The translations under genes were made by a program, and so were the position numbers. Positions 1 through 64,000 of a stretch of 64,000 nt of DNA are shown piece by piece. The stretch lies in the NCBI GenBank assembly GCA_045590975.1, contig JAZNRZ010000001.1, positions 10,900-74,899 of the forward strand, written 5' to 3'. The notes beneath the pieces were generated by a model that was given only the letters and a program-made list of their open reading frames with translations, made no database searches and had not been told where the DNA came from. Position 1 is the stretch's first letter; every line of letters begins with the position of its first letter. The stretch comes from Candidatus Nanosyncoccaceae bacterium (GTDB lineage Bacteria; Patescibacteriota; Saccharimonadia; Saccharimonadales; Saccharimonadaceae).

Positions 1-1
1 G

Positions 2-1246
2 GCTGTCATTCTTCAGACCGTTCATAGCTCCAAGGGCCTAGAATACGAAGCCGTATTCCTAATCGCCGCAGACAACAAAAACTGGTCCGACGCAGGCGGT
101 AACCGCGATCTTATCAAGCTACCACGCAACCTTGCCTTCGTTCGCCACACTGGCGATACGGCCGACGAAAAAATTCGCGTCTTCTTTGTTGCTATCACTC
201 GCGCTAAAGCCAAGCTATATCTCACTTATAGTCTTTCAGATTTTGCTGGCCACGAAGCTGACCGTCTCAAATTCCTAGACATCCGCGAAGACGCTAATCC
301 AAACACAGGCGAAAAGGGTTACTTCAGCAAGATTATTCCAGAACCATTCAACTTCGAACTCCAAGGCGAGAGCGAAGATTTGAACCCAGAAGATTTCGCA
401 CCAAACCGCTGGTTCGACGATTATATTCCAAGCGACGAAACCAAGAGGAATCTCTTGAAACCTTATGTCGAACATTTCAGGCTTACCCCAACTGGCCTAA
501 ATACTTTTGTCGACCTAAGATACAACGGCCCAGAAGCCTTCTTGCGCAGATTTATTATTGGCGAGCCTAGCGAAGCAAACTTCAGTGCAGATTACGGCAC
601 GCTCATCCATGATGTTATGGACCAGCTCAATCGCCAAAAGCTCAGCAACGAAGACGCCTTGAATCTCTTCAAGTCTAAAGTCGCCGATGCCGACGCCACA
701 GATAAGGAGAAAGACGACCTACTGCAACGCGGCGAGCAAGAGCTATCTCGCTTCCTCGAAGAGCGTGGAGATTACCTGCGCAGCGTCAAAGCCGAGTCCG
801 AACGCAACTTCTCGAGCGAAGGCATCGTTCTTGGCGAAGTCCCGCTCACGGGTAAAATCGACCGCATCGAGATTAACGAAGAAGAGAAGACAATCACAGT
901 CGCGGACTACAAAACCGGCACACCAAAATCCAAATGGGGCACCGCCGACAGCACTTTCACTTACAAAATCCAGCTTTATTTCTATAAGTTCCTCATCGAA
1001 AACTGCCGCGCCTACCAAAATTACAAGGTCACCAAGGGTCGCATTGATTATATTCCTGCCGATTCTGACGGAGATATCGTGCCACTAGAGCTCAACTTCA
1101 AAGACGCCGAAGCAGAACAAATTAAGAAGCTTATCTCCGTAGTTTACGAACATATCAAATCCCTAGACTTCCCAGACACAAGCGAAGCCAACAAAAACAG
1201 CAATCCAACCAAAGCCTTCTTCGATCAGCTCCTTAGCGAAGAGTAA
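2..1246 (+). CDS. UvrD/PcrA/AddA-type SF1 helicase, C-terminal part, fused to a PD-(D/E)XK (Cas4/AddB-like) nuclease domain; 5' end outside window
   Basis: Frame 2 is open from the window edge: ...LQTVHSSKGLEYEAVFLIAADN...RVFFVAITRAKAKLYLTY (SF1 motifs V-VI). It continues into track ORF 380..1246, which carries GKIDRIEINEEEKTITVADYKTG (D...[DE]xK nuclease core). Confidence 0.8.
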   Translation, partial: AVILQTVHSSKGLEYEAVFLIAADNKNWSDAGGNRDLIKLPRNLAFVRHTGDTADEKIRVFFVAITRAKAKLYLTYSLSDFAGHEADRLKFLDIREDANPNTGEKGYFSKIIPEPFNFELQGESEDLNPEDFAPNRWFDDYIPSDETKRNLLKPYVEHFRLTPTGLNTFVDLRYNGPEAFLRRFIIGEPSEANFSADYGTLIHDVMDQLNRQKLSNEDALNLFKSKVADADATDKEKDDLLQRGEQELSRFLEERGDYLRSVKAESERNFSSEGIVLGEVPLTGKIDRIEINEEEKTITVADYKTGTPKSKWGTADSTFTYKIQLYFYKFLIENCRAYQNYKVTKGRIDYIPADSDGDIVPLELNFKDAEAEQIKKLISVVYEHIKSLDFPDTSEANKNSNPTKAFFDQLLSEE

Positions 1247-1250
1247 ACAG

Positions 1251-1279
1251 TTGACAAACCCTGCCATTTATGGTACAAT
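1251..1279 (+). promoter_or_regulatory. sigma70-type promoter TTGACA-17-TGgTACAAT
   Basis: TTGACA 1251-1256, 17-nt spacer, extended -10 TGGTACAAT ending 1279. Lies upstream of the uORF/zinc-finger gene. Confidence 0.7.
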
Positions 1280-1342
1280 TCACTCAATCCGCTTCTGGGC
1301 AATAGTCTAGAAGTGAGTCCACCCCAAAAGGAGGTGATTCCC

Positions 1343-1366
1343 ATGACTGCATTCAATTTTATTTGA
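1343..1366 (+). CDS. possible 7-codon upstream ORF / leader peptide (MTAFNFI*)
   Basis: ATG ACT GCA TTC AAT TTT ATT TGA sits a few nt after AAAGGAGGTGA. The same SD string recurs before the main ORF at 1400. Too short to prove coding. Confidence 0.3.
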   Translation: MTAFNFI

Positions 1367-1399
1367 GGCGGTAAGTTCTTTCAAAAGGAGGTGAATTGT

Positions 1400-1636
1400 A
1401 TGGCAGGCGACGTTTTTGATCGTTGCAGAAATTGCAACAAACTCCGTTATCTTCATAACGGCTACTGCAGTGACTGTGCATCATTCAAGGGGGCTACTAC
1501 TCCTGGCGGTTCAATCTTTGGCTCTGGTTTCAGCTCCAGACCTAAGTGTCGCGACTGTGGCGGCACCGGCAAGATTGTCCATTTCTTAGGACCCGACGAG
1601 GTTTGCAAGAGATGCGGCGGCACCGGCAAGGAGTAA
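1400..1636 (+). CDS. small Cys-rich protein with DnaJ-type CxxCxGxG zinc-finger repeats
   Basis: AAGGAGG lies 8 nt upstream of ATG 1400; the track start 1391 is a GTG inside the SD. CRNC...CSDC is followed by CRDCGGTG and CKRCGGTG. Confidence 0.75.
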   Translation: MAGDVFDRCRNCNKLRYLHNGYCSDCASFKGATTPGGSIFGSGFSSRPKCRDCGGTGKIVHFLGPDEVCKRCGGTGKE

Positions 1637-1663
1637 TGCACGCACCACACGTCATACTTTCAC

Positions 1664-1693
1664 AAAAGACTCTGCCTCGCGGAGTCTTTTTTC
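1664..1693 (+). terminator. intrinsic terminator
   Basis: AAAAGACTC / GAGTCTTTT stem followed by a T-run. Confidence 0.8.
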
Positions 1694-1698
1694 TTGTT

Positions 1699-1733
1699 CA
1701 AAAAAATAACCACCCTTTTAGCTGGCGGTTATT
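1699..1733 (-). terminator. intrinsic terminator of the small basic gene
   Basis: On the minus strand, AUAACCGCC...GGGUGGUUAU is followed by U7. Confidence 0.7.
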
Positions 1734-1744
1734 TCGAAATAGTA

Positions 1745-1840
1745 TTAGCGACCATCTTTGTGGCGAGCGTGTTTGCGCTTTTCGCTATGCTTATGATTAT
1801 TGTTGCGATTTAGCTTCGCAATCTTGATTCTCTTGGCCAT
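1745..1840 (-). CDS. 31-aa highly basic protein, leaderless (tiny ribosomal-protein-like; identity unproven)
   Basis: Absent from the >=60 aa track. Minus strand: TGTTATAGT + 6 nt + ATG, then MAKRIKIAKLNRNNNHKHSEKRKHARHKDGR*, then hairpin+U7. Same leaderless layout as the core genes. Composition recalls bL37/bS22-type mini-proteins. Confidence 0.6.
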   Translation of the reverse strand: MAKRIKIAKLNRNNNHKHSEKRKHARHKDGR

Positions 1841-1906
1841 GGATATACTATAACATATCTTATCTTACCAATCAAAAGCAGAGTCAAGAGTAGATAATTT
1901 ACGCTT

Positions 1907-1934
1907 TTGACTTTTTCGTAAGCGATGTTATAAT
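1907..1934 (+). promoter_or_regulatory. promoter TTGACT-16-TGtTATAAT
   Basis: TTGACT 1907-1912; TGTTATAAT 1926-1934. No start codon follows at the leaderless position. Confidence 0.7.
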
Positions 1935-1940
1935 AGCACC

Positions 1941-2128
1941 AGAGAGATATTCCACCTCTCTTTTACATATAGGTCCCGAACGGTTCGCGGGAAGCATCTT
2001 ACGAAAGGGGAGTGAAACCAATGGGCTAATTTGACTTCTTCGTTAGTTCTATCTCTTTAATGTCAAATGAAAGCATATGATCTCATTTCATCTTATTTTC
2101 GGGTCGTCATTCTGGCGGCCTCTTTTTT
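1941..2128 (+). ncRNA. candidate small structured RNA (possibly SRP/4.5S-like)
   Basis: Strong promoter, no SD or ORF, and an end at GGUCGUC/GGCGGCC hairpin + U8. Contains AGGUCC...GGAAGCA around a stem-loop plus a CACCUCUCUUU/AAAGGGGAGUG closing helix, reminiscent of SRP RNA helix 8. No GNRA tetraloop is seen. Confidence 0.4.
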
Positions 2129-2259
2129 GTGCTAAAATAATTATATCGAGCTACGCTTCGGCCCCTGGCTACGATTCATAAAATCCGACGCTACAGATTT
2201 GCAAAAACAAATCGCGTCACAAATCATTATCAGATAACGCGAACTTGCGAAGGATTTTT

Positions 2260-2547
2260 ATGAATCAAAACTCTTACTCATACAACCAAGAACCATTACA
2301 TGAACCAATCGATGTCGATGCTACTTTTTCACGTCAGCTACTTGGCCATTGCAAACCAATCGCTTTCCGCCTCCCATCGGGCAGAGAAGTAGAAATCTCC
2401 GAAATCGGCCTTATTCATCCAAAATACGACGGACTAAACACGCTTTTTGCCTTCGACGTCACAGACGGAGCTACAGACTACCGTATTACTTTAGACACCG
2501 AAAGCCTCAACTGGTATCTAGATTACGAGGGAGATCAATATGTATAA
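2260..2547 (+). CDS. hypothetical 95-aa protein overlapping the dinB start
   Basis: GAAGGA lies 6 nt before ATG 2260. The stop overlaps the dinB ATG region (ATGTATAAG). Confidence 0.55.
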   Translation: MNQNSYSYNQEPLHEPIDVDATFSRQLLGHCKPIAFRLPSGREVEISEIGLIHPKYDGLNTLFAFDVTDGATDYRITLDTESLNWYLDYEGDQYV

Positions 2548-3757
2548 GCTTCCACTCAAAACCATGTATATCGACCTCAATTCCTGCTTCGCCACCATCG
2601 AACAACAGGCCAGACCAATGCTTCGTGGTCGCCCCGTCGCCGTCACTAACCGACTCACGCCTAATGCCTGTATTGTCGCTGCTAGCTACGAAGCCAAAGA
2701 TCTTGGTATCAAGGTCGGCATGCGCCGCATGGAAGCCGAAAGAATCTCAAAAGATGTCGTTTTTGTCGAGACCGAGCCAGACAAATATATTTTCGTTCAC
2801 AAAAAGCTCCGCAAGATTATGGAAGATTATGCGCCAGATGTCGTCATGAAGTCTATCGACGAAGGCGTCTTAAATCTCGCTCTCAGCCCAGAGCGCATCC
2901 AGAACATGCCCAACCCAGAACTTGTAGCAGAGATTAAAGACAGACTCAGAAACGAAGTCGGAAGCTATATGCGCTGTAATATTGGCATCTCTAGCAACCG
3001 CTTCCTAGCCAAGCTTGCCGCCGAACTCCACAAACCTGACGGCTATGACGAGATTACGCCAGAGAACCAGCGCGAGATTTTCAGCAAACTCAAACTCCAA
3101 GATTTACCTGGCATAAATGTTCGTATGGAGGCCAGACTGAACGCGGTCGGTATTTTTACGCCACTTCAGTTCCTCGATGCTGATGAAGAAATCCTCGTAA
3201 AGATGGTCTGCAAAAGCATCGATGGGCACAAATGGTATCAGAGGCTTCGTGGCATCGAAGTAGACGACTGGGTTAGCGATATTAAATCTATCGGCCGCCA
3301 ATATGTTCTAGAGTCCTGCAAGCTCACTCACGAGCAAATCGAGGCTCGCGTCATCCACCTCGCCGAGGATGCCGGCATGAGATTGCGTAGCAGAGAACTA
3401 TATGCGCGCGGAGTTTATATCTGGGCCGTAGACTATAACGACACCCCACTCCACAAAAATATCCTCCTAAAAGACCCAATCCATACCGATGCGGATATCA
3501 TCCGCGTATCACGCGAGTTATTCAAAGATTTTCCAGCACCACTCAGAATCATCGGCGTCACACTATACAAAATCCAAGACAAGCCCCAAGCCCAACTAAG
3601 CCTAGAACAAGATAGAATCGAGCAAGACAACAGACTTTGTAAAGCTACAGACATCATTAATAGACGTTTCGGCGACCGCACAATATTCTGCGCCGACTCT
3701 TTCGGCACAGAGCTAGTCAAAGTCAAAATCCCATTCGGTTCTACCAGATTCCTATAA
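2540..3757 (+). CDS. dinB: DNA polymerase IV (Y-family)
   Basis: MYIDLNSCFATIEQQ, KSIDEGVLNL, and the overall Y-family layout. Confidence 0.95.
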   Translation: MYKLPLKTMYIDLNSCFATIEQQARPMLRGRPVAVTNRLTPNACIVAASYEAKDLGIKVGMRRMEAERISKDVVFVETEPDKYIFVHKKLRKIMEDYAPDVVMKSIDEGVLNLALSPERIQNMPNPELVAEIKDRLRNEVGSYMRCNIGISSNRFLAKLAAELHKPDGYDEITPENQREIFSKLKLQDLPGINVRMEARLNAVGIFTPLQFLDADEEILVKMVCKSIDGHKWYQRLRGIEVDDWVSDIKSIGRQYVLESCKLTHEQIEARVIHLAEDAGMRLRSRELYARGVYIWAVDYNDTPLHKNILLKDPIHTDADIIRVSRELFKDFPAPLRIIGVTLYKIQDKPQAQLSLEQDRIEQDNRLCKATDIINRRFGDRTIFCADSFGTELVKVKIPFGSTRFL

Positions 3758-3759
3758 AC

Positions 3760-3790
3760 AAAAAGATACCCCTGATAGGGTATCTTTTTA
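3760..3790. terminator. bidirectional intrinsic terminator
   Basis: AAAGATACCC / GGGTATCTTT with A/T runs on both sides. Sits between convergent genes. Confidence 0.85.
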
Positions 3791-3792
3791 AG

Positions 3793-4821
3793 TTAGTTTC
3801 GGCGATCCATACTACGGATACTAAAGATTCCAATTCCAGCAAGCGCGAGAGCAATAAAGACTGCCAAGCTCGTCATGCTTTCACCAGTATCAGGGTTTTC
3901 TGGCTCTTCTGGCTCCTCAGGCTCCTCTGGTTCTTCATAGTTATCGTTATATATGAAGACAATGTCGTTTGCGTCCATACAGTTAATGAGTGGATTACCA
4001 CCAACAGCACATTCTTCATCATCGCCAGACCTATCATCAACCTTCCAGTCCTCAAGACCAAAGATTGTCATAGCGTGACCGTCTACAGCGATGTCTGCCG
4101 TGCGACTATAATAGCGATCGGCAAGCTCTGCTGGTTTTTCGTTGAAAGCCTCATCAGTATAGTAAGTATTCGCAGGAACATCTGTATTGTTCGTCAGATA
4201 GAAGCCCCATTTCTTATGAGCAGGAATCGTGATTTTAAAGGTCTTGCTTACAGCTTCAATTTCATATTCATCAGATTCGAAGTCAGCTTCATATTCGCTA
4301 TAGGCATCATGTTGCTCGTCAAAGAATTTGTAAGCTTTGCTAGACAGCAGACTAGGATCGCCACCTTCGTTATTTAGATAACGCTTTACGATGATTGAAC
4401 TTTGGTTACCTTCGGTCGTATCTGTTTCTGCCGCATCAAAGAGCATACCATTTACAATCTTTGCAACTTCTTCAGTCGTAACAATATCTGCATTTGAAGG
4501 ATCAAGCGGAACTGCCGTTAGGATAATATCGTCATCATAATAGTAGACGCCAATCACATCTTCGGAGCTTGTTTTGCCATAAATCGAATTTAAAGTTACT
4601 TCTAGCGGATTCTCGCCAGTCGAATCATGAATCGAAGCCGGATATTTACTCGAGATTTCCTCTGGAAATGTCTCAATAACCTTTTTGATTACATGTTCGC
4701 CATAAGTTCGCGCGTCTTCCACGTCGTAAGTATGAATACTATCCGCAAAGCTAAAACCTGAGCTTAGCAACGAAGCACCTACAACAGCAAGACCTGCAAC
4801 AAACAGAGTTTTGCTCTTCAT
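3793..4821 (-). CDS. secreted surface protein with NPDTG sorting-signal-like C-terminus
   Basis: N-terminal signal peptide MKSKTLFVAGLAVVGASLLSSGFSFA. C-terminus is (PEE)n-NPDTG, then a hydrophobic helix, then RRN. Confidence 0.85.
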   Translation of the reverse strand: MKSKTLFVAGLAVVGASLLSSGFSFADSIHTYDVEDARTYGEHVIKKVIETFPEEISSKYPASIHDSTGENPLEVTLNSIYGKTSSEDVIGVYYYDDDIILTAVPLDPSNADIVTTEEVAKIVNGMLFDAAETDTTEGNQSSIIVKRYLNNEGGDPSLLSSKAYKFFDEQHDAYSEYEADFESDEYEIEAVSKTFKITIPAHKKWGFYLTNNTDVPANTYYTDEAFNEKPAELADRYYSRTADIAVDGHAMTIFGLEDWKVDDRSGDDEECAVGGNPLINCMDANDIVFIYNDNYEEPEEPEEPEEPENPDTGESMTSLAVFIALALAGIGIFSIRSMDRRN

Positions 4822-4861
4822 TTTTATGTTCCCAATTTTTATTTTGACCTTATTTACTCAT

Positions 4862-4890
4862 AGTATATGCTTATGGTTTTGTGGTGTCAA
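4862..4890 (-). promoter_or_regulatory. promoter TTGACA-17-TATACT
   Basis: Reverse complement reads TTGACACCACAAAACCATAAGCATATACT. Confidence 0.65.
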
Positions 4891-4894
4891 TATA

Positions 4895-4954
4895 TTAGAT
4901 ATATTTTTAATTTTTAAAACAGCCATCATTTTAAAAATTTAAAAATATATCTAA
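4895..4954. repeat. AT-rich ~25-bp-arm palindrome
   Basis: TTAGATATATTTTTAATTTTTAAAA-CAGCCATCA-TTTTAAAAATTTAAAAATATATCTAA. Its core TTTTAAAACAGCCATCATTTTAAAA recurs inverted at 5472-5500. Confidence 0.8.
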
Positions 4955-4994
4955 AAATGAATCATTTATTGAATAAAAACCAACAATTCAACAG

Positions 4995-5050
4995 GCATTT
5001 CTATGTTTATTCCAAAACATGTTCTAGTTTTGAAATAAACATAGAAATGC
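4995..5050. repeat. 24-bp-arm palindrome abutting the -10 of the sRNA-A promoter
   Basis: GCATTTCTATGTTTATTCCAAAAC ... GTTTTGAAATAAACATAGAAATGC, one mismatch. Confidence 0.8.
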
Positions 5051-5062
5051 TACAATATACGC

Positions 5063-5131
5063 AGTGGCTTGGTCTCTAGAAAACCAAGCTCTTTGGGTTA
5101 AGTTACTCGCCTAGCGGCGGGTAACTTTTTT
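5063..5131 (+). ncRNA. candidate antisense sRNA, copy A (antitoxin-like)
   Basis: TGCTACAAT at 5048-5056. 5' hairpin GCUUGGU-CUCUAGAAA-ACCAAGC. Terminator GUUACUCGCC-UAGC-GGCGGGUAAC + U6. Fully complementary to the 3' end of the minus-strand small ORF. Confidence 0.55.
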
Positions 5132-5194
5132 GAGTTTCGGAAACCGAATACTCAACTCCACACTCACGCAAAAGACCGTAATCCTCACGCTCAT
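5111..5194 (-). CDS. conserved 27-aa ORF, copy A (MSVRITVFCVSVELSIRFPKLKKVTRR)
   Basis: TTTACT-17-TATGGT promoter (5345-5317), ~115-nt leader, GAAAGG 6 nt before the ATG. The paralog at 31072..31155 has the same length, with synonymous and conservative differences. Confidence 0.55.
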   Translation of the reverse strand: MSVRITVFCVSVELSIRFPKLKKVTRR

Positions 5195-5440
5195 GTAAAA
5201 CCTTTCTGCGGAGCCTCTAGCTCATCTAGAATCGCCGTTCACTGAGACTCCTGCGAATCGAGCCTCAATAATCTCAATGATCGGACACTCACGGGATACC
5301 ACCAGCCCGTGCATGAACCATAAGACAAGCTCCATAAAAAGTAAAACTTAAGCTATTTCTACCTCTATCACCAAAATACCCATTAAGGCTCAAAAGAGAA
5401 TTGTCACTAGCATCGTTTACAAACTTCCTACGAAAGCTTA

Positions 5441-5522
5441 TATAGCAAAGGGGAGGCATGTTGTTCTATTTTTTAAAAATGATGGTTGTTTTAAAAATAG
5501 AAAACATACTCCCTTTGCTATA
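5441..5522. repeat. ~80-bp long palindrome/hairpin containing the polA -10
   Basis: TATAGCAAAGGGGAG...CTCCCTTTGCTATA with inner arms GTTCTATTTTTTAAAA / TTTTAAAAATAGAAAAC. The right arm carries TGCTATACT. Confidence 0.8.
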
Positions 5523-5530
5523 CTTATCTT

Positions 5531-7969
5531 ATGGATGAACGCGAAAACCTAACAATTATTGACGGCAAAAGCGTCTTTTATCGCGGCTATTACGCCATGG
5601 GCAATCTCTCGCTCCCAGACGGCACGCCGACAGGCGGCGTTTATGGCTTCGCCGCAATGCTTATTGAAATCATCGAGAAACTCAAGCCAGAATACATTGC
5701 AGTCGCTTGGGATAAAGCCAAAACCAACATTCGCCGTCGCCGCGAAATCTACCCAGAATACAAAGGCAATCGAAAGCCAGCTCCGCCAGATTTTTACGCT
5801 CAGATTCCTTATCTTATGGAGCTTCTCGAAGCCTTTCATATTCCACTCTACGAATTCGACGATTACGAAGCTGACGATATTATCGGCACGCTCGCCCGCA
5901 AGGCTCAGGCCGCAGGGAAACGCGTTGAGATTATTTCTGGCGACCTAGATATGCTCCAGATTGTCGATACAAACATTCATATGTATCAGCTCAAGCGTGG
6001 TTTTTCCGACGTCGCCAGCTTCGATATCCCAGCCATCGAAGCCAAATATGGTCTCCGCAAGGATCAGTTCCTAGATCTCAAGTCTATCAAGGGAGATAGC
6101 TCAGACAATATTCCTGGCGTTCCAGGAATTGGCGAGAAGGGCGCAGTTAAACTTTTGCAAGAATACGACACTCTAGAAAACCTTTACGACCACGTCGACG
6201 AAATTACTGGCGCAACAGGCAAGAAACTTGTCGAAGGCAAAGATTCCGCCTTCATGAGCAAAAAGCTTGCTAGTATTCAGTTCGATGCGCCGCTAGAATT
6301 CGATCCAAAAGCCTGCGAGCTCAAAGATTTTAAACCAGAAGCTGTCGTTGCCGAGCTCAAAAAACTCCGCTTCAACTCTTTGCTACACAAGTTCGCCAAA
6401 ATCTTTCCAGATGTCGACCTCAAGGTAGCCCCAGAACCAGATTTCAAAAAACCAAAGCCTGTCGTCAAAAACAGCCCAGATGCTGTTCCGACAGATATTT
6501 TGCCACCACCAGCAGACATCGAGGTCGAGATTCCGAACGGGCTATACCTTAGTCAGCACGTCAAAGAAGACATGCACGCAGACAAAGCTCTAGCCAAAGA
6601 AATCCTAAACGGTCGCGACTATTGGGATCTTGGCCAGGTAGATTTCCTTTTCAATCCACTTGAGAAAAAGCAATCCCAGCTAAGCCTTATCGACCTCCCG
6701 AACAGCAAAGAAGAATACATCAAGCAACGCAAACAGCTCGCTGCTATGCCAAAGCTAGAGCAAATCGTCACGAAGTTCGACCTGCCTCTAATTCCAGTCC
6801 TATACAAGATGGAAGAGGAAGGCTTAAAGATCGACCCAGATCGTTTCGAAGCCCTCCGTATCGAGTTTAGCGCCGAAGAAAACAAGATTAGCAAAGAAAT
6901 TTACGAGATGGTCGGCCACGAGTTTAATATCAACTCGCCACTCCAGCTCTCGCAGGTTCTCTTCGAAGATCTTAGACTCCCAACCAAGGGCATCAAGAAA
7001 ACCCAGCGCGCCTATTCCACTGGTCAGAAAGAGCTAGACAAGCTTCGCGACCTCCACCCAATCATTGGCAAGATTGAGCGCCTCCGCGAAGTTAGCAAGC
7101 TACTCAGCACCTATATCACGCCACTTCCGACTCTTGCGGATAAAAACCTCCGCATTCACAGCACTTTCACTCAAGATGTTACGGCGACCGGCCGTTTGTC
7201 TAGCGTTAATCCAAATCTTCAAAACATTCCAGTCCGTAGTGAAGACGGCAAGCGCATCCGCTATTGCTTCGTACCAGAGAAGGGCAAAGTTTTCGTCGCG
7301 GCAGATTATGCCCAATTTGAGCTTCGCCTTGCCGCAGAGCTCGCAGGCGACGAGAATCTAATCAATGACTTCAACTCTGGCCTAGACATTCATATCAAGA
7401 CCGCCAGCGACGCTTACGGCATCCCGATGGATCAGGTCACAAAAGAACAGCGCCGCGCCGCAAAGGTGATCAACTTCGGTATCATCTACGGCATGAGCGC
7501 CAAGAGTCTATCTGACGGCACCGGTATGACTTTCCATCAAGCCAAAGAATTCATTGATCGCTATATGGAAATTCGCACACCAATCGCAGATTATCTCAAA
7601 GCCCAGCTCGAGCACGGTCGAAAATTTGGCTACGTCGAAACCTACTTTGGTCGCCGCCGCCCAACCCCAGACCTATCCGCGCCAAACTTCCTTATTCGTG
7701 CCGCCGCTGAACGCGCCGCTGCCAATATGCCAATCCAGGGCACAGAGGCAGACCTCGTAAAGCTCGCCATGATAGAAGTCGACAAAGCTCTGCCAGAAGG
7801 CGCCAAACTCGTACTTCAGATCCACGACTCCCTGATGGTAGAGTGCGACGAGAATCAAGCAAGCGAAGTTGCCAAGATTCTCCAAGAAAAGATGGAAAAC
7901 ATTGCACCAGATTTCAAAGTCAAGCTTGCTACAGACGTAAAAATCGCAAACAACTGGGGCGAACTATAA
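5531..7969 (+). CDS. polA: DNA polymerase I (5' nuclease + polymerase domains)
   Basis: N-terminal 5'-3' exonuclease motifs; ADYAQFELR (motif A), RRAAKVINFGIIYGMS (B), QIHDSLMVE (C). Leaderless: TGCTATACT + 6 nt + ATG. Confidence 0.97.
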   Translation: MDERENLTIIDGKSVFYRGYYAMGNLSLPDGTPTGGVYGFAAMLIEIIEKLKPEYIAVAWDKAKTNIRRRREIYPEYKGNRKPAPPDFYAQIPYLMELLEAFHIPLYEFDDYEADDIIGTLARKAQAAGKRVEIISGDLDMLQIVDTNIHMYQLKRGFSDVASFDIPAIEAKYGLRKDQFLDLKSIKGDSSDNIPGVPGIGEKGAVKLLQEYDTLENLYDHVDEITGATGKKLVEGKDSAFMSKKLASIQFDAPLEFDPKACELKDFKPEAVVAELKKLRFNSLLHKFAKIFPDVDLKVAPEPDFKKPKPVVKNSPDAVPTDILPPPADIEVEIPNGLYLSQHVKEDMHADKALAKEILNGRDYWDLGQVDFLFNPLEKKQSQLSLIDLPNSKEEYIKQRKQLAAMPKLEQIVTKFDLPLIPVLYKMEEEGLKIDPDRFEALRIEFSAEENKISKEIYEMVGHEFNINSPLQLSQVLFEDLRLPTKGIKKTQRAYSTGQKELDKLRDLHPIIGKIERLREVSKLLSTYITPLPTLADKNLRIHSTFTQDVTATGRLSSVNPNLQNIPVRSEDGKRIRYCFVPEKGKVFVAADYAQFELRLAAELAGDENLINDFNSGLDIHIKTASDAYGIPMDQVTKEQRRAAKVINFGIIYGMSAKSLSDGTGMTFHQAKEFIDRYMEIRTPIADYLKAQLEHGRKFGYVETYFGRRRPTPDLSAPNFLIRAAAERAAANMPIQGTEADLVKLAMIEVDKALPEGAKLVLQIHDSLMVECDENQASEVAKILQEKMENIAPDFKVKLATDVKIANNWGEL

Positions 7970-7973
7970 AGCC

Positions 7974-8003
7974 AAAAGAGACCATAAAATGGTCTCTTTT
8001 TTT
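7974..8003 (+). terminator. intrinsic terminator
   Basis: AAAAGAGACCA / TGGTCTCTTTT + T-run. Confidence 0.85.
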
Positions 8004-8027
8004 GATGCGCCACCCCTGTTATTTATT

Positions 8028-8056
8028 GACATAAGCGTTAGAATATGCTATAATAA
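8028..8056 (+). promoter_or_regulatory. promoter TTGACA-17-TGcTATAAT
   Basis: TTGACATAAGCGTTAGAATATGCTATAAT. Confidence 0.75.
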
Positions 8057-8097
8057 TCAAATCCGAATTTCTGCCTACTACCCGAAAGGAGCACATT

Positions 8098-9165
8098 ATG
8101 AGCAAAAAGACTTTCAGTCAAAAAGTTCGCAAAAACAACGAGCGAGCTAAAAACCGCGAAAAGAAAATCGCAACCACAAGAGCCGCCTTCATGGCCGAAA
8201 ACCACGAAAAACTTGCCGGTTATGTCAAGCCCGACGACGATACTGTAATCTTCAAAGGACTCAGCGCTAAGGTTCTTGACGAGCTAAAAACTACCGTAAC
8301 ATCAAACGACTACAGTTTCACAGCTCTTCAGGACTTTTATACAGAGTTCAAGAATGAAAAAGGTAAAACCGTAAAGGTGAGATATATGAAGCCAATGGCT
8401 CCTTGCAGCCCTAGCGATCTTCTCATTCTCATGAAGGATATCTACAAAGAACGAAACCAATACAGTAACGAAGACGCCGTAGATATGCTAGAAATACTCA
8501 AAAAATGCGACGAAGATTCATTTCTTGCTACATTTTTTATCGAGTACGACGACGAGATAACCATGGGCTACATCATGACGGATCATGAAGGCGCCATTCA
8601 GGGCGTCATTATCGACACAGCAGACGTCATCAAATCCGTAGAAGCCGAAACTATTGCAACGAACAAATACAAGAGAAGCCAAAAAGAGCAAGATAGGATC
8701 GAATTATCCAAAATTTACGCCAAAAACGCACTCTTTGAAGCTATGTGTATTCTTGGCTTATACGCCATCTATTCCGTGCAATACATCATCTGCTGCTACC
8801 TCAAAGGCGAAAAACTCCCAAAACTCGACATTTCGGAACCGAAATCCGATTCAACACCAAAAACCTCTCGCTCAAGTCGTACACCTTCTGCTCAGAAAGA
8901 CCCCGCAGACAAGGACCCGAACAATTGTGTCGCCTACATCTACTACGATGTAAAGGACGGCTCGGTAACTATCGGCGGCAACAGAAACTATAGCATGAGA
9001 TGGTGGATTGTGTCTGGTCACAAAAGACACTACATTAGCGGCAAAATCGTCGACATTCCGCCTTATATAAAGGGCGACAAAGACGATCCTGATGCCCAGA
9101 GAGCACTGAAAGTCTTTACAGAGACTCATCAGCGTATTCAGTGCTACAAGCTTGTTAAACGCTGA
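8098..9165 (+). CDS. hypothetical protein, paralog of 9700..10776
   Basis: AAAGGAG lies 6 nt before the ATG. Lys-rich N-terminus. Shared blocks: VIFKG, GEKLPKL, VAYIYYDV, WWIVSGHKRH..SG..V..PPYIKGDKDDPDAQRAL. Confidence 0.8.
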   Translation: MSKKTFSQKVRKNNERAKNREKKIATTRAAFMAENHEKLAGYVKPDDDTVIFKGLSAKVLDELKTTVTSNDYSFTALQDFYTEFKNEKGKTVKVRYMKPMAPCSPSDLLILMKDIYKERNQYSNEDAVDMLEILKKCDEDSFLATFFIEYDDEITMGYIMTDHEGAIQGVIIDTADVIKSVEAETIATNKYKRSQKEQDRIELSKIYAKNALFEAMCILGLYAIYSVQYIICCYLKGEKLPKLDISEPKSDSTPKTSRSSRTPSAQKDPADKDPNNCVAYIYYDVKDGSVTIGGNRNYSMRWWIVSGHKRHYISGKIVDIPPYIKGDKDDPDAQRALKVFTETHQRIQCYKLVKR

Positions 9166-9197
9166 CAAAAATCCCCCGAGCACATTCGGGGGATTTT
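9166..9197. terminator. bidirectional terminator
   Basis: AAAATCCCCCGA / TCGGGGGATTTT. Confidence 0.85.
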
Positions 9198-9572
9198 TCA
9201 GAATAATGACACAAACACAAAAAGCCCAAGAAACACTATTACCACAATAATTAGCGTGATAATTCCATCGGCCTTTTGCCTTTCTTTAGCAAATTCGCGC
9301 GATTTCATCTCAGCCTGTGTAGCATAGAAAGTTTCACCAGTCTTTTCGTCTACATGTGGCAATCTTTCGTCCGGACCATAAGCATCCTGAAGCTTCCTAT
9401 TAAACTCCTTATCTGCCTCAGCCTGAGCCACTCGAAGCTCCGTATCTAGAATAAAATCCTCGTCAGGACTCAAGCCTTCGCCAGTCTTATTAATCGCATA
9501 AGGATTCTCGCTTTTCTCGCCCAGAGAATTAGCAACACCCTTCAAATCGCTCTTGCTCATACTTGTTATCAT
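9198..9572 (-). CDS. tail-anchored membrane protein, unknown function
   Basis: Single C-terminal TM helix ITLIIVVIVFLGLFVFVSLF. Sits between the two paralogs. Confidence 0.65.
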   Translation of the reverse strand: MITSMSKSDLKGVANSLGEKSENPYAINKTGEGLSPDEDFILDTELRVAQAEADKEFNRKLQDAYGPDERLPHVDEKTGETFYATQAEMKSREFAKERQKADGIITLIIVVIVFLGLFVFVSLF

Positions 9573-9609
9573 TATACCCCAACCACCCCTTATATAACCA
9601 TAGCCACAA

Positions 9610-9638
9610 TTGACTATTAAGCCGTTTTATGCTATAAT
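9610..9638 (+). promoter_or_regulatory. promoter cassette TTGACT-17-TGcTATAAT
   Basis: ATTGACTATTAAGCCGTTTTATGCTATAAT. Near-identical cassettes occur at 39132, 44755 and 53666. Confidence 0.75.
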
Positions 9639-9699
9639 ATACAAAGTTATTGGCACTTTTACAAATTCTGTCCCCAGACTACCAAAGGAGGTCTCTAAA

Positions 9700-10776
9700 A
9701 TGAGCAAAAATGGTAAGACTAAGTTTAACGCCAAAGTCAAAAAGGCAAAAACCCAGTCCGCAAAGCGGGCAATGCAGGAACAGGCAGATTACGAAGCCGC
9801 GAAACGCATCGTAGTAGATGACACCGAAGCTCTCTATGTGGATTCCGTTAGACCAACCGAGGATTCAGTAATATTCAAGGGCATGAACATTGACATTGCG
9901 GAAGCTCTCATCCTGAGAGCAGACAGCATGATCGAGTTCCCGTTAAGAGATCTCTACCTTGAGGTCCCCGCAAAAAACGGCAAAAAACTCAAGATTCACT
10001 GGAAACCCCTCAATAATGACATGCGTCGCAAGGCCATCAAAACCTACCTGACGCACGTGAATCGTGACTCATTTTTCAGTCAAAATATCCGCGTAATGAA
10101 CTTTTCGCTAGATTGTATCGTAGCGGAAGTTTACTACGAATACGACAACATCTATGGCCTTTCCTTTGCAATCATTAATCCGAAGGAAAGAACTATTAAT
10201 CCGCCTTATGAGGAAGTGTTTGGCATTAAAGGCTACAAACCCAAGAAGTTAACTCCCGGATGCGATTTTATTGGATTCGTATCACAAAGCGCCGCCGACA
10301 TTGGTTACAAAAACCGTGCACGCTACGAAGAGTTCAGGAATGTTACCAAAAATGTCGGCATTATTTGCAAAGCCACACAGTATCTCGTAAGCCGCTTCAT
10401 TGCGGGCGAAGAGATTCCGAAGCTTCCTGGTCTGGGTCCGAAAAAACCCGAGAGCACACACCGCAATCCAACTGACAGTAAACCCGCTAAGTCTAAGCCC
10501 AAAGAGCCCGAAAAACACGTCGCCTATATCTACTACGACGTCGAGGCTGGCGATATAGTCATTAGCAACAGTAGCCGTCATTACACCGCAAAGTGGTGGA
10601 TTGTGCGTGGTCATCAGCGTCATCTTCCGAGCGGCGACGTCGTTCAGGTTACCCCTTATATCAAGGGAGACAGAGAAGACCCCGATGCACAGAAGGCGCT
10701 CCGAGAAATCCTCAGCGGCATCGAGCGAATCAAGTATTACCAGCTCATCGCCCGCCGAGTCTTAGAGAGTAAATAA
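9700..10776 (+). CDS. hypothetical protein, paralog of 8098..9165
   Basis: AAAGGAGG lies 9 nt before ATG 9700; the track start 9610 falls inside the promoter. C-terminal block: HVAYIYYDV...WWIVRGHQRH..SG..V..TPYIKGDREDPDAQKAL. Confidence 0.8.
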   Translation: MSKNGKTKFNAKVKKAKTQSAKRAMQEQADYEAAKRIVVDDTEALYVDSVRPTEDSVIFKGMNIDIAEALILRADSMIEFPLRDLYLEVPAKNGKKLKIHWKPLNNDMRRKAIKTYLTHVNRDSFFSQNIRVMNFSLDCIVAEVYYEYDNIYGLSFAIINPKERTINPPYEEVFGIKGYKPKKLTPGCDFIGFVSQSAADIGYKNRARYEEFRNVTKNVGIICKATQYLVSRFIAGEEIPKLPGLGPKKPESTHRNPTDSKPAKSKPKEPEKHVAYIYYDVEAGDIVISNSSRHYTAKWWIVRGHQRHLPSGDVVQVTPYIKGDREDPDAQKALREILSGIERIKYYQLIARRVLESK

Positions 10777-10779
10777 CAC

Positions 10780-10809
10780 TCACCCCCCGATTTACGTCGG
10801 GGGCTTTTT
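10780..10809 (+). terminator. intrinsic terminator
   Basis: CCCCCG / CGGGGG stem + T5. Confidence 0.8.
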
Positions 10810-10902
10810 CTTGCCTAAAATCCAGATTATGATATAATATACAACGTAAGAAACGGCCATCCGGGCCGTTTTCGCACTTTTATGCCACAGGAGGTTAATA
10901 AT

Positions 10903-11415
10903 ATGGAACAGAAAAATCAGCCCCTCGTCACCATCGTCATGGGAAGCATTTCGGATGCAAAGAAGATTCTTCCTACCCTCGATTACCTGGAAGGAATCGG
11001 CGTTTCGTACTCAGTACATATCGCAAGCGCGCACAGAACACCCGATCTTGTTAAAAAGATCGTGGTCGAAAGCCACGCTCAGGTATTTATCGCCGCCGCA
11101 GGTATGGCCGCAGCACTTCCGGGATGCATCGCAGCTCTGACTATCCGACCGGTTATTGGTCTGCCACTCAGCAGCAAACACGGTCACGAAGATGCTGTTC
11201 TTGCTATGCTTCAGATGCCGCCCGGAAAGCCCGTTCTGACCGTTGGTCCCGATGCTGCAAAGAACGCAGCTATCGCCGCTTGCCAGATTCTTGCACTAAG
11301 CAATCCCGATCTTGCTCTGAAGCTCACCGACGAGTCCGTCAGAATGGCCGAAAAGGTCGAAAATGACAACATGGCAATCAACGAGACAATTAAAAAGCTG
11401 AGAGAAGACTCCTAA
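10903..11415 (+). CDS. purE: N5-carboxyaminoimidazole ribonucleotide mutase
   Basis: VTIVMGSISD, ASAHRTPDL, AAAGMAAALPG, PVIGLP. AGGAGG lies 8 nt before ATG 10903. Confidence 0.9.
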   Translation: MEQKNQPLVTIVMGSISDAKKILPTLDYLEGIGVSYSVHIASAHRTPDLVKKIVVESHAQVFIAAAGMAAALPGCIAALTIRPVIGLPLSSKHGHEDAVLAMLQMPPGKPVLTVGPDAAKNAAIAACQILALSNPDLALKLTDESVRMAEKVENDNMAINETIKKLREDS

Positions 11416-11421
11416 TGCACC

Positions 11422-11457
11422 CAGCCCGCACTAATAAAAAGTGCGGGCTATTTTTTG
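11422..11457 (+). terminator. intrinsic terminator
   Basis: AGCCCGCAC / GTGCGGGCT + T6. Confidence 0.85.
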
Positions 11458-11459
11458 GC

Positions 11460-12140
11460 CTAAATCATCTTCACGCAAATCGCAAAGCGTTCAAATTTAT
11501 CCCCAGCAGAGTTGGATGGATATTCTTCATTTGTAACCGTATCGACATCTGAGGCTTCGATATTTTCTTCAAGCACGTCCGCTCGCATTAACTGCTCTCG
11601 CGCAGCCTCAGCAAGCTTCGCATTATCTAACTTATAGATCTCAAAATTCTGCGCATGCGGAGAAAGATAAACTTTCAGGTCTTCTGGTCGGCTACCCATC
11701 TTGTCTTTCAAAAAGTTCACAAACTCATATGCGCCATCTTCTTCTAAATTCTGTCTGCCAGAATGAACAAGCGCCAAAATTTCCTGCCGGGCATCATAAA
11801 GCACGACACCCAAACAATCCGCCAGCGGCAAGAGCAGGGCAATATCTTTGGATTTCGTCACTAAGCCATCAGCTGTCTTTAGCTCAGACTCAGGCTTCAA
11901 AATACAAAAATCCGCCAAATTGTCCTCATTGACTTCGAAATACTCAAGATACGTTCCGCGATCATAAGTCGTCAAAACTCGCGCTGTTTTATCTCCAGTC
12001 GTCTCGCATTCTTTAGTAACCTTCTTCTGATTAGAAATCACCTTTTCATCTTCATCCTCAGAAAAAGAACGCATATTTCCATCGACGCGCAAAGATTCTA
12101 CAAACAATACTTTTCCGTCGCAAATTCGAAGTTTTCTCAT
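11460..12140 (-). CDS. pgeF: YfiH/PgeF (DUF152, laccase-domain) family protein
   Basis: LADCLGVVLYD...LALVHSGRQN matches the family Cys/His core. Leaderless-type TGATACTAT + 6 nt + ATG. Confidence 0.75.
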   Translation of the reverse strand: MRKLRICDGKVLFVESLRVDGNMRSFSEDEDEKVISNQKKVTKECETTGDKTARVLTTYDRGTYLEYFEVNEDNLADFCILKPESELKTADGLVTKSKDIALLLPLADCLGVVLYDARQEILALVHSGRQNLEEDGAYEFVNFLKDKMGSRPEDLKVYLSPHAQNFEIYKLDNAKLAEAAREQLMRADVLEENIEASDVDTVTNEEYPSNSAGDKFERFAICVKMI

Positions 12141-12186
12141 ACATCAATAGTATCATTCCGCGCCATACTCTTTTGTTTATATAGCC

Positions 12187-12269
12187 ATTAGCTTGCAAAA
12201 TCTGCAAGTTTTTACAGATAAGCCAATAATGCTCAGGTGGATTAGCTTGCGAAAATCGCAAGCTAATCC
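12187..12269. repeat. REP-like intergenic element, copy 1
   Basis: CTTGCAAAATCTGCAAG hairpin, CAGATAAGCCAATAATGCTCAGGTG core, GGATTAGCTTGCGAAAATCGCAAGCTAATCC hairpin. Confidence 0.8.
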
Positions 12270-12334
12270 ATACAAATTAAAACCAACCAGGGTATTAGGA
12301 AATTTAACCACAAGCAATATGCTACAATAATACT

Positions 12335-14185
12335 ATGGCAACAGTCTTAATAGTGGGCAATATTACTAAAGACATTTATCTTCGAATGGATAACCGTCGC
12401 AATCATTTCGAGAAAGACCAGTACGACAAAAACTGGTTAGATATCGCATTTGACGGAAGTTCACACAAATTCTATTCCCGCGCCTCAATCTATGGCGGCG
12501 CAAGCGTTAGCCTAGAGATCCTTGAACGCTTTGGAATAAACACCCAAATTGTAAACACGCCAGCCCGCTTTATCGATGGTCAATTCTTGGCCAACGAAGC
12601 CCAAACAGATTACCGCTATATTCTTTGCCACGACAGAGATATTTCTTATCTAACCCCAAGCGAGATTCGCGAATCCGCCTGGGAAGACCCAGAAGTTGCT
12701 CCAGATTGGCTATATATCGACCGTAGTGCAAACATCACGCCAATCCTTGGCGAAAAAATTAGTATCTACTTAAGCCTAAACAAAAAGACCAGACTCGCCA
12801 TCTTTATTAGCAAGCGCAGCAACCAAAATGCCCGCCATATGCAAAAGTTGCTTCGCCGCGCCAGTATCATTATGACCGACACTGCCTTAAGCTTCCCTGC
12901 CAAGAATCCAGTCATAATCACAAACACTCACGTCATCTTCCAGGGTCGCCAGATTTCAGCCCCACTACATGTCGACAGTAAAGATTTGCTCACCAAGCTA
13001 AATATTCATCTAACTGTCGCCGCCACTATTCTTGGCGCAATTATTCGCGGCAAGACCGTCAACGAGTGCCTATTACTCGCTCGCGCTAACGTCGAAGAGT
13101 CCAAACTTGGCAATACTGCAAACCTAACCAAGCTCGAAAAAGCCATTCTTGGCGATAAGTATCTCGTAGAAAAATTCACCCCGAAAGGACATAAAATGCT
13201 AGAAATCGAAGAAAACGCCCAGCTCATGATGACCCCAGGAAAGGGCATTCTTGCCGCAGACGAATCTGGTGGCTCCATTCATAAAAAGTTCGAAGCTATG
13301 AACATCCCAGACGACGAACAACATCGTCGCGACTACCGCAATCTATTCTTTACGACCCCAGGTCTAGAAAACTTTATTAGCGGCGTCATTCTATTCGACG
13401 AAACCGCAAGGCAAAAAGCCGACAGCGGAGAAGATTTCGTAACCTTCCTTCGCAAGAAGAAGATTATTGCCGGTATCAAGGTTGACCAAGGTCTAGAAAA
13501 CTTCGAAAATTCCGACGAGAAATACACCAAAGGTCTCGAAGGCCTCCCAGAACGCCTTTCAGAATATTACAAGATGGGCGCACGTTTCGCAAAGTGGCGT
13601 GCAGCCTTCGAGCTTACCGATCATAGCCCAAGCGACATGGCCATTCAGAAGAATGCCGAAATCCTTGCTCAATATGCCAAAGATTGCCAGGATGCCAATA
13701 TCGTTCCTATCGTCGAACCAGAACTAGTCTACGATGGCTACTATACAATCGAACAAAACATCGAAACAACCGGCAAGATTCTAGACAAACTCTTCGAAGA
13801 GCTACAAAAGAAGAACGTCAATCTTCGCGGCTGCATCCTCAAGTGCAACATGGTACTAGCAGGCAAGAAATACGAAACTCAGTCCACTCCAGCAGAAGTC
13901 GGTAAAGCGACGGCAGATACGCTTCGCAAGCACGTTCCAGAAGAACTTGCAGGCGTTGTATTCCTAAGCGGTGGTCAGACTGTTCAGCAGGCCACAGATA
14001 ACCTACAAGAGGTCACAAACAATGGCCCATTCCCATGGCCAGTCACCTTCAGCTACGCTCGCGCCTTGCAAGGCCCAGCCCTAGAAGCTTGGAAGGGCAA
14101 CAACGCAAACTATACCGAGGCAAAGAACGCCTTCCTAGCTCGCCTCGTAGCAAACTGCGACGCATTGTCTAAGACAAATAGCTAA
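12335..14185 (+). CDS. fusion protein: degenerate PfkB/ribokinase-like N-domain + class I fructose-bisphosphate aldolase
   Basis: MATVLIVGNITKDIY... is PfkB-like, and the GAGD position reads LTVAATILGA. GKGILAADESGGS, IAGIKVDQG and ILKCNMV are class I FBA motifs. Single uninterrupted ORF. Leaderless: TGCTACAAT + 6 nt + ATG. Confidence 0.85.
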   Translation: MATVLIVGNITKDIYLRMDNRRNHFEKDQYDKNWLDIAFDGSSHKFYSRASIYGGASVSLEILERFGINTQIVNTPARFIDGQFLANEAQTDYRYILCHDRDISYLTPSEIRESAWEDPEVAPDWLYIDRSANITPILGEKISIYLSLNKKTRLAIFISKRSNQNARHMQKLLRRASIIMTDTALSFPAKNPVIITNTHVIFQGRQISAPLHVDSKDLLTKLNIHLTVAATILGAIIRGKTVNECLLLARANVEESKLGNTANLTKLEKAILGDKYLVEKFTPKGHKMLEIEENAQLMMTPGKGILAADESGGSIHKKFEAMNIPDDEQHRRDYRNLFFTTPGLENFISGVILFDETARQKADSGEDFVTFLRKKKIIAGIKVDQGLENFENSDEKYTKGLEGLPERLSEYYKMGARFAKWRAAFELTDHSPSDMAIQKNAEILAQYAKDCQDANIVPIVEPELVYDGYYTIEQNIETTGKILDKLFEELQKKNVNLRGCILKCNMVLAGKKYETQSTPAEVGKATADTLRKHVPEELAGVVFLSGGQTVQQATDNLQEVTNNGPFPWPVTFSYARALQGPALEAWKGNNANYTEAKNAFLARLVANCDALSKTNS

Positions 14186-14187
14186 AT

Positions 14188-14215
14188 AAAATACTCCCGA
14201 AAGGGAGTATTTTTA
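14188..14215 (+). terminator. intrinsic terminator
   Basis: ATACTCCC / GGGAGTAT + T-run. Confidence 0.8.
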
Positions 14216-14221
14216 TATCCA

Positions 14222-14254
14222 CAAAAAACACCCCGACCAGCAGGGTGTTTTTCA
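14222..14254 (-). terminator. intrinsic terminator of rplY
   Basis: Minus strand: ACACCC...GGGUGU + U7. Confidence 0.8.
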
Positions 14255-14265
14255 AAACTACTAAA

Positions 14266-14943
14266 CTAAGCTTCTTCTTTCTTTTCTTCTTCAGCAGCTT
14301 CAGCGGCAGCTTCTTCTTCTGCGCGAGCTTCTTCGGCAGCCTTATCAGCCTCAGCCTTTGCTTCGCGTTCAGCAGCTTCCTGAGCTGGATCGTAAACGTT
14401 TGCAATTACAGCTTCAGTATCAAGCTCTTTATCTGCGAACTCTACACCTTTTGGAAGAGTAATATCTGCAATAACTAGACGATCACCAGCAGCTGCAAGT
14501 TTCGTTGCGTCAACTTCGATTGCTTCTGGAAGATCAGCAGGCTTTGCCTTAACATCGATTTCTTCAAGAACATGTAGGATCTCTAGGTGAGCCTTAGCAG
14601 CTTCAGATGCTTCAAAGTTTACAACCTTAATTGGAGCAGTAGCTTCAACAACGGCGCTAGCCTTGATTGCCTGAAATTCAACGTTATCGATAGAATGCTT
14701 AACTGGGTTAATAGCAACATTCTTGATCATAGCCATCTGCTTCTTGCCATCAATCATTAGATCGATTGGAGAATGATAACCAGCAGCACGAACTGCCTTA
14801 TCTGTTTCTACATACTCAGACTGAGTCAAAATCGGCTCTTTACCACCAAATACGACTGAAGGAACAATACCTTGCTCGCGGAGGGATTTTGCTTTCTTTC
14901 CGGTAAGCTCACGCTTGGTGAGATTCAATGAAGTTTCACTCAT
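14266..14943 (-). CDS. rplY: ribosomal protein L25/Ctc with Ala/Glu/Lys-rich C-terminal tail
   Basis: LNLTKRELTGKKAKSLREQGIVPSVVFG; typical L25 N-domain. Confidence 0.9.
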   Translation of the reverse strand: MSETSLNLTKRELTGKKAKSLREQGIVPSVVFGGKEPILTQSEYVETDKAVRAAGYHSPIDLMIDGKKQMAMIKNVAINPVKHSIDNVEFQAIKASAVVEATAPIKVVNFEASEAAKAHLEILHVLEEIDVKAKPADLPEAIEVDATKLAAAGDRLVIADITLPKGVEFADKELDTEAVIANVYDPAQEAAEREAKAEADKAAEEARAEEEAAAEAAEEEKKEEA

Positions 14944-15087
14944 GATTTTCTTTCCCTAAATTAACCTTTTATATCTAATATGTTACCCCATTTAATTTAT
15001 CTTAGCAAACAGATAAAGCTTAAATCATATCACCGACAAAAAAACATTAATCTCTACTAGAGTTAGCTATTTTCTTAAACCGTATAC

Positions 15088-15169
15088 AATTGCTTGCGAA
15101 AATCGCAAGTAATTACACCTTAGCAAAATTAGCTCATCTGGCATTACTTGCGGATTCTGCAAGTAAATG
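15088..15169. repeat. REP-like intergenic element, copy 2 (inverted orientation)
   Basis: The reverse complement aligns with copies 1 and 3: CTTGCAGAATCCGCAAG...CAGATGAGC...AAGGTG...ACTTGCGATTTTCGCAAGCAATT. Confidence 0.8.
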
Positions 15170-15209
15170 GCCATATAGCAAAAAAACAACAAACAAAGAA
15201 AAATCTCTG

Positions 15210-18068
15210 CTATTTCAATAGTTTCTTTAGATATTCGCCAGTGACAGATTTGGCATTCTTTGCCACCTCTTCGGGCGTACCAACAGCGACAACCTTACCA
15301 CCACCTTGGCCGCCTTCTGGACCCATATCAATGATATAATCCGCACTCTTAATCACATCAAGATTGTGCTCAATAATAATCATCGAGTTGCCACCATCTA
15401 CAAGCTTCTGCAAGATAGAGAGCAAGCGCCCAACGTCATCTGTATGAAGACCCGTCGTAGGCTCATCGAGGATATACAAAGTCTTACCAGTCGAACGACG
15501 CGCAAGCTCGGTTGCAAGCTTAATACGCTGCGCCTCACCACCAGAGAAGGTTGTTGCTGGCTGACCAAGACGAATATAGCCAAGACCAACTTCTTGCAAA
15601 GTCTTCATCTTGTTAGCGATTACAGGGATATTCTCAAAGAATTCAACCGCTTCATCGACCGTCATTTCGAGCACATCAGAAATCGTCTTGCCTTTATAGC
15701 GAACTTCGAGCGCCTCGCGGTTATATCTCTTGCCGTGACAAGCATCACAAGTCACAAAGACATCTGGCAAGAAATGCATCTCAATCTTAATAACGCCATC
15801 ACCCTGACAATTCTCACAGCGACCACCTTTAACATTGAAAGAGAAGCGACCAGGGCCATAACCACGCACCTGCGCCTCTGGCTGGTTAGCAAATAGATCA
15901 CGAATATAGTTAAATACGCCAGTATAGGTTGCCGGATTCGAACGAGGAGTGCGACCAATCGGCGACTGATCAATCACGATAGCCTTATTTAGGTTCTCAA
16001 TACCATCAATGCGATCATGTGCGCCAGGAACCGTCTGAGCGCGATGCAGGCGCGCTAGGAGCTCATTAGCCACAATACTATTCACGAGCGTAGATTTACC
16101 CGAACCAGACACGCCAGAAACGACCGTCATAACGCCAAGCGGAAACTTCACGTCAATATTCTTCAAGTTGTTCTCGCGCGCACCAATCACCTCCAAAAAC
16201 TTGCCACTTGGCTTGCGGCGCTTCTTTGGCACGGCAATCTTTTTCTTGCCAGAAAGATACTGACCCGTAATCGAATCTTTCATCTTTGCAACTTCGTCAG
16301 GCGTGCCGGCGGCAACCACTTCACCACCTTTAACACCCGCACCAGGACCAATATCTACAAGATAATCTGCCGAACGAATCGTATCTTCATCATGCTCAAC
16401 CACAATAACCGTGTTATGAAGATCACGAAGATGTTTCAAAGTAGCAATCAAACGGTCGTTATCTCTCTGATGCAAACCAATCGAAGGCTCATCGAGCACA
16501 TACAAAACACCCTGAAGACCAGAACCAATCTGTGTCGCCAAACGAATACGCTGCGCCTCGCCACCAGAAAGGGTAGCTGCCGAGCGAGAAAGCTCAAGAT
16601 AGTTAAGACCAACGTCTTTCATGAAGCCAACACGAGATTTAATCTCCTTCAAAATCGGACCAGCAATCATTTGCTCGTTTTCAGTTAGGCCAAGGTCGCC
16701 ACTCAATACATCGAGCGTCTGATCGACATCCATCGAGCACATATCCATGATATTAAGATCATGAACTGTAACCGCCAAAACAACCGGCTTCAAGCGCGCA
16801 CCATGGCAGCTCTGGCAAACCCTCTCACGCATAAAGCGCTCGATATCTTTGCGAATAAACTCCGACTCAGTTTCTTTGTGTCTTCTTTCAAGGTTAGGAA
16901 TCACGCCTTCATAAACCGAATCATATTCATAGCCATTACTTAGCTTAACGTGATATTTTTCGTCGCCTGTACCATAAAGAATAATATGTTTTGCTTCGTC
17001 AGAAAGCAGACCGATCGGCTCACGCACCGAGAAACCATGCTTCTCGCCAACCGCAGCAAGGCGCTTTAGCCACCAAGAATCCTGATTAATGCGGTTGTAT
17101 GGACGAATCCCACCCTCAGCAATCGTCAAGTTAGGATTCAAAACAAGTTCTGGATCAATTTCCATCCTCGTACCAAGGCCAGTACAGACTGGACAGGCAC
17201 CCTGTGGCTGGTTAAACGAGAATAGACGAGGCTCAAGTTCTGGAATCAACTCATCTGGATGATCTGGACAAGCATAGCGCTGCGAATAAGTTACAACTTC
17301 CGCATCCAAAGTATTGATATGATTGCCGCCAAGCGCCGTCGAATTATCCTTAATGCAAAGTACCTTCAAAATACCGTCACCAAGCGTCAAAGCCTGCTCG
17401 ACAGAACTAGAAATACGACTCTCCATATCTGGAGCCATCACATAACGATCCACGACGATTTCAATATCGTGGTAAAGATTCTTGTCTAGCTCTGGCCATT
17501 CATCAAGAGAGTAGATAATACCGTCAACGCGCGCACGCGCAAAGCCTTTTGCCTGATACTGCTCACCAATATGCGAGAAAGAACCTTTCTTATGCGTAAC
17601 AATTGGCGCCAAAATCATAAGCTTAGAAGAAACTTTCCAAGTCAAAACCTGATCAATCACATCCTGGACACTACGCTTTGCAACCTCTTTATGACAAATC
17701 GGACAATGTGGCACACCAATACGAGCAAAGAGAAGACGAAGATAATCATAGATTTCGGTAACGGTTGCGACCGTAGAACGAGGGTTGCGCGAAGTGGATT
17801 TCTGATCAATCGAAATTGCTGGAGAAAGACCAGTAATCATATCAACGTCAGGCTTATCCATGACGCCTAGGAACATACGAGCATAAGACGAAAGAGACTC
17901 AACATAGCGACGCTGACCTTCAGCATAAATCGTGTCAAAAGCAAGGGAAGATTTTCCGGAACCAGAAAGCCCCGTCATGACAACGAGCTTATCTCGCGGA
18001 ATGTCAATGTCTATGTTTTTAAGATTGTTCGCGCGCGCACCGCGAATCCTGATTACGTCTCCATCCAT
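15210..18068 (-). CDS. uvrA: excinuclease ABC subunit A
   Basis: [50 protein letters not shown]; two ABC modules. Confidence 0.98.
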
Positions 18069-18163
18069 GGCTAGAAATTATACCTTAAAATCGCCCAAAA
18101 ATCCAGTAGCTTACGACTTGCGTAGATTATCTTTTTATTTTCTAATCAATACTTTTATAGCCA

Positions 18164-18192
18164 TGCAAAAGCGCCCGAACAAGTCGAGCGCT
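18164..18192 (-). terminator. intrinsic terminator
   Basis: Minus strand: AAGCGCUCGA...UCGGGCGCUU + U-run. Confidence 0.75.
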
Positions 18193-18199
18193 TAGGATT

Positions 18200-18880
18200 T
18201 TAGATACCGTCAAATGTGACCATATTGTCGCCATCGCTGTCCGGATCTTCGTCATCCTCGTAATGATCAAGCTCATCACCTAGATCGTCGATATCAGCCT
18301 CAGTGAAACCTTCACCGTCATCATCGTCGGCTGTTTCTGCCTCGATATCCATCTCTTCGAAGGATTCATCGAAGTCGCCATCGATGCTTTCGATCGAAAC
18401 GGCAGACCAAATGTCTTCTTCGCCATCGCCTTCGATAGAAACAACCGTTACAATGTCTTCTTTAGACTCGTGTTTGACTTCATAGGAAATGCTATATGTC
18501 GAAATAACAATGCAAGTTCCTACGCCTGGAGCATAACTTGAAACTTTTCGGCTCGTAAGCTCTACGTAATCCAAAGGAGCAGAACAACGCGCCGCGACCT
18601 CGGTCGTGAGCGCAGGATCATCCTCGATCAGCTCGTCAAGATCATCAATCCAGCTTATTCCATAAGCTGCTGTCAGAACTTCAACGCGAGCATCAATCGA
18701 GACCTCTTCGTCGGGAACAAATCTTTGAAAACAAGAATCTTTCAACTTAACATCATTGCATATAATCGCTCTTCCACGCGAAGATGTTTCGCTATTCGGA
18801 AAGAAACGAACAATAAATTCCTCGCCGTTAACTCTTGTTGCAAAGTAATTCTTACACCCATCAATATACAGTCTGTACAT
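18200..18880 (-). CDS. hypothetical protein with strongly acidic C-terminal third
   Basis: GGAGGTG SD. The C-terminus is rich in D/E (…EAETADDDDGEGFTEADIDDLGDELDHYEDDEDPDSDGD…). Confidence 0.75.
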   Translation of the reverse strand: MYRLYIDGCKNYFATRVNGEEFIVRFFPNSETSSRGRAIICNDVKLKDSCFQRFVPDEEVSIDARVEVLTAAYGISWIDDLDELIEDDPALTTEVAARCSAPLDYVELTSRKVSSYAPGVGTCIVISTYSISYEVKHESKEDIVTVVSIEGDGEEDIWSAVSIESIDGDFDESFEEMDIEAETADDDDGEGFTEADIDDLGDELDHYEDDEDPDSDGDNMVTFDGI

Positions 18881-19024
18881 AATTCACCTCCGCGTAAGCC
18901 CGCCGGCAGATTGTTTTGTCTGCCGCGGCTTTTCTGCGGCAGCTTTAACGGCCCGATCCAAAGTCGCTAAAGTCGCCGCAAAAAAACGGAAATGTGGTAT
19001 CTAATGCAATATCTTAAAGTACAT
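18881..19024 (-). promoter_or_regulatory. ~140-nt GC-rich 5' leader with mutually exclusive hairpins
   Basis: TGATATAAT at 19031-19039 (minus strand). CUGCCGC...GCGGCAG (18920-18942) competes with GGCAGA...UCUGCC (18902-18926) for the shared segment 18919-18926. Confidence 0.4.
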
Positions 19025-19121
19025 ACCCTTATTATATCATAAACGGCATAAAAAATCAAGCGCCGCACAGAGTTTTACCTTTTTAGCGACGCTTTGATAC
19101 GCATTTCGATTTTACAAATCA

Positions 19122-19907
19122 TCATTCCGGATCCCAGGGCCAAATCGGCCGCCCCAGCACAAAAGCACGGAGAATCAGTTGACCGTCAGAGAGCTCACTA
19201 TACTTCCCGGATTTTCGAATCTCCTTCAGCCAAGAATCGCCATGCTCCTCAAGGAAAAGAAGAGAACGTACACTCATCGGCACATCATAGGTCGAAATCG
19301 ACTTAAAGAAGCCAGCCGGCACACCGCAGGCATCTGCATAGCGTATACCGTTTACGTCACGTACCCTCCAGCAGCACAGCTCACCCTCATATTCGGCAGC
19401 ATAATAGATATCATTCGGCCCGAAATCGCGACAGATGAACCACTCATTACGAGTCAGCTTATCGCGCGTATAGCTGAGCTTATTACAAATCAGCTCTCCA
19501 GGTATTCCGTCGGCAATATACTGCTGAATCATCTCGCCATTTGCCTTCCAGCGACGCTCGACCGTTCCGTCTTCATATTCAACCTTAGGAAGCTCGTAAA
19601 CATCCTTGATCGGTTTACCAAGAATGAAGACGGCGATCTCTACGGTCTTTTCTACGGACAGGACAAGGCGTCCTCTTTCCACAATCGAATCGAGCCAGGC
19701 TGTACCATACAGGTTCATGAAGGATGCGATGCGAATGTCCTTAGGCGTGATACCGAGCTGAATCTCATGGCTCTCAATCTCGCCGTCAGGAGCATCGCAT
19801 TTTGTTATGAAGTCCTTGCTAATAACCCTGAAATAGTGAGTCTTGCCCAGCGCGTCAGAAAAAGCGAAATACGAATAGTCTTTATCTCTCAGAAACCAAT
19901 ATTTCAT
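19122..19907 (-). CDS. hypothetical protein with an internal duplicated ~40-aa module
   Basis: AAGGGGG SD. FMNLYGTAWLDSIVERGRLVLSVEKTVEIAVFILGKPI compares with LLFLEEHGDSWLKEIRKSGKYSELSDGQLILRAFVLGRPI. Confidence 0.75.
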   Translation of the reverse strand: MKYWFLRDKDYSYFAFSDALGKTHYFRVISKDFITKCDAPDGEIESHEIQLGITPKDIRIASFMNLYGTAWLDSIVERGRLVLSVEKTVEIAVFILGKPIKDVYELPKVEYEDGTVERRWKANGEMIQQYIADGIPGELICNKLSYTRDKLTRNEWFICRDFGPNDIYYAAEYEGELCCWRVRDVNGIRYADACGVPAGFFKSISTYDVPMSVRSLLFLEEHGDSWLKEIRKSGKYSELSDGQLILRAFVLGRPIWPWDPE

Positions 19908-20041
19908 GAAAACACCCCCTTAGGTTTTAGAATCGAAATGCGTTTTAAAGAGCAAAGTATCTTATCTTTATATCACATACTATAACCGCAAATCAAAGAG
20001 ACGCCAAGGGTAAAAACCTGCTTTCGTGGTATAATATTCTT

Positions 20042-21475
20042 ATGCAAAATCTACGAGAGAAATATCCAGAATTTATCTTTGATTCTTTCGAAATGCAAGC
20101 TCTGCCTACAGGCATCTTTGTTGAATATCTCTACAAGCTTGGCGAGCACGAGTTTCGCCCAACTGTCACCATTCCGATCGAAAGCGTCTCCAATAAAGAG
20201 ATAAACAACAGCTTCTTGCACGAGCTTTTCTTTAATTTTGGCATCATTAACGCTATTAGCTACTACAAGCTCACTTGCGCACCAAAATTCGTTATTCGCG
20301 CTGGCCAGCTCGACGACACTCAGAAGTTCTTCTTCCGCAAACTCTTCTACAATGGTCTTGGCGAATTCATGTTTGTAAACAACATCAATATTCCATTCGA
20401 ATCTTTCATGACCATCGAATGCGAAGAACATCCAGAAAACGAACCTACCGTAGAGGACGAAGAGGATTCCCCAGAAGAAGACAACAACTCCGACTTCAAC
20501 CCAGAAGAATCCATCAAGAAGCCAGCCGATCGCTTTAATATTGGCCATAATTTCCATGGCAACCTAATCACGGTTGGTGGCGGCAAAGATTCCGTCGTTG
20601 CCCTTGAGGCTCTTCAGTCCATGCACGCCGATAACCTTTGCTTCCAGTACAATCGCGACCTTTACCCAGAAAACGTCGCCGCACTTGGTTGCATTAAACT
20701 CGCTGGCTACAGAAGCGAAGATACGATCGACTTCAACCTTACTTTCGATAAACACCTTCTCGAGCTAAATAAAGAAGGCTATCTAAATGGTCATATTCCA
20801 TTCTCGTCTACGCTTGCTTTCGCAACCCTTATTGGCGCCTATCTGAACAACCGCAAATATATCGTTCTATCCAACGAAGCCAGCGCCAACGAAGGCAACA
20901 TCTTTGGCACAAATATTAATCACCAGTATTCAAAGTGCTATGAGTTCGAGCAAGATTTCCAGAAATATGTCGCCTACTACCTAACCGAAGAGATCTATTA
21001 CTTCAGCATCTTGCGCTGCCTAAACGAGTTTGAGATTGTTCAGAAATTCCTCAAATTCCCAAGCTACCTCAAGGTCTTCCGCAGCTGTAATGTTGGCACA
21101 AAAGAGAACAAATGGTGTGGTCACTGTGCTAAATGTCTCTATGTCTACATCATGCTTTATCCGTTCGTAGACAAAGCCGTACTACACGAAATCTTCGGCC
21201 ATGACCTACTAGACGACGAGACTTTGACAGACATTTTCAATGGCCTAATCAATCCAGACCTCACTAAGCCATTCGAATGCGTTGGCACAAAAGCCGAGAT
21301 TTGCTACAGCCTCGACCTTGCCGTTCAGGAAAAAGAAATCGAGGGCCTACCGAAACTCCTCAAGGCTTATCGCAAAGCCGGCTATAATCAGTTCCGTGAA
21401 TACAACATTCCGACCTATTACAACCCAGAACATGGCATACCAGAAGATTATCTAAAGCTAATCCTAGACCTATGA
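20042..21475 (+). CDS. PP-loop-like ATPase family protein; candidate MurL-like glutamate epimerase partner of MurD
   Basis: Leaderless (TGGTATAAT + 6 nt + ATG). GGGKDS motif and C-terminal WCGHCAKC. ATGA overlap with murD. Confidence 0.5.
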   Translation: MQNLREKYPEFIFDSFEMQALPTGIFVEYLYKLGEHEFRPTVTIPIESVSNKEINNSFLHELFFNFGIINAISYYKLTCAPKFVIRAGQLDDTQKFFFRKLFYNGLGEFMFVNNINIPFESFMTIECEEHPENEPTVEDEEDSPEEDNNSDFNPEESIKKPADRFNIGHNFHGNLITVGGGKDSVVALEALQSMHADNLCFQYNRDLYPENVAALGCIKLAGYRSEDTIDFNLTFDKHLLELNKEGYLNGHIPFSSTLAFATLIGAYLNNRKYIVLSNEASANEGNIFGTNINHQYSKCYEFEQDFQKYVAYYLTEEIYYFSILRCLNEFEIVQKFLKFPSYLKVFRSCNVGTKENKWCGHCAKCLYVYIMLYPFVDKAVLHEIFGHDLLDDETLTDIFNGLINPDLTKPFECVGTKAEICYSLDLAVQEKEIEGLPKLLKAYRKAGYNQFREYNIPTYYNPEHGIPEDYLKLILDL

Positions 21476-22770
21476 AAAACGACATCATTCAATTCTTAAG
21501 AGGAAAAAGCATTCTCATCCTTGGCTACGGGCGAGAAGGGCATTCTGCACTAGAGTTTATTCAGAAAAACCTACCAGACGCCGCCGTAGCAGTAGCTGAC
21601 ATTAATCGCATCGAAATCGATGGCGTGCTTACTTTTTATGGTCCAGATTATCTCAAGCACTGCAAAGATTTTGACGTTATTATCAAATCCCCAGGCGTAG
21701 CAATCAAAAACGATATCAGCGACGAAGACAAAGAAAAAGTCACCTCGCTTACCGATTTGTTCCTATGTTTCTGCCAAAACCCAATCATTGGTATAACTGG
21801 CACAAAGGGTAAAAGCACAACTTCGTCTCTTGTCTACCATATCTTGAATCACTGCGGCAAGAAAGCGCTTCTAACCGGCAATATTGGCCAACCATGTTTT
21901 GATATTATCGATCAGCTAGATTACGAAACAATCGTTGTCTTTGAATTATCCTGTCACCAGCTAGAATACGTCCGCACTAGCCCACACGTTTCAATCTTGC
22001 TCAACCTTTACGAAGAGCATTTTGATCATTACGCCAAGCCAGAGGATTATTTCCGCGCAAAAAAGAATATCTATCGCTTCCAGAGTAGCGAAGACCTCCT
22101 TATCTACGGCGACATTTTCGAACATGCCACTCGCGAAGAAATTGAAGCGCTCGATTCCGAAACTGTCGAGATTTCAAGCATCAATATCGACGACGGAGAT
22201 ATTCATACCAGCCTCCTTGGCGAACACAACAAGAATGACATTCGCGCAGCCGTTCGCGCCTGCGAAGGTTTTGGCCTAACTCGCAGTGAATGCTTGCAAG
22301 CCGTCGAAGATTTTCATGGTTTGCCGCATCGTCTAGAATACGTTGGCGAATACCACAACATTAAGTTCTATAACGACTCCATCGCCACCGCACAGGAAGC
22401 CGTCATCAAGGCTGTCCAAGCTCTTGGCAATGTCGATACCCTAATCCTTGGCGGCATGGACCGCGGCCTAGATTACCACCCGCTCGTAGATTTCCTTCGC
22501 GACAGTAGCGTCCGTAATATTTTGCTTTTGCCAAATACTAGCCGTAAATTCATGGGACTATTTAACGAGAAGAATTACCGCCAGTGTCTTTACGAAGTAA
22601 AAGATATGCGCGCCGCAGTAGAGAAAGTTTTCGAAGAAACCACTCCAGGCAAAATCTGCCTCTTGTCTCCAGCTGCCGCCAGCTACGGCTTTTATAAAAA
22701 CTTTGCCGAGCGCGGCGAAGATTACATCAACAAGATTAAAGAAATCGCACAAGAAAAAGAAACAAACTAG
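21472..22770 (+). CDS. murD: UDP-N-acetylmuramoyl-L-alanine--glutamate ligase (MurD family)
   Basis: GITGTKGKSTT P-loop; Mur ligase middle and C-terminal domains. Confidence 0.9.
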   Translation: MKNDIIQFLRGKSILILGYGREGHSALEFIQKNLPDAAVAVADINRIEIDGVLTFYGPDYLKHCKDFDVIIKSPGVAIKNDISDEDKEKVTSLTDLFLCFCQNPIIGITGTKGKSTTSSLVYHILNHCGKKALLTGNIGQPCFDIIDQLDYETIVVFELSCHQLEYVRTSPHVSILLNLYEEHFDHYAKPEDYFRAKKNIYRFQSSEDLLIYGDIFEHATREEIEALDSETVEISSINIDDGDIHTSLLGEHNKNDIRAAVRACEGFGLTRSECLQAVEDFHGLPHRLEYVGEYHNIKFYNDSIATAQEAVIKAVQALGNVDTLILGGMDRGLDYHPLVDFLRDSSVRNILLLPNTSRKFMGLFNEKNYRQCLYEVKDMRAAVEKVFEETTPGKICLLSPAAASYGFYKNFAERGEDYINKIKEIAQEKETN

Positions 22771-22773
22771 CAA

Positions 22774-24744
22774 ATGGATTTTAAGCTACATAGCAAATAC
22801 GAGCCAACTGGCGATCAGCCACAGGCAATTCAGGCCCTTATTAAGGGTATTAATCAAGGCATGCGCGAACAGACTTTGCTTGGCGTTACGGGTTCTGGTA
22901 AGACTTTCACGATGGCAAATATTATCGAGAAGATTAATAAACCAACTCTAGTTCTCGCCCATAACAAAACCCTTGCCGCACAGCTTTATTCCGAGTTTCG
23001 CGATTTCTTCCCAGAAAACGAAGTTCATTATTTTGTTTCTTACTTCGATTACTATCAGCCAGAAGCCTATATCGCCAGCACAGATACATATATCGAAAAA
23101 GACTCTGCTATTAACGAAGAAATCGACCGTCTGCGCCACGCCGCAACCGAGGCGCTATTAACCAGAAAAGATACTCTTATTGTCGCTTCCGTTTCTTGTA
23201 TCTATGGCATTGGTTCGCCGAACAACTACAAGCAAATGGCTATTCGTATCGCAAAGGGCGAGCCAAGAGAGCTCAACGCCTTTATTCGCACGCTAACCGA
23301 AATCCAATACCATCGCAACGATATCGCTTTTGAGCGTGGTAATTTCCGCGTCCGTGGCGATGTTGTAGATATTTTCCCAGCTTCTGGCGACCGCGCCTAT
23401 CGTATCGAGTTTGGTTTTGATGGGATCGAAAATATCAAGGTTATCGACCCGCTCACGGCAGAAGTTCTAGCCACTCCAGACGAAATTGGCATCTTTCCAA
23501 ATACTCACTATGCCACACCAAAAGAAGATCTCGATCTTGCCATCGACCGCATCCGCGAAGAATATAAGCTTCGTCTAGATTTCTTTAACCGTCAGCACAA
23601 ATATTTGGAAGCACAGCGACTTAGCCAACGCATCAAATACGACCTAGAAATGCTTGAACAGACGGGTTTCGTGAAGGGCATCGAAAACTACTCAAGACAC
23701 CTAGAAGGACGCAAGCTCGGTCAGCCGCCAGCCACGCTTCTGGATTACTTCCCAGAAGACTTCCTTACTCTTATCGACGAGTCGCATATGACCTTGCCAC
23801 AAATCCGTGGCATGTATAATGGCGATCACGCTCGCAAAGAAACTCTCGTAGAATACGGCTTCCGTTTACCAAGCGCACTAGATAACCGCCCACTCACTTT
23901 TGCCGAGTTTGATAGACATATCAGCCACGTCATTTATACTTCCGCAACCCCAGGAGAATACGAAAGACAACATAGCGAAGCCGTCGCCGAACAGGTTATC
24001 CGCCCAACCGGCCTGCTTGATCCAGAAATCGAAATTCGTCCAAGCGAAAACCAGATCGATGATCTTATCGAAGAAATAGACAAGCGCATCGCCAAGAATC
24101 AGCGTGTCCTTATTACAACCCTCACAAAGCGCATGGCCGAAGACCTAACCGACCATCTTACTGAGCTAAATATTAAAACTGCATACATTCACAGCGACGT
24201 CGACACGATGGAGCGCGCAGACATCTTGCATGATCTCCGCCTCGGCAAATACGATGTTCTCGTTGGCATTAACCTCCTTCGTGAGGGTTTGGATTTGCCA
24301 GAAGTATCTCTCGTCGCAATCCTTGATGCAGATAAGGAAGGCTTCCTTCGTAGCGAATCAGCCCTTATTCAGACTATCGGCCGCGCCGCTCGTCACGAAG
24401 AGGGCAAAGTTATAATGTATGCGGATAACCAAACCGGCAGCATGTATCGCGCCATCGAAGAAACCAACCGCCGCCGCAAAATTCAGGACGAATACAACAA
24501 AAAGCACGGCATTACACCACATTCTGTCGCAAAGGAAATTTCCGAAGGCCTACGCGCCATCATTCCGCAGAAAGAGAAGAGCAACAAGCTCAACCTCAAG
24601 AAAATCCCACGCGAAGAATACCCGGCAATCATCAAAGAGCTCACATCTCAGATGCAACTTGCTGCCGCCAACCTCGAATTCGAAAAAGCCGCCGAGCTGC
24701 GCGACCAAATCGAAGATATCAAGGTCGCACTTAAAAAGAGCTAG
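22774..24744 (+). CDS. uvrB: excinuclease ABC subunit B
   Basis: [10 protein letters not shown]...[15 protein letters not shown]; C-terminal UVR domain. Confidence 0.98.
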
Positions 24745-24807
24745 TTTCAGCGCGGCTAATATGTTTTATATAGCCGCCCACTATTACGTTGTTTTTCTTA
24801 TGTATTA

Positions 24808-24890
24808 ATAAGCTTGCAAAATCCGCAAGTAATGTCAGATAAGCCTATTACGCTCAGGTGTAATTACTTGCAAAAATCGCAAGCAATTAA
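24808..24890. repeat. REP-like intergenic element, copy 3
   Basis: AAGCTTGCAAAATCCGCAAGTAATGTCAGATAAGCCTATTACGCTCAGGTGTAATTACTTGCAAAAATCGCAAGCAATT. Confidence 0.8.
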
Positions 24891-24909
24891 CTATATTCCA
24901 AAAACCATC

Positions 24910-24943
24910 AAAAAGCACCGAACGAATCGCTCGGTGCTTTTCT
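24910..24943. terminator. bidirectional terminator
   Basis: AAAGCACCGA / TCGGTGCTTT between convergent genes. Confidence 0.8.
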
Positions 24944-24944
24944 G

Positions 24945-25385
24945 TTAGAGATAAACGCCAGGGTAACCCTGAACCCAATCACGCACAAATGTTTCTACGT
25001 TGCCAAGCGGAGTCAGGTTTTTACACTTATCCACCTCAACTACAGTGAGAACCAAGAAATTACGTCCATCGGGATCGCAGAAAATCGGATTCAGAGTACA
25101 TTTTTTGCCACTTTCATGAACCTTATCAACCTGAGCAAGCACAGCCGATACGATGTAATCCTTGGCCATCTTGCCAGATTTTACCTTGAGTCCGCCAACA
25201 GCCAGGTCGCCTTTTTCCGATCTGAGTACGAAAGGCACCTTGTATTTTCCCCTGAAGACATCACTTGCAAGCGAGCCAACCGTGCCATACACAATATGAA
25301 TCCCCTTATCAAGATACATCAGATCAGCTGCTGTCGAATCCTCACTAAAAGCATCCGTCATAAAGCTACTAGCTTTTCCCATCAT
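24945..25385 (-). CDS. hypothetical protein (146 aa)
   Basis: GAAGGAGGG SD. Second gene of a two-gene minus-strand unit. Confidence 0.7.
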   Translation of the reverse strand: MMGKASSFMTDAFSEDSTAADLMYLDKGIHIVYGTVGSLASDVFRGKYKVPFVLRSEKGDLAVGGLKVKSGKMAKDYIVSAVLAQVDKVHESGKKCTLNPIFCDPDGRNFLVLTVVEVDKCKNLTPLGNVETFVRDWVQGYPGVYL

Positions 25386-25399
25386 ACGTCATCCCTCCT

Positions 25400-25801
25400 T
25401 CAGACAAGAATATTAGGTCCCTGGTAAGCCAGAAAATGATCCAGCATATCTTCCGCGTTCTTATAGCGTTCGCCAGCACCCGAATCTTCACCGTCTTCAA
25501 TATCTGAACATTCGTCGACGTTAGTGTCAACCGAATACATGTGCATCGTGCGCCAATCCGGGAACTCAACTCTTACTAAACCATCTTCCATAAGGCTTTT
25601 CAGGATGGTCAAGATGAATTCACGCAGCGGAACAATAGAATGTTCCGTAATAACGCCGTCGTTCAGATAGACGATAAGTCCTGAGCCAGAGTAGCAGCAA
25701 ACCGGAAAACGAGCCAGTTCTTCCGAAATACCAATTGACTGTCCGCCTTCAGCAACGATAATCCTACCGTCACTAACAAAAATCGAATAAACTATCTTCA
25801 T
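25400..25801 (-). CDS. hypothetical acidic protein (133 aa)
   Basis: GGGAGGGG lies 5 nt before ATG 25801, so the track start 25816 sits in the SD. TGGTATAGT promoter about 85 nt upstream. Confidence 0.7.
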   Translation of the reverse strand: MKIVYSIFVSDGRIIVAEGGQSIGISEELARFPVCCYSGSGLIVYLNDGVITEHSIVPLREFILTILKSLMEDGLVRVEFPDWRTMHMYSVDTNVDECSDIEDGEDSGAGERYKNAEDMLDHFLAYQGPNILV

Positions 25802-25972
25802 ATTGACCCCTCCCATCTTGAAGATATATGAATAAGATTATTTGCACCGAAAGGTCTAGATTATCTCTAATCAGAATCTTAAGGTACCAAATTGCCCATA
25901 CTATACCATAAAAACCCTATTCTTCATAGAGCCACCCCTTAAATTTTGTTGATTTCATGGTATAATACTCGC

Positions 25973-27421
25973 ATGACTATTACACGTTTCGCCCCGTCTC
26001 CTACGGGATATATCCATATCGGCAATGTCCGCAGCGCAATCTACCCATATCTTGTTGCTAAGCAAGAACAGGGAAGCTTTATTCTTCGTATCGAAGATAC
26101 TGACCAGGCCAGATATGTCGAAGGCGCAACGGAACTTATTCTTGATACCCTAAAATGGCTCGGCCTAGAATGGGACGAAGGCCCAGAAAAAGGCGGCGAG
26201 CACGGCCCATATTACCAGACTCAGCGCAAAGACCTATATATCGAGTGGGCAAAGAAACTTATCGCTGAAGGTCGTGCTTATGCCGACACAACCACTCCGG
26301 AAGAGATGGCAAAATATCGCGAAGAAGCTCAGAAAGCAAAGAAACCATTCCTATTCCGCGAACATCGCCCAGAGAACCCACCAGAGTGGGAGCTAGGCAT
26401 GCCACTACGTTTCAAGGCAGAGCCAAAAGATTACACCTACGAAGACGCTGTTTATGGCGAGCTCCACATGGGCCCAGAAACTCAGGACGATATTATTCTA
26501 ATCAAGTCTGACGGTTTGCCAACCTACAACTTCGCACATATCGTTGACGATTCTAGCATGGGAATTACTCATATCATGCGCGGTCAGGAATACCTGCCAA
26601 GTATGGGCAATTATCTTGCACTTTATGAAGCTCTTGGCGTTCCACGCCCAGTGTTCGTACATCTTCCACATATTCTTGGCCCAAGTGGCAACAAGAAGCT
26701 CAGCAAGCGCGATGGCGCAAAATCCGTCACAGATTACCGCAACGATGGCATTCTTCCAGAAGCCATGCTAAACTACCTCGCATGCCTTGGCTGGAACGAC
26801 GGCACCGAAGACGAGATGTATACCAAAGAAGAGCTTATCGAGAAATTCAAACTAGATCGCATTCAGCGCGCTGGTGCTCGTTTTGACGAGACAAAACTCC
26901 TCTGGCTCAATGGTCAGTGGATCCGCCGCCGCTTTGCCGAAGATCCAAAGAAACTCTTTGCCGAAACTGCAAATTTCTGGCCAGAAAGCGCCAAGAATGT
27001 TTCCGACGAAGAGAAATACAAGATCTTTTGCATTATTTACGACCGCCTCAAGACCCTTTCCGATCTTCGCACTATGACTACCTATTTCTTCGAAGATCCA
27101 ACTATCGACATGAGCATGATTCAGACCAACAAAGCCCTCAAGAAGCTTAGCGAGTCCGAACTCTGCCAAATCCTTAGCGATGCCGCAAATGGTCTATCCG
27201 AACTCAACGAATGGTCTGCAGAAATGCTCCAGAACAAGCTTAACGAACTCATGGCAAAATCCGAGCAAAAGCCAGCCGTATTCTTTGGCCTTATTCGTCT
27301 AAGCGTTAGCTTTGCGCCATTTAGCCCGGCTTTGCACGACACCCTAAGCGTCCTAGGCAAAGAAAAAGCTCTAGCTCGCATGCGTGCCGTTGTTACTGCC
27401 TTCAAAAACGACCAGCAATAA
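25973..27421 (+). CDS. gltX: glutamyl-tRNA synthetase
   Basis: RFAPSPTGYIHIGNVRSA (HIGH) and KLSKRDG (KMSKS). Leaderless: TGGTATAAT + 6 nt + ATG 25973. Confidence 0.95.
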   Translation: MTITRFAPSPTGYIHIGNVRSAIYPYLVAKQEQGSFILRIEDTDQARYVEGATELILDTLKWLGLEWDEGPEKGGEHGPYYQTQRKDLYIEWAKKLIAEGRAYADTTTPEEMAKYREEAQKAKKPFLFREHRPENPPEWELGMPLRFKAEPKDYTYEDAVYGELHMGPETQDDIILIKSDGLPTYNFAHIVDDSSMGITHIMRGQEYLPSMGNYLALYEALGVPRPVFVHLPHILGPSGNKKLSKRDGAKSVTDYRNDGILPEAMLNYLACLGWNDGTEDEMYTKEELIEKFKLDRIQRAGARFDETKLLWLNGQWIRRRFAEDPKKLFAETANFWPESAKNVSDEEKYKIFCIIYDRLKTLSDLRTMTTYFFEDPTIDMSMIQTNKALKKLSESELCQILSDAANGLSELNEWSAEMLQNKLNELMAKSEQKPAVFFGLIRLSVSFAPFSPALHDTLSVLGKEKALARMRAVVTAFKNDQQ

Positions 27422-27451
27422 TCACTATCTTTCTTATGCTATACTAAAAGT

Positions 27452-28816
27452 ATGGAACATAAGACGAAGCCTCCGAAGGCCGGTTTTCAGATAAAAAAGA
27501 AACCCGTCCAGGATGACACGCTTATCAAACTTTACGAAGAAAGCGAGCTTTCAAAAGCTGGCACTAAAACTACTGATGCTCCAAAAGAGAAACCAGTAGA
27601 AAACGACGATCTTAGCCGCAATAACGAAGACATTATTCAAGAGGCAAGCAAGAAAGACAAGAAATGCCTCGAGAAACAGGCACAAAAAGACGCCAAAAAA
27701 CGCGAGAAGTATACCCAGGAAGACCATAAAAAGGCCTTAAAAGCCAAGAAATCTGGCGGCTCCAAAATTAAGACATTCTTCAAAATTTTTATTCCGCTAC
27801 TTATCTTAGCAGGTGTTTTTGCTGTTGCATATTTTATCTTTCTTAGCCCAGAAATTAGCGAGAAATCCAGCGAACAGGGTCAAGCTCAGACCAAAGCAGA
27901 CGAAATCTATTATTCCAAGCTTACTGGCCGAACAGTCAATCAGAGCCAAGTTGGCGCCGCAGCTACTTGCGTCATGATCGAGAATAGCCCAGACGCTCGT
28001 CCGCAGTCTGGCCTAGACGAAGCTGGCGTAGTCTATGAAGTCATCGCCGAAGGTGGCATTACAAGGTTTATGGCCATTTTCCAAGAAGCTAAGCCACAAT
28101 ATATTGGCCCAGTCCGTAGTGTTCGCATGACTTTTGCCCAATTCGCCAAACCATACAACTGTAGTATTGCTCACGTTGGCGGTTCCGCAAACGCCCTCAA
28201 TCTTATTCGCAATAACCCTGAGTTCCGCGATATTGATTATGGCTTTAATGACGATTTTTACTGGCGCGCTAGCCATCGCTACGCTCCACACAACGTCTAC
28301 ACGAGCTTCGATAAACTCGACGCTTTAAATCAAGGTTTGGGCTATACAACTTCAAACTTCAATGGCTTCACTCGTGTTAAACCAGACACAAAGACTCAGT
28401 CGGATAATATTACCGCCAGAACAATCTCTATCACAATGTCTTCAGACATGTTCAACCCTGTCTATACCTACAACGAAGCTACAAATACTTACGATCGTAG
28501 CTATGCGGACGGCGAAACACATGAAGTCGTCTCAGAAAGTGGAGTCATTTCCCGAGTATCACCAGATACGGTTATTGCTATGGAGGTTACTGCAATCGCT
28601 CGCTCAGGCGAAGAACAATACTCAGATTACGTTACAACTGGCAGCGGCAAAGCCTTTATCTTCCAAAACGGCACCGTTGTAGCAGGCACCTGGGAAAGAG
28701 CTGACGAAAACAGCGAGCTAAACTTCCTAGACGAAAACGGCAATACTGTAGCACTAAATCGCGGACAAACCTGGATTACAGCCTATCCAAACAGCAACAC
28801 TATCACTTGGGAATAA
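27452..28816 (+). CDS. DUF3048 (YerB-like) membrane-anchored protein
   Basis: Lys-rich N-terminus + TM helix; CVMIENSPDARPQSGLDEAGVVYEVIAEGGITRFMAIF. Leaderless: TGCTATACT + 6 nt + ATG. Confidence 0.8.
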   Translation: MEHKTKPPKAGFQIKKKPVQDDTLIKLYEESELSKAGTKTTDAPKEKPVENDDLSRNNEDIIQEASKKDKKCLEKQAQKDAKKREKYTQEDHKKALKAKKSGGSKIKTFFKIFIPLLILAGVFAVAYFIFLSPEISEKSSEQGQAQTKADEIYYSKLTGRTVNQSQVGAAATCVMIENSPDARPQSGLDEAGVVYEVIAEGGITRFMAIFQEAKPQYIGPVRSVRMTFAQFAKPYNCSIAHVGGSANALNLIRNNPEFRDIDYGFNDDFYWRASHRYAPHNVYTSFDKLDALNQGLGYTTSNFNGFTRVKPDTKTQSDNITARTISITMSSDMFNPVYTYNEATNTYDRSYADGETHEVVSESGVISRVSPDTVIAMEVTAIARSGEEQYSDYVTTGSGKAFIFQNGTVVAGTWERADENSELNFLDENGNTVALNRGQTWITAYPNSNTITWE

Positions 28817-28830
28817 AGAAAGGACTCCTC

Positions 28831-29970
28831 ATGTATAATACCGACAACCAAATTCAGAGCTTCGAAACCTTACCAGGCGAGAGCAAAGCAAACGTTTCAC
28901 CAGAGAAAGCCCAAGAACTAGCCGAAAATGCCGCAGCATGGGAAAGCGCCATGGCGGATTACAACGCGGCTTCTGAAAGTGCACAAGAAGCCATCGAAAC
29001 TGGCGACGACGCCATGCTAGCCGAAGCCCAGCAGGCTCAACAACAAGCCCAAGAAGCCGTCGAAGCAGCCAATGCCGAGCAAGCAGCAGACATTAAGGAT
29101 ATCCAGTCGGTCAGCCCAGACAACAACATGACCCCAAGACTAAATAATCCAAGCAACCCCGTCGCGCATGCTTTTGACGAAGCTTGGAGAAACGGTAAGG
29201 GCGGGGTAGCCCTAGAAGATGCCTATGATGGTATCCGTGCCCAAAACTCCGCCGAGAGTTTGCAGGTTGCCGCAGAACAAATCGAGCCAGAAGTCGCCGT
29301 AATCACTCGCGAAAATAGCAATACTGGCAATGCAACTATCGAAGCAAACGAAGATGGTGTTACAGAAGAAGCTGCCGAGCAGCAGAATCTAGAAGAAATC
29401 GCCGAAGCCGCTACAGCTGTCGCAATTGGTGCTAAAGCCGAAACAGAACAAGCCGTTCAAGACTTGAATCACAATAACACCGAAAGCGCCACATCTGCAG
29501 AAGCAAGCCTCGCCGAAGCTCAGGCTCAGCTAAGCCAGCTTCAATCCGAAGCCCATATGAGCCAGAACGAACAACCAGGCGAAATTCAAGCTCAGAGAAC
29601 TAGCGAAAACATCATCTCTGAAGCTATAGATATGGTAGACAATGCCGCTAGCGACCTAGAACAGACCACAGATCGCCAAGAAGAAAGGCAAGAAGAGGCC
29701 GAAGAAAAGAAAGAAGAAATCCGCCGCTTCGAAGAAGAGCAGGCAGAAATCGCCGCCGCCGAACAGCAGCAAGTAGAAAACCTACAAGAAGCAGAAAATA
29801 GCCTTCCTGCAAACAATCAGCTCAGTCCAGAAGAAGCTAGCGATTACACCAAAGGAGATATCTTCAATACTCATACCGACGATACTGAAAACAATCCAGA
29901 ATATATCGACGATAACAACGCCGAGCAAGAAGACGAATACGAAACTCCACGTCAAAGCATCTTTGGTTAA
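28831..29970 (+). CDS. acidic Ala/Glu/Gln-rich low-complexity protein
   Basis: ATG 28831 follows AAAGGA. Long EAQ-rich coiled-coil-like sequence. Confidence 0.65.
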   Translation: MYNTDNQIQSFETLPGESKANVSPEKAQELAENAAAWESAMADYNAASESAQEAIETGDDAMLAEAQQAQQQAQEAVEAANAEQAADIKDIQSVSPDNNMTPRLNNPSNPVAHAFDEAWRNGKGGVALEDAYDGIRAQNSAESLQVAAEQIEPEVAVITRENSNTGNATIEANEDGVTEEAAEQQNLEEIAEAATAVAIGAKAETEQAVQDLNHNNTESATSAEASLAEAQAQLSQLQSEAHMSQNEQPGEIQAQRTSENIISEAIDMVDNAASDLEQTTDRQEERQEEAEEKKEEIRRFEEEQAEIAAAEQQQVENLQEAENSLPANNQLSPEEASDYTKGDIFNTHTDDTENNPEYIDDNNAEQEDEYETPRQSIFG

Positions 29971-29976
29971 ACAACA

Positions 29977-30009
29977 AAGAATCCGCCAACTCGGCGGGTT
30001 CTTTTTTTG
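29977..30009 (+). terminator. intrinsic terminator
   Basis: GAATCCGCC / GGCGGGTTC + T7. Confidence 0.85.
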
Positions 30010-30073
30010 GTCAAGAGCCTAAAAGCCAATGAATAGCAGAGTAAAAATATACCCCCCAATCTGGGGGTTATTT

Positions 30074-30832
30074 TTACTCTTCAATCATATCCATGACGTA
30101 TTGAACAGTAATATCTAATTGTTTGTCGACCGAAATACTCGCTTTTCCGTCGCCTTTTTGCTCGCCATAGCTACCAAACTGCGCATGATTTCCGCCAGAA
30201 ATTTCATAAACTATTGCGCTAGATGGCAAATATTTTGCGCTCTCGCTTATTTTCTCGCGATTAATCACGCCGTCATTTGAGCCATAAATCTCTAACACTT
30301 TCATATCATCCGGCAGTTTAGCAGTCGGGTAGGCTGCCAACATGACCAAGCCCTCTATTCCTTCTGGATGCTCGGCCGCATATTTTGCCGCCATTGCACC
30401 ACCCATAGAATGGCCACCAATATACAAATGTTCGTATGGCCGATAGCCTTCACCTAGACGACTTACGACATCTTTAAAAGCATCTTGATTCAATATCGCA
30501 AAATTAAATGGCATCTTTACAACCACACAGCTAAGACCAGCTTTAGCCAAGCGCGACATTAGCGGAGCATAAGCCCTATATTCAACTCGAGCACCAGGGT
30601 AGAATACAAGCAAATCATCAGTCCGATCAAGGTTAGTAAACCAAATCTCATTATCGTATTGTTCGACACTAACAATATCCGTGCTTTTTAGACTATCTAA
30701 AGCAACATTGTCCGCACGATAATAACTCGCAAGATAAATCCCAATCACCAACACAACGAAAGCAAATACCCCACAGATACTAGCGATTATTATCTTCTTC
30801 TTATTGCTTTTAGCTTGTTTCTTCCTAGTCAT
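30074..30832 (-). CDS. membrane-anchored alpha/beta hydrolase
   Basis: N-terminal TM helix; nucleophile elbow GGHSMGG. Confidence 0.85.
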   Translation of the reverse strand: MTRKKQAKSNKKKIIIASICGVFAFVVLVIGIYLASYYRADNVALDSLKSTDIVSVEQYDNEIWFTNLDRTDDLLVFYPGARVEYRAYAPLMSRLAKAGLSCVVVKMPFNFAILNQDAFKDVVSRLGEGYRPYEHLYIGGHSMGGAMAAKYAAEHPEGIEGLVMLAAYPTAKLPDDMKVLEIYGSNDGVINREKISESAKYLPSSAIVYEISGGNHAQFGSYGEQKGDGKASISVDKQLDITVQYVMDMIEE

Positions 30833-31071
30833 ACTACTTATGATTATAACTTTTTTACGACATAATTCTTACCAAAAAGCAAAAAACATCATGCTTCCGC
30901 TTGTAACAATTTTAGATATGCAATATGCTACATGCACGGGAGTTATTGGTAAGCTTCCGGGGTGTCGAAAAATATGAAAGAATGGAACTCTGCTCGCAGG
31001 GGCTTCAAACGAGTAATATTAAGTAAACGGCGATTCTAGGTAGCTAGGAGGCTCCTGAGAATAGGCAAAGC

Positions 31072-31155
31072 ATGGCTCTGAGGTTAACAATCTTAGGTAT
31101 GAGTGTGGAGTTGAAGGTAAGGTTCCGAAAACCTAAAAGAAAAGCTCGCCGATAA
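31072..31155 (+). CDS. conserved 27-aa ORF, copy B (MALRLTILGMSVELKVRFRKPKRKARR)
   Basis: TTGTAA-17-TATGCT promoter (30901-30929) and ~135-nt leader sharing blocks with copy A. Same length, conservative and synonymous differences. Confidence 0.55.
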   Translation: MALRLTILGMSVELKVRFRKPKRKARR

Positions 31156-31208
31156 GGTGAGCTAATCCAAAATTACCTTTATAGCGGGGTTCCTAGAGCT
31201 CCGCTCTT
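31134..31208 (-). ncRNA. candidate antisense sRNA, copy B (antitoxin-like)
   Basis: TTGTAC-17-TGCTAAAAT on the minus strand (-10 at 31215-31220, TG to 31223). 5' hairpin with loop CUCUAGGAA. Terminator AGCUCACC-UUAUC-GGCGAGCU + U-run. Overlaps the ORF 3' end. Confidence 0.55.
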
Positions 31209-31281
31209 GTTATTATTTTAGCATCTTCACGAGCATTGTACAAAATTGCCACCATCACTCGCAAACCCTTATACTATAACT

Positions 31282-31701
31282 ATGTTAAACATCTACCTCG
31301 ACATCGATGGCGTCCTACGCGGCTGCGCTTCGCCAAAAGAAGATATTGAATCCTTCTTGCGCTACTGTCTAGACAACTTTTCAGTTTACTGGCTTACATC
31401 GCACTGCAAAGGCGGAGTAAATTACGCGCCTCGCGCACTCGAGGGAATCCTTTCCGACAATTTAGTAAAAGAACTTGCCGAAAAAGTCCAGTCAACAGGT
31501 TGGAGTACCCTAAAGACTGAGGCTATAGATTTCGATGAGCCTTTCGTCTGGTTCGACGATTACGAAGTATCTTATGAAACCGAAAGACTCAAAGAGCATA
31601 ATCTCGAAGATAGTTTCTACTTAGTAGACAGAAACGATCCGAACGCAGCTAGAGAAATGCTTCAATACCTCAAAGGGAGAAATCATGAATCTAAGCAATG
31701 A
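31282..31701 (+). CDS. HAD-like fold protein
   Basis: MLNIYLDIDGVLRG (DxDGV motif I). TATACT + 6 nt + ATG 31282. Confidence 0.6.
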   Translation: MLNIYLDIDGVLRGCASPKEDIESFLRYCLDNFSVYWLTSHCKGGVNYAPRALEGILSDNLVKELAEKVQSTGWSTLKTEAIDFDEPFVWFDDYEVSYETERLKEHNLEDSFYLVDRNDPNAAREMLQYLKGRNHESKQ

Positions 31702-32359
31702 ACTAGAAAAACTCACAGATACCACTTATCTAAAGACCAACAAAACAACCATCCCTACAAATTGGCCAATGCTCGGCGTGCGCATTCCAGAGATTAAGAA
31801 ACTAGTTCAGAAAATCCCAAAAGAAGAAATCCCAAACTATCTAGAAACGAAGTCAGAGAATCATGAAGAAATACTGGCTCGCGGCTTTTTAATCGCACGT
31901 TTACCATACGAAGAAATGCTCAAATATTTCGATTCGCAAATCGCTCTCTTCGATAACTGGTGCACGGTAGATACTTTTTGTGCCGCTTTGCGCAAAAGTG
32001 TCAAGAAAAATGAAGCAGATTTTCTAGAGCGCAAAGTAAAACCACTCCTAAAATCACAGAAAGAATTCGAAACCCGAACTGGCTTAGTCTGCCTACTAGA
32101 TCTTTTTATGAGCGAAGAATATTTATCAACCATCTTCGAGAGCATCGAATCACTAAAAGATCGCAACGAATACTATGTCAAAATGGCAATAGCTTGGCTC
32201 CTAGCAGAATGCTATATAAAATTCCGATCCAAAACAGAAGTTTTTATGCATAAGACGAAACTCAATGACTGGACCTACAAAAAGACAATATCTAAAATCT
32301 GCGACTCTTACCGCGTAGATGAAATAGATAAACGGATCCTAAAAGAATCAATTAGATAG
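31685..32359 (+). CDS. DNA alkylation repair (AlkC/AlkD-like HEAT-repeat) protein
   Basis: Helical-repeat protein with EYYVKMAIAWLLAECY, typical of this family. Overlaps the upstream gene. Confidence 0.6.
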   Translation: MNLSNELEKLTDTTYLKTNKTTIPTNWPMLGVRIPEIKKLVQKIPKEEIPNYLETKSENHEEILARGFLIARLPYEEMLKYFDSQIALFDNWCTVDTFCAALRKSVKKNEADFLERKVKPLLKSQKEFETRTGLVCLLDLFMSEEYLSTIFESIESLKDRNEYYVKMAIAWLLAECYIKFRSKTEVFMHKTKLNDWTYKKTISKICDSYRVDEIDKRILKESIR

Positions 32360-32363
32360 CAAT

Positions 32364-32393
32364 CCCGAAGGGAGATAAACAAAACGCCGTCGC
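32364..32393. repeat. tRNA-Glu 3'-end-derived att-like repeat, copy 1
   Basis: ATCCCGAAGGGAGATAAACAAAACGCCGTCG. The first 13 nt are identical to the tRNA 3' end. Confidence 0.7.
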
Positions 32394-32555
32394 CTCACTT
32401 CGTTCGACCAGGTTTTAGACGAACCCACAAGGCTCTTCGTTCATAGCTTTTTTGAAGAATAAAATTGTCTAGATAGGTATTTTCTTCTTGCGAAGCGCTG
32501 TTATCGACAGAGCGAGCAAGAAAAAATGCCTAGATAGGCAATTTTAACTTCAAAA

Positions 32556-32592
32556 TGGTGATCCCGAAGGGAGATAAACAATGCGCCGTCGT
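32556..32592. repeat. tRNA-Glu 3'-end-derived att-like repeat, copy 2
   Basis: TGGTGATCCCGAAGGGAGATAAACAATGCGCCGTCG. The first 18 nt are identical to tRNA positions 32694-32711. Confidence 0.75.
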
Positions 32593-32651
32593 TTGCAAGC
32601 AAACCGGGCATTGAACGAACCCTGGCTCGCCTCCCTTCGAAGAATAAGCAC

Positions 32652-32692
32652 AAAGGAATAAAAAATAGCCCGATGGGCATTTTTATTCCTTT
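32652..32692. terminator. long perfect hairpin/terminator next to the tRNA
   Basis: AAAGGAATAAAAA-TAGCCCGATGGGCA-TTTTTATTCCTTT. Confidence 0.7.
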
Positions 32693-32693
32693 G

Positions 32694-32770
32694 TGGTGAT
32701 CCCGAAGGGAGTCGAACCCTTGATTTTCTGGATGAGAACCAGACGTCCTGGACCACTAGACGACGGGACC
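32694..32770 (-). tRNA. tRNA-Glu (anticodon CUC), CCA encoded
   Basis: Reverse complement: GGTCCCGTCGTCTAGTGGTCCAGGACGTCTGGTTCTCATCCAGAAAATCAAGGGTTCGACTCCCTTCGGGATCACCA. Acceptor GGUCCCG/CGGGAUC, anticodon loop UUCUCAU, T-loop UUCGACU. Confidence 0.9.
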
Positions 32771-32816
32771 ACTTGGATACATAATAACAGATTTTATCTT
32801 ATCTGTAAAATCCAAA

Positions 32817-33269
32817 ATGCAAAAGTTGTGCTATCCTAGAACAGTGAAATATATCAAAAAATACTGGCAAATCATTTTCCCAATCCTAGTCATGATTCTT
32901 ATCTGGAATTTTTCCGCGCAAAACGGAGAAGATTCGGACAGTATTTCGCTAGGCTTCGCTGCTAAGCTAGGGCTCCCAAATGGCGTCGTTAGAAAAATCG
33001 CCCACTTTACAATTTATACAGTACTTGGCGTTGCGCTTATCAACTTCTTTAGAAGTATCAAGCATCGCAAAATCATCGGCTTCAAATACACCATAATCTC
33101 GCTCGCAATAGCCGCCACCTACTCCTGCATCGACGAGTTCCATCAGAGCTTCATCCCAGAACGCGACGGTAATCCCCTAGATATAGTCATAGATAGCCTT
33201 GGTGCCTGCGCAGGCATCGCCATCTATATCGCAATCTATTCATTCATTAAATCCAAGCACAAAAAATAA
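32817..33269 (+). CDS. VanZ-like family membrane protein
   Basis: RKIAHFTIYTVLG...DEFHQSFIPERDGNPLDIVIDSLGACAG. A leaderless GTG start at 32844 (TGCTATCCT + 6 nt) is an alternative. Confidence 0.8.
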   Translation: MQKLCYPRTVKYIKKYWQIIFPILVMILIWNFSAQNGEDSDSISLGFAAKLGLPNGVVRKIAHFTIYTVLGVALINFFRSIKHRKIIGFKYTIISLAIAATYSCIDEFHQSFIPERDGNPLDIVIDSLGACAGIAIYIAIYSFIKSKHKK

Positions 33270-33294
33270 CCCCCGTTACGGGGTTATTTTTTAT
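33262..33294. terminator. bidirectional terminator
   Basis: AATAACCCC / GGGGTTATT. Confidence 0.8.
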
Positions 33295-34215
33295 TTAACG
33301 ACGACTTTTCTTGTTGACCATATAAGCCATGCTGGTAGCACTAAGTACCAAGCAAGAGCCAAACACAATGAATGTTTCTACAGGCAAATCTGCCGTATCT
33401 GGGTTGTCTTCGACCGTAAAGTCTACCTCAATAGAGGCAGCGCCAGCATACTCGTCTTCGAAGGAAATCTTCAAGGTATGCTTACCGGTCGACAAACCAT
33501 CCAAATAGCTAGGTTTTAGCGTCAGAATAATGCTACCGTTTTCTGCATCATAATCACCTTCGCCAAGCTCGTTGCCATCAACGGTCAAGATATCCAAATT
33601 TCGCACTTCGCCAGTAGTATGGAACTCTAGACCGCTCTCGCTACCTTTGATATAAGTCTGATCCTCGCCACTAATAAGAGCAAAGCCAGTGCCAGTATAA
33701 ATCTTGCCAATATTATAGATATACTGATTAACTACTAAATTTTCTATCGAGGCACTCATGTTATTTGGGTCGCCAACCAAAACGACACTATCCAACAGAT
33801 TACCCCATATACAGGATACTTCAGAAGTCTCAGTATTCGTCGTGCAAGTCACTAAACCCGTAAGATTCTCGTAGACTGCCACTTCGTCCTGAAGATAGTC
33901 ATCATACATAACAATCTTATCGTCTTCTTTATATACGCAGAAAAATGGCTCGTCTTCTCCACTATCATCTATCTGAACGAATTTACCATTTTTAACCGTA
34001 AAGCATTCTTCACCATACCCAGAAGCATCAATCATTTTAGAGAACATTTCCGCCAAGTTTTCGTCCTCAATGACAACATCCTGACCATTCGTAAGATCAA
34101 TATGATCAACGGTTATGTCCTTATTATCTGCAAAAGCTTCAGCTCCAATAAACGGAGAAGCCACAAGAGCTAACGCCGCAACTCCGCTCAAAAGAAAAAC
34201 ACCCACTTTTCTCAC
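33295..34215 (-). CDS. secreted surface protein with NPDTA sorting-signal-like C-terminus
   Basis: GGAGGT lies 8 nt before the GTG start. Signal peptide present. C-terminus is NPDTA, then a hydrophobic helix, then KKSRR. Confidence 0.8.
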   Translation of the reverse strand: MRKVGVFLLSGVAALALVASPFIGAEAFADNKDITVDHIDLTNGQDVVIEDENLAEMFSKMIDASGYGEECFTVKNGKFVQIDDSGEDEPFFCVYKEDDKIVMYDDYLQDEVAVYENLTGLVTCTTNTETSEVSCIWGNLLDSVVLVGDPNNMSASIENLVVNQYIYNIGKIYTGTGFALISGEDQTYIKGSESGLEFHTTGEVRNLDILTVDGNELGEGDYDAENGSIILTLKPSYLDGLSTGKHTLKISFEDEYAGAASIEVDFTVEDNPDTADLPVETFIVFGSCLVLSATSMAYMVNKKSRR

Positions 34216-34411
34216 TTATATATACCTCCAAATTTATATACATCAATTATAGCATTAGCAGAATCATTGGCGCAAACACAAAAATAGCCCTCTCTCAAAG
34301 GGGCTATTTTATTTTCAAAAAAGTTAGGTCAAATGTTTGGTTCCAAACAGGAACATTTTCATTATAACACACTTTACAGTATTTGTCAATTTTGGTATAA
34401 TCTAAACAGTT

Positions 34412-35713
34412 ATGAAATTACCAGTTGTTGCCATTATCGGCCAAACCAACGCTGGCAAGTCCAGCCTTTTTAACCGCCTTGTTCGCCACTCGCAGGCCAT
34501 CGTCGCTCGCGAAGCTGGTACCACCAGGGATAACGTCATGGGCCGCGTCGATGACCGTTATATTTTGATCGACACAGCTGGTCTTAAAGATCCTGACGAC
34601 GAATTCGAAAGCCATATTCAGGAACAAATCGAAGACGCCGTCGACAGTGCGGACCTTATTCTTATTGCGCTAGATAGCACCAAATATCCAAACCAGGACG
34701 ATAAGCTCATCGCCAAGAAAGCCCTCAAGAGCGGCAAGCCAACCTTGCTACTCCTTAACAAAGCCGACCTCGGCGAAGCTTTGTCAGTCGACGAATTCTA
34801 TAGCCTCGGCATCAAGGATCTCATCCGTACTTCCGCAACCACCGGTCTACACATTAACGACCTTCGCGACCGCATCCTATTTGAACTAGAAAAAATCGGC
34901 TTCAAAACTTCTCAGAAGGTCAAAGAAGAAGACAGTCTCAAACTCGCCCTTATTGGCCGTCCAAACGTCGGCAAGAGCTCTCTATTTAACAACCTAGCCA
35001 AGAAACAGCAAGCCATTGTCGCTAACCTTTCTGGCACCACCCGTGACGTCAACCGCACCACAATCCGCTACAAAGGCAAAGCAATCGAGCTTCTAGACAC
35101 CGCAGGTCTTCGCCGCTCTGGCAAGAGGGAAGTAGGCATCGAAAAATTCTCCGCACTCCGCACTTTGTCCGCAATCGAAGAATCTGACGTCTGCTGCCTC
35201 CTTATCGATAGCACCGAGCCACATTGCAAGCTCGATCAGACCCTAGCTGGCGAAATCATCAAGGCAGGCAAAGGTATCATCCTAGTCGTCACAAAGACCG
35301 ACCTCGAAGGCAAGACTTCCGACGAAATCCTTGATCAAATCACCTACGATTTCAACTTTATCCCATTCGCTCCAGTTATCATGACTAGCTCTCTAACTGG
35401 CAAGAACACCACTAAGATCTTCGAGCTCGCAAACAATATCAACGAAGCTCGCCATGCCGAACTAAAGACTGCTGACCTTAACAAGCTTCTGCAAGACGCT
35501 ATAAACGCCCATCCACCGGCCGGCCTCAAGAATACCCATCCAAAGCTACGCTACATGGTCCAGACCGACACTTGCCCACCTTGGTTCGTAGTTTACGGTA
35601 GCAACCTCAGCCTTCTTCACTGGAGCTACAAGCGTTATCTAGAACGCCGCCTTCGCGAAGCCTACGACTTTGGCGGCACGCCAATCTTCTTTAGCTTCCG
35701 CAACCGCGACTAA
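34412..35713 (+). CDS. der: ribosome-associated GTPase Der/EngA
   Basis: Two G-domains (GQTNAGKSSLFN, GRPNVGKSSLFN) + KH-like C-terminus. Confidence 0.95.
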   Translation: MKLPVVAIIGQTNAGKSSLFNRLVRHSQAIVAREAGTTRDNVMGRVDDRYILIDTAGLKDPDDEFESHIQEQIEDAVDSADLILIALDSTKYPNQDDKLIAKKALKSGKPTLLLLNKADLGEALSVDEFYSLGIKDLIRTSATTGLHINDLRDRILFELEKIGFKTSQKVKEEDSLKLALIGRPNVGKSSLFNNLAKKQQAIVANLSGTTRDVNRTTIRYKGKAIELLDTAGLRRSGKREVGIEKFSALRTLSAIEESDVCCLLIDSTEPHCKLDQTLAGEIIKAGKGIILVVTKTDLEGKTSDEILDQITYDFNFIPFAPVIMTSSLTGKNTTKIFELANNINEARHAELKTADLNKLLQDAINAHPPAGLKNTHPKLRYMVQTDTCPPWFVVYGSNLSLLHWSYKRYLERRLREAYDFGGTPIFFSFRNRD

Positions 35714-35717
35714 ACTA

Positions 35718-35750
35718 AAAGACCCCCCACAGAGCAGGGGTTCTTTTTTT
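35718..35750 (+). terminator. intrinsic terminator
   Basis: GACCCC...GGGGTTC + T7. Confidence 0.7.
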
Positions 35751-35757
35751 GTGCAAT

Positions 35758-35786
35758 TTGACAACACGCCAAAAAGATGGTATTCT
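35758..35786 (+). promoter_or_regulatory. promoter TTGACA-17-TGgTATTCT
   Basis: TTGACAACACGCCAAAAAGATGGTATTCT. Confidence 0.65.
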
Positions 35787-35878
35787 AAAAAAGCTTTCGC
35801 ATAGAAAGCATCGCACATTTACGAGTGTTTCTACCCCTAATTTCAGTCCATCTCATAGAACAAGGAGGAAACAAAGAC

Positions 35879-36226
35879 ATGAAAGAAAAGAGAATCGAAA
35901 AGTGGACAATCATGATCCCGTACAGCAGCGATCCGGAGACGACAGAAGGATATAAAGACGTCTTCATCTGCAACCTCGGCGGCATGGTTACAACCCCAAA
36001 GTTCCACATGCACATCGTTGCTTACTGCGACGAATGGAAAACCCTCATCGAGACCACCAAAATCGTAAAGTTCCGCTGCAGTAGCACTCACGCATACTTT
36101 ACTACCTATTCGGGCAGCCTTTACGTTGGTAGACTCGACGATTTCAAAGGATTCCGTCGCCGCACTCCCGACAACGAACTCGAAGACATCGCACCGCCCG
36201 ATTGGTGGCCAAAGAGCACTCGATAA
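35879..36226 (+). CDS. hypothetical protein (115 aa)
   Basis: AAGGAGG lies 9 nt before ATG 35879. Has its own promoter and terminator. Confidence 0.7.
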   Translation: MKEKRIEKWTIMIPYSSDPETTEGYKDVFICNLGGMVTTPKFHMHIVAYCDEWKTLIETTKIVKFRCSSTHAYFTTYSGSLYVGRLDDFKGFRRRTPDNELEDIAPPDWWPKSTR

Positions 36227-36234
36227 TTATTATT

Positions 36235-36264
36235 TTGCCCTGAGCTTCGCGCTCGGGGCTTTTT
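36235..36264 (+). terminator. intrinsic terminator
   Basis: GCCCTGAGC / GCTCGGGGC + T-run. Confidence 0.75.
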
Positions 36265-36399
36265 ATACTTAAGCTTTCTAATCTCTATAAATTATGTTAT
36301 AGTAACCCCACGAATAACTCCTCTGGTAGAAGCTATTCTAGTACATTACAAATCCATGGAACACAGAAGTTCCAGTGTCAACCAAAAGGAGGTTTTGAC

Positions 36400-37851
36400 A
36401 TGAGCGAAAATGAAAGATTGCATAAGTATATCGTCCCTGGTTTGGACTGCCTTATTGGCGATCCTGACGTCCTCGAGCCTTCCGCCGAAACTAAGCTCAA
36501 GGCCGAGCTCATGATTATCCCGACTCACTACATCGAAAGATGCAGACAGTTCAGGGATGAGCTCTCAAACAGAGGCGAAGCAGCTAGCAAGCTCATCGTT
36601 AGCTTTGCACATATGTTGGAGACAATCCACAAAAGCTCTGGCGAAGAATACGTCTGCAAAAACGGCATGCGTGTCGCTTTTCAGAGACAGCTCGACGAGA
36701 GCGAACGTGAAGCCAAAAGCACCGCCGCCATCACTGTTCTTGCTGCTAAATGGTTTATCCATAACAGCGAATTCGAGGACAGAGAAGACGTAGCGATCCT
36801 CACTGGCGACAATTTCCTCGTAGCAGAAGCCAGTCTTAACGGCATAGATGTAGCCCACGTGAATCCGGATGTATATACCGGAAGACGTAGGCTCACACTC
36901 ACCGCCGAAACAATGGAGGCTTGGTGCAAATACAACTATATAACTCAGGAAATGTTCGAAAGAAACTTCCCGAACGAAGCACCGCTCAACGTAAATGAGT
37001 TTGTCCATTTTGATCCGTTCGAGGAAATGGAGACCGATAAGAAGCATTTCACTTACTATATCGGACGCTTCGAAGAGATCGAAAAAGAAACCGAAGAAGG
37101 CGGAAAGGTTAAGGAATACGTGATTCAGCAGATCCACTACATTCACAATCTTCCTAAGTGCATTCAGCCCAGGACACCCGGTCAGGCAATGCTTGCAGAA
37201 GCAATTATGGCCCCTGCAGAGAAAATCCCGATTGTCATATGTCCTGCACCTTTTGGCACTGGAAAAACCTTCCTTACCACCTCAATCGGTGCACAGCTGA
37301 CAATCTTTGACAAGAATCCGACTTACGAGTCGATCTTTGTCTGCCCGAGAGATGGCGAGCTCGGAAAAGAAATCGGTTTCCTTCCGGGCGACGAAACAGC
37401 GAAGACCCTTGCGAAGGCTAGACCCATTACGGATAACCTCGAGTCTTATCTCAAGCTTCGTGGCGACAAGGAAAAGGACGGAAAACCCAAGGGTAGAGCC
37501 CAAATCAAAAAAGATATTGAGCGCTATATCCAGGAATACTTCGAGTTTATCCCTATTATCAATATGGGCGGCCGCTCGCTCTCGGACAAGTTTATTATCC
37601 TTGACGAGACTCAGGACCTCGAAAGATTCCAGATGAACCAGCTGATGAAGAGAGAGGGCGATCGTTCTAAGCTTATCATCACTGGCGACCCCGAGCAGGT
37701 ATTCAACCGCCATCTGAGCAAGCACTCCAATGGTCTGAGCTATGCAGCTACAAAAATGCGTGGTTCAGAATACGCTATTGTAGTTAGCATGTTCGAAAGC
37801 GAGATCACCCGCTCGCAGGCAGCGAAGGAAATCGCTAAGCGCCTCGGATAA
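36400..37851 (+). CDS. PhoH2-like protein: degenerate PIN-like N-domain + PhoH-family P-loop ATPase
   Basis: AAAGGAGG SD. Walker A PAPFGTGKTF; IILDETQDL...KLIITGDPEQ (PhoH signature). N-terminus LDCLIGDPDVL...IIPTHYIE...ILTGDN is PIN-like. Confidence 0.8.
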   Translation: MSENERLHKYIVPGLDCLIGDPDVLEPSAETKLKAELMIIPTHYIERCRQFRDELSNRGEAASKLIVSFAHMLETIHKSSGEEYVCKNGMRVAFQRQLDESEREAKSTAAITVLAAKWFIHNSEFEDREDVAILTGDNFLVAEASLNGIDVAHVNPDVYTGRRRLTLTAETMEAWCKYNYITQEMFERNFPNEAPLNVNEFVHFDPFEEMETDKKHFTYYIGRFEEIEKETEEGGKVKEYVIQQIHYIHNLPKCIQPRTPGQAMLAEAIMAPAEKIPIVICPAPFGTGKTFLTTSIGAQLTIFDKNPTYESIFVCPRDGELGKEIGFLPGDETAKTLAKARPITDNLESYLKLRGDKEKDGKPKGRAQIKKDIERYIQEYFEFIPIINMGGRSLSDKFIILDETQDLERFQMNQLMKREGDRSKLIITGDPEQVFNRHLSKHSNGLSYAATKMRGSEYAIVVSMFESEITRSQAAKEIAKRLG

Positions 37852-37896
37852 AATTGACGGTTTCAATACTTCATTGTTCTATGTATTTATTTGTTT

Positions 37897-37927
37897 TAGC
37901 CCCCGAGTACGCTCGGGGGTATTTTTT
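37897..37927 (+). terminator. intrinsic terminator
   Basis: CCCCCGAG-TACG-CTCGGGGG + T-run. Confidence 0.85.
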
Positions 37928-37928
37928 C

Positions 37929-37983
37929 GCAATATTTATTATTTTTTGGAAAAAGAACATTCCAAAAATATAATAAATATTGC
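37929..37983. repeat. AT-rich ~22-bp-arm palindrome
   Basis: GCAATATTTATTATTTTTTGGA ... TCCAAAAATATAATAAATATTGC. Confidence 0.8.
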
Positions 37984-38053
37984 TCTAAAAAAATAACCCC
38001 AATATCTCGAGGTCAGAACAAACCTATTTATTACTTTCATTGTTCAATTCATG

Positions 38054-38110
38054 GCCTATTTGTTCCTTTTTTCTCAATGTGGCTTATTGAGAAAAAATGG
38101 AACAATAGGC
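38054..38110. repeat. ~24-bp-arm palindrome ending at the pth -10
   Basis: GCCTATTTGTTCCTTTTTTCTCAAT ... ATTGAGAAAAAATGGAACAATAGGC, directly followed by TATTAT + 6 nt + ATG. Confidence 0.8.
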
Positions 38111-38122
38111 TATTATTAACTC

Positions 38123-38641
38123 ATGAAAGTAATAATAGGTTTTGGTAACCCTGGTTCTAGATATAACTGGACGCGCCACAATACTGGCTTTTTGGCGCTC
38201 GATTTCTACGCCAAAGTTCACAAGCTAGAATGGAAAGACACGCCAAAATTCTTCTGTCAAAGCACCAAGGACAAAGACAACGATCTTCTTCTAATCAAGG
38301 CCACGACCTATTACAACGAAGTCGGCCGCGCCGCACGCGCCATTATGAACTTCTATAAGCTAAAACCTAGCGATTTCTTGATCGTTTGTGACGATTTTAA
38401 CCTAGATTTTGGCAAGCTCCGTTTCCGCGAAAAGGGCAGCGCAGGCGGCAATAATGGCCTCAAATCCTGCATCGCAGAGCTCGGCACGGAAGGTTTTCCA
38501 CGCCTTCGCATTGGCACCGCCAATGACGAAGTCCGCAAACAAGTCGGCGACGTAGATTTTGTGCTATCCAAATTCACACCAGAAGAGAAAGAAAAATTAC
38601 CAAATATTCTTGGCGAAGTTTGCAATTTTCTGACAAAATAG
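38123..38641 (+). CDS. pth: peptidyl-tRNA hydrolase
   Basis: IIGFGNPGSRYNWTRHNTGF. Leaderless. Confidence 0.93.
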   Translation: MKVIIGFGNPGSRYNWTRHNTGFLALDFYAKVHKLEWKDTPKFFCQSTKDKDNDLLLIKATTYYNEVGRAARAIMNFYKLKPSDFLIVCDDFNLDFGKLRFREKGSAGGNNGLKSCIAELGTEGFPRLRIGTANDEVRKQVGDVDFVLSKFTPEEKEKLPNILGEVCNFLTK

Positions 38642-38773
38642 CGATTTTTGGCATATTTTATAACACTTTTTTAGGAAATAACAATAAGCACTTTCACCCC
38701 TGTAAAATCACGACAACAGAGAACAAAAAAGCCGGTTTTACTATTGATTTTTTACAAAATACTAGAAAAAGTA

Positions 38774-38802
38774 TTGACGAAAAAGCAAATAAGTGCTATT
38801 AT
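38774..38802 (+). promoter_or_regulatory. promoter TTGACG-17-TGcTATTAT
   Basis: TTGACGAAAAAGCAAATAAGTGCTATTAT. No ORF follows. Confidence 0.65.
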
Positions 38803-38808
38803 GTAAAC

Positions 38809-39106
38809 AGTTTTGATTCGCAAGGATCAAAAAATGCACCTAAATAACCCATAGACATTGCAAACTTAGTTTGCAAGTGTTGCGTGCTTTAGAAACCCTT
38901 TCGGCCTTTAAGTCTTCTTTTATTATAGCTTAAAGAGAAAAGTATTACCTCCACTTAGAAAGACGTTTCTAAGGCTAGCAATCCCTTTAACCGGCGGACC
39001 CCATGTGTGAGGTGGGTCACGCTCCGGGTCTATCCCGGTTGCCTTAGGAGGTGTGTTAAAGGGTCAAATAGCCCCAGGTGATGCCCACCCTTACCTGGGG
39101 CTTTTT
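38809..39106 (+). ncRNA. candidate ~300-nt structured RNA with a three-way junction and terminator
   Basis: CUUAGAAA-GACG-UUUCUAAG hairpin. 9-bp P1 CCCUUUAAC/GUUAAAGGG (38983-39063) encloses GACCC...GGGUC and CUCC-GGG-UCUAU-CCC-...-GGAG. Terminator AGCCCCAGGU...ACCUGGGGCU + U5, whose loop CCCACC complements GGUGGG in the junction. Confidence 0.5.
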
Positions 39107-39131
39107 GATGGTCAAAAATCTGGTGCCTCCA

Positions 39132-39160
39132 TTGACTTTTAATAGCGTTTATGCTATAAT
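39132..39160 (+). promoter_or_regulatory. promoter cassette TTGACT-17-TGcTATAAT
   Basis: ATTGACTTTTAATAGCGTTTATGCTATAAT. Confidence 0.75.
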
Positions 39161-39225
39161 ATTCACATCGTTCACTACAGATCTTCGGCGAAAGCCAAAT
39201 ATAGTCACGAAAGGAGTGATCTATA

Positions 39226-39630
39226 GTGAAAGCAGTTTACAATAACCCCGAGGAAAGATACATCGTCCGCAAGCGCTTGGTCGAGACCGTGGCATACTTC
39301 ACCCTCCACGTTGTCTTAATCGCCCTCTCCGTACTCGAGTGCAAAATCGCCATGACAAACAACCTGGCAGCGACCATCATCGCTGCAGTCGTCTTCGTCG
39401 GCTTGGCGAGCTTCGAGCGCATCTACGGCCCTCTGGTTGGCTATGACCATCAGGGATTCGCCTGCGCGACCGCCTCCTGCGCATTCGGTCAGTTCGTAAA
39501 CTGGCTCTGGATGACATGTTGGCCTCAGGACTTCGCAGATCTCTCGACTACCATCCCGTTAGCTATCCTGTTTAGCGTTTTCGGATTCGTAATCCAGTGT
39601 TTGATGCTTTGGGAAGACCTCGGAGACTAA
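39226..39630 (+). CDS. small polytopic membrane protein (134 aa)
   Basis: AAAGGAG lies 9 nt before the GTG start. About four hydrophobic helices. Confidence 0.7.
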   Translation: MKAVYNNPEERYIVRKRLVETVAYFTLHVVLIALSVLECKIAMTNNLAATIIAAVVFVGLASFERIYGPLVGYDHQGFACATASCAFGQFVNWLWMTCWPQDFADLSTTIPLAILFSVFGFVIQCLMLWEDLGD

Positions 39631-39635
39631 ACCAC

Positions 39636-39661
39636 ACGCCCCGCCTAGCGGGGCTTTTTAT
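39636..39661 (+). terminator. intrinsic terminator
   Basis: GCCCCGC-CTAG-GCGGGGC + T5. Confidence 0.85.
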
Positions 39662-39682
39662 TACTAAAAAATAAGGCATGAG

Positions 39683-39711
39683 AAAAGGCCCGCCGAAGCG
39701 AGCCTTTTTTG
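39683..39711. terminator. hairpin terminator
   Basis: AAGGCCCGC-CGAA-GCGAGCCTT with T/A runs on both sides. Confidence 0.7.
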
Positions 39712-39728
39712 TAGGATAGGAGTTTACT

Positions 39729-41006
39729 TTAATTAAGACCGAGAGCATAGATAACGCTGATCAGTTCCGGACGGAATGTAACGCACTTAGCGTGCTTACC
39801 GTCGCTGATTGTAGCAAGCACAACAGCTGTATCCTGGCAGGCATTGCCTTCAAGATTGAAGCTGTGAGTTTCGCCAGTCTCACTGTCGACAACATTCACA
39901 TTGTTGCGAAGCACGTTAATATCGTACTTGCCATAATGAAGAATGCTAACGTCGTGGCAGTTGACATAATCAGCAGGAACAATCGCCGCAGACCAAGTAT
40001 GGTTCTCGGTAAAGCCGAGAGGAGCATCAATGCTATCGATTTCGATGCTGAACTGATGTCCGTTAAGCTCGCCGTCGAGCCAGTAAACTGAACCCTCGGT
40101 GTTCTGAGCGTCCTCACGAACATACTCAGACCATTCGATAGAGCCCCACTTGGGATCGCTGATGCCGTTCAGAGGCATAATATTGGTAGAGATCTTGTCG
40201 ATAACCGTATAAATCTCCTTGGTTTCAGAAACCTCGGAAGAAGCGGTAGTCTCTTCGACCTCTTCGCCTTCAGCGACAATTGCAGGAGCGCCATCAGTTG
40301 CGATTACCCAGCTGTCATTGCCGTATGCAACAAGTGCATACTTCTCATAGTCAGCAAAGGTGTTCTGATGTGCGGCATACTTCCATTCGGCATAGTGCCG
40401 ATAGTCGAGGACGAGTGCCTCCCAACCATCGCCGTATACGAATGTAGTACCCGGGCCAGGGCAGTAGGAAACTCGTCCCTCGGCCTCAAAAGTCCAGCCA
40501 TCAACAGTAGTCTCGCCCTTGTGAGCCGCGATAGGCATTCCGATAGCAACGCCATCATCGTGCCAAGTCAGCGGAGCGAAATCATCACCCTTGTAGCAGC
40601 TGTTAACCGTATCAAGGGTGAATGTCCAGTCGCCCTCATCAAGAAGGTGGCCGGAAAGGGTAATCGTACTGCCTTCGGTAACCTCAGTCACAAACTGAAA
40701 ATCCTTCCAGTCGATAACGAAATTACCACGGACGGTCTGGTCACCCGGCTTAACGTAGTAACCAGAAGTGGCAGAACCAATTGCAGTTGCAGAGTCTGTA
40801 TTATCATCAATTGCCTCGATCGCATCGGACACGCCAGATGCGAACTCGGTATTTGCTGCGTACGAAGCCTCAATGATAGCAGTGTCGCTAACAGAGGCCG
40901 GTGCGGTCATGGAAGCGGTAGTGTTCTCAGAGAGAACAGCACCAAAACCATTGACCAGGGTGATTGCTGCAACAGCAGCGCTTGCGATTTTCTTGCTCAT
41001 GTACAT
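39729..41006 (-). CDS. secreted protein of unknown function (425 aa)
   Basis: TTGACT-16-TGTGTTATAAT promoter and AGGAGG SD. Signal peptide MSKKIASAAVAAITLVNGFGAVLS. Confidence 0.8.
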   Translation of the reverse strand: MYMSKKIASAAVAAITLVNGFGAVLSENTTASMTAPASVSDTAIIEASYAANTEFASGVSDAIEAIDDNTDSATAIGSATSGYYVKPGDQTVRGNFVIDWKDFQFVTEVTEGSTITLSGHLLDEGDWTFTLDTVNSCYKGDDFAPLTWHDDGVAIGMPIAAHKGETTVDGWTFEAEGRVSYCPGPGTTFVYGDGWEALVLDYRHYAEWKYAAHQNTFADYEKYALVAYGNDSWVIATDGAPAIVAEGEEVEETTASSEVSETKEIYTVIDKISTNIMPLNGISDPKWGSIEWSEYVREDAQNTEGSVYWLDGELNGHQFSIEIDSIDAPLGFTENHTWSAAIVPADYVNCHDVSILHYGKYDINVLRNNVNVVDSETGETHSFNLEGNACQDTAVVLATISDGKHAKCVTFRPELISVIYALGLN

Positions 41007-41126
41007 AACTATGTACCTCCTAGTAATGTTCTATGCGTTTGGTTTCCCAACGCATGATACTAAGTATTATAACACACATGCCCAAAAAAGTCAATAGGCG
41101 CTTATGCTTTTTACCCCTTAAAATAA

Positions 41127-41155
41127 TTGACTTTGCGTGTTTTCTATGCCATAAT
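41127..41155 (+). promoter_or_regulatory. promoter TTGACT-17-TGcCATAAT
   Basis: TTGACTTTGCGTGTTTTCTATGCCATAAT. Confidence 0.7.
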
Positions 41156-41238
41156 AACGAAATCCGTTTTGGCGCTCTTTTTATCTATAAATAGTAAGAA
41201 AAAAGCGCCTTCCGTCCATACTTCAAGGAGGTTCACTT

Positions 41239-41733
41239 ATGAAAAACTTCTACGATATCGCACGATCTGTTGCGAATCAGACCAGGTTATATCTGGCAGA
41301 AAAGAAGCAGCCCGACGACAATGGCGCTATAATGATCCATTTCGAGGTCTGTGATCCGATGTTCGCTAAGGCTTACTTCGGCGAAGATTGCCAGAATGCC
41401 AGATACGCATTCCCCTTTAATACAACCGGACGCTTCAATCCCTACCAGAGAATCAAATGCAGCGAACTTATCGACAAGCAGCTCATCCTTGATGACTTTA
41501 CTAGCTCGGTAGATGATTCAAGAATCATCACTGCAATCATCAAGAAGAGAGAAGGCACAAAAGAAGGCAAAATTCTTCTCAAAATCAATATCGCCATCTG
41601 CAGCTACTATGATGAAGTCTCGGACGATATAAACATCAAGAAAAGAACCGTCGGCTCCATCAACGGCCTCCACGACTGCCTTAGCTCCATCTGTGGCGAA
41701 TACTGCGCAACAACTTTCTCTTACTGTCTATAA
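41239..41733 (+). CDS. hypothetical protein (164 aa)
   Basis: AAGGAGG lies 7 nt before the ATG. The 5' UTR carries a long hairpin GGCGCUCUUUUU...AGAAAAAAGCGCC. Confidence 0.7.
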   Translation: MKNFYDIARSVANQTRLYLAEKKQPDDNGAIMIHFEVCDPMFAKAYFGEDCQNARYAFPFNTTGRFNPYQRIKCSELIDKQLILDDFTSSVDDSRIITAIIKKREGTKEGKILLKINIAICSYYDEVSDDINIKKRTVGSINGLHDCLSSICGEYCATTFSYCL

Positions 41734-41768
41734 AAAGAACCCCCGACATTCGTGCCGGGGGACTTTTT
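41734..41768. terminator. bidirectional terminator
   Basis: CCCCCGACA-TTCG-TGCCGGGGG. Confidence 0.85.
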
Positions 41769-42261
41769 ATTCTTTGGCGGTTTTTAGATCTTCGATATAG
41801 TTCTTGCCATTTGTATAGTTCAAGGTCTCTACATGCGGCATCGCCTCGAGAAGAGCAATAATTGCGGTATCGGTCTCAGCATTCTGCATCGAAGCCTTTG
41901 CTTTCTTGGCATGAGAATTTACATGAAGCTGGCGATAAACAATCCTTGTTACGCCCGCCTGCAAAAGATGGCGAAGGCAGTCTACACAAGGCGCCACGCT
42001 AGAATAAACCGTGCAATCTTTCAAATCACAATGCGAGAAAATCATGGCATTCATCTCGCTGTGAATAGAGAAGTAATACTTCATTGGACGCTCAGAAAGA
42101 GTAAGCTTAGACTCGTCGGCGTGCTGAATTAGGCCATTGTAGCCAAAAGAAATCGGACGATGGTTCTTTGTTGTAATAACTGTACCGACCTTAGTCGAAG
42201 GATCTTTAGACCTCAAAGCCACCGTTTCGGCAATTTTCAAAAAATATTCATCCCATTCCAT
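41767..42261 (-). CDS. deoxycytidylate (dCMP) deaminase
   Basis: MEWDEYFLKIAETVALRS..., HSEMNAM, PCVDCLRHL. Start moved to ATG 42261 because the track start lies in the TGTATAAT -10. Confidence 0.9.
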   Translation of the reverse strand: MEWDEYFLKIAETVALRSKDPSTKVGTVITTKNHRPISFGYNGLIQHADESKLTLSERPMKYYFSIHSEMNAMIFSHCDLKDCTVYSSVAPCVDCLRHLLQAGVTRIVYRQLHVNSHAKKAKASMQNAETDTAIIALLEAMPHVETLNYTNGKNYIEDLKTAKE

Positions 42262-42361
42262 ATATAATTCCTCACACAAATAATTAAGTTTATTATACAC
42301 TAGTTCAGGAACAGATAGAGGCTAGACAAAGCCCGCAAAGATTATGTTATTATAAATTAAT

Positions 42362-44680
42362 ATGAGCAAAAACTTAGTAATCGTAGAGTCTCCAGCGAAA
42401 GCCCACACTATCGAGAAGTATCTCGGTTCAGATTTTCAGGTCCTTGCATCTGTCGGCCACATTCGCAAAGATACTAAGGTAGATAAAAACACTTTTGACG
42501 TCACTTACGAAGTTGACCCAGGTCACAAACAAATCCTCTCCGACCTTAAGAAAGCTATGAAAGCTTGTGACAAAGTCTGGCTTGCAACGGATGAAGACCG
42601 CGAAGGAGAGGCTATTTCTTGGCACCTTACACAGGTCCTAAAACTTCCAGAAGATACCGCGCGTATTACTTTCCATGAAATTACCAAATCTGCCCTCGAA
42701 GAGGCTATCAAGCATCCTCGCACCGTAGATATGGCCATGGTTTCTAGCCAGCAGGCTCGCCAAACCCTAGATATGCTTGTAGGTTTTGATCTTTCTGGTA
42801 TCGTACGCAAGAAAGTTCCTGGCGCTATTTCTGCCGGTCGCGTTCAGAGTCCAGCGCTTCGCCTTATCGTAGAGCGTGAACAGCAAATCGAGAAATTCTC
42901 TAGCAAATACACCTACAAGGTCACTGGTGATTTCGGTTTTCCTGCCACCCTTAACCATACTTTCGAAACCGAAGAAGAAGTTAAAACCTTCCTCGAGAAG
43001 CTTCTTAATGCTGAATATATCGTCAGCGCCGTCGAGCATACTCCTGGCGTTCGCAAACCAGCTCCGCCATTCACAACCGCAAGCATGCAGATTGAGGCCA
43101 ACACTCGCCTCGGTTATTCTACGCGCGTTACCATGAATGCCGCCCAGGCTCTCTATCAGGCTGGCCTTATTACTTATCACCGTACCGACTCCCTAAACCT
43201 TAGTAAACAAGCTATCGCCAGCATGGCAAGCTATATCGAATCCACCTACGGAAAAGAGTATCTAAAGGTCCGCAGCTTCAAAACCAAGGATGCCAGCGCC
43301 CAAGAAGCCCACGAAGCTATCCGCCCAACTAACATCGCAGTCGAGAGTGCAGGCAAAAACACCTACGAACAGCATCTTTATGCTCTTATTCGCGCTCGCG
43401 CTTTGTCTACCCAGATGGCAGACGCAGAACTTGCAAAAACTACAATTACCGTCAGTACACCTACAGAATACGTTTTTGAAGGTAAAGGCGAAGTTGTCAC
43501 TTTTGATGGCTTCCTCAAGGTTTACGGTCGCCTCAAAGAGAGCGAGCTACCAGATCTTCAGACTGGCGATACCGTAGAAGCAAAAGCTATCGTCGCCCAT
43601 CAGACCTATAGCAAACCGCCGGCCAGATACACCGAAGGTTCGCTCGTTAAAGAGCTCGAAAAGCTTGGTATCGGCCGCCCAAGTACCTACGCCAGCATTA
43701 TGACCGCAATTCAGTCTCGTGGCTACGTTACCAAGGGCGAAAGCGAAGGCGAAGAGCGCGAAGTAACCGAATTTCGCCTAGAGAATCAGGTTATTACTCA
43801 AGGCATCGTCAAAGAGAAGTTTGGCGCCAACAAGGGCAAGCTCATGCCAACCCCTATTGGTGAGCTTATTTCTGGCTTCCTAACAGATAACTTCAAGAAT
43901 ATTGTCGATTACAAGTTTACCGCTAATATCGAAAAAGACCTCGACCTTATTGCCGAGAGAAAACTCGAGCGCGTCAAGATGCTCAGGGATTTCTATGGTC
44001 CATTCAATAACGATGTCTTGGCCGCCGAGGGAATCGAGCGCTACAATAACGCCCGTGTTCTTGGCCATGATCCAAAAACCGGCAAGACCATCTATGCTAA
44101 GGTTGGCAAAAACGGTGGCTTCATTCAGCTTGGTGAAAACGAGAAAGAATCTGGCGAAAAGCCACGCTTCGCGCCACTGCCAAAGCGTAAATCCGTTAAA
44201 ACTGTTACTCTTGAGCAGGCCCTCAAGCAACTCGAATTACCACAGCTACCACGCAGCCTCGGCAAAGCCGCTGACGGCGCAGAAATTATTGCCGCCGCTG
44301 GTCCATTTGGTCCATATCTAAAAGCTGGCAAATACAACGTCCCAATGAAGAGCAAGGAAGAGACCTTCGACCCTTATACAATTACGCTCGAACAGGCCGA
44401 ACCTCTCTATGTCGCCAAGCGCGATAGCTATATTGCCGACTGGGGCGAGATCCAGATCATCAATGGCGCTTATGGCCCATACGTCAAAGGCCCAGGCCGC
44501 AGAAACAACGTCAAAGTTCCAAAAGATGTCGATCCAAAGACTATCACAAAGGAACAGGCCGAAGAAATGCTAGCCAACAAGCCAAAGGCTACGCGTCGCC
44601 CAGCTACTAGAAAGAAAGCTTCTACCGCAAAGAAGTCTACAGCCAAGAAAACTGCAACCAAAAAGACAACAAAGAAATAA
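42362..44680 (+). CDS. topA: DNA topoisomerase I with Lys-rich C-terminal tail
   Basis: LVIVESPAKAHTIEKYLG (Toprim); type IA core. Confidence 0.97.
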   Translation: MSKNLVIVESPAKAHTIEKYLGSDFQVLASVGHIRKDTKVDKNTFDVTYEVDPGHKQILSDLKKAMKACDKVWLATDEDREGEAISWHLTQVLKLPEDTARITFHEITKSALEEAIKHPRTVDMAMVSSQQARQTLDMLVGFDLSGIVRKKVPGAISAGRVQSPALRLIVEREQQIEKFSSKYTYKVTGDFGFPATLNHTFETEEEVKTFLEKLLNAEYIVSAVEHTPGVRKPAPPFTTASMQIEANTRLGYSTRVTMNAAQALYQAGLITYHRTDSLNLSKQAIASMASYIESTYGKEYLKVRSFKTKDASAQEAHEAIRPTNIAVESAGKNTYEQHLYALIRARALSTQMADAELAKTTITVSTPTEYVFEGKGEVVTFDGFLKVYGRLKESELPDLQTGDTVEAKAIVAHQTYSKPPARYTEGSLVKELEKLGIGRPSTYASIMTAIQSRGYVTKGESEGEEREVTEFRLENQVITQGIVKEKFGANKGKLMPTPIGELISGFLTDNFKNIVDYKFTANIEKDLDLIAERKLERVKMLRDFYGPFNNDVLAAEGIERYNNARVLGHDPKTGKTIYAKVGKNGGFIQLGENEKESGEKPRFAPLPKRKSVKTVTLEQALKQLELPQLPRSLGKAADGAEIIAAAGPFGPYLKAGKYNVPMKSKEETFDPYTITLEQAEPLYVAKRDSYIADWGEIQIINGAYGPYVKGPGRRNNVKVPKDVDPKTITKEQAEEMLANKPKATRRPATRKKASTAKKSTAKKTATKKTTKK

Positions 44681-44754
44681 AGCAAGAAAAATCCCCGGAG
44701 CTTCGACTTTTTAGTATTATCTTTTTCATATCTTAAAAACCACTCTAAATTATT

Positions 44755-44783
44755 GACTTTTCAAGACGTTTATGCTATAATAA
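44755..44783 (+). promoter_or_regulatory. promoter cassette TTGACT-17-TGcTATAAT
   Basis: ATTGACTTTTCAAGACGTTTATGCTATAAT. Confidence 0.75.
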
Positions 44784-44844
44784 TCATATTGCCTGGAATT
44801 CCAGAGCAAAGAATATTTCAAGAAAGAAAGGAGGGTATTCTCTT

Positions 44845-45648
44845 ATGACTAAGAAGAATATCCTGGCTGCTATCGTTGCAGCCGCAATGTCCGTGACCGT
44901 ATCCGCAACTATCGCAGGCGCAAGCCTCACCGCTAGCGCTGCTGCTTGCAACAACGTCGACAAGGAGCCCGAGTACGCTCTCGCTCCGCCTATCCGCCTG
45001 ATGTACGAGGAGGAAATCCCCGAGTCTACCTGGGACGACATTCGCTATAAGCTCGATTGTAACGGCGACAAGGAAATCCATGTCAACGACGCTATCAGCT
45101 TCAAGCGCAACGGCAACGACGCTCTCGCTACTGCAGTTTGCAACTACATTCTTGCAGATGGTCAGCTCGAGTTCACCGTGTCTCCGGTATCTCTCAAGGA
45201 TATCTCCGATCGCATCAAGAGCGAAGACTTCGAACTCACGTCCGTCTGGGGCGTAGACGAAGATAGCGACGGCAAATTCGAGACCGCACGCTTCATGTTC
45301 CTGAATAACTACACCGGCACCTTCTTCGTTGAAGAGACATCCACGATGTCTATGGAGGACGGTTTCGTTAAGCTCTGGGACATCGACGGCGACAAGGCAG
45401 TAACCGAAAAGGATGCAGCGCATGCACTCCTCGAAGAGGAGAACATTGAAAAGGCAGACGCTATCGGCCAGTACGCTGAGTACGGCAACGGTGGCTTCGC
45501 TATCCAGTGCTTCATCCCGGTTAGCCTCAGCGAAACTCTCGAAGCAATGCTTGCGGATGGTGCAGAATTTGTCGCAGCCGACAACAGCGCCTACGGCATC
45601 ACGCTCTTCGACTACAACCACGGCATCACTAGCTTCCGCTACTGGTAA
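44845..45648 (+). CDS. secreted protein with two dockerin/EF-hand-like Ca-binding repeats
   Basis: AAAGGAGGG SD and signal peptide. DCNGDKEIHVNDA and DIDGDKAVTEKDA. Confidence 0.75.
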   Translation: MTKKNILAAIVAAAMSVTVSATIAGASLTASAAACNNVDKEPEYALAPPIRLMYEEEIPESTWDDIRYKLDCNGDKEIHVNDAISFKRNGNDALATAVCNYILADGQLEFTVSPVSLKDISDRIKSEDFELTSVWGVDEDSDGKFETARFMFLNNYTGTFFVEETSTMSMEDGFVKLWDIDGDKAVTEKDAAHALLEEENIEKADAIGQYAEYGNGGFAIQCFIPVSLSETLEAMLADGAEFVAADNSAYGITLFDYNHGITSFRYW

Positions 45649-45665
45649 GCCACAAACCTTTCGAC

Positions 45666-45699
45666 TGCCCCGGCCAATCAAACGGCCGGGGTAATTTTA
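45666..45699 (+). terminator. intrinsic terminator
   Basis: CCCCGGCC...GGCCGGGG. Confidence 0.8.
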
Positions 45700-45717
45700 T
45701 GTCTAAAATTTAAACAA

Positions 45718-45749
45718 GAAAATACCCCGCAAAAAAGCGGGGCAATTTA
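45718..45749 (-). terminator. intrinsic terminator
   Basis: Minus strand: GCCCCGC-UUUUUU-GCGGGGU + U-run. Confidence 0.8.
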
Positions 45750-45752
45750 GTA

Positions 45753-46499
45753 TCAAGTTGCTGCCGAAGTAGTATTAGCGTCGTTCAATTCGGCATCATC
45801 GGAACTTTCCGCAATCTCGGTTAACATACACATAATTTCATCCTTTGTTTCTGGATAGTACGCCATTACACAATCTTCTATCATCGTAAAGAGTTTTTGC
45901 GCCGTATTATCATCAAGCCTCAAATACGATATGAAAAGCGAAAAATATTCCGGATGAAGCGCCAAATATTTTATATCATCAGCCTTATACAAATACTCAC
46001 TAGTGAAGAGAACGTAGCCTTCATCTGTAGCCTCGTTGCCGTCTTCATCGTAGGTCTCGACCGATAAAACAATTTCTTTGCCTTTGTAACCAGCAACAAT
46101 ACATTCGGAAAAGAAATCTTCATCCGTAAATGAAACAAACACCGTTTCGCCAATCGCAAATTCCTTTGGAGACAACCTACGATCGCAAAACAGCGGTTTA
46201 GACTCAGTCTGCTCCATTAGAGCCAAGAGCCTATCCTGCGCATCCTTAGCTTTCTTAACTTCGTGCTCAAAGAATTCCGTCGAGCGTTTTTCTTTATAAT
46301 CTCGATTCATTCTTTTTGTAGCACTAATTGCTGTAGCGGAAGCTTTTTCAATAAGCCTCCATTCGTCAACCATGCTTCGTAAATTCTCACTACCAAGGAA
46401 GGACAATCCATCGTCGTCGGCAAGAACAAGTCGCCTCATTGACCCCGGCATAATCGTCTTCGAAAAAGCAACTGCACTTTTAAAGTCCTTTTCAGCCAT
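45753..46499 (-). CDS. hypothetical protein (248 aa)
   Basis: GAAGGAGGG SD 8 nt before the ATG. Confidence 0.7.
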   Translation of the reverse strand: MAEKDFKSAVAFSKTIMPGSMRRLVLADDDGLSFLGSENLRSMVDEWRLIEKASATAISATKRMNRDYKEKRSTEFFEHEVKKAKDAQDRLLALMEQTESKPLFCDRRLSPKEFAIGETVFVSFTDEDFFSECIVAGYKGKEIVLSVETYDEDGNEATDEGYVLFTSEYLYKADDIKYLALHPEYFSLFISYLRLDDNTAQKLFTMIEDCVMAYYPETKDEIMCMLTEIAESSDDAELNDANTTSAAT

Positions 46500-46561
46500 A
46501 ACATCACCCTCCTTCTGTTAGCTGAAACTTATAAGGCTATAATGCCACACCTTACAGATTA

Positions 46562-46598
46562 AAGCAAAAAAATAACCCCGAGCCTAAGCTCGGGGTTC
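46562..46598 (-). terminator. intrinsic terminator of hppA
   Basis: Minus strand: AACCCCGAGC-UUAG-GCUCGGGGUU + U7. Confidence 0.85.
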
Positions 46599-46629
46599 GA
46601 AATAAAACGAGGAACATAACGCTTCAGAT

Positions 46630-48732
46630 TCAGAAGATATGGAAGTGTACAAATACCGTCGCCAGCGTATTTGCAACCGTACTCATCATCTTAATAAAGA
46701 TATCGAGGGCAACACCCACGACATCTTTTCTTGTGTCGCCGACTGTATCGCCGACGACAGTTGCTTTGTGAGCATCCGAGCCTTTTCCGTAACCAGCCAG
46801 AGCACCGCTCTCTACATACTTCTTTGCATTATCAAAGGCACCGCCAGAATTGCCCATGAAGATCGCACGAGTAATTGCTACGAGAGTTGCGCCAACCAGA
46901 ATACCACCGACAAATTCCACACCAAAGATAACACCGCCAATCACCGGCACAAGCATTGCGAGCAGAGAAGGTGCAAGCATCTTTCTCAGAGCTTCCTTCG
47001 ATGCCATCTCGATACACTTGTCGTAATCAGGCTTAACATTGCCCTCGATAACGCCCGGAATCTTCAGCTGGCGAATACTTTCGTCGGCCATCTTCTTTGC
47101 AGAATCAATAGTATTCTTGGTAAGCAGTGCAGTAAAGAATTCGATCAGAGCGCCACCAACCATTGCTCCAGCAATTACAATATACGAAGCAAAGTTGAGT
47201 ATCGGCTCAGAAGCATCGGAGTAGTTACCAACATAGGCAAAGATAAGCGAAACGGTTGCAAAAGCCGCAGAGCCAATCGCAAATCCCTTACCGATTGCCG
47301 CCGTAGTGTTTCCTACTGCGTCGAGCTTATCGGTAATCTTTCGTACACTCTCGTCCAAATGGCAACTCTCGGCAATACCGCCCGCATTATCTGCGATCGG
47401 GCCGAAAGCGTCGATCGTGACAGTAGTTGCCACAAAAGAGAGCATACCCATTGATGCTACCGCGATACCGTATGCACCACAGATCAGACCGGAAGCAACT
47501 AGCGAAATCGCAATTGTCAGAACCGGCAGCAAGCAAGATCTAGAGCCAACTGCATCACCTAACGTCACTACAAACGCAGAACCCTCAGGCGAAACCTTTG
47601 CCAAATCTTTGACAGGCTTAAAATCGGTCGAGGTATAGTATTCGGTTATCTTGCCAATCGCAACGCCCGATGCCACACCCAGCAAACTCGAGATTGCCGG
47701 CGAAAGCCAACCAATCTTAAAGCTATCAAAGACATCGATATTTCCGAAGAAATAGTACGACGCTCCAAAGCTGGTCATGATTGCAATTGTCGCCGCAACG
47801 TAAGTCGCAAGATTAAGCTGCTTAGACGGATTGTCCTTACCCTTTGCATACTGAGCATAGACAATACCAATAATCGAGCCAAGCAGTCCGCCAGCCGCAG
47901 CCAGCACAGGGAAGTGCATAGCTGCATCAAGCAGCTCGCCGCTTGTACCCTTTGCGAGAGTAATCGCAATAATAATACAAGAAACGATTGTTGCTGCCGT
48001 AGATTCAAGCAGATCAGAACAGTTACCAGCGATATCATTTACAGTATCGCCGATAAAGTCTGCGATTGTGGACGGATTTCTACTATCATCTTCGGGAAGA
48101 TCAAAATCTACCTTGCCAACGATATCTGCAGAAATGTCTGCCGCCTTTGTATAGTTACCACCAGCCACACGATTAAACATTGCAACCAGTGAGCTACCCA
48201 GCGAATAGGTCGTCAGACGCAGTCCAAATGCATTAGACTCGATCAGCGGAACAATGCCAGTACTTTTGGTTGTAACGTCCATGCCGCTCATAATAAGCAA
48301 GATAGCAACCAGACCAAGCAGGCAAAAACCCTGAACCGACAGACCACTAATAGAGCCGCCACGCAGAGCTACCTTTACGGTATCGCCAATGGATTTTGTT
48401 GTTCTTGCTGCATTAGTCGTACGAACGTTTGCGTAAGTAGCACCTTTCATGCCTATCAGACAGGCAGCGCTACTCATTAGAGAACCAGTCAGGAATGTGA
48501 GGCCACTAAACGTCTCGATGAACAGAGAGAAAATTACTGCTACGATTACAACGACAATAGCAATGATTTTGAACTCCGTCTTCAGGAAAGTGTTAGCGCC
48601 CGAGCGAATTGTGCCTGCGAGTTCCACCATTTCAGGCGTACCTTCATCGAGCTGCTTGATATATTTATAGTTCAAGCAAGCCACGAGAAGAGCAATGCAA
48701 GCAATGACAATAACGATAACATAACTAAGCAT
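46630..48732 (-). CDS. hppA: membrane-bound proton/sodium-translocating pyrophosphatase
   Basis: About 16 TM helices; GDTVGDTRKD and other V-PPase motifs. AAAGGAGG SD. Confidence 0.95.
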   Translation of the reverse strand: MLSYVIVIVIACIALLVACLNYKYIKQLDEGTPEMVELAGTIRSGANTFLKTEFKIIAIVVVIVAVIFSLFIETFSGLTFLTGSLMSSAACLIGMKGATYANVRTTNAARTTKSIGDTVKVALRGGSISGLSVQGFCLLGLVAILLIMSGMDVTTKSTGIVPLIESNAFGLRLTTYSLGSSLVAMFNRVAGGNYTKAADISADIVGKVDFDLPEDDSRNPSTIADFIGDTVNDIAGNCSDLLESTAATIVSCIIIAITLAKGTSGELLDAAMHFPVLAAAGGLLGSIIGIVYAQYAKGKDNPSKQLNLATYVAATIAIMTSFGASYYFFGNIDVFDSFKIGWLSPAISSLLGVASGVAIGKITEYYTSTDFKPVKDLAKVSPEGSAFVVTLGDAVGSRSCLLPVLTIAISLVASGLICGAYGIAVASMGMLSFVATTVTIDAFGPIADNAGGIAESCHLDESVRKITDKLDAVGNTTAAIGKGFAIGSAAFATVSLIFAYVGNYSDASEPILNFASYIVIAGAMVGGALIEFFTALLTKNTIDSAKKMADESIRQLKIPGVIEGNVKPDYDKCIEMASKEALRKMLAPSLLAMLVPVIGGVIFGVEFVGGILVGATLVAITRAIFMGNSGGAFDNAKKYVESGALAGYGKGSDAHKATVVGDTVGDTRKDVVGVALDIFIKMMSTVANTLATVFVHFHIF

Positions 48733-48780
48733 TAAAATTCCTCCTTTTGTAAAAGATCGTATTGAACTCTGGCGAAGCCC

Positions 48781-48812
48781 AATAAAAATTGATGAGCCAA
48801 CCCTGGGCTCAT
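48781..48812 (-). promoter_or_regulatory. terminator-like hairpin inside the hppA 5' leader (possible attenuator)
   Basis: Minus strand: AUGAGCC-CAGGGUU-GGCUCAU-CAAUUUUUAUU, about 50 nt upstream of the SD. Confidence 0.35.
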
Positions 48813-49053
48813 TAGCTTAAGTAAAACACTAAACCTCTGTTTTGGCAAAGATAAGCATTTACAAAATCGTGAAATATTATAAAATTAAGCATAAGCAATA
48901 TCATAATGATTAGTATCGTAAAGTCCTATATAATAAACGGCTGTTCCATAAAGAATAATGTCATAAAAAGCTAACGTATAAAGTTTTATATATTTTTTTC
49001 GAAGCAACGTCAAAATTGTGTTAAACTAAAGATAGTAAAGGGGAAAACTGCAT

Positions 49054-49082
49054 TTGACAGCACCCATATATTATGTTACAGT
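49054..49082 (+). promoter_or_regulatory. promoter TTGACA-17-TGtTACAGT
   Basis: TTGACAGCACCCATATATTATGTTACAGT. Confidence 0.65.
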
Positions 49083-49138
49083 AATAGTAGTTTCAAATAA
49101 TAAACCTAACAAACGGAGAGACAAAGGACACCCCACCA

Positions 49139-50167
49139 ATGGACTATGCGGAAACGATTCGCGAAGCTATCAATAACAGCCTCGCAATCATTGAACAAGA
49201 ACGCGAAAAAGAGATCATCTCACGCAGATATGGCCTAAATGGTCACAAAGAGACGCTCGAACAAATCGGAGAAATGCTTACTATTACACGTGAGCGCGTT
49301 CGCCAGTTAGAGAAAGCAATTTTAATTAGACTCCGCATAGCTGCAGAGGAGAATCGTATTTCAAAATTGGCTCCAGCCGAAAAGATTATGATTCGCAATC
49401 TTACAGAAATGGGTCGAGTCGCTCGCACAAGTGAGCTTGCTAAAAAGATTCTTGGTCGTAATGCCAACGAAACCGAAAAAGCACAGTTTAACTTTATCGC
49501 AGAAATCTCTCCATCACTTACAGTCGTTAACGAAAACGACAAATATCACAATTCCATTGGTATCGCCGAATACGGTGATGAAAAAACTATCCGCAACAAA
49601 ATAGACGAAATTACAAACATAATTAAATCTAACAAACAGGCAATGAGCCTCGACGAGCTCGATGCCAAGCTAGACTACGAACATCCAAGCTACATCGAAG
49701 CAATCGCAAGTCTCAGCAAACAGCTATCTTCTTTGAATGGCCAGTGGGGTCTCTCCAAGTGGCCAACCGTTAACCCAAAGAATATCCGCGACAAAATCTA
49801 TGTCGTTCTTGAAGAGAATAAAGAGCCAATGCACTTCTCAGCAATTGCAGAAGCCATTAGCAAATCAGATTTCCGCCGCAAGAACGTTACCGTTCAGGCA
49901 ATCCACAACGAGCTAATCAAAGATCAGCGCTTCGTACTTATCGGACGCGGTATCTATGCGCTAGATAGTTGGGGTTACGAAAAGGGTACAGTTTCAGACA
50001 TTATTACCCGCATTCTCAAGGAAGCTGGTAGCGAAGGTCTATCCCGCAAAGAAATCGTCAAGCAGGTTCTACGCCGCCGCAAGGTCAAAGAAACAACTGT
50101 TCTTCTAAACCTACAGAACAAACAGCTTTACAAGCGCGTCGGTCGCGACCACTTCACAAACGTCTAA
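49139..50167 (+). CDS. sigma-70 region-4-like HTH protein with HARE-HTH-like C-terminal part
   Basis: RRYGLNGHKETLEQIGEMLTITRERVRQLEKAILIRL. No sigma regions 2/3. Confidence 0.65.
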   Translation: MDYAETIREAINNSLAIIEQEREKEIISRRYGLNGHKETLEQIGEMLTITRERVRQLEKAILIRLRIAAEENRISKLAPAEKIMIRNLTEMGRVARTSELAKKILGRNANETEKAQFNFIAEISPSLTVVNENDKYHNSIGIAEYGDEKTIRNKIDEITNIIKSNKQAMSLDELDAKLDYEHPSYIEAIASLSKQLSSLNGQWGLSKWPTVNPKNIRDKIYVVLEENKEPMHFSAIAEAISKSDFRRKNVTVQAIHNELIKDQRFVLIGRGIYALDSWGYEKGTVSDIITRILKEAGSEGLSRKEIVKQVLRRRKVKETTVLLNLQNKQLYKRVGRDHFTNV

Positions 50168-50170
50168 AAC

Positions 50171-50203
50171 AAAATATCCAGCTGGGAGGCTGGATATTTT
50201 TTA
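50171..50203 (+). terminator. intrinsic terminator
   Basis: AATATCCAGC-TGGGAG-GCTGGATATT + T-run. Confidence 0.85.
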
Positions 50204-50231
50204 TGCTTGCATTTTTTGATATAATATTTTC

Positions 50232-53021
50232 ATGAATAATATCTTGCACTTTCTTTTTACGCCAATCGTATGGATTCCAATCGTTGTAATCCTAGTGGTG
50301 TTAACGGTGCGAAATTACCGAAAACTTAATCGCATCAAAGTCCTCAATACCGAGAGCGCACTTTTGATGCTTGAAATTCCAAAAGACAACGACAAGAACG
50401 AACTTTCCGCAGAACAGATGTTTATGTCTCTGCACGGTATTTTGCGCGACGCAGAAGAATTAAAGAACTCTGGTGGCGTTCAGGAGCATCTTTCTTTCGA
50501 AATCGCTTCTACTGGCAATCAGATTCGTTTCTTTGTTTGGGTGCCAAAAATCTACCAGTCCTTCGTCGAAGGCCAGATTTATGCTCAGTATCCAAGCGTA
50601 CAAATCTATCGCATGAAGGAAGATTACGTTGATAGGCGCGAAAAATATCCCGTCGCTTATACTTCCGAAATTACCCTCACAGATAACGAAGCCCTGCCAA
50701 TCAAGACCTTCGATAGCTTCGAGGTAGACCCTCTCGCTGGTATTACTGCGACTCTCGCCAAACTTAATCCATCCGGCGGCGAAGAGATGTGGATCCAGAT
50801 TTTGACCCGTCCTATCGCTGACGATTGGCATAAAAAGAGCGACGAATGGATCAAGACTGTCAAAGAAGGTAAAAAAGGCGGCCTATTCGGCATTATTGAC
50901 GCAAAGTGGCTAGCAGAACTTTTTGCAGCACTCTGGAAACCACCAGAGGGCGGGGCTTCCGAAGTCAAAGTCGAACTTAGCGAACGCGATAAAACTCGTG
51001 TCGCCAAGGCCGAAGAGAAGGGCGATAAACTTGGTTACCAGGTAAAGATCCGCCTCGCTTACGTTGGCTCTAAAGAGGTGGATGCCAAGCTAAACATGCA
51101 GGCTCTTGTTGGTACTTTTAAGCAGTACAACTCTACCGTTCTTAACGGCTTCAAGATGACCAAAGCCAGCTTCGACAAAGACACTCTAAACGCCTACAAA
51201 GAGCGTCGTTTCGCAGATGACGGCTTCATTTTGAACGTCTCCGAGCTTGCTTCCGTTTACCACTTACCACATACAAGCGTCGAAACACCAAATATCGTTT
51301 GGGCTTCCAGCAAGACTGCCGAACCACCGGCCAAACTTCCACTCATGACAGGCGATCCAAATATCGACGAAAACATTTCTGCCTTTGGTTTGACAGATTT
51401 TCGTGGCATCAAGAACCAGTTCGGTATGTATCGCCGCGACCGTTCTCGCCATATCTATATCATTGGTCAGACCGGTTCTGGCAAGTCTGGTCTTTTGACC
51501 CTCTTTGGCTTGTCAGATATTTTCCATAACCAAGGTTATTGTATTATCGACCCACACGGCGACCTCGCAATGGATAACCTTCGCTTCGTGCCAGAATCTC
51601 GCATCAAAGACGTTGTCTACTTTAACCCAGCCGACACTCAGTACCCTATGGCCTTTAACCCGCTCGAAGTCGACGACCCGAGCCGCAAACCAAATATTTC
51701 TTCCGAGGTTATCGGCGTATTAAAGCGTATGTTCGGCGACTCTTGGGGTCCTCGTCTTGAGCACATTCTTCGCTATACTTTGCTCGCGCTTCTTGATCGC
51801 CCGAATACAACACTTCTAGATATTTCCCGCATGCTCACAGATACAGAATTCCGCAAAGAGACGCTTACTTATTGTAAGGACGTTACTGTTTTGCAGTTCT
51901 GGAAGAAAGAGTTCGGTTCCTGGAGCGATAAGCAGGTTACAGAATCTGTAGCACCTGTTCTTAACAAGGTCGGTGCCTTTACCGCAAACCCTATCGTTCG
52001 TAATATTATTGGTCAGCCAAAGTCTAGCTTTAATATCCGCAAGATTATGGACGAAGGCAAAATTCTTGTCGTAAATCTCTCCAAGGGTCTTATCGGCGAA
52101 GATAACGCTGGCCTCCTTGGCTCATTCCTTGTTACGAAAGTTCAGCTTGCCGCTATGTCTCGCTCGGATATCGAGAATGTCGAAGATCGCCGTCCATTCT
52201 ATCTATACGTAGACGAGTTCCAGAACTTCGCCACCGATTCTTTCTCGGTCATTCTTTCTGAGGCTCGCAAATACGGTCTAAACCTTACTGTTGCCAACCA
52301 GTATACTAGCCAGATGACCGATAGTGTTCGTGACGCCGTCTTTGGTAACGTTGGTACAACGATTTCCTTCCGTGTTTCCGCCGACGACGCACCAGTTCTT
52401 GCCAAGCAATTCGAACCAGTCTTTGAAGCACAAGATTTGCTCAACCTAAACAACCGCCACTTCGTCATCTCTATGATTATTAATGGCGAAAAGGTCCCTG
52501 CATTCTCCGCAACAACCCTAAGCATTCCAAAACCACCTCACGATATCACTCCACAAATTATTGAATACTCTCGCCAAACTTATGCACGCCCACGCGAAGA
52601 AGTCGAAAAAGATATTTCGGCTAGTATTGCTGCTGCAGATAAGTTCAAGAAAGAACTCTCAGATTCTGGCCGCGCCGCTGGTGAACGTGGTAGCCAAAAT
52701 CAAGGCAACAATTCTTCTAAGCCAGTCTTCAAATTCCAGCCAACCTTGCAGCAAGAATTCCGCAAACAAAAAATCTCACCAAACGCCGCTCAGGGCGAAG
52801 ACGAGAATGCCGGTAACGGCCTCCGCAACCTAGGCAAACTTTTTGCAGAGAAAGCCGCAACCATTAGCCCAAATATCAAAACCGAAGCATCAGAAGAAGA
52901 ATCAAAAGCAGACACGAGCGTCTCCGACGAAGCCGCCAAGCGCCCAATTATTAGCTCCGGCAACGGCAACAAAAACAGCAGACATAACAATAACCGAAAC
53001 CGCAATAAAAATCGCAAATAG
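50232..53021 (+). CDS. membrane-anchored TraD/VirD4/HerA-type (type IV secretion coupling-protein-like) ATPase
   Basis: N-terminal TM helix; Walker A IIGQTGSGKSGL; IIDPHGDL; Walker B LYVDEFQNF; basic low-complexity tail. Leaderless: TGATATAAT + 6 nt + ATG. Confidence 0.75.
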   Translation: MNNILHFLFTPIVWIPIVVILVVLTVRNYRKLNRIKVLNTESALLMLEIPKDNDKNELSAEQMFMSLHGILRDAEELKNSGGVQEHLSFEIASTGNQIRFFVWVPKIYQSFVEGQIYAQYPSVQIYRMKEDYVDRREKYPVAYTSEITLTDNEALPIKTFDSFEVDPLAGITATLAKLNPSGGEEMWIQILTRPIADDWHKKSDEWIKTVKEGKKGGLFGIIDAKWLAELFAALWKPPEGGASEVKVELSERDKTRVAKAEEKGDKLGYQVKIRLAYVGSKEVDAKLNMQALVGTFKQYNSTVLNGFKMTKASFDKDTLNAYKERRFADDGFILNVSELASVYHLPHTSVETPNIVWASSKTAEPPAKLPLMTGDPNIDENISAFGLTDFRGIKNQFGMYRRDRSRHIYIIGQTGSGKSGLLTLFGLSDIFHNQGYCIIDPHGDLAMDNLRFVPESRIKDVVYFNPADTQYPMAFNPLEVDDPSRKPNISSEVIGVLKRMFGDSWGPRLEHILRYTLLALLDRPNTTLLDISRMLTDTEFRKETLTYCKDVTVLQFWKKEFGSWSDKQVTESVAPVLNKVGAFTANPIVRNIIGQPKSSFNIRKIMDEGKILVVNLSKGLIGEDNAGLLGSFLVTKVQLAAMSRSDIENVEDRRPFYLYVDEFQNFATDSFSVILSEARKYGLNLTVANQYTSQMTDSVRDAVFGNVGTTISFRVSADDAPVLAKQFEPVFEAQDLLNLNNRHFVISMIINGEKVPAFSATTLSIPKPPHDITPQIIEYSRQTYARPREEVEKDISASIAAADKFKKELSDSGRAAGERGSQNQGNNSSKPVFKFQPTLQQEFRKQKISPNAAQGEDENAGNGLRNLGKLFAEKAATISPNIKTEASEEESKADTSVSDEAAKRPIISSGNGNKNSRHNNNRNRNKNRK

Positions 53022-53045
53022 ACGCATTTAGACCCATTTCCCGCC

Positions 53046-53654
53046 ATGTTATTAAACTGCCTACAGAAACATAGTTCAGACTTCGAGCCGAAAGACTGCG
53101 CCAAATACTTCAAAGAGCAGGGCATAGACGCCATTATTTCTAGCGATTACACTGACGACCAGTTGGTCATCGAAGTAAAACTAGCAAAAAATCCGCAAGA
53201 CCCATTTGTTTTTCGTAGCTACAAGATGGATAGGGCAGCTAAAAACGAGATCCTTTCCGAGTATCCAGAACGAAAAGAAGCCCTAAAAAGCTGCAATTCT
53301 ATCGCTGAAATCACGACCAAAGGCGCAAGTGAAGACGCAGCCGCCAGTATTCTTTTGAGCTTCCTTCACCTCCATCATAAAGCCCAAATCATCGATCCGA
53401 CCGCCCAGAAATTCCGTGGCCAAAAAGCTCTCAAAAAGCTTCGCGAATCTTGCATCGATACGTATAATACCACGCCAGAAAAGCTGAGCATAATGGGCAT
53501 TATTAAAAAATATCATCTGATCAAGCTCTTTATTTCTATAGCTCTTATTATCGGATACATAATCTACAGCCTCAAAGCAAACTACAACACAACTCTAATT
53601 CTTTTCTTGATCATCATCTCGCTTGTAATTCTATGGAGCAGTTCCAGCGACTAA
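53046..53654 (+). CDS. hypothetical protein with C-terminal TM helices
   Basis: ORF directly downstream of the ATPase gene. No SD seen; start uncertain. Confidence 0.5.
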   Translation: MLLNCLQKHSSDFEPKDCAKYFKEQGIDAIISSDYTDDQLVIEVKLAKNPQDPFVFRSYKMDRAAKNEILSEYPERKEALKSCNSIAEITTKGASEDAAASILLSFLHLHHKAQIIDPTAQKFRGQKALKKLRESCIDTYNTTPEKLSIMGIIKKYHLIKLFISIALIIGYIIYSLKANYNTTLILFLIIISLVILWSSSSD

Positions 53655-53665
53655 CTTTTGCTTCA

Positions 53666-53694
53666 TTGACTTTTTAACCTGTTTATGCTATAAT
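53666..53694 (+). promoter_or_regulatory. promoter cassette TTGACT-17-TGcTATAAT
   Basis: ATTGACTTTTTAACCTGTTTATGCTATAAT. Confidence 0.75.
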
Positions 53695-53748
53695 ATCCAT
53701 ATTCAGGGCAACCTGAAAATACTACTTCCGTGAGAGGGGTTCTTTATC

Positions 53749-54213
53749 ATGAGATGTTCAAGAGACAAGAAGTTTTGGGGCGATTACGTCATTAAGGTTG
53801 TCGTGCTTACAGCAATCACGATAATCCTTGCTGGATGCGCAACCTACAACTTCCGCAACAGAGACAAGGTTGTAACAGAAGCAATGAGCACATACCAGTG
53901 CGATGAGGTTGTTTTTGGCTACAACGAAGATGACGCCGCGTCAGAACCGCTCGGCTACTATGTCGAGTGCCGCAACTACACAGAGCTTGGCGAAATGACC
54001 AAAAGCTATGAACGAAACGTAAAGGCTAAAGAGTGGCGTAAAGTCTACAGGACTGGCGAAGGATTCGGTACGCTATTCACCTTTTTCGCAGTTCTTACTG
54101 GTTTCCTGGCACTGCTGTTCGCATACTTCGCTATCGACGGCTGGCTCTTCATCCGCAAGCTGTACAAAGTTGACGAAGCGCGCGCCAAAGATACCATTGC
54201 AAGCTCGAACTAA
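53749..54213 (+). CDS. putative lipoprotein with an additional C-terminal TM helix
   Basis: Lipobox-like ILAGC after a hydrophobic N-terminus. GAGAGGGG SD. Confidence 0.65.
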   Translation: MRCSRDKKFWGDYVIKVVVLTAITIILAGCATYNFRNRDKVVTEAMSTYQCDEVVFGYNEDDAASEPLGYYVECRNYTELGEMTKSYERNVKAKEWRKVYRTGEGFGTLFTFFAVLTGFLALLFAYFAIDGWLFIRKLYKVDEARAKDTIASSN

Positions 54214-54219
54214 TCTCTC

Positions 54220-54246
54220 ATGCCGGCCAAAGTGCCGGCTTTTTCT
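54220..54246 (+). terminator. intrinsic terminator
   Basis: GCCGGC-CAAAGT-GCCGGC + T5. Confidence 0.85.
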
Positions 54247-54339
54247 TGGTCTCAAAAATTGCAGAGAAGGGGAATATATGTTATCATAATTTTATAGTTT
54301 GTCAAGCACAACAACAAGTTCTTTAAGGAGGTCAAAAGC

Positions 54340-55530
54340 ATGTATGAAATACCCGCAATCGAGAAGTTTTCCGATCCCTTTGTTTTCGCACAGATTACGG
54401 ATAACCCCATAGCAAAGAAGAGTGTCATTTTTAGACATTTCCACGCTATTGTTATCTGCGATTATCTTATGCATCCCAATCGGTCAAATATCGAAAACTA
54501 TTACCGCAGTATGTCTACGCTTCTGAAACAGCCAGAGAATACAAGGCTTGTCCTGTATCTCCCGCTCGAAGAACTGCAAGACGCACCAGATTATTTTCAG
54601 GCTAGCTACATGGCCGCCTGGAGAAAATGCCTGCGATTCGAAGACGTACGCGAAAATTTCAACCTTGGCGATAGCCTAGAAATATCCGCAAGAGACGAAA
54701 ATTTCCCCTACGTCACAAAAGCCGCCCACCTCATACCCTGGCTCCTGAAATACGGCTATCTTGGCGAGGCTTACGTTCTGGAGCTCCTAGAGCAAGGAAG
54801 CGATTGCCTTGTTCGAAGCATCTGCGACTGCGAAAAGATGTTCTATAGCATCTTTTTCCAGACTAGCCCAGAATTTCAGCTCCGCATCTCAAAGCGCGCT
54901 CGCAGTCTACCAAAGAGAGAAAGCAAACCACTCTATAATAGCCCCGAGCGACAGAGTTGGCTCGAAAAGCTCGCAGAAGAGCGGTGGGGTAAGCTCAAGC
55001 CTCGTAATATCACTGGACCTTTCTCGGATAACTATCACGTCTGGGATATAATACCGCCAACGGGCGACAAAATTATCCTTCTTGGAGGCTCCTACCTCAA
55101 AGGATACAGCGCCACGGTTAGCGATATCGACTCGTACGAATATGACGCAGACAAAATGCGAATAGAAAACTATTGCGACGAGCTAAGCGACCATTTGAAT
55201 ATTCCTGATCAAAATATCGCTCACATCTGTCTTAATACTGTCTGGATAAGTGAAAGAAATGATCTAAAGGAAATACAGAATGATTGCATTCGCCGCTATC
55301 TCGAACTAGCACCAAATTCTGTCGAGCGGAATCAGAGCCTCGAAAGATTAGAGCAAGACCTGCTCCAATATCGCCTCATGCACAAGGGCATCAAACGTAT
55401 CTACGAAAATGTTTCCGAAGCTACGAAACATTTTATGGGCATTGACGGCGCTAGCGCATTTTACGACCGACGCTATCGACGAATCGCCACCCAGCTTTTC
55501 GTAAAATACGTCTTCTTGCCTCAGCTTTAA
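54340..55530 (+). CDS. hypothetical protein with a minimal nucleotidyltransferase (Pol-beta fold) signature in the C-terminal half
   Basis: AAGGAGG lies 8 nt before the ATG. LLGGSYLKGYSATVSDIDSY fits G[GS]-x10-DxD. Confidence 0.6.
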   Translation: MYEIPAIEKFSDPFVFAQITDNPIAKKSVIFRHFHAIVICDYLMHPNRSNIENYYRSMSTLLKQPENTRLVLYLPLEELQDAPDYFQASYMAAWRKCLRFEDVRENFNLGDSLEISARDENFPYVTKAAHLIPWLLKYGYLGEAYVLELLEQGSDCLVRSICDCEKMFYSIFFQTSPEFQLRISKRARSLPKRESKPLYNSPERQSWLEKLAEERWGKLKPRNITGPFSDNYHVWDIIPPTGDKIILLGGSYLKGYSATVSDIDSYEYDADKMRIENYCDELSDHLNIPDQNIAHICLNTVWISERNDLKEIQNDCIRRYLELAPNSVERNQSLERLEQDLLQYRLMHKGIKRIYENVSEATKHFMGIDGASAFYDRRYRRIATQLFVKYVFLPQL

Positions 55531-55531
55531 T

Positions 55532-55585
55532 TGTAAAAGTTAACTAGGTTAACTAGGTTAACTTTATCAACTTTTACAGTTTTTA
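55532..55585 (+). terminator. hairpin terminator containing three tandem GTTAACTAG/GTTAACTTT units
   Basis: TGTAAAAGTT...AACTTTTACA + GTTTTT. The loop holds GTTAACTAGGTTAACTAGGTTAACTTT. Confidence 0.6.
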
Positions 55586-55597
55586 AGAAAAAGCACA

Positions 55598-55632
55598 AAA
55601 ATAGGGCGCCCCAAATCGGGACGCCCATTTTT
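55598..55632 (-). terminator. intrinsic terminator of the 4-gene operon
   Basis: Minus strand: GGGCGUCCC-GAUUU-GGGGCGCCC + U-run. Confidence 0.8.
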
Positions 55633-55650
55633 TATTCAGAGATGATTAGA

Positions 55651-56823
55651 TTAGAGAACCTCTTTGCCACCCAGACCACGAATACCACTCGGCGCATAGC
55701 CAAGCACGCTCCAGTCGATAGCACGGCTGAGCTGCCAGAGGGCAGTCAGATAACGAGGCTCCTCGCCAGGCGAAAGCTCGGAGAACTTTGTTGCCGACAG
55801 CACAAAACGCGTCAGCATCTTCTCCTGATGCACGAAGCTCGAAGAAATGTTCAGATTCAGAGCTTTCAGCATCTGATCACGATTAGCGTAGCCAGTCATT
55901 GCCGGAAGCTGCGGATTCTCAAGAGCCTTCTTGATCTCCATGGCATCATAAGCCAGAGCCGAAGCCGTTACGCCACCAAGTCCACCGAAGACGGAATTGA
56001 TTGCGTCATTCAGTGTTTCAGTTGCGCTCTGTACTCCAGTAAACGGCGGCGCCTGCGGAACCATGCCCATACCGCCACCAGCCAGCAGAGAAGCCCAAGC
56101 CATCGGATTATTTGCCGAAGAGCAGTAAGTCTCGTTCCAAGCATTAACTTCGTTGCTTACCGTATAGACTGCCGGCAGCAACTTGTCGTTAACCTTTTTC
56201 AGGAACTTCTTGCGCTCGGAATCCGTCACAAAACTACCATCCAGCCCTTCAATTGCGGAAAACAGGTCCGCATAAGAACGACGAGTCAGCAGCTTGCGCA
56301 GCTTGAAGAATTCAGGGCCAACCGGTTCGTCAGCATTCTCTGCATAGCTTCTCATAGCCTCTTCGAGACGCTTGGGAGCATCATAGAGACCACAGCGCTC
56401 AGCATATACCGCACGAACGACTGCAATATAGCTATCCTGATTTACCTTCAGAACACCGCCAGCCTTGAGAGCCGTCAGCCAACTTTCATCACTCGGCAGT
56501 TCCGGCAAAATTGCCAGATCAGGAGCGATTACAGTCGGCGTAGCCGTAGGCGCAGGCTCAGCCTTTTTGGTCTTTTCTGCAAGATAAGCCAGAAGCTTTC
56601 TTGCCTGGATAGTCTTCATGCCGCAAGAAACCAAATCTTCCTCGCTAACATAAGCCAAATCCTCCATGTTTTCGACGCCCTTCATATCAAGTCCGATAAA
56701 CACGTCATTTGAGGCGCCAAAACCTTCGAGGAAACCTCTGAGTTCGAGCTTAGCATCATCCATTACCGGAGTAGCCTCACCCTCTTTTTTGACAGCTGCC
56801 TTTGCTTCATCAATAATTGCCAT
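55651..56823 (-). CDS. hypothetical protein (390 aa), last gene of the operon
   Basis: The ATG overlaps the upstream stop (TAATG). N-terminal SAM/HhH-like segment MEDLAYVSEEDLVSCGMKTIQARKLLAYL, then a Pro/Thr/Ala linker and a helical C-domain. Confidence 0.75.
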   Translation of the reverse strand: MAIIDEAKAAVKKEGEATPVMDDAKLELRGFLEGFGASNDVFIGLDMKGVENMEDLAYVSEEDLVSCGMKTIQARKLLAYLAEKTKKAEPAPTATPTVIAPDLAILPELPSDESWLTALKAGGVLKVNQDSYIAVVRAVYAERCGLYDAPKRLEEAMRSYAENADEPVGPEFFKLRKLLTRRSYADLFSAIEGLDGSFVTDSERKKFLKKVNDKLLPAVYTVSNEVNAWNETYCSSANNPMAWASLLAGGGMGMVPQAPPFTGVQSATETLNDAINSVFGGLGGVTASALAYDAMEIKKALENPQLPAMTGYANRDQMLKALNLNISSSFVHQEKMLTRFVLSATKFSELSPGEEPRYLTALWQLSRAIDWSVLGYAPSGIRGLGGKEVL

Positions 56824-58181
56824 TACTTTTTCCTCCTTGGAATATAGTATTTGTCACGCTCGCTGCTGCCGAAGCTAAGCATGCAGAGCGGAACATCCAG
56901 GTAATTCGACAGTATATCCGCACACCGCAAAGCGATGGCCTTTTTACTGTCGGCGTATTCTTCATCAAAAGAATATGCATCGGTTACAATTCCAACCCTA
57001 TCAATCTTATTAAACAGATTGTAATTGCCCAAATCTTTCAAATCCGAATACTCTTCGTCATCAAGTTTGTAGGCTTTACAAATCGGCCAGTTTCCGTGAT
57101 CCAGAACCTGGTCCATGCAAGTCAACGCAATTCCGTCAAATTTTACCGGCCTTGAAACATCAAGAGCATAACGCATCAGTACCGTATCTATATAGCCATA
57201 GCGCGACGCACCCTGCCAACGATTGTTGTCTCTAGGCAAATCGCTCATATAGTTACTATCGGCGCTAGGCATAGGCCCAGCGCCATGACGATACTCATAG
57301 GCACGATGAACACCGATGTTTATAATCTCGCCTTCAAAGCCAGAAGCACGGAACATCTCCTCCGAAAAACAGGGAAGAGTTCTCAGGGCACTAACATGCG
57401 GCTTGAGACCGTACTCAGCATCCGTCAAAACTCCGTGCGAACGTTCAACGACGGCTATTTTGCCACGTTTACGCTTCATCAGAGTTTTAAGCGGTTCGAG
57501 ATCCAGTTTCTTGCCAACCTCGCGAAATTCATCGACAATCTCGTTATAGACATTGCTATCATCGATTGCTCGACAAATGTTCGTAAAGTGTATCTGATCA
57601 TTTTCGTCTAAATCATTGATGTCTACTCTTCTTGCTACTTCACGAGCACGCTCGCGCGCAGCATTAATCTTCTTGAGCAAATCCGCATCGAGCAAATCTC
57701 TCGCAAAAATCAAACGATTCATCGAAGCCAAGCTTTCCTGCAGGGAAGTAGCGTACTCCCTATAGGCTACACCTACTCCACTCCCAACGGTGCCACGCGG
57801 GTTTTGGCCGCGTGACATCTCGTTAATCTGCGAAATATACATGTGATAAGGAGTACTGCAAAGACATTCCGGACTAGCCGAAATCGTCTTAAAAGCATCG
57901 TAAATGCCGTAACGCCTGAGCGCTTCAGCTTCACGAAGCAGCATCGATGGAGCGATAACCATTCGCTTGGACAGATAGGTCTGAACCGCATTAAAAGTTC
58001 CACAACCCCACTGCGAAAAGCTGAAAGTTTCACCGCAAGCATCAATGCCATGCGAGCCCTGCGCTCCGCCTTCTTTAATAACCACTGCGGGATGAAAACG
58101 AGCACAGAGCGACTGAATAACAGAGCCTTTGCCTCCATCTCCTGGTCCCAGATCGGTAACCGTATATATCTTTTCTATCAT
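56823..58181 (-). CDS. highly divergent adenylosuccinate synthetase (PurA/PurZ superfamily)-like protein
   Basis: AAGGAGG lies 5 nt before ATG 58181. Motif comparisons: GDGGKGS (cf. GDEGKGK), VVIKEGGAQGSHG (cf. YQGGHNAGHT), RGTVGSGVGVAY (cf. TTGRGIGPAY), AYEYRHGAGPMPS (cf. AYTTRVGxGPFPTE), RWQGASRYGYIDTVLMRYA (cf. RRxGWxDxVxxR). Confidence 0.75.
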   Translation of the reverse strand: MIEKIYTVTDLGPGDGGKGSVIQSLCARFHPAVVIKEGGAQGSHGIDACGETFSFSQWGCGTFNAVQTYLSKRMVIAPSMLLREAEALRRYGIYDAFKTISASPECLCSTPYHMYISQINEMSRGQNPRGTVGSGVGVAYREYATSLQESLASMNRLIFARDLLDADLLKKINAARERAREVARRVDINDLDENDQIHFTNICRAIDDSNVYNEIVDEFREVGKKLDLEPLKTLMKRKRGKIAVVERSHGVLTDAEYGLKPHVSALRTLPCFSEEMFRASGFEGEIINIGVHRAYEYRHGAGPMPSADSNYMSDLPRDNNRWQGASRYGYIDTVLMRYALDVSRPVKFDGIALTCMDQVLDHGNWPICKAYKLDDEEYSDLKDLGNYNLFNKIDRVGIVTDAYSFDEEYADSKKAIALRCADILSNYLDVPLCMLSFGSSERDKYYIPRRKK

Positions 58182-58191
58182 CGAGACCTCC

Positions 58192-59289
58192 TTAGAGCCA
58201 TGCCGAGCTTTCACTCTCAGGCTCTGCACCAGCGTCATCCTCACGCTTAATAGCGGGAACAAGATCCGTCTTGTTTTCAAAGATATCTCCAGTCTTAGGA
58301 ATATAAACCTTATTCTGCTGCTCAAGCTCACGCTGAGCACCAAAGGGAAGAGCAAGCAGTGCATGGATAGCGTGCTCGATATCGAACGATGGCACCCCTT
58401 TACTCTTCAGGTATTTCTCTACCTCTTCGGGCTCAAGAATACCTTCGGTTATGCCAATGATTGCCGATTCAAATTCCGGCAGGTAATCTGTCGAGAGCAG
58501 AGGAATAATTCTACCCTCGAAATAACGCTGGTAAAACTTCTCTGCATCAATAGACAAGATAAAAGCATGTTTGTTCTTCTTTAAATCCTCTATCGTTTCC
58601 CTCAAATCAGGACGACTCAGCGGATTAAAGTCATAGCCGTTATCCTTCAGAGCTTCCCAAACTTTCTTGCCAAAGATTCTCTCCAGGACATCGCTCAAAA
58701 GGTTACCATGCATCGGAGCATCGGTGCACAAGAAGTAATAGCCCTTGAGTCCAATCTTATTCGTATAGGCCGAGGTAAGATAAGCCGAGGCAAACATCGA
58801 ATACTGCGGATCTTCAGGCACGTCTCCACCATTACGTTCAGGATTCATCTCAGAGAGATAGCCAACAATCTTGTCAGCCTCCATCTCGAACTGAGGGCGA
58901 TTCAGTACAAATTTATCGCATACATCACCAAAGAATCCCAAAGCCAGCTGAGGATCATATCCTGGCAGCATGGCAGAGCAAAGCTCGTAGGTCCTGGGTA
59001 ACGCAGACATCGCACGATCGACATTGTCCCCCATTGATCCAGTAGAATCTATCGAGGTTTCAATATCCATCGGGCAGCCAACAGTTACTTCCCACTTGCC
59101 ATCTTCGGTCGGGTCAAGGCGCAGCATCGAACGACGCAGCGTATCAACCGACGGATCTACAGACGGCGGAAGCTTTCCGGTTTCTCTTACGTGCTGCTCT
59201 CCCTTACGGGTAACATCTTTGTCGGAGGTAACCCCTCTCGACTTACGAGATGTATCATACGCAGCCTTGGAAAATACCAATCTTCCCAC
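58192..59289 (-). CDS. von Willebrand factor A (vWA) domain protein
   Basis: GTG start immediately after an in-frame TAA. MIDAS-like IDSTGSMGD, NGGDVPED, FLCTDAPMHG. The stop lies inside the SD of the next gene. Confidence 0.7.
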   Translation of the reverse strand: MGRLVFSKAAYDTSRKSRGVTSDKDVTRKGEQHVRETGKLPPSVDPSVDTLRRSMLRLDPTEDGKWEVTVGCPMDIETSIDSTGSMGDNVDRAMSALPRTYELCSAMLPGYDPQLALGFFGDVCDKFVLNRPQFEMEADKIVGYLSEMNPERNGGDVPEDPQYSMFASAYLTSAYTNKIGLKGYYFLCTDAPMHGNLLSDVLERIFGKKVWEALKDNGYDFNPLSRPDLRETIEDLKKNKHAFILSIDAEKFYQRYFEGRIIPLLSTDYLPEFESAIIGITEGILEPEEVEKYLKSKGVPSFDIEHAIHALLALPFGAQRELEQQNKVYIPKTGDIFENKTDLVPAIKREDDAGAEPESESSAWL

Positions 59290-59308
59290 TTAACATCACT
59301 ATCCTTTC

Positions 59309-60175
59309 TTAAACAAAGTTGTCGACGTTTTTCCAAACGCCATTTTTATTGAAGGTGAACGGATGATATCCTTTCCCCCACAAAGCATCAAGAAATTCAT
59401 AGTAGGCCACGTGAGCTTCCAGACCATTGTTAAAATAGCCTGTAAACCGCTTCAGCCAACTCATGAATTCGTCTTCGCCCTCAGTGTCATTCTTCTCAAC
59501 CCAAGAAAGGGTCGTATCGAACATACGGTCAATATTGAGTTTAGAGATCAAATCACAGTGCGAATAGGAACGGTCGCCGCCATGCAGGAGTTCATCAAAC
59601 CAACCTACATATACGACGCGGTGCTGTTTTGGCGCAATCAGAACCATGTCAGGGTTAAAATCCAAGCTACGACAGTTTTCACTCTCGTCAAGGAAGGCCT
59701 GGAGCTTCAAGAAGCGTCCAAGCACCCATGCGGCACTTTTTGCATCGACTTTCGTGTCATTCTTCAGCCTCAAAAACGGAACAAACTTGTCCCACGAAGC
59801 ATCCAAAACCGAAAAAGTGTTTATACGTCTATTGTCTGTAGCGTCACAAGAAAAACTTTGCTCACAAACAGGGAAGAGCCAGTCGTAGTGAATCTTACGA
59901 CCGTCATCACCCTGCTTCGAAATACGCTCCTGTTCGAGATTCCGAGACAATTCGCTCAGCTCGTCCAAAAGCTTCTTTTCGGCATACATGATGCCATTCT
60001 GGGCCTTACTTTTCACGACTCGGCAAAGCAATGCATCGGCAGAGTTTTCGCCTCTTCCAAGATACAGCTTGTAGTTATCTGTTTCTGCCAGTAAATTTCT
60101 CGGCGTGATACAGATGCCTTCGTTGCCATTAGGATCATTAATAACCAAATAAATCATCTCCTTTTCAAAATACAA
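59309..60175 (-). CDS. hypothetical protein with weak protein-kinase-like pattern, first gene of the operon
   Basis: YKLYLG...LLCRVVK, DFNPDMVLI and VVYVGWFDE fall at the positions of kinase beta3-Lys, catalytic loop and DFG. The start is uncertain: TTG 60175, or ATG/TTG just downstream of AAGGAG. Confidence 0.6.
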   Translation of the reverse strand: MYFEKEMIYLVINDPNGNEGICITPRNLLAETDNYKLYLGRGENSADALLCRVVKSKAQNGIMYAEKKLLDELSELSRNLEQERISKQGDDGRKIHYDWLFPVCEQSFSCDATDNRRINTFSVLDASWDKFVPFLRLKNDTKVDAKSAAWVLGRFLKLQAFLDESENCRSLDFNPDMVLIAPKQHRVVYVGWFDELLHGGDRSYSHCDLISKLNIDRMFDTTLSWVEKNDTEGEDEFMSWLKRFTGYFNNGLEAHVAYYEFLDALWGKGYHPFTFNKNGVWKNVDNFV

Positions 60176-60285
60176 AAAACGAGACCAAGCTCGCCTTTAT
60201 GAGTCATATCATAAACTATTTTACAGAGAAGGGCAAGGATAAGCGCTTATCACTTAGCACTTGCACTCACCTTGATAGACCATAG

Positions 60286-60320
60286 ACCGAACATGAACCG
60301 AACAGAGAAGTGGTACTTCC
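60286..60320. repeat. direct repeat, left copy
   Basis: ACCGAACA-TGA-ACCGAACA-GAGAAGTGGTACTTCC. Partner at 61102..61147. Confidence 0.7.
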
Positions 60321-60350
60321 CCGATCCCAATCTGTTTTTATATACCCCCT

Positions 60351-60402
60351 ACCCCTGTTTTTCAATATTTTACCCCTGTTCTACCTCTGTTACGACCCCT
60401 GT
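60351..60402. repeat. four phased iteron-like ACC(C/T)CTGT repeats
   Basis: Copies start at 60351, 60372, 60383 and 60395, giving spacings of 21, 11 and 12 bp. Confidence 0.7.
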
Positions 60403-60710
60403 AGGCACCAGAATAGCTCCAGAAGCGCAAATCCTTCAAAGCCGCAGAATCGCGCGTGTGATGATAATTAGCATAAGTAGTATAAATACTCGAAATGAAA
60501 TAGAAAATCGCACACACGCGAAAATAGGGCGGAAATACAAACAAATACCAGCCAGGGTCCAAAAAGCTGGTTGAAATAGACGCATGGACAATCGTCTTTT
60601 GTCTATATTTTTAATGTCGCACAATGTATATTTTACGACATAGGGCTATTATGCATCTCGACGTAAAGCCAATCGTCTATGTCGGAAGAATATATCTGTT
60701 AAACGGACTA

Positions 60711-60795
60711 CATATATACATATACTCACCTTTCTACATCTATAAATATATAAACGTATATCTAATCAACAATAATATACCTATACTGATCCTAA
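60711..60795. other. AT-rich, TATA-repeat tract
   Basis: CATATATACATATACTCACCTTTCTACATCTATAAATATATAAACGTATATCTAATCAACAATAATATACCTATAC. Confidence 0.6.
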
Positions 60796-61101
60796 TGAGC
60801 TGCAATATCACCTTAGAAGCAATCGAAAACGGCTACCCCTACCGCAAAAAGCGCTGGGGGAAGTCCTAGAACTTGACTTTTGTTTCGCCAAAATACGCGC
60901 GCCACCCCTGTAAAATCACATATTATAACATAATGTAAACCCTACAACACGCTCAATTTCCGTGAAATTTGCCCATTTTTGGCCATTTTTCAATTTTTCA
61001 CGCTCCTCTACCCGACCCCTTGTCCGAGACGATTTTTGCCTATTTTGCACCGCACCCATCGCAAACCTTCCCTAAAAGCGTACGGAATCGTCTCAAAACG
61101 A

Positions 61102-61147
61102 ACCGAACAAAAACCGAACACGAGAGTAGTAAAAGAAGTGGTCTTCC
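61102..61147. repeat. direct repeat, right copy (overlaps the terminator of the 61168 gene)
   Basis: ACCGAACA-AAA-ACCGAACA-CGAGAGTAGTAAAA-GAAGTGGTCTTCC. Confidence 0.7.
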
Positions 61148-61167
61148 AACCACTCCTTAAACCCTGC

Positions 61168-61830
61168 CTATTTGTAATATGCCTTACCCTCTACGCGCAG
61201 ATCGACATATTCTGGCGTTATCTCATTCTCGTCGAGGTATTTTACCATGCGCTCCATGTCCTCGGCTTGGACTGCACTACCCCGGTCGATAGACATTTTA
61301 TAGAACTCTGTCCTGCCGGATAGATAAATCCTTAATTCCCTGGCCATATTAGCTGGCAAGATAACTCTATCTATCTTTAGTGAAGTATTAATCACATCGC
61401 TTTCGAGATTAGCCACGAAATCTTTCACGCGAGAGCTAACGTTATTACCGGCATTCTCGTCAATAATCGGAACCGTTGGCTCTAGTTTTACAGCCTGAGC
61501 CGCTAAGCGCTCAGCTTCGCGTTTAGCTTGCTGTTTTACAACAATATCCATCACGATAACCAGCACAACTAGGACAGCAAGCGCAAAGAAGCTAATTACA
61601 GTCGCACGTTTAGCAATACGCCTTTTGCGATCACTCTGACGTTGCAATCTAGCTTCACGCGCTTTCTTAGCGTCGCCGGCCATTGTGCTACCAACGCGGA
61701 AAGTTGTATATGGGCGGCTAGTTTGCTGCGAAGGATTATTCCTAGTTTTTCGCGCAGCCAAACGAGCAGCCGAGCTTTTGTCGCGACCTTTTTCTTGCTT
61801 ATCTCGTTTGTAGCCACCCATTATTTTCAT
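61168..61830 (-). CDS. bitopic membrane protein with basic N-terminus (FtsQ/DivIB-like topology; weak)
   Basis: Arg/Lys-rich cytoplasmic N-terminus, one TM helix (VISFFALAVLVVLVIVMDIVV), ~110-aa extracytoplasmic domain. Confidence 0.6.
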   Translation of the reverse strand: MKIMGGYKRDKQEKGRDKSSAARLAARKTRNNPSQQTSRPYTTFRVGSTMAGDAKKAREARLQRQSDRKRRIAKRATVISFFALAVLVVLVIVMDIVVKQQAKREAERLAAQAVKLEPTVPIIDENAGNNVSSRVKDFVANLESDVINTSLKIDRVILPANMARELRIYLSGRTEFYKMSIDRGSAVQAEDMERMVKYLDENEITPEYVDLRVEGKAYYK

Positions 61831-61847
61831 CGTAAAATCCTAATAGT

Positions 61848-62924
61848 TTAAGCGTTTCTTAGAACCTCAAGTCCAGGCAACTTCTTGCCAGACAAAAGCT
61901 CTAGGCTAGCACCACCGCCAGTCGAAATCAAAGAATACTTGAGCTCTGGATTTTCTTTAATCAAGCCTTCAACGAAGCCAGCCGTATCGCCGCCACCAAC
62001 AATCGTCGTACCATTCTTATTAGTGCCCATGGCAACAGCTACGACGTTTGAGCCCTTAGCAAAGCGCTCATCTTCGACATAACCCATCGTACCATTCCAG
62101 ACGACCGTCTTTGCGGTATGAATATCCTGAAGCATCTTCATGCAGCTTTCGCCACCAATATCCATCTTGTTACCGTTTTCGTCTTCTTCGAAATCTTCGG
62201 CAACATAGATCTTTGGATCTGTAGCCTTATAACCATCAGCAGCGATCTTACCACCAACAAAAATCTTATCTGCGATCGGCAAGAACTGCTCAATCATCGG
62301 AGCCTTATCCTCAACCTTAGCACCACCAATCACGACAACAAGTGGATGCTCTGGATTTGTAATTACACCTTCTAGCTCGGTAACTTCTTTTTCTACCAAA
62401 AAGCCTGCGACAGCTGGAACAATACGCGCAATCGCATCGGTCGAAGCATGCGCACGATGAATCACTGCAAAACCATCCTGAACAAATAGCTCTGCGTCAG
62501 TAGCATCAAGAATCGCCTGCGCAAACTCAGCCGAGTTTTCTTCCTCAGCTGGCGAGAAACGCAAATTCTCAAGCAAAATTACGCCGCCACTTGGCAAGTT
62601 AGAAACAGCCGTCTTAACAGTTTCGCCAGTCGTTTCACCACAAAATTCTACCGTCTTTCCCGGCATTAATTCGCCAAGGCGAGCCGCAATCGGGGCAAGA
62701 GTAAACTCAAGATTCTTTTCGCCCTTTGGACGACCCATATGAGAAATAAGAACTACCTTCTCAGCGCCCTGCTCTAGCAAATAATTTATAGTTGGGAGAC
62801 TTGCCCTAATGCGCATATCCTCCACAATCGCGCCGTCTTTCATTGGCACGTTATAATCTACGCGTACTAGTACAATTTTCCCTGTTATTTCGACATCGCG
62901 AACTGTCTTTTTCCTAAAACCCAT
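61848..62924 (-). CDS. pgk: phosphoglycerate kinase
   Basis: GKIVLVRVDYNVPM and the C-terminal GGGDT...STGGGASLE. Start placed at ATG 62924. Confidence 0.93.
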   Translation of the reverse strand: MGFRKKTVRDVEITGKIVLVRVDYNVPMKDGAIVEDMRIRASLPTINYLLEQGAEKVVLISHMGRPKGEKNLEFTLAPIAARLGELMPGKTVEFCGETTGETVKTAVSNLPSGGVILLENLRFSPAEEENSAEFAQAILDATDAELFVQDGFAVIHRAHASTDAIARIVPAVAGFLVEKEVTELEGVITNPEHPLVVVIGGAKVEDKAPMIEQFLPIADKIFVGGKIAADGYKATDPKIYVAEDFEEDENGNKMDIGGESCMKMLQDIHTAKTVVWNGTMGYVEDERFAKGSNVVAVAMGTNKNGTTIVGGGDTAGFVEGLIKENPELKYSLISTGGGASLELLSGKKLPGLEVLRNA

Positions 62925-62978
62925 CACTTTTCTCCAAAGAAGGGGCACTACCTCCAGTACCCCTTCAAATTGATTTTA

Positions 62979-64000
62979 CTAAACTTTGCGAATCTGAATA
63001 GAGTTCGTGCCACCTTCAACATCGCGGAAGCCAGAAACTAGAACTACAGTAAGTTCAGTCTTGCCTTCTGGAAGCTTTAGGTAACCACTGTTCTTCAAAT
63101 CCTGAACTGCATCGAATGCGTAGTTCTCATCGAATTCGCGGACATATGCAGTGTTTGCAAAGCGAAGTGCTAGCTGACCAGCAACACGCTTGTCACTTGT
63201 AACGCTAACAATTGGCATGTTTGGACGCTGTGCTGCGATTGCGTTTGCAGTTTCACCGCTGCGGGTAGCAACTGCGATAACGTCAGCATCAAGATCGTTT
63301 GCCATCTTTACGGCTGCAGCTGCAAGAATATCATAATTCTTGTAGTTACCAACTGGTTCTGCTTCTAGTGGGCAGATTTCGCTATGATCCTGGGTATAAA
63401 GAATAATCTTCTTCATAGTCTTGATAGCTTCGATTGGATACTTACCGTTTGCAGATTCATCGGAAAGCATTGTTGCGTCTGCGCCAAGAAGAACGGCTGT
63501 AGCAACGTCGTTAACCTCTGCACGAGTTGGTTCTGGGTTGTCTACCATGCTACCAAGCATCTGAGTTGCAACGATACAGAGCTTAGAATGCTGGCGAGAT
63601 AGAGCCAAGAGCTTGCGCTCAACGATAGGAACGATTTCTGCGCCTGCCTCGATAGCAAGGTCGCCACGAGCAACCATGATACCATCGGAAGCCTTAACGA
63701 TTTCTTCAAGATTTTCGTCTGTTTCGACAGCTTTCTTGGTTTCAATCTTTGCAACAATCTTTGCGCGGCTACCAAAACCAACAAGAAGCTGGCGGATGCG
63801 CTCAATATCTGCAGCGGTCTGAATAAAGCTTACGGCAACATAGTCGAAGTCGCGGCTTGCACCAAACTCTAGGTCGGCCTTATCCTTTTCAGTCAAGATG
63901 TTGCCACCAAGATCGGTTTCTGGAAGGTTGATACCCTTGCGGCTCTGAATATGACCATCGTTAAGAATACGGACCTTGATAGCGGTATCGGAAACGATTT
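62979..64000 (-). CDS. pyk: pyruvate kinase, C-terminal two thirds; 5' end outside window
   Basis: The frame stays open upstream of the track start: ...GHIQSRKGINLPETDLGGNILTEKDKADLEFG..., MVARGDLAIE, C-terminal regulatory domain. Confidence 0.93.
   Translation of the reverse strand, partial: IVSDTAIKVRILNDGHIQSRKGINLPETDLGGNILTEKDKADLEFGASRDFDYVAVSFIQTAADIERIRQLLVGFGSRAKIVAKIETKKAVETDENLEEIVKASDGIMVARGDLAIEAGAEIVPIVERKLLALSRQHSKLCIVATQMLGSMVDNPEPTRAEVNDVATAVLLGADATMLSDESANGKYPIEAIKTMKKIILYTQDHSEICPLEAEPVGNYKNYDILAAAAVKMANDLDADVIAVATRSGETANAIAAQRPNMPIVSVTSDKRVAGQLALRFANTAYVREFDENYAFDAVQDLKNSGYLKLPEGKTELTVVLVSGFRDVEGGTNSIQIRKV

Follow-up and report, generated by a model that had tools for sequence, protein, structure and literature searches.

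Does this Saccharibacteria genome (Candidatus Nanosyncoccaceae bacterium) carry a type I toxin-antitoxin (TA) locus, or an element of another kind with the same outline? Within the stretch of 64,000 nt that was analysed (the window) there are two copies of a ~300-bp cassette, copy A on the minus strand (~5040-5345) and copy B on the plus strand (~30900-31225), that can be aligned end to end with an overall identity of 75%, with many indels in both UTRs and none in the ORF. The original prediction had described in copy A a plus-strand promoter, 5' hairpin and terminator delimiting a ~70-nt RNA, and on the minus strand a promoter (TTTACT-17-TATGGT), a leader and a 27-codon ORF, plus a second inverted copy with the same layout at 30.9-31.2 kb; all these elements were recovered where predicted. 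The sense strand of the two copies folds better than shuffled versions (z = -4.9 and -2.9, with 0 shuffles equally stable). The alignment, these fold scores and the existence of further copies in related genomes establish that the two copies are more than chance, and the observation of a convergent small-ORF/antisense module in the window is confirmed as real. Each copy comprises a predicted ORF for a basic 27-aa peptide, a long conserved leader and a ~70-nt RNA on the opposite strand, with the following features.

5317..5345, minus strand: copy A sense promoter, -35 TTTACT (5345-5340), 17-nt spacer, -10 TATGGT (5322-5317), from the sequence
near 5311, minus strand: presumed sense transcription start of copy A
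5195..5311, minus strand: copy A 5' UTR, ~117 nt, with blocks invariant between A and B; contains the P1 hairpin ACGGG/CCCGU, the blocks GUGUC, UCGCAGG and AACGGCGAUUCUAG, the strands X (GGAGUCUC) and D (GAGGCUCC), and a weak SD (AGG) 6 nt 5' of the AUG
5111..5194, minus strand: copy A 27-codon ORF MSVRITVFCVSVELSIRFPKLKKVTRR, stop TAG (84 nt, pN/pS)
5055..5110, minus strand: copy A mRNA 3' UTR, in which the 3' half of the hairpin at the ORF end is followed by a spacer that varies and by the terminal hairpin
5089-5067, minus strand: copy A terminal hairpin, loop UUCUAGA (covariation; wobbles on the sense strand)
5048..5056, plus strand: copy A antisense promoter, extended -10 TGCTACAAT (motif conservation)
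5063..5131, plus strand: copy A predicted antisense sRNA, ~69 nt (sequence, fold, wobble placement)
5067-5089, plus strand: copy A sRNA 5' hairpin GCTTGGT-CTCTAGAAA-ACCAAGC, loop CUCUAGAAA
5100-5127, plus strand: copy A sRNA intrinsic terminator stem (12 pairs, 6 G-C), followed by a T (U) run to 5131
30901..30929, plus strand: copy B sense promoter, TTGTAA (30901-30906), 17-nt spacer, TATGCT (30924-30929), from the sequence
near 30935, plus strand: presumed sense transcription start of copy B
30935..31071, plus strand: copy B 5' UTR, ~137 nt, with the blocks of copy A and a 15-nt insertion
31072..31155, plus strand: copy B 27-codon ORF MALRLTILGMSVELKVRFRKPKRKARR, stop TAA
31156..31220, plus strand: copy B mRNA 3' UTR, terminator-like, with terminal hairpin (31183-31205) and U-rich tail
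31135..31223, minus strand: copy B antisense unit (promoter with TG, terminator)
31223-31215, minus strand: copy B antisense extended -10 TGCTAAAAT
~31208 to ~31135, minus strand: copy B predicted sRNA, with 5' hairpin, spacer, terminator stem (31163-31143) and tail UUUUCUUUU

Including both window copies, 11 distinct copies of the cassette are available, nine of them in related genomes, although they span only three lineages (winA-like, L001-like and B) and their statistical power is limited accordingly. All belong to close Saccharibacteria relatives (Nanosyncoccaceae-like, from gut or rumen). Scanning the collections genome_contigs and metagenome_contigs with the pattern AACGGCGATTN{50,80}TGAGTGTGGAG gave eight real matches, all in Saccharibacteria, six from the former and two from the latter (one a duplicate of L009); the other 12 were chance matches in high-GC sequences. 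This pattern was overly strict and missed L035, which has GGAA. Searches with nhmmer and a peptide HMM on six-frame translations of 42 loci plus the window found no further copies, viral contigs, phages and plasmids gave no real match, and no prophage context was seen around the cassette. At least two copies per genome are present in the window, in the genome with L001 and L006 and in that with L005 and L007. The insertion sites vary. Homologs of the protein encoded downstream of copy B are accompanied by the cassette only at ~88% identity or more (L035), and it is absent beside those at 57-75%; polA relatives at 68-90% identity also lack it, and the dinB-polA interval is variable. Such a narrow distribution, variable sites and at least two copies per genome would be TA-like population features.

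This context bears on the idea that the cassette is a cis-acting leader or attenuator, in which transcription into the flanking gene, polA in copy A and the hydrolase gene in copy B, is attenuated by the antisense promoter-terminator, or the ORF encodes a leader peptide for the gene that follows the mRNA. A same-strand gene does lie downstream of the antisense unit in 5/5 contexts and follows the mRNA in both window copies. However, the flanking genes are unrelated from one context to another (polA, an acetate-kinase-like gene, an alpha/beta hydrolase, a peptidase-like gene and one without assigned function), in L001, L007 and L042 the mRNA faces a convergent gene on its downstream side, and polA has its own extended -10, TGCTATACT, 6 nt 5' of its ATG. 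Furthermore, the antisense terminator comes ~70 nt past the start with the conserved sequence beyond it, the wrong order for a riboswitch, and an attenuator would not need the amino acid conservation of the peptide described below. We regard this explanation as very improbable. On its upstream side, the mRNA promoter has a divergently oriented neighbour in 5/5 independent contexts, which is again TA-like.

The ORF is exactly 84 nt (27 codons) in 11/11 copies. Within types, the pooled pN/pS is 0.21 in this frame versus 0.54 and 1.04 in the other two. A hand count gave ~19 synonymous changes among 33 inferred events when 23% would be expected (binomial 2e-5). Some codon flips recur among copies (Arg AGG/CGG; TTG/CTG), a basic residue is preserved through the multi-nucleotide change CGA>AAG (R>K), and the stop codon is kept as UAA or UAG inside an otherwise variable hairpin loop. 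The comparison of winB with L035B illustrates the pattern: five synonymous changes, one V>I, the R>K by CGA>AAG, and a stop that passes from TAA to TAG through a 1-nt deletion and is nevertheless retained. The original prediction had based its coding signature on codon changes between A and B that were described as only synonymous or conservative, and this does not hold, since we count 4 synonymous against 14 non-synonymous differences, including the non-conservative C>G, P>R, L>P and V>K. It is the additional homologs, and not A versus B alone, that carry the convincing signal of coding, and with them the coding claim is borne out: judged by its substitutions, the ORF is protein-coding and under purifying selection at the protein level.

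These data also weigh on the possibility that the minus-strand element of copy A is a single structured non-coding RNA of ~260 nt with the 27-codon frame as a by-product. The excess of folding on the sense strand (z = -4.9 and -2.9) would fit such an RNA, as would the long invariant blocks, one of them of 15 nt within the ORF (TGAGTGTGGAGTTGA), the location of the stop codon in a hairpin loop, and an A-U to G-C exchange compatible with a pseudoknot between UUCUAGR and the 3' loop. Nevertheless, a frame-specific excess of synonymous changes, the amino-acid-preserving CGA>AAG, AGG/CGG and TTG/CTG exchanges and the UAA/UAG exchange would be unexpected in a non-coding RNA. Actually, L035 alters the "invariant" ORF block by two synonymous substitutions (GAG TTG > GAA CTG), and an identical run of 14-15 nt is, by our estimate, not unusual at 75% identity over ~270 nt. 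Nor does Rfam provide any match for such an RNA: over the whole window at the gathering threshold the cassette had none, and with both copies, both strands and E up to 10 nothing relevant appeared, the output being limited to tRNA-Glu and chance miRNA or leader matches. We consider a purely non-coding element quite unlikely. Ribozyme, riboswitch, 6S, tmRNA and guide RNA were dropped as candidates after the Rfam searches.

The encoded peptide, well below 60 aa, has a net charge of +5 to +9, with charged residues at positions 4, 13 and 17, a longest uncharged run of 8 residues and a best 15-residue hydropathy of 1.2-1.8; toxin sequences served for comparison. Its hydrophobic moment is of the beta type, 1.9 at 170 degrees versus 0.15 at 100 degrees. 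It looks like an amphipathic beta-hairpin-like segment with a polybasic tail. It lacks the hydrophobic alpha-helical transmembrane segment of nearly all type I toxins and does not belong with the classical membrane toxins made of a single helix; the original prediction had rightly called it atypical on this point, and hydropathy and hydrophobic moment agree. No match for the peptide was found in Pfam, NCBIfam, PADLOC or PDB, and neither cassette nor peptide was similar to toxin families, antitoxin RNA families or solved structures. Among 1.84 billion representative proteins, searched with the concatenated A+B query and with a 36-aa in-frame extension, the only match was P0203, a mis-called 74-aa fusion ORF of the same locus from a near-identical strain.

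On the opposite strand, the extended -10 TGnTAnAAT is retained in the 10/10 copies that reach the region, with variation confined to the two n positions (TGC, TGA or TGT; TAC, TAT or TAA). The motif occurs 26 times in the window versus 10.3 expected, often 6-8 nt 5' of an ATG and ahead of many genes, and we take it to be the genome's own promoter type. In all 10 copies a two-hairpin RNA of 67-74 nt, ending in a U-run terminator, is predicted 3' of this -10; in copy A the two hairpins fold with -28 kcal/mol. The wobble pairs are strand-specific. In every type A copy with a complete ORF-end hairpin this hairpin has U.G wobbles on the antisense strand (two in L001, which are C.A mismatches on the sense strand), and for the terminal hairpin it is the sense strand that carries the wobbles in all copies; wobbles occur on whichever strand has the given hairpin as its 3' end. 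The type B sRNA 5' hairpin has an internal A.C mismatch in 4/6 copies. The RNA signature of the original prediction was confirmed in the shared terminal hairpin, where 6/8 pairs show compensatory changes and pairing reaches 96% versus 74% in shuffles, with 0/500 shuffles equal. The antisense RNA is very likely real, and selection acts on its predicted promoter and terminator as well as on the hairpins.

The two predicted genes are convergent and their transcripts overlap at the 3' ends in copy A, copy B and all homologs. In copy A the predicted sRNA (5063-5131, plus strand) lies inside the terminal part of the mRNA, which spans ~5311 to 5055 on the minus strand; it shows full complementarity to the final 7 codons, to the stop codon and to the 3' UTR. 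The complementarity between both RNAs is perfect along the entire sRNA (~70 nt), as expected for an antisense RNA with its own putative promoter and terminator that pairs to the mRNA. With RNAduplex, no sRNA site in the start region was common to A and B. This comparative evidence supports the structural reading as a convergent small-ORF mRNA with a 3'-overlapping cis-antisense sRNA, and the predicted layout is that of a type I TA pair.

The sense promoter is predicted to be weaker than the antisense one because it has no TG extension. Its hexamer pair lies at the same distance from the conserved ACGGG leader start in all copies (TTCACA-17-TAGGGT in L001), and that of copy B is conserved in L004, L005, L007, L009 and L035. 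The leader that follows is near-invariant within type B, with 0-4 differences over 139 nt versus 2-11 over 84 in the ORF: 4/139 and 11/84 between winB and L035B, and 0/139 among winB, L004B and L009B, which belong to three species. The fastest-changing segment is the 3' UTR spacer and sRNA-mRNA recognition region. The paralogs L001 and L006 differ at 1/118 positions of the UTR and 1/84 of the ORF versus 7/24 of the hairpin and 4/10 of the spacer. Type A mRNA has no canonical U-tract terminator.

The leader is highly conserved and folds well. The structure claimed for it in the original prediction has no statistical support in the available sequences. The helix X:D is paired in 100% of cells, yet 308/500 shuffles do equally well, the minimum-energy folds differ among lineages with the SD region predicted 50-85% unpaired, and in the available sequences no single leader helix, nor any fold hiding the ribosome-binding site, was supported beyond shuffles. 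A leader-ORF helix GGCUCC:GGAGUU was rejected as a conserved feature, being broken in L001 and altered in L035, and so was a conserved upstream ORF in the leader, where the open frames differ between A and B. A long-range contact between UUCUAGR in the leader and the loop of the 3' hairpin is possible; a single compensatory exchange, A-U to G-C, points to it.

In a non-toxic alternative, the cassette would express a small protein subject to antisense control. The peptide would have a physiological role (e.g. nucleic-acid, ribosome or envelope binding), with a dose that the frozen sensor-like 5' UTR sets and the cis-antisense RNA trims. Coding and antisense data speak for it just as they do for the TA reading, and the peptide is strongly cationic and without transmembrane helix. 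Besides, conservation of the leader far beyond that of synonymous sites (the 4/139 versus 11/84 of winB and L035B, and the identity over 139 nt in three species) fits a ligand- or protein-binding RNA better than a simple translation brake. On the other hand, the patchy and narrow distribution, divergent paralogs, variable spots and rapid change of the recognition region typify selfish or addictive modules rather than small proteins with housekeeping functions, and Rfam offers no riboswitch or leader family for the proposed sensor. We hold this as a possible though doubtful explanation. We lean, with only slight confidence, to the reading that each copy is a self-contained two-gene cassette of ~300 bp whose mode of action resembles that of 3'-overlapping type I toxin-antitoxin loci.

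As a type I TA locus, the cassette might work as follows. The moderately weak -35/-10 promoter would yield an mRNA of ~255-285 nt, with a structured and almost invariant 5' UTR of 117-137 nt, the 27-codon ORF with its weak SD and a hairpin-ended 3' UTR. From the near-consensus extended -10 located just past the mRNA 3' hairpin, the 67-74-nt sRNA would be made; its 5' hairpin would be followed by a variable spacer, single-stranded, and then by an intrinsic terminator whose stem would span the last codons, with the stop codon inside its loop. An abundant sRNA would pair with the 3' end of the mRNA, the conserved CUAG loops or the spacer being the probable point of first contact, and the duplex would be cleaved by an RNase specific for double strands (e.g. 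RNase III) and/or would lock the leader into a non-translatable fold. Alternative leader helices may also keep the weak ribosome-binding site poorly used. Depletion of the sRNA would then allow synthesis of the peptide and cause cell harm or arrest. More tentatively, and as a speculation that we would not favour as yet, this could be the first type I TA family of the CPR (Saccharibacteria), with a 27-aa cationic beta-hairpin effector, instead of a membrane helix, acting on an intracellular or envelope target, an almost invariant leader of ~120-140 nt serving as sensor or multi-state folding switch to decide when the peptide is made, and the diverging hairpin and spacer providing paralog specificity.

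If confirmed, the class of RNA-controlled toxins would extend to the ultra-small, host-dependent Saccharibacteria, in a very different part of the bacterial tree, and would gain a toxin with an unprecedented sequence pattern. Type I TA systems are on record from Proteobacteria, Firmicutes and Tenericutes alone, apart from a recent candidate in cyanobacteria (PMC12390103), and our literature search found no paper tying such systems to Saccharibacteria or CPR. A gene of 27 codons is below the usual ORF size of gene callers, an annotation blind spot, and among billions of predicted proteins it is represented by just one, a mis-called fusion. If toxic, the peptide and its RNA antidote could serve for counter-selection or plasmid maintenance in Saccharibacteria genetics, and in the frozen leader there is a candidate for a new regulatory RNA.

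On paper the cassette would work like a type I TA locus, its assignment to any known family not being established. Type I toxins are nearly all hydrophobic with an alpha-helical transmembrane domain, SymE and RalR being exceptions (PMC6562991, PMC12390103). The closest likeness is with the Bacillus subtilis pairs bsrG/SR4, txpA/RatA, bsrE/SR5 and yonT/SR6 (PMC3834814, PMC6562991), and the resemblance proposed in the original prediction is correct at the level of architecture: a small ORF on a structured mRNA, a convergent antisense RNA complementary to the 3' end of the toxin mRNA, and an expected first contact through hairpin loops, which in SR4/bsrG involves the terminator loop. In bsrG/SR4-type systems RNase III cuts the duplex, and SR4 also changes the fold around the SD (PMC3834814, PMC6562991). 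There is no sequence or family relationship, however. The toxins of that group are transmembrane proteins of 38-59 aa, whereas the cassette peptide is 27 aa, cationic, beta-patterned and without a TM segment; the predicted sRNA is shorter (~70 nt) than those antitoxins and wholly inside the overlap; and the host is a member of the Saccharibacteria (CPR) instead of B. subtilis.

With aapA1/IsoA1 of Helicobacter pylori (PMC5416894, PMC6733600) the cassette shares a very small and partly basic peptide (30 aa in AapA1). As in aapA1 and hok, the mRNA shows strong conservation of sequence and could form several helices that exclude one another, and the possible contact between UUCUAGR and the 3' loop recalls the 5'-3' locking of the full-length aapA1 and hok mRNAs. 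Kissing-loop pairing of the antitoxin is expected in aapA1/IsoA1, hok/Sok and the cassette. The overlap differs in position: for IsoA1 and Sok it is on the 5' side of the toxin mRNA, for the cassette sRNA at the 3' end. The ibs/Sib systems of Escherichia coli have several paralogs per genome that are most divergent in the RNA-RNA recognition region, making each antitoxin specific for its own toxin mRNA. The cassette is similar in this respect, with paralogs near-identical in UTR and ORF that differ in hairpin (7/24) and spacer (4/10). Sib RNAs span the whole ibs ORF, encoding very hydrophobic peptides of 18-19 aa, whereas the cassette sRNA reaches only the last 7 codons (copy A). The par locus (fst/RNA II, Enterococcus faecalis pAD1) is also convergent, with sequence shared at the 3' ends and a loop-loop first contact expected. 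In par, both RNAs share one bidirectional terminator and inhibitory pairing takes place at the 5' direct repeats around the fst start; unlike it, the cassette has a separate 3' hairpin for each RNA, and its sRNA showed no conserved pairing near the start of the ORF. Set beside all these systems, the cassette is best read as a putative type I TA-like module made of new parts.

In the interval between the surface-protein gene and polA, where a 27-codon ORF and a convergent antisense sRNA had been proposed, all the elements of the original prediction were found on both strands, and its second, inverted copy (copy B) was also located, with 75% identity to copy A.

3793-4821, minus strand: surface-protein gene, left flank of copy A
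5048-5056, plus strand: copy A antisense promoter TGCTACAAT
5067-5089, plus strand: copy A sRNA 5' hairpin
5100-5127, plus strand: copy A sRNA terminator, a 12-bp stem followed by six T
5194..5111, minus strand: copy A 27-codon ORF
Minus strand: copy A leader, ~117 nt
Minus strand: copy A sense promoter, TTTACT-17-TATGGT
5531-7969, plus strand: polA, right flank of copy A
~30900-31225: copy B, in the opposite orientation to copy A

Nine more copies came from two pattern scans over public genomes and metagenomes, from two synteny walks and from a protein search, which makes 11 distinct ones with the two in the window. Type A includes copy A (winA), L042, L001, L006 and L019, and type B copy B (winB), L004, L005, L007, L009 and L035. 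All 11 copies are from Saccharibacteria near the organism of the window, in Nanosyncoccaceae-like MAGs and in samples from sheep rectum or the like, with at least two copies per genome (L001 and L006 share one MAG, L005 and L007 another).

The pattern of change among copies indicates that the ORF encodes a protein. Its length is exactly 84 nt in 11 of 11 copies with constant start and stop positions, and types A and B differ by no indels within it versus many in both UTRs. Six within-type comparisons pooled gave a pN/pS of 0.21 in the ORF frame; the out-of-frame values were 0.54 and 1.04. Of 33 events counted by hand, not fully independent of each other, about 19 were synonymous against 23% expected (P ~2e-5), and AGG/CGG switches recur among the Arg codons. 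The most telling copy for coding is L035B (type B, locus L035), which differs from winB by synonymous changes (TTA>TTG, GAG>GAA, TTG>CTG, AAG>AAA, CCT>CCC), one V>I replacement (GTA>ATT), one R>K replacement (CGA>AAG), and a 1-nt deletion converting the stop from TAA-G to TAG, still in frame. Across copies the stop codon sits in a hairpin loop where U-A-R is constant and the other positions vary. Beside such codon-level changes a pure non-coding RNA is an unlikely reading of the cassette; the sense strand does have a significantly more stable fold than its shuffles (z = -4.9 and -2.9 for the two window copies), and Rfam matched no family to either copy on either strand, tRNA-Glu being its only match in the window. 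Nine substitutions of L035 are packed into ~30 nt of the ORF (L035:5838-5861 against window 31139-31163), the other ~250 nt being almost identical, a pattern that gene conversion from a paralog outside our sample could explain.

On the opposite strand, just past the terminal hairpin (3' hairpin of the mRNA and 5' hairpin of the sRNA), TGnTAnAAT was found in 10 of the 10 copies reaching that region, with variation confined to its two degenerate positions (TGC/TGA/TGT and TAC/TAT/TAA). Judging from its frequency in the window (26 occurrences versus 10.3 expected; none of 100 shuffles reached 26), this extended -10 represents the type of promoter that the organism itself uses. It often lies only 6-8 nt ahead of an ATG, so that many genes look leaderless. 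Examples of TGnTAtAAT close to an ATG are at 12320-12337, 20027-20044, 25958-25975, 34393-34414, 50217-50234 and 5513-5533 (polA). Genes of this kind have no Shine-Dalgarno, other window genes have a strong AAGGAGG, and two initiation modes, leaderless-like and Shine-Dalgarno, appear to exist within one small genome.

Each antisense promoter is followed by a predicted sRNA of 67-74 nt (-20 to -30 kcal/mol), in which a spacer separates the 5' hairpin from an intrinsic terminator and its U run. Wobble pairs are strand-specific for each hairpin, which argues for convergent transcription of two RNAs with separate 3' hairpins. In the ORF-end hairpin (the sRNA terminator stem) they fall on the antisense strand in every type A copy with a complete hairpin, two U.G pairs of L001 being C.A mismatches on the sense strand, and in the terminal hairpin G.U and U.G pairs fall on the sense strand in all copies. 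The terminal hairpin has good support from covariation, with compensatory changes in 6 of 8 pairs, 96% of cells paired versus 74% in shuffles (0 of 500 equal the observed value) and a constant loop core, CUAG. The sense promoter has TAnnnT hexamers with no TG extension and looks weaker than the antisense one. Toxin promoters are usually weaker than antitoxin promoters, and the cassette matches this relation. From ORF conservation, the antisense promoter and terminator, strand-specific wobbles and covariation, we consider the proposed module very probably real in each of its two genes.

The sRNA/mRNA overlap is the fastest-changing segment. The paralogs L001 and L006 differ at 1/118 UTR and 1/84 ORF positions, and at 7/24 in the terminal hairpin (compensated) and 4/10 in the spacer; L005 and L007 differ at 2/139 in the UTR and 11/19 in the spacer, winA and L042 at 0/119 and 4/10. 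This divergence fits selection that keeps each of the paralogous RNA pairs specific for its cognate partner, as is the case in Sib/Ibs, to which we liken it; alternatively, the spacer may be under relaxed constraint.

Conservation is highest in the 5' UTR. Over its 139 nt winB, L004B and L009B are identical, their ORFs differing at 2-3 positions, and L035B differs from winB at 4/139 (ORF 11/84). The leader hairpin P1 and a candidate helix between strands X and D have their wobbles on the sense strand, which assigns the structure to the mRNA. X (GGRGYYUC) can pair with an upstream strand, with the downstream D (GAGGYYCC) or, over part of its length, with a duplicated AUUGAG segment; for D the invariant block CGAUUCUAG is another possible partner. 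Pairing of UUCUAGR with the 3' hairpin loop is also possible, and a single exchange of A-U for G-C between copies A and B supports it. X:D is paired in 100% of cells, yet equally so in 308 of 500 column shuffles, and minimum-energy folds vary between lineages, with no single fold established. The leader open frames include no upstream ORF common to A and B, and an SD-like AGG 6 nt ahead of the AUG is predicted about half unpaired. The leader is a functional RNA, and we infer that it controls the ORF.

Copy A lies between two AT-rich palindromic hairpins that resemble each other and are mutually inverted (4895-4954 and 5464-5508; arms 4900-4944 and 5464-5508 82% complementary, with a 25-nt core found only at these sites in the 64 kb); they could be insulating bidirectional terminators or inserted-cassette ends. 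The copy A mRNA hairpin is followed immediately on its 3' side by a long hairpin (4995-5050, 24-nt arms 96% complementary), which overlaps the antisense promoter's -35 region and may serve as the actual terminator for the type A mRNA, a transcript with no U tract; a counterpart is missing downstream of the near-identical L042 copy. The secreted proteins at 3793-4821 (-) and 33295-34215 (-), with no Pfam domains, carry at their C-termini NPDT[GA] followed by hydrophobic and then basic residues, much like a sortase-type sorting signal but with a non-canonical motif.

The cassette is missing from homologous sites where neighbour proteins are 57-75% identical, from polA relatives at 68-90% identity (other genes occupy the dinB-polA interval) and from the phage, plasmid and viral collections searched, and no protein gene consistently accompanies it in the contexts compared; we thus regard it as a stand-alone cassette of narrow, patchy distribution. 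Similarity between L042 and the window stops just past the antisense promoter, which marks the cassette edge. In 5 of 5 independent contexts (window 5330-5531 and 30832-30900; L001, L006, L007) the mRNA promoter has a divergent gene upstream, an arrangement that would spare the ORF from read-through. That gene is therefore co-oriented with the antisense RNA, and read-through into it from the sRNA promoter is possible. An attenuator of a flanking gene is an unlikely reading of the cassette. The stretch from the dinB-like Y-family polymerase gene to polA (window 3757-5531 versus L038, L039 and L041) is a variable spot: in relatives it is empty of genes, holds a single one (471 aa), or holds two (one of 113 aa and one for a dCTP deaminase), and in the window it has the surface protein and copy A.

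The peptide had no match in Pfam, NCBIfam, PADLOC or PDB. Among 1.84 billion representative proteins its only match, and its only trace in protein databases, was P0203 (L042:260-484, Logan SRR16020856, near-identical strain), 74 aa with an out-of-frame leader ORF fused to the peptide. Translation of the L042 locus as fetched does not yield P0203, which probably arose through an error of gene calling or assembly. In the peptide, hydrophobic and polar residues alternate at positions 2-8 and 10-18, with a turn at L/F-G/C. A Lys/Arg-rich tail follows, net charge is +5 to +9, uncharged runs reach 8 residues at most and the hydrophobic moment is ~1.9 at 170 degrees versus ~0.15 at 100 degrees. Classical type I toxins, in contrast, have a transmembrane helix (PMC6562991, PMC12390103).

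The cassette belongs to no known family. As the best explanation we favour, by a little, a type I toxin-antitoxin-like mechanism with a putatively toxic peptide. Its main rival, a possibility that we hold with less conviction, is that the small protein is not toxic and is controlled by the antisense RNA and the leader, which would suit such a peptide. If it proves toxic, the peptide would add a new kind of toxin, and from a phylum for which we found no type I report. We favour the toxin-antitoxin-like mechanism because the layout matches that of the Bacillus 3'-overlap type I loci and the population features match those of selfish multi-copy modules.

Follow-up and report, generated by a model that had tools for sequence, protein, structure and literature searches.

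A stand-alone module of about 300 bases, here called copy B, is located in the stretch of a Saccharibacteria genome that was analysed (64,000 nt, the window, to which all coordinates refer). It comprises a small ORF (sORF) that encodes a 27-residue peptide, and a predicted antisense RNA from the other strand. The features of copy B and its surroundings are:

30901-30929, plus strand: predicted sense promoter (TTGTAA 30901-30906, 17-nt spacer, TATGCT 30924-30929)
30930-31071, plus strand: 5' leader, beginning ACAUGCACGGG at 30930
30937-30959, plus strand: leader hairpin P1
30984-31006, plus strand: core of leader hairpin H2
31026-31039, plus strand: invariant leader block AACGGCGAUUCUAG
31029-31055, plus strand: leader hairpin H3
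31057-31065, plus strand: purine-rich Shine-Dalgarno (SD) candidate GAGAAUAGG
31072-31155, plus strand: sORF of 27 codons, encoding MALRLTILGMSVELKVRFRKPKRKARR
31100-31114, plus strand: invariant 15-nt block TGAGTGTGGAGTTGA within the sORF, including four synonymous sites
31143-31163, both strands: hairpin SL2, whose loop contains the stop codon; predicted antisense terminator
31163-31143, minus strand: antisense reading of SL2, AGCUCACC-UUAUC-GGCGAGCU, followed by a U-run (31143-31132)
31184-31204, both strands: hairpin SL1, loop UUCCUAGAG on the sense strand and CUCUAGGAA on the minus strand
31184-31219, both strands: SL1 with U-rich tail; predicted sense mRNA terminator and antisense 5' hairpin
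31131-31208, minus strand: predicted antisense RNA, about 75 nt
31215-31243, minus strand: predicted antisense promoter (TTGTAC 31243-31238, 17-nt spacer, TGCTAAAAT 31223-31215)
31246-31275: promoter of the downstream gene (TTGCCA-18-TATACT)
31282-31701, plus strand: downstream gene on the same strand as the sORF
32362-32392 and 32556-32591: partial tRNA-Glu 3'-end copies, about 1.1 kb from copy B

A preliminary description of this DNA had interpreted the locus as a small ORF/antisense-RNA module with a type I toxin-antitoxin (TA)-like layout and as the inverted counterpart of a second copy. On re-inspection of the sequence, all features listed there were found in place. Copy B is paralogous to this copy A, which is arranged alike on the minus strand (5047-5315; 5047-5345 for the whole module):

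5047-5345, minus strand: whole module
5345-5317, minus strand: sense promoter
5311-5290, minus strand: P1
5271-5239, minus strand: H2
5237-5209, minus strand: H3
5194-5111, minus strand: sORF, encoding MSVRITVFCVSVELSIRFPKLKKVTRR
5127-5100, minus strand: SL2
5089-5067, minus strand: SL1
5063-5135, plus strand: predicted antisense RNA
5030-5056, plus strand: antisense promoter (TTGAAA 5030-5035, 17 nt, TGCTACAAT 5048-5056)
4890-4862: promoter of the downstream gene (TTGACA-17-TATACT)
4821-3793, minus strand: downstream gene on the same strand as the sORF

Copies of the module and their genomic context

A within-window BLAST comparison aligned copies A and B over a 119-nt core (E = 6.7e-9), and a family profile search of the window returned exactly these two copies (E = 4.5e-77 and 1.5e-72) and no other match. 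Taken together, these E-values place the similarity of the two copies far above chance. Eight more copies were found in public Saccharibacteria genomes and metagenomes. The family thus comprises ten copies, nine of them distinct, all from Saccharibacteria and assigned to four sequence types (A, A', B and C), each of which was retrieved with a search pattern requiring two conserved blocks. Three genomes contain two copies each, namely the genome of the window, JAZUMV01 and RGIG6504. Comparison of the paralogues delimits within-genome repeat units of 307 and 354 nt. The antisense -10 box marks their exact end on one side, and on the other they begin a short distance ahead of the sense promoter.

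The copies are flanked by unrelated housekeeping genes in different genomic contexts, and synteny at the B locus is stable across at least four related species. A comparison for presence or absence of each copy, suggested in the preliminary description, revealed a patchy distribution. The copy A site is without the module in two relatives, and no module was found near more distant homologues of the B-locus hydrolase (56-60% identity) or near homologues of the gene adjacent to copy A (43-57% identity). Judged by these comparisons, the module is an accessory, duplicating unit that is present in the chromosome as two paralogous, self-contained copies. Searches of plasmid and phage collections gave no blastn or tblastn match and a strict IMG/VR pattern gave none either, while the eight matches of a relaxed IMG/VR pattern are all attributable to chance (0/8 fit the family profile). 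A phage or plasmid origin was rejected on the basis of these empty searches.

Copy B had also been placed in a neighbourhood of tRNA-Glu integration scars, regarded as typical of TA modules. The scars are present, but their value as a clue did not stand, since only the syntenic B locus lies near a tRNA. No tRNA occurs within at least 1.6 kb on either side of copy A or of the copies L001, L005 and L007, and the sole tRNA at copy L004 is a tRNA-Ala at a distance of about 5 kb. A link between the module and tRNA integration scars was rejected, given their absence at the other copies.

A small ORF with hairpins upstream of a same-strand gene, as found for both copies A and B, could in principle be the leader peptide or attenuator of that gene. 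However, each non-syntenic copy has other neighbours (with a convergent next gene in L005), the downstream genes have promoters of their own, and the duplicated unit stops before these genes, which makes an attenuator extremely improbable.

Leader and coding region

In each of the four sequence types, the CGGG of P1 is preceded at a distance of exactly 7 nt by a TAnnnT hexamer (TATGCT, TATGGT, TAGGGT and TATTTT). The leader blocks reported as common to copies A and B (CAUGCACGGG, GURAACGGCGAUUCUAG and CUAGRGGCUCC) are all real. In-silico folding of the leaders, likewise suggested at the outset, yields P1, H2 and H3 in each of the four types despite their differing sequences. CTAG was considered as a rare signal and rejected, as its 187 occurrences in this genome show no depletion against the 169 expected under a Markov model.

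The AG(G)AGG motif of the leader had been viewed as a sequestered or standby SD, too distant from the AUG to serve the sORF directly. This view was not upheld: the block forms the 3' strand of the conserved hairpin H3, where it is paired with the invariant GGCGAUUCUAG, and in L007, the most divergent copy, it reads AGAAGUG and is not SD-like. Every copy has a purine-rich GAGRAAAGG or GAGAAUAGG at 6-13 nt upstream of the AUG, and this motif is the likelier SD. The predicted SD and the AUG are unpaired in local folds and not clearly sequestered, which may count against a type I TA reading. A long alifold stem connected with the standby SD was rejected as well, as it is favoured only in type B. 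The strand concerned, GGRGYYUC, pairs downstream in this type only and locally with upstream sequence in types A, A' and C.

The leader of copy B is 99.3-100% identical to those of L003 and L006, with flanking coding sequences being 86-95% identical. Its 141 nt contain 0-1 changes between species at a dS of about 0.2-0.3 in the flanking genes (overall range of flanking coding sequences: dS 0.09-0.63, dN 0.02-0.065), and the leader is more conserved than the replacement sites of the neighbouring genes. The predicted region of transcript overlap, in contrast, is 76-82% identical, not far from the neutral rate. The leader is conserved almost absolutely, to a degree beyond the need of three simple hairpins, which hints at a function outside the TA model.

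The sORF comprises 27 codons in all nine distinct copies, despite a compensated local frameshift between types A and B that leaves its length unchanged. It shows a dN/dS of 0.10-0.51, differences biased to third codon positions (e.g. 5, 3 and 11 by position) and conservative amino-acid replacements. By these measures, the sORF is under purifying selection and carries a coding signature. It also contains the block UGAGUGUGGAGUUGA.

Rfam was searched at gathering score across the whole window and, for both copies, with a cut-off of E = 10 (E = 5 in the case of L001 and L007). These searches yielded a tRNA, an rRNA fragment and sub-threshold noise only; a known RNA family was therefore rejected. 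Four peptide variants had no match in Pfam, NCBIfam, PHROGs, PADLOC or PDB sequences, and a known protein family was rejected on these grounds.

The plus-strand transcript might instead be mainly a structured regulatory or catalytic RNA with a functional leader and an ORF that is secondary (dual-function RNA) or incidental. The constraint on the leader relative to the replacement sites of its neighbours (0-1/141 nt), the three retained hairpins and the invariant 15-nt block, with its four synonymous sites, are in line with such an RNA. The clear coding signature, the constant ORF length across the frameshift and the empty Rfam search even at E up to 10 render it unlikely; a structured RNA and a type I TA module are not mutually exclusive.

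Predicted convergent transcripts and 3' hairpins

The antisense -10 box conforms to TAnAAT in 9/9 copies, with variation restricted to the least-constrained third position. It carries a TG extension in eight of the nine and is retained in L005 despite an unrelated flank. The motif TGnTAnAAT is enriched in the window (26 sites vs 10.3 expected), where it usually precedes genes, and judging from this distribution it is the main promoter type of this genome. The sense promoter is without a TG extension and, by consensus, would thus be weaker than the antisense promoter.

The antisense RNA predicted for copy B has its complement in the last ~7 codons (ORF overlap 31131-31155) and the 3' UTR of the sORF mRNA. 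Covariance model R1 rests on antisense sequences of types A, A' and C only and contains no B-type sequence. It scores 99.5 bits for the antisense RNA of copy A and matches copy B on the minus strand over the full length, but weakly (16.5 bits, E = 0.083); for the other B-type copies, likewise matched over their full length, E ranges from 5e-4 to 0.2.

SL2 is found in all nine distinct copies with compensatory changes. In six of them the antisense strand gives the more stable SL2, and the antisense U-run follows in 9/9; in copy A, a terminator was called on the plus strand (5100-5127). For SL1, the sense strand folds more stably in every copy. Six of its seven pairs differ at both positions between copies, and the sense terminator of copy B was called at 31183-31205 on the plus strand. 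For SL1 and SL2 combined, 15/19 pairs change on both sides, and 88% of cells are paired compared to 33-46% with slid partners. Folding of both strands as RNA is suggested by G-U/A-C asymmetries. A sense-stable SL1 and a mostly antisense-stable SL2 with its U-run fit convergent transcripts that overlap by ~70 nt. Two observations count against a TA reading: a good U-tail follows the sense terminator only in type B, and the antisense form of SL1 in copy B is only weakly stable (-4.6 kcal/mol).

With ORF length, purifying selection, antisense -10 box and terminator all kept, the proposed small ORF/antisense-RNA module of type I TA-like layout was corroborated, and the sequence comparisons support a real two-gene unit. 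A non-genic REP/MITE-type repeat or a bidirectional terminator cassette, with ORF and promoters arising by chance, would likewise appear as a short, hairpin-rich intergenic repeat with two copies per genome. Such an origin is nevertheless very improbable, as neither terminal inverted repeats nor target-site duplications were seen by inspection of the unit ends, a coding signature is present, the promoter boxes are positionally conserved on both strands and the leader is under extreme constraint.

Comparison with type I toxin-antitoxin systems

The module may represent a new type I TA-like family, a reading to which we assign a probability of about 0.5. Type I toxin mRNAs such as hok, tisB and aapA1 have long, conserved and structured leaders. 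In silico, the sense transcript of the module is a long structured mRNA with a conserved 5' UTR (predicted length ~260-295 nt from a moderate promoter; 200-400 nt for type I), an antisense RNA gene complementary to the putative toxin mRNA is predicted, and the peptide, at 27 aa, is within the type I size range (under about 60 aa).

In the Gram-positive families of T1TAdb, the antisense RNA is encoded on the 3' side and overlaps the ORF end (PMC8594479), an arrangement also predicted for copies A and B. As predicted for the module, TxpA/RatA, BsrG/SR4, BsrE/SR5, YonT/SR6 and SprG/SprF consist of a small ORF on a structured mRNA and a convergent cis-antisense RNA that covers the ORF end and the 3' UTR (PMC8594479). 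They also share with it an antisense promoter stronger than the sense promoter and the presence of multiple chromosomal copies. RNase III-dependent duplex decay is the expected mode of action of this type (PMC12390103). The module differs from these families in its phylum, Saccharibacteria, and in its peptide, that is without a transmembrane helix, beta-amphipathic and charged +5 to +9; no sequence or profile similarity exists for either peptide or RNA.

In the proposed mechanism, the plus strand would encode an mRNA of about 290 nt with a 5'-end hairpin, a ~140-nt leader of three hairpins, the 27-codon ORF and the SL1 terminator. On the minus strand, an extended -10 promoter just outside SL1 would drive an antisense RNA of ~75 nt that ends at SL2 and the U-run. 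Given these convergent promoters and terminators, both transcripts would be fully complementary over ~70 nt, i.e. the last ~7 codons and the 3' UTR. An abundant antisense RNA would pair with the 3' end of the mRNA, in analogy to TxpA/RatA and BsrG/SR4, and a double-strand-specific RNase would cut the duplex, such that the mRNA loses its protective 3' hairpin and peptide synthesis is kept low. Upon loss of the antisense RNA, the structured, stable mRNA would be translated and the peptide would inhibit growth. By analogy to the known systems we infer transcription of both strands, duplex-triggered decay and, with the greatest reserve, toxicity of the peptide.

Convergent transcripts that end at shared terminator hairpins are also known from Fst/RNAII (par, pAD1). 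In contrast to that system, the antisense RNA of the module overlaps the ORF, and no similarity to Fst was found. In L007 (type C), the antisense 5' hairpin can form 15 bp with a leader repeat, which recalls the 5' direct-repeat interaction of par. A par-like second antisense contact in the leader was rejected for types A, A' and B, because SL1-leader complementarity is beyond chance only in L007 (z = -4.1 against shuffles; -1.4 to +0.4 in the other types); long-duplex scoring of this contact was uninformative.

AapA1 of Helicobacter pylori, a toxin of ~30 residues, is strongly cationic and only moderately hydrophobic. The peptide of the module has hydropathy values similar to those of AapA1, and AapA/IsoA also shares the long structured leader. 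IsoA, however, overlaps the 5' part of the mRNA/ORF and the antisense RNA of the module its 3' end (PMC8594479); the systems have no sequence similarity and belong to different phyla.

Type I toxins are generally hydrophobic transmembrane helices, with SymE and RalR as exceptions (PMC12390103). A 19-residue Kyte-Doolittle window detects no transmembrane helix in the peptide (highest mean 0.7-1.4), which is thus without the hydrophobic alpha-helical domain typical of type I toxins. Its hydrophobic moment is highest at beta-strand and not at helical periodicity, and it has a net charge of +5 to +9 with a KPKRKARR-type tail. By these predicted properties, it is not a classical type I toxin. This counts against the TA reading, as does the fact that no homology to a toxin or antitoxin family was found.

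The same properties would suit a non-toxin, namely a small basic functional protein (nucleic-acid- or ribosome-binding, or host-directed) whose expression is tuned by the antisense RNA. Purifying selection on the sORF, synteny of the B locus in at least four related species and the elaborate regulation suggested by the ultra-conserved leader are compatible with this role. On balance it is somewhat unlikely: the module is patchily distributed, present at some sites and absent from others, it duplicates within genomes as one discrete block that includes both promoters, and a convergent antisense RNA is the typical arrangement of type I TA loci (PMC8594479). Moreover, a housekeeping small protein would be expected in relatives and was not found at the loci examined.

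The type I TA-like reading can, tentatively, be made more specific. The module may be the first type I TA family of Patescibacteria, with a 27-residue, strongly cationic effector that does not span the membrane and is probably beta-hairpin-like, and with a leader constrained at nearly every nucleotide. In that case, the constraint would imply an extra sequence-specific partner of the leader (protein, ribosome or ligand).

Type I TA systems are known only from Proteobacteria, Firmicutes, Tenericutes and one cyanobacterial candidate (PMC12390103, 2025), a narrow range suspected to stem from homology-based searching (PMC12390103). The literature searched contained no paper linking Saccharibacteria with type I systems, and the module appears to be a type I TA-like family not described before, in a phylum from which that literature reports none. 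If confirmed, it would extend type I-like regulation to the candidate phyla radiation and would add to the small number of sRNAs and small proteins predicted from such minimal genomes. The module is a compact, testable locus, and Saccharibacteria are now described as genetically manipulable (PMC10633639). New biology is most to be expected from the very strong constraint on the leader and from the atypical peptide. If real, a module of this kind might control dormancy or host interaction in an epibiotic parasite whose genome is tiny.

Module anatomy and relatives

Copy B of the module pairs a 27-codon small ORF (sORF) with a convergent predicted antisense RNA of ~75 nt that overlaps its 3' end. 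Each element named in the preliminary description is present at its coordinates. Its interpretation is upheld in part. The proposed layout of sORF and antisense module is supported, including its match to copy A, the paralogue within the window, which is arranged alike.

Features of the two copies in the window
30901-30906, +: predicted copy B sense promoter, TTGTAA, followed by a 17-nt spacer and TATGCT (30924-30929)
30930, +: start of the copy B leader, with ACAUGCACGGG
31072-31155, +: copy B sORF, 27 codons, product MALRLTILGMSVELKVRFRKPKRKARR
31243-31238, -: predicted copy B antisense promoter, TTGTAC, followed by a 17-nt spacer and TGCTAAAAT (31223-31215)
31204-31184, -: copy B hairpin SL1, loop CUCUAGGAA
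31163-31143, -: copy B hairpin SL2, followed by a U-run
5047-5345, -: copy A module, arrangement as in copy B
5194-5111, -: copy A sORF, product MSVRITVFCVSVELSIRFPKLKKVTRR

The similarity of the two copies is beyond chance. Their cores match with E = 6.7e-9 in a BLAST comparison inside the window, and the family profile finds exactly two places in the 64 kb, copies A and B (E ~1e-72 to 1e-77). The probability that the locus is a real module of small ORF and antisense RNA is put at roughly 85%.

Relatives were searched with a two-block pattern against one genome per species, followed by a metagenome scan. The former yielded six loci, from four genomes that each bear the label Candidatus Saccharibacteria or Nanosyncoccaceae, and the latter two further loci (together L001-L008); searches of IMG/VR, plasmids and phages gave no genuine module match. 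The ten copies, nine of them distinct, form four sequence types: B (copy B, L002, L003, L005, L006 and L008, which is identical to L006), A (copy A), A' (L001, L004) and C (L007). Two copies per genome are found in three genomes, namely that of the window, JAZUMV01 and RGIG6504. L002, L003, L006 and L008 conserve synteny at the B locus, and their flanks match the window at 90-95% identity; the window is thus closely related to those Saccharibacteria. L001 contains the 5' portion of a 23S rRNA gene (1-989, -), ~5 kb from one A'-type copy.

Coding potential and leader conservation

The sORF shows a clear coding signature. Its length is 27 codons in 9/9 distinct copies, pairwise dN/dS is 0.10-0.51, and differences fall mostly at third positions (e.g. 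5, 3 and 11 at the first, second and third position). Among the changes are several exchanges of AGG and CGG, which are synonymous first-position changes in arginine codons, and amino acids are replaced by similar ones (V/I/L, K/R, S/A). Between types A and B, a pair of +1/-1 indels in ...GGTT(T)CCGAAA(A)C... shifts three codons, after which frame and length are regained.

Invariant residues of the peptide are M1, R4, S11, V12, E13, L14, R17, K20, K22 and R26 (n=10). The peptide has no transmembrane helix: its best 19-residue hydropathy mean is 0.7-1.4, reference toxins serving only as a yardstick. The net charge is +5 to +9, and alternating hydrophobic residues (VSVELKIRF) result in a high beta-strand moment. 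No match was found in Pfam, NCBIfam, PHROG, PADLOC or PDB sequences.

A 15-nt block within the sORF (UGAGUGUGGAGUUGA / TGAGTGTGGAGTTGA; 31100-31114, in copy A 5152-5166) is invariant in 4/4 types and covers four synonymous sites; synonymous divergence elsewhere in the sORF reaches 0.6-1.4. In types A and A', the leader holds a partial copy of this block, GUGAGUGU, between hairpins P1 and H2. For neither the block nor its partial copy was a conserved pairing partner found.

In-silico folding of the leaders, as proposed in the preliminary description, gives three hairpins that form in 4/4 types despite differing sequences: P1 at the predicted 5' end of the sense transcript, H2 with the loop YUCGCW, and H3, in which an invariant GGCGAUUCUAG is paired with CUAGRGGYYCC. 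The SD-like AG(G)AGG far from the AUG, previously taken to suggest a sequestered or standby site, forms the 3' strand of H3. Its resemblance to an SD is not conserved, as L007 has AGAAGUG at this place. The likelier SD is the purine-rich GAGRAAAGG or GAGAAUAGG encoded 6-13 nt upstream of the AUG in every copy. RNAalifold also reports a long stem of UCGCAGGGGCUUC with GGAGGCUCCUGAGA. Thermodynamics favour this stem only in type B; types A, A' and C pair the same strand upstream instead, forming H2. Sequestration of the start site is therefore not established. Type B leaders contain an extra ~15-17 nt (AAACGAGUAAUAUUAAG, 31007-31023) between H2 and the invariant block, a segment missing in types A, A' and C.

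Across the 141-nt leader, the window differs from L003 and L006 by 1 and 0 changes, respectively, whereas in the flanking genes dS is 0.09-0.63 (mostly 0.22-0.30) and dN 0.02-0.065. Constraint on the leader is therefore no weaker than on sites of amino-acid replacement. In the same comparisons, identity across the 3' overlap is 76-82%, near the neutral rate, and its hairpins are kept. The paralogues L001 and L004 are 95% identical, with differences nearly all in SL2, linker and SL1, the stem of SL1 being wholly rewritten.

Predicted antisense promoter and 3' hairpins

On the antisense strand, a TAnAAT hexamer is found in every copy, with a TG extension in 8/9. The boxes read TGCTAAAAT, TGCTACAAT, TGATATAAT and TGCTATAAT, and AGTATAAT in L007. 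Within the hexamer, variation is limited to the third position, the one under least constraint, and L005 retains the -10 though the DNA beyond it is unrelated. TGnTAnAAT is the main promoter type of this genome: the window holds 26 sites (10.3 expected), 16 of them followed by a long ORF within 65 nt. Examples on the plus strand are 12320-12328, 20027-20035, 25958-25966 and 50217-50225. Four sites lie exactly 6 nt ahead of a long-ORF ATG, which suggests that many mRNAs of this Saccharibacteria genome are leaderless, and ten without a long ORF downstream could drive further small RNAs.

SL1 starts ~8-10 nt downstream of the antisense -10 and has a conserved loop, CUCUAGRAA. It is followed by a variable linker, SL2 and the U-run; in copy A, the terminator was also called independently. 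A covariance model (R1) built from A, A' and C antisense sequences only finds all B-type antisense RNAs at full length and on the correct strand (E 5e-4 to 0.2). The R1-based alignment was itself fitted to the model and contains a few partial rows in which SL2 is read from the opposite strand. Paired cells make up 88% of it, compared to 33-46% with partners slid and 71% in shuffles, and 15/19 pairs carry changes on both sides. Helix 1 (SL1) has none of those partial rows, and 6/7 of its pairs carry changes on both sides.

Since G-U pairs turn into A-C mismatches on the complement, relative stability indicates in which strand selection maintains a hairpin. In 9/9 copies the sense strand gives the more stable SL1, which has a good U-tail in type B, consistent with a sense mRNA terminator. 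For SL2, the antisense strand gives the more stable fold in six of nine copies and the strands are equal in one, with U's always next on the antisense side, as fits an antisense terminator. Both strands appear to fold as RNA, and the arrangement fits two convergent transcripts with a ~70-nt overlap spanning the last ~7 codons and the 3' UTR.

Genomic context and relation to type I systems

The repeat shared by paralogues (307 nt in L001/L004, 354 nt in L003/L005) extends from just upstream of the sense promoter to exactly the antisense -10, and the module appears to be an accessory, self-contained unit. Its neighbours are unrelated housekeeping genes (polA, a dinB-like gene, an alpha/beta hydrolase gene, a DNA-alkylation repair gene). 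Presence and absence of the copies could be compared, as had been suggested: the copy A site, between polA and a 342-aa gene, is module-free in two relatives, whose intergenic regions measure 134 nt and 405 nt, as against the 709 nt of the window. The surroundings of hydrolase homologues at 56-60% identity are free of modules.

Within this intergenic region of the window, two long inverted repeats, 4995-5050 and 5437-5525, lie either side of copy A (TTCTATGTTTATT...AATAAACATAGAA and TATAGCAAAGGGAG...CTCCCCTTTGCTATA) and give only sub-threshold miRNA-like hairpins in Rfam; the same intergenic region of a module-free relative (L021) holds an inverted repeat of other sequence. Two fast-evolving or low-complexity proteins without Pfam domains are encoded near the module copies, one of 387 aa, acidic and Q/E/A-rich (28807-29970, +), the other the 342-aa protein (3793-4821, -), whose closest database relative is 57% identical.

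tRNA-Glu region near copy B
32694-32770, -: tRNA-Glu(CUC)
32556-32591 and 32362-32392: partial copies of the tRNA-Glu 3' end
32461-32483, 32522-32544 and 32661-32683: terminator-like hairpins interleaved with the partial copies

The tRNA-Glu scars described earlier are real, and the partial copies look like integration scars or decayed tRNA copies. Their value as a neighbourhood clue is lost, as only the syntenic B locus lies near a tRNA. The region (32362-32770) aligns with L003 and L006 in fragments only.

In Gram-positive type I toxin-antitoxin (TA) families, the antisense RNA is encoded towards the 3' side, with an overlap at the ORF end (PMC8594479), the same anatomy as in the module. TxpA/RatA and YonT/SR6 work through RNase III decay of the duplex and not through a block of the ribosome (PMC12390103). 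On these grounds, a mechanism is proposed in which constitutive, strong synthesis of the antisense RNA would lead to a duplex with the mRNA 3' end, cleavage would remove the mRNA 3' hairpin, and the peptide would be held repressed until the antisense RNA runs out. We infer transcription, duplex cleavage and peptide toxicity, and consider the odds that the module acts as a TA pair to be even. The atypical peptide weakens the claim of a type I toxin more than that of a locus working like a type I TA system.

A par-like second contact of the antisense 5' hairpin with the leader is significant in L007 only (15 bp, z = -4.1). In this copy (1859-2112), the sense 3' hairpin GGCGAUCCUAGAUAGGUCGCC nearly copies the leader block GGCGAUUCUAGGUAG, so the antisense 5' hairpin could pair over 15 bp with the leader; such pairing was not seen in other types.

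The module has no homology to known toxin, antitoxin RNA or Rfam families. Reports of type I systems are limited to Proteobacteria, Firmicutes and Tenericutes, together with one cyanobacterial candidate (PMC12390103), and our literature search returned no paper linking Saccharibacteria with type I systems. The module is filed as a new family within the type I TA-like kind, unusual in two respects: its peptide is cationic and lacks a transmembrane helix, and its leader is ultra-conserved.

Follow-up and report, generated by a model that had tools for sequence, protein, structure and literature searches.

A divergent PurA-family protein with a predicted vWA partner in a five-gene cassette of Patescibacteria and, in part, of large phages

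Organization of the locus

Four open reading frames on the minus strand of the window (the whole 64,000-nt stretch of DNA that was analysed) form a closely coupled series with one strong terminator at its end. The first gene, g1 (59309..60148, minus strand, in an ORF that extends to 60175), encodes K, a degenerate protein-kinase-fold protein of ~279 aa without a J-domain. It is followed by g2 (58192..59289, minus), whose product V (365 aa) is vWA or integrin beta-I-like according to its AF2 model and Foldseek; by g3 (56823..58181, minus), whose product P (452 aa) is placed by PF00709 and a residue map as a PurA-family GTP enzyme with a remodelled acceptor and amine site; and by g4 (55651..56823, minus), which encodes a 390-aa, all-helical protein that is confined to Patescibacteria, as judged from AF2 and representative clusters. 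On the plus strand lies g5 (54340..55530), encoding a 396-aa nucleotidyltransferase of the Pol-beta superfamily, assigned from the Pfam matches of its homologues and from its motif. A sequence-only reading of the locus had described a four-gene unit with g5 as a divergent neighbour; g5 is in fact convergent with g4, and it completes the conserved cassette as its fifth gene.

The couplings that the same reading reported are seen in the sequence. The g2 stop codon, TAA (58194-58192), overlaps an AAGGAGG located 7 nt ahead of the g3 ATG, and at 56823 the g3 stop overlaps the g4 start as TAATG. The start codon of g2 is a GTG, which yields the family-invariant N-terminus MG, and that of g1 is likely the TTG at 60148, since it is 9 nt past an AAAGGAG and agrees with the N-terminus of the homologue. 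The single terminator is also real: between g4 and g5, and common to both, is a hairpin (55604..55626, T-rich on either side) that consists of a 10-bp stem with 8 GC pairs and a T-run (55626-55604). Upstream of g1, a consensus scan finds a promoter-like site, TTGCCC-17-TATGAT (60208..60236, minus), whose putative role is suggested by its sequence, and 3' of it there is a short hairpin with a T-run (60198-60175). Both are kept in a 72%-identity relative (locus L005). The upstream iteron region of the earlier description comes down to weak two-copy repeats. The CCC/CCG-rich, CCA-poor proline usage is real, but it is not an island signature, because it follows the coding strand and is common to other minus-strand genes of the window. 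The GC content is flat.

The vWA and kinase-fold proteins

V has no sequence match in Pfam or the PDB, including any Pfam vWA or TerY model, but its AF2 model (pLDDT 90.6, pTM 0.90) has integrin beta I-like domains as top Foldseek matches (E 1e-6, probability 1.0). Judged against the MIDAS pattern DxSxS...T...D, the modelled Rossmann-like fold has metal-site residues of this type; D81, T83, S85 and D190 are invariant among 48-55 homologues, and the motif D81-S-T83-G-S85 lies at 59035..59049 (minus). The prediction thus confirms the earlier vWA call, with an intact DxTGS...D metal-site motif. V is homologous to the phage family phrog_2971, and DxTGS is likewise present in phage V. A second conserved feature is the N-terminal motif MGxxx(W/F)(S/D)xxx(Y/W), in which Met-Gly is present in 48/48 homologues from Patescibacteria (CPR) and in 69/74 viral ones; the C-terminal residue is hydrophobic and conserved.

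For K, the profile has weak matches in the PDB to CK2 and protein kinases. Homology to the kinase fold is nevertheless found through its phage relatives: K aligns with mycobacteriophage gp262 (hhalign probability 98.9%, E 2.7e-17), which itself scores above the Pfam Pkinase cutoff, and a megaphage homologue reaches 101 bits in the same Pkinase comparison. The kinase-like call therefore stood as to homology, with phage J-domain Ser/Thr kinases as relatives, but not as to activity. The column of the catalytic-loop Asp contains Ile, Val, Asp, Asn or Leu, that of the catalytic-loop Lys contains Ser, Asn or Asp, and the DFG position is Asn, Asp or Gly (Gly in the window protein), so that none of the three signature residues of the superfamily is maintained. 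By its sequence, K is catalytically degenerate and dead in most members. Among viral copies, 24/37 have a J-domain with an HPD motif.

A PurA-family protein with remodelled pockets

All of the PurA motifs quoted in the sequence-only reading are found in the translation of P, and the Pfam model PF00709 (Adenylsucc_synt) matches it over its full length (E 3.6e-36, 125 bits). As that reading held, P is far from housekeeping PurA: it scores 99.2 bits against a cutoff of 402 for the NCBIfam equivalog NF002223, and 87.9 against 395.55 for TIGR00184, or about a quarter of the cutoffs. Judged by sequence, P is a PurA-family protein and not an ordinary purA product, although its homologues are named adenylosuccinate synthetase in GenBank.

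The residues of P were mapped with E. coli PurA as the reference in 80 Patescibacteria and 77 viral sequences. The P-loop GDGGKGS (58122..58142, minus) holds the equivalents of Asp13 and Lys16, which are invariant (80/80 and 77/77, respectively). In CPR P, Asp13, Lys16, His41 and Asp333 each have an equivalent in 80/80 sequences, and Ser414 in 78/80; the PurA-type general base, general acid and Lys are invariant in all 157 sequences. The map shows that P keeps the predicted GTP-binding machinery of PurA (the P-loop and the Asp333 and Ser414 specificity residues), together with the residues expected to transfer the gamma-phosphate to the 6-oxo group (Asp13, Lys16 and His41).

The two remaining sites are different. 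The aspartate-binding GATTGR loop of PurA is replaced by an NRWQG loop (57210..57224, minus), and in 80/80 CPR sequences T300 is W or Y, T301 is Q, R303 is deleted and R305 is V or I. The same remodelling occurs in 77/77 viral sequences, and the alignment shows that the predicted aspartate pocket is rebuilt in every member. The IMP ligands of CPR P are likewise changed: Asn38 is Gln (80/80), Thr129 is Ile or Val (78/80), Gln224 is His (79/80), Thr239 is Ser (79/80), and Arg143 has no aligned equivalent (gap in 75/80). In addition, V273 is replaced by His. Such invariant replacement of the aspartate-loop and IMP ligands over 80 sequences argues for selection for a different pocket, rather than for drift. 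Since the 5'-phosphate contacts of IMP are missing from CPR P, its acceptor may not be a free nucleotide at all. Consistent with the earlier observation that no other purine-pathway gene accompanies P, none (purB included) was found within +/-8 kb of 85 related loci.

The helical protein and the nucleotidyltransferase

The g4 product begins with a SAM/HhH-like head of five helices (residues ~23-87) that has a weak match to Pfam SAM_TNK. Its AF2 model (pLDDT 87) has no match for the fold in the PDB (best E 0.34) or BFVD. Homologues form 375 representative clusters, all of ~400 aa, and are absent from phages. For g5, the homologues (n=60) match PF18765 in 18 cases and PF01909 in 17, and there are weak PDB matches to HI0073, GLD-2 and LinA. 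The nearly invariant motif GGSx2KGYx5SDxD (55087-55131), in which G250, S251, D262 and D264 are invariant or nearly so, fits the GS-x(9-13)-DxD pattern of Pol-beta nucleotidyltransferases. The N-terminal region (240-400 residues) matches nothing.

Conservation of the cassette in Patescibacteria

We examined 85 related loci, nearly all of which are labelled Patescibacteria, and which cover Saccharibacteria, Parcubacteria, Microgenomates and Peribacteria. In most of these, the order is fixed as g1-g2-g3-g4 followed by an adjacent, convergent g5. The five cassette families are the only ones common to the loci (each in 68-80), the next flanking family being present in 11, and the flanks vary with lineage (SecE/NusG, SecY/RpoC, PK-PGK). 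The cassette is single in most loci; a few (L022, L070 and L085) have further, partial copies. Between the window and L005 the locus is syntenic, and the cassette proteins are 63-81% identical, compared with 71% for PGK. On this comparative evidence, the four genes and the convergent Pol-beta nucleotidyltransferase gene are a self-contained cassette that is inherited as a unit throughout Patescibacteria. Because it spans many lineages, is syntenic in a relative, diverges like PGK and has housekeeping flanks, the CPR cassette appears to behave as a vertically inherited core locus, rather than as a defence island.

A search of PADLOC-DB 2.0 with the five proteins of the cassette and two neighbours on its upstream side gives 0 matches at E<=0.01, and no effector domain (nuclease, pore or TIR-type) is evident in the cassette. 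As a whole, the cassette is matched by nothing among the defence systems known, in Pfam or Rfam, or in the searchable literature; the earlier statement that no described system combines these parts therefore agrees with our searches, which found no description of the combination. Neither of the outcomes that would have told against the sequence-only reading was seen, namely an ordinary orthologous purA with normal kinetics and neighbours that are not co-conserved, or four genes that are not co-transcribed.

The core module in large phages

The kinase, vWA and PurA-like genes occur in the same order in Bxz1-type mycobacteriophages and in Rhizobium and Vibrio phages, V and P being adjacent in the latter two. 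The best phage matches of P are the "PurA-like" gp265 proteins of 201 cluster-C1 mycobacteriophages (121 bits, versus 66 for E. coli PurA). Of the phage genes upstream, gp262 is a homologue of g1 (hhalign 98.9%, hmmsearch 1e-19) and gp263 of g2 (98.1% and 6e-22). V is encoded on at least 533 IMG/VR contigs, and P is present in 78 of 84 sampled viral loci, with V-P (37) and K-V-P (31) as the patterns. The proposed check of neighbourhood conservation thus finds the neighbours strongly co-conserved in Patescibacteria, with the core also in large lytic phages, and we regard the K-V-P triad as probably an older module that circulates in these phages as well.

The phage neighbours of the triad are inconsistent from phage to phage. 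In several, genes for a PNKP phosphatase, an RlaP NTase, a HIRAN protein and an Rv2179c-like exoribonuclease are nearby; in some, there are NAD-reconstitution genes (NAMPT, Prs-like, Nmnat/Nudix). Neighbours of this NAD-salvage, anti-defence type (NAMPT, Nmnat/Nudix) would also fit a conflict role.

Possible functions

Beyond a GTP-binding PurA-fold enzyme with altered pockets, the function of P is something that we infer. Our preferred reading, held tentatively, is that P may be a GTP-driven ligase acting at purine C6 with a vWA protein as its partner, one that takes an amine different from aspartate and serves nucleotide scavengers. P would still be an enzyme, activating a purine-type carbonyl with GTP and swapping in the non-aspartate amine, in which case the product would not be adenylosuccinate and no PurB step would be implied. 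P would act in complex with V, since the two genes are almost always neighbours and, in the window, are translationally coupled; we know of no vWA partner for any PurA or BioD-like enzyme. K would be a non-catalytic scaffold or regulator, and the J-domain of phage K would recruit host DnaK. The helical protein and g5 might serve to adapt the module or to control it, perhaps through nucleotidylylation of the kind that GlnE performs on glutamine synthetase. The role would most likely be to reprocess purine nucleotides taken from the host, since dependence on host nucleotides is shared by large phages and, as far as is known, by CPR epibionts.

A conflict system, as the sequence-only reading had proposed, has partial support; it is unlikely but comes next in probability. 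Here the module would act in immunity, or against it, by making or destroying a nucleotide, and would serve anti-defence in phages and defence or host manipulation in CPR, with V and K as the sensor. The abundance of the triad in large lytic phages, the NAD-reconstitution genes near some copies and the extra or duplicated copies in some MAGs are consistent with this, and vWA and kinase pairs are sensor modules in conflict systems (TerY-P, vWA-ternary). Defence systems, however, are usually patchy and fast-evolving, whereas the CPR cassette is core-like (many lineages, mostly once per locus, syntenic, housekeeping flanks) and its proteins are as conserved as PGK; moreover, none of the five matches PADLOC, effectors of the nuclease, pore or TIR type are absent, and the kinase is dead in most members.

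Less probable again is a ligase directed at macromolecules, in which P would join a purine nucleotide via C6 to a protein amine, or else would re-aminate or modify 6-oxopurines that are part of RNA or DNA. Among proteins, the leading candidate would be the invariant N-terminal glycine of V, given its near-universal Met-Gly, although this glycine may be purely structural. The rebuilt pocket is aromatic and hydrophobic, which fits a peptide ligand better than a dicarboxylate, and CPR P has lost the contacts to the 5'-phosphate of free IMP. The nucleic-acid-end enzymes near the triad in several phages, the SAM/HhH-like head of g4 and the resemblance of g5 to GLD-2/MTPAP palms also point this way, but the phage neighbours are inconsistent, and to our knowledge there is no precedent for C6-ligation chemistry on proteins or polymers. 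A narrower version, which we consider doubtful, makes P a "purinyl-transferase" that couples the GTP-activated C6 of a 6-oxopurine nucleotide to the alpha-amine of the N-terminal glycine of V, or to another macromolecular amine. If true, P would make a covalent N6-linked nucleotide-protein conjugate, an undescribed post-translational chemistry, in CPR and large phages. An alternative that is also novel, but less exotic, would have P aminate IMP to AMP in one step with ammonia, so that PurB would be unnecessary.

It is improbable that P is an ordinary, fast-evolving adenylosuccinate synthetase that makes AMP from salvaged IMP next to unrelated or only regulatory neighbours. The full-length Pfam match, the GenBank names, the retained catalytic triad and GTP-specificity residues and the need of CPR for purine interconversion would all be explained, but not the quarter-cutoff equivalog scores, the invariant replacement or loss of four aspartate-loop and four IMP ligands in 80 sequences, the absence of purB from every neighbourhood, or the strict co-conservation of P with V in CPR and phages. 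Equally improbable is a non-enzymatic GTP switch, with P a nucleotide-sensing or assembly GTPase that remodels a protein complex together with a MIDAS adaptor, a pseudokinase and, in phages, DnaK. The PurA catalytic residues, invariant in 157/157, are difficult to account for unless a phosphoryl group is passed to an acceptor, and we know of no PurA-fold switches. In favour are the dead kinase site of K, the J-domain with HPD in 24/37 viral copies, and the frequency with which an NTPase is paired with a vWA protein whose MIDAS holds the client, as in MoxR, chelatase and midasin systems.

Implications

Patescibacteria account for much of bacterial diversity, and the majority of the lineage-specific genes that they conserve lack an assigned function. 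The cassette is a well-defined five-gene unit over many of these lineages with a tractable enzymatic core. Hundreds of large phages have this core as well, among them the Bxz1/I3 mycobacteriophages, which are in wide use and can be grown and engineered, so that function is open to direct test. The label "adenylosuccinate synthetase" is routinely given to the PurA-like member, and genome surveys take PurA as an indicator of purine biosynthesis (e.g., bioRxiv 10.64898/2026.06.21.733656). If the clade makes no adenylosuccinate, reconstructions of metabolism in CPR, and of "auxiliary metabolic genes" in phages, are in error here; and if its amine is a new one, or its acceptor a macromolecule, the known range of PurA/PurZ reactions would widen.

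Comparison with known systems

PurA itself (PF00709; E. coli PurA, PDB 1ADE) has the fold and the full-length alignment in common with P, but has a GATTGRRR aspartate loop where P has NRWQG-xxR, and P has an obligate vWA neighbour and no purB nearby. Like P, phage PurZ is of the PurA family, and phages have recruited it for a reaction that does not use IMP; the PHROG family matched by P bears a PurZ-style label. PurZ is an enzyme of the 2-aminoadenine (dZ) pathway that still uses aspartate and needs a lyase, and it travels with datZ, mazZ and dpoZ, without a known vWA or kinase partner. Those three genes are not in the cassette, whose five conserved families include no dNTPase or polymerase; the aspartate loop is absent, and no chain named PurZ is among the PDB sequence matches of P at E<=1e-3. 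A dZ-genome pathway is rejected on these grounds.

The pairing of a vWA protein with a protein-kinase-fold protein had been likened to the sensor modules of TerY-P, a likeness that ends with the gene neighbours. The TerY-P triad has a PP2C, a TerY vWA and an active Ser/Thr kinase, whereas there is no PP2C in any locus, V has no TerY-type vWA match, the kinase is degenerate and the third partner is PurA-like. The Pol-beta nucleotidyltransferases of the MNT/HI0073 and GlnE types share the GS...DxD minimal core with g5, but g5 is convergent rather than within the operon, and its N-terminal region is unmatched. In MoxR-vWA, BchI/BchD and CobS/CobT, as here, a P-loop NTPase gene lies beside a MIDAS-bearing vWA gene with which it presumably cooperates; there the NTPase is an AAA+ ring, whereas P has the ligase fold of the PurA/BioD type, its group-transfer site being intact.

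The closest relatives outside CPR are the PurA-like proteins of cluster-C1 mycobacteriophages (Bxz1, MikeLiesIn gp265; phrog_1211), for which we found annotations that are names only and no functional study of the triad genes. These phages differ in a small extra gene (gp264) between V and P and in having no homologue of g4 or g5, the nearby NTase gp3 being of the RlaP family and not homologous to g5. Phage P retains Gln224 and Thr239, unlike CPR P, and phage K has the J-domain that CPR K does not. Upstream of the C1 PurA-like gene are a "serine/threonine kinase" (phrog_3043) and a hypothetical protein (phrog_2971), giving the same K-V-P order as in CPR. In both groups V has the DxTGS site and the MG N-terminus, and P has a common signature consisting of N38Q, V273H, T301Q, a deleted R303 and a hydrophobic residue at R305.

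Organization of the operon

The feature is real and well delimited. It consists of four minus-strand genes encoding a kinase-fold protein (g1, or K; ORF at 59309-60175, with a probable TTG start at 60148), a vWA protein (g2, or V; 58192-59289, start codon GTG), a PurA-like protein (g3, or P; 56823-58181) and a helical protein (g4; 55651-56823), together with a plus-strand nucleotidyltransferase-like gene (NTase, g5; 54340-55530). The anatomy proposed by the sequence-only reading is largely correct. The spacing between g1 and g2 is 19 nt, the g2 stop (TAA) does lie within the AAGGAGG Shine-Dalgarno sequence of g3, whose ATG follows 7 nt on, and the stop of g3 and start of g4 overlap as TAATG, as described. 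The terminator placed after g4 was also found (55626-55604; a hairpin of 10 bp, 8 of them GC pairs, with a T-run), and is common to g4 and g5. The latter gene had been called divergent and in fact converges on g4, and the iterons reported upstream reduce to weak two-copy repeats.

The region upstream of g1 contains a promoter-like TTGCCC-17-TATGAT (60236-60208, minus strand) and, between this site and the g1 start, a short hairpin with a T-run (60175-60198, minus strand), which may act as a leader or attenuator for the operon. Both are kept in L005, the locus of the closest distinct relative, with changes in the stem. A stretch of ~1 kb upstream of g1 (60149-61167) is non-coding, and within it a 220-nt block (60463-60680, minus-strand reading) is 83% identical to L005, although the flanking proteins there are only ~70% identical; sub-blocks are nearly invariant. 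The block is specific to this lineage and could be either a regulatory element or an ncRNA of unknown kind. No riboswitch or ncRNA was matched in Rfam (gathering score; E<=1) anywhere upstream of the operon, the 220-nt block included.

The excess of CCC/CCG proline codons noted in these genes is genuine, but it tracks the coding strand and is seen in other minus-strand genes of the window. The main codon-usage axis splits the window genes by coding strand. A signature of horizontal transfer was rejected because GC content is flat and the codon-usage difference is this same strand effect. GC skew is negative throughout the window and cumulative skew is monotonic, and neither an origin nor a terminus of replication can be recognized in the 64 kb.

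The PurA-like protein and its active site

P matches the Pfam Adenylsucc_synt model over its full length, with a score of only 125 bits, and its nearest solved structures are bacterial PurA proteins (E 1e-18). An exact-sequence look-up of the window protein returned no record. That P is not an ordinary purA product, as had been proposed, is upheld: it scores 99 and 88 bits against the purA equivalog models (cutoffs 402 and 395), and both substrate-site tests failed, which places it outside the equivalog family.

We mapped the active site by aligning E. coli PurA with 80 P sequences from Patescibacteria (CPR) and 77 from viruses. The catalytic residues Asp13, Lys16 and His41 (E. coli numbering) are kept in all 80 CPR and all 77 viral sequences, as is the glycine-rich P-loop in both sets. 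Asp333, which confers guanine specificity, is kept in 80/80 and 57/77, and in CPR Ser414 and Gly416 are kept in 78 and 80 of the 80. The parts of P that serve phosphoryl transfer and GTP binding are strictly constrained. Elsewhere, the same residues are replaced in both sets: Asn38 is Gln (80/80 CPR; 76/77 viral), Val273 is His, Thr301 is Gln, and Arg303 is deleted. Arg305 becomes Val/Ile in CPR and Leu/Phe/Ile in viruses, Thr300 becomes Trp/Tyr and Phe/His/Trp/Tyr, respectively, and Thr129 becomes Ile/Val and Cys/Val. Gln224 is His in 79/80 CPR sequences and is kept in 77/77 viral ones, Thr239 is Ser in CPR and kept in 76/77 viral sequences, and Glu14 is Gly in CPR. Arg143 has no aligned counterpart in CPR P, nor in the three phage sequences inspected for it. 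The aspartate pocket has been swapped for a conserved, more hydrophobic pocket, and in CPR the nucleotide pocket is altered further. That the replacements are invariant across phyla points to a new specificity and not to decay, and P is a distinct PurA clade in which the GTP site and catalytic core are intact and the substrate pockets are rebuilt.

The partner proteins

Among the CPR proteins, only P was matched in Pfam, NCBIfam and PHROGs searches. For V, sequence searches of Pfam, NCBIfam, PHROGs and PDB gave nothing, even across 55 homologues. Its AlphaFold2 model (48 homologues; pLDDT 90.6, pTM 0.90) was matched by Foldseek to integrin beta I-like (vWA) domains (E 1e-6, probability 1.0). 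The metal-site residues, D81-x-T83-x-S85 together with D190, never vary, so this site is intact and V can be called a vWA protein with a MIDAS. Its last residue is almost always hydrophobic: in 74 viral copies it is Leu in 26, Trp in 20 and Ile/Val/Phe in 17 more. CPR copies finish with -WL, and the tail there is predicted to be disordered, so that the C-terminus may serve as a docking motif.

The K family profile matches CK2-type protein kinases twice, weakly and in colinear order, and the decisive basis for calling it a degenerate kinase is its homology to phage kinases. Neither the Asp nor the Lys of the catalytic loop is conserved, and Asn, Asp or Gly occupies the DFG position; K is for the most part a dead kinase. 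The g4 product is a novel helical protein with a weak SAM/HhH-like head at its N-terminus and a confident, all-helical model (pLDDT 87) that has no fold match in PDB (best E 0.34) or BFVD. Its family comprises ~375 50%-identity clusters, all of ~400 aa, and when 1.84 billion proteins were searched with its profile, only family members of this same length came up. The g5 product is a Pol-beta NTase: its core, GGSx2KGYx5SDxD, is nearly invariant, 18 and 17 of 60 homologues match PF18765 and PF01909, respectively, and there are weak PDB matches to HI0073, GLD-2 and LinA.

Conservation of the cassette in Patescibacteria

P homologues form >600 90%-identity clusters, mostly from Candidatus Saccharibacteria and labelled 'adenylosuccinate synthetase'. 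A locus scan with one genome per GTDB species gave 80 loci, from Saccharibacteria, Falkow-, Moran-, Uhr-, Wildermuth- and Daviesbacteria, Paceibacterota and Peribacteria. A few MAGs are labelled otherwise (Gammaproteobacteria, Fibrobacteres, Omnitrophota, Fimivivens), and we suspect mis-binning. When every ORF in 85 loci was searched iteratively with HMMs, most of the loci proved to have g1-g2-g3-g4 in that order, with g5 next and convergent. All-against-all clustering showed that the five cassette families are the only ones common to the loci (68-80 loci each; the next flanking family occurs in 11). The five-gene cassette is conserved across many Patescibacteria lineages. The flanks vary by lineage, and carry SecE/NusG, SecY/RpoC, or PK-PGK plus a VirD4-like ATPase. 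L005 has a syntenic context, with cassette proteins 63-81% identical and PGK 71%. This is what would be expected of a locus passed on vertically under purifying selection, and not of a defence island.

Some genomes have extra copies of the cassette, duplicated or partial. One locus (L070) has two inverted partial copies, two others (L085 and L022) each have an extra g1, with an extra g2 in L085 as well, and in one MAG two complete cassettes lie on separate contigs (L025 and L035). Near the window's cassette, a pyruvate kinase fragment (62979-63896) is 97% identical to its L005 counterpart, as against the 71% of the adjacent pgk and the 63-81% of the cassette, a sign that pyk may recently have recombined or moved from one lineage to another. 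A 929-aa VirD4/TrwB-type type IV coupling ATPase (50232-53021, plus strand) lies three genes away from the cassette, a placement confined to this lineage. It is part of the chromosomal T4SS described for Patescibacteria, and its L005 homologue also bears DUF8128.

The K-V-P core in phages

In tblastn searches of GenBank phages, the best matches to P were in 201 cluster-C1 mycobacteriophages (Bixzunavirus: Bxz1, I3, MikeLiesIn), where the counterpart is annotated 'PurA-like adenylosuccinate synthetase'. The window P is 26% identical to it over 98% of its length (121 bits, versus 66 bits for E. coli PurA). Just upstream are genes for a 'serine/threonine kinase' (gp262), a 351-aa hypothetical protein (gp263) and an 88-aa protein. 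By hhalign, the g1 family matches gp262 (probability 98.9%, E 2.7e-17) and the g2 family matches gp263 (probability 98.1%, E 6.6e-14), the DxTGS site included. Hmmsearch agrees, with values of 1e-19, 6e-22 and 9e-64 for phage K, V and P. Gp262 itself scores above the cutoff of Pfam Pkinase and matches a J-domain weakly. V-P adjacency also occurs in Rhizobium phage RHph_Y65 and Vibrio phage phiTY18, and V relatives are encoded on at least 533 IMG/VR contigs.

P is present in 78 of the 84 viral loci examined, with the pattern V-P in 37 and K-V-P in 31. Many large phages share the K-V-P core. In PHROGs, V corresponds to phrog_2971 ('unknown function') and K to phrog_3043 ('kinase'), and P falls within phrog_1211. 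The HPD motif of J-domains is found in 24 of 37 viral K copies and the catalytic Asp is kept in only two, so that K is mostly a pseudokinase in phages too. A coarse neighbour-joining tree groups CPR P with the mycophage proteins and those of 12 IMG/VR contigs, as sister to 64 other viral P sequences.

No counterparts of g4 or g5 were found in phages by tblastn or HMM. The mycophages encode an NTase (gp3) near the triad, which was rejected as a g5 counterpart (RlaP family; hhalign probability 0.2%). Further constant partners were likewise rejected: the neighbours vary (T4-type structural genes, NAMPT, a Prs-like protein, R2K ATP-grasp, LemA, DNA ligase). The exception is a family of 202 aa, unmatched in Pfam, that lies directly upstream of V in 20 of the 84 loci (e.g., L136, 6389-6994) and may be an alternative to K.

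Two sets of loci deserve separate description. The uncultured 485-kb phage LR745208 (L093, 5815-8778) encodes a J-domain Ser/Thr kinase followed by V. This kinase (HPD; HGDIKPQN...DFG; Pkinase 101 bits) is apparently active, and the pyruvate-kinase-barrel-like protein that follows V in place of P indicates that the third partner has been swapped. Three IMG/VR contigs filed as viral (L086-L088, one of 408 kb) have a CPR-type cassette and look like Patescibacteria DNA rather than phage. L086 and L088 include g4 and g5, with g5 co-directional with g4 in L088, and L087 has g1-g3 only, the locus ending soon after g3.

Possible function

Our preferred reading, which we hold tentatively, is that P would use GTP to activate a purine-type carbonyl, which would then be attacked by an amine other than aspartate. 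P would act in complex with V; K would be a scaffold or regulator that recruits DnaK in phages, and g4 and g5 would be CPR-specific adaptors or regulators. The role would be to reprocess nucleotides in entities that depend on those of a host.

A role in conflict or counter-defence, the label originally attached to these genes, is only partly supported and seems doubtful to us: PADLOC found no defence-system match for the cassette, and its distribution in CPR is unlike that of a defence island. That P is a ligase directed at a macromolecule, an idea suggested by the invariant N-terminal Gly of V and its MGxxx(W/F) motif, is unlikely. It is improbable that P is an ordinary PurA, despite the full-length family match and given its equivalog scores, and just as improbable that it is a non-enzymatic GTP switch, with its catalytic residues kept in every sequence aligned.

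We rate the feature as a PurA-family enzyme in an undescribed partnership, whose interest comes from its breadth across Patescibacteria, the link to phages and its direct testability.

Comparison with known systems

The sequence-only reading knew of no system combining these parts, and this was borne out in the full-text literature searched, which holds no description of the module, although one may exist outside that literature. The Southlakia Tn-seq paper does not mention the PurA-like enzyme in its text or supplements, and phage genome announcements give the triad genes names only. The suggested likeness to TerY-P modules did not hold, since a PP2C, a TerY-type vWA and an active kinase are all lacking. 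Nor is the module part of the PurZ pathway: it has neither the genes linked to that pathway nor the aspartate site. Its resemblance to PurA and PurZ lies at the level of P function, and its resemblance to NTPase-vWA pairs at the level of architecture.
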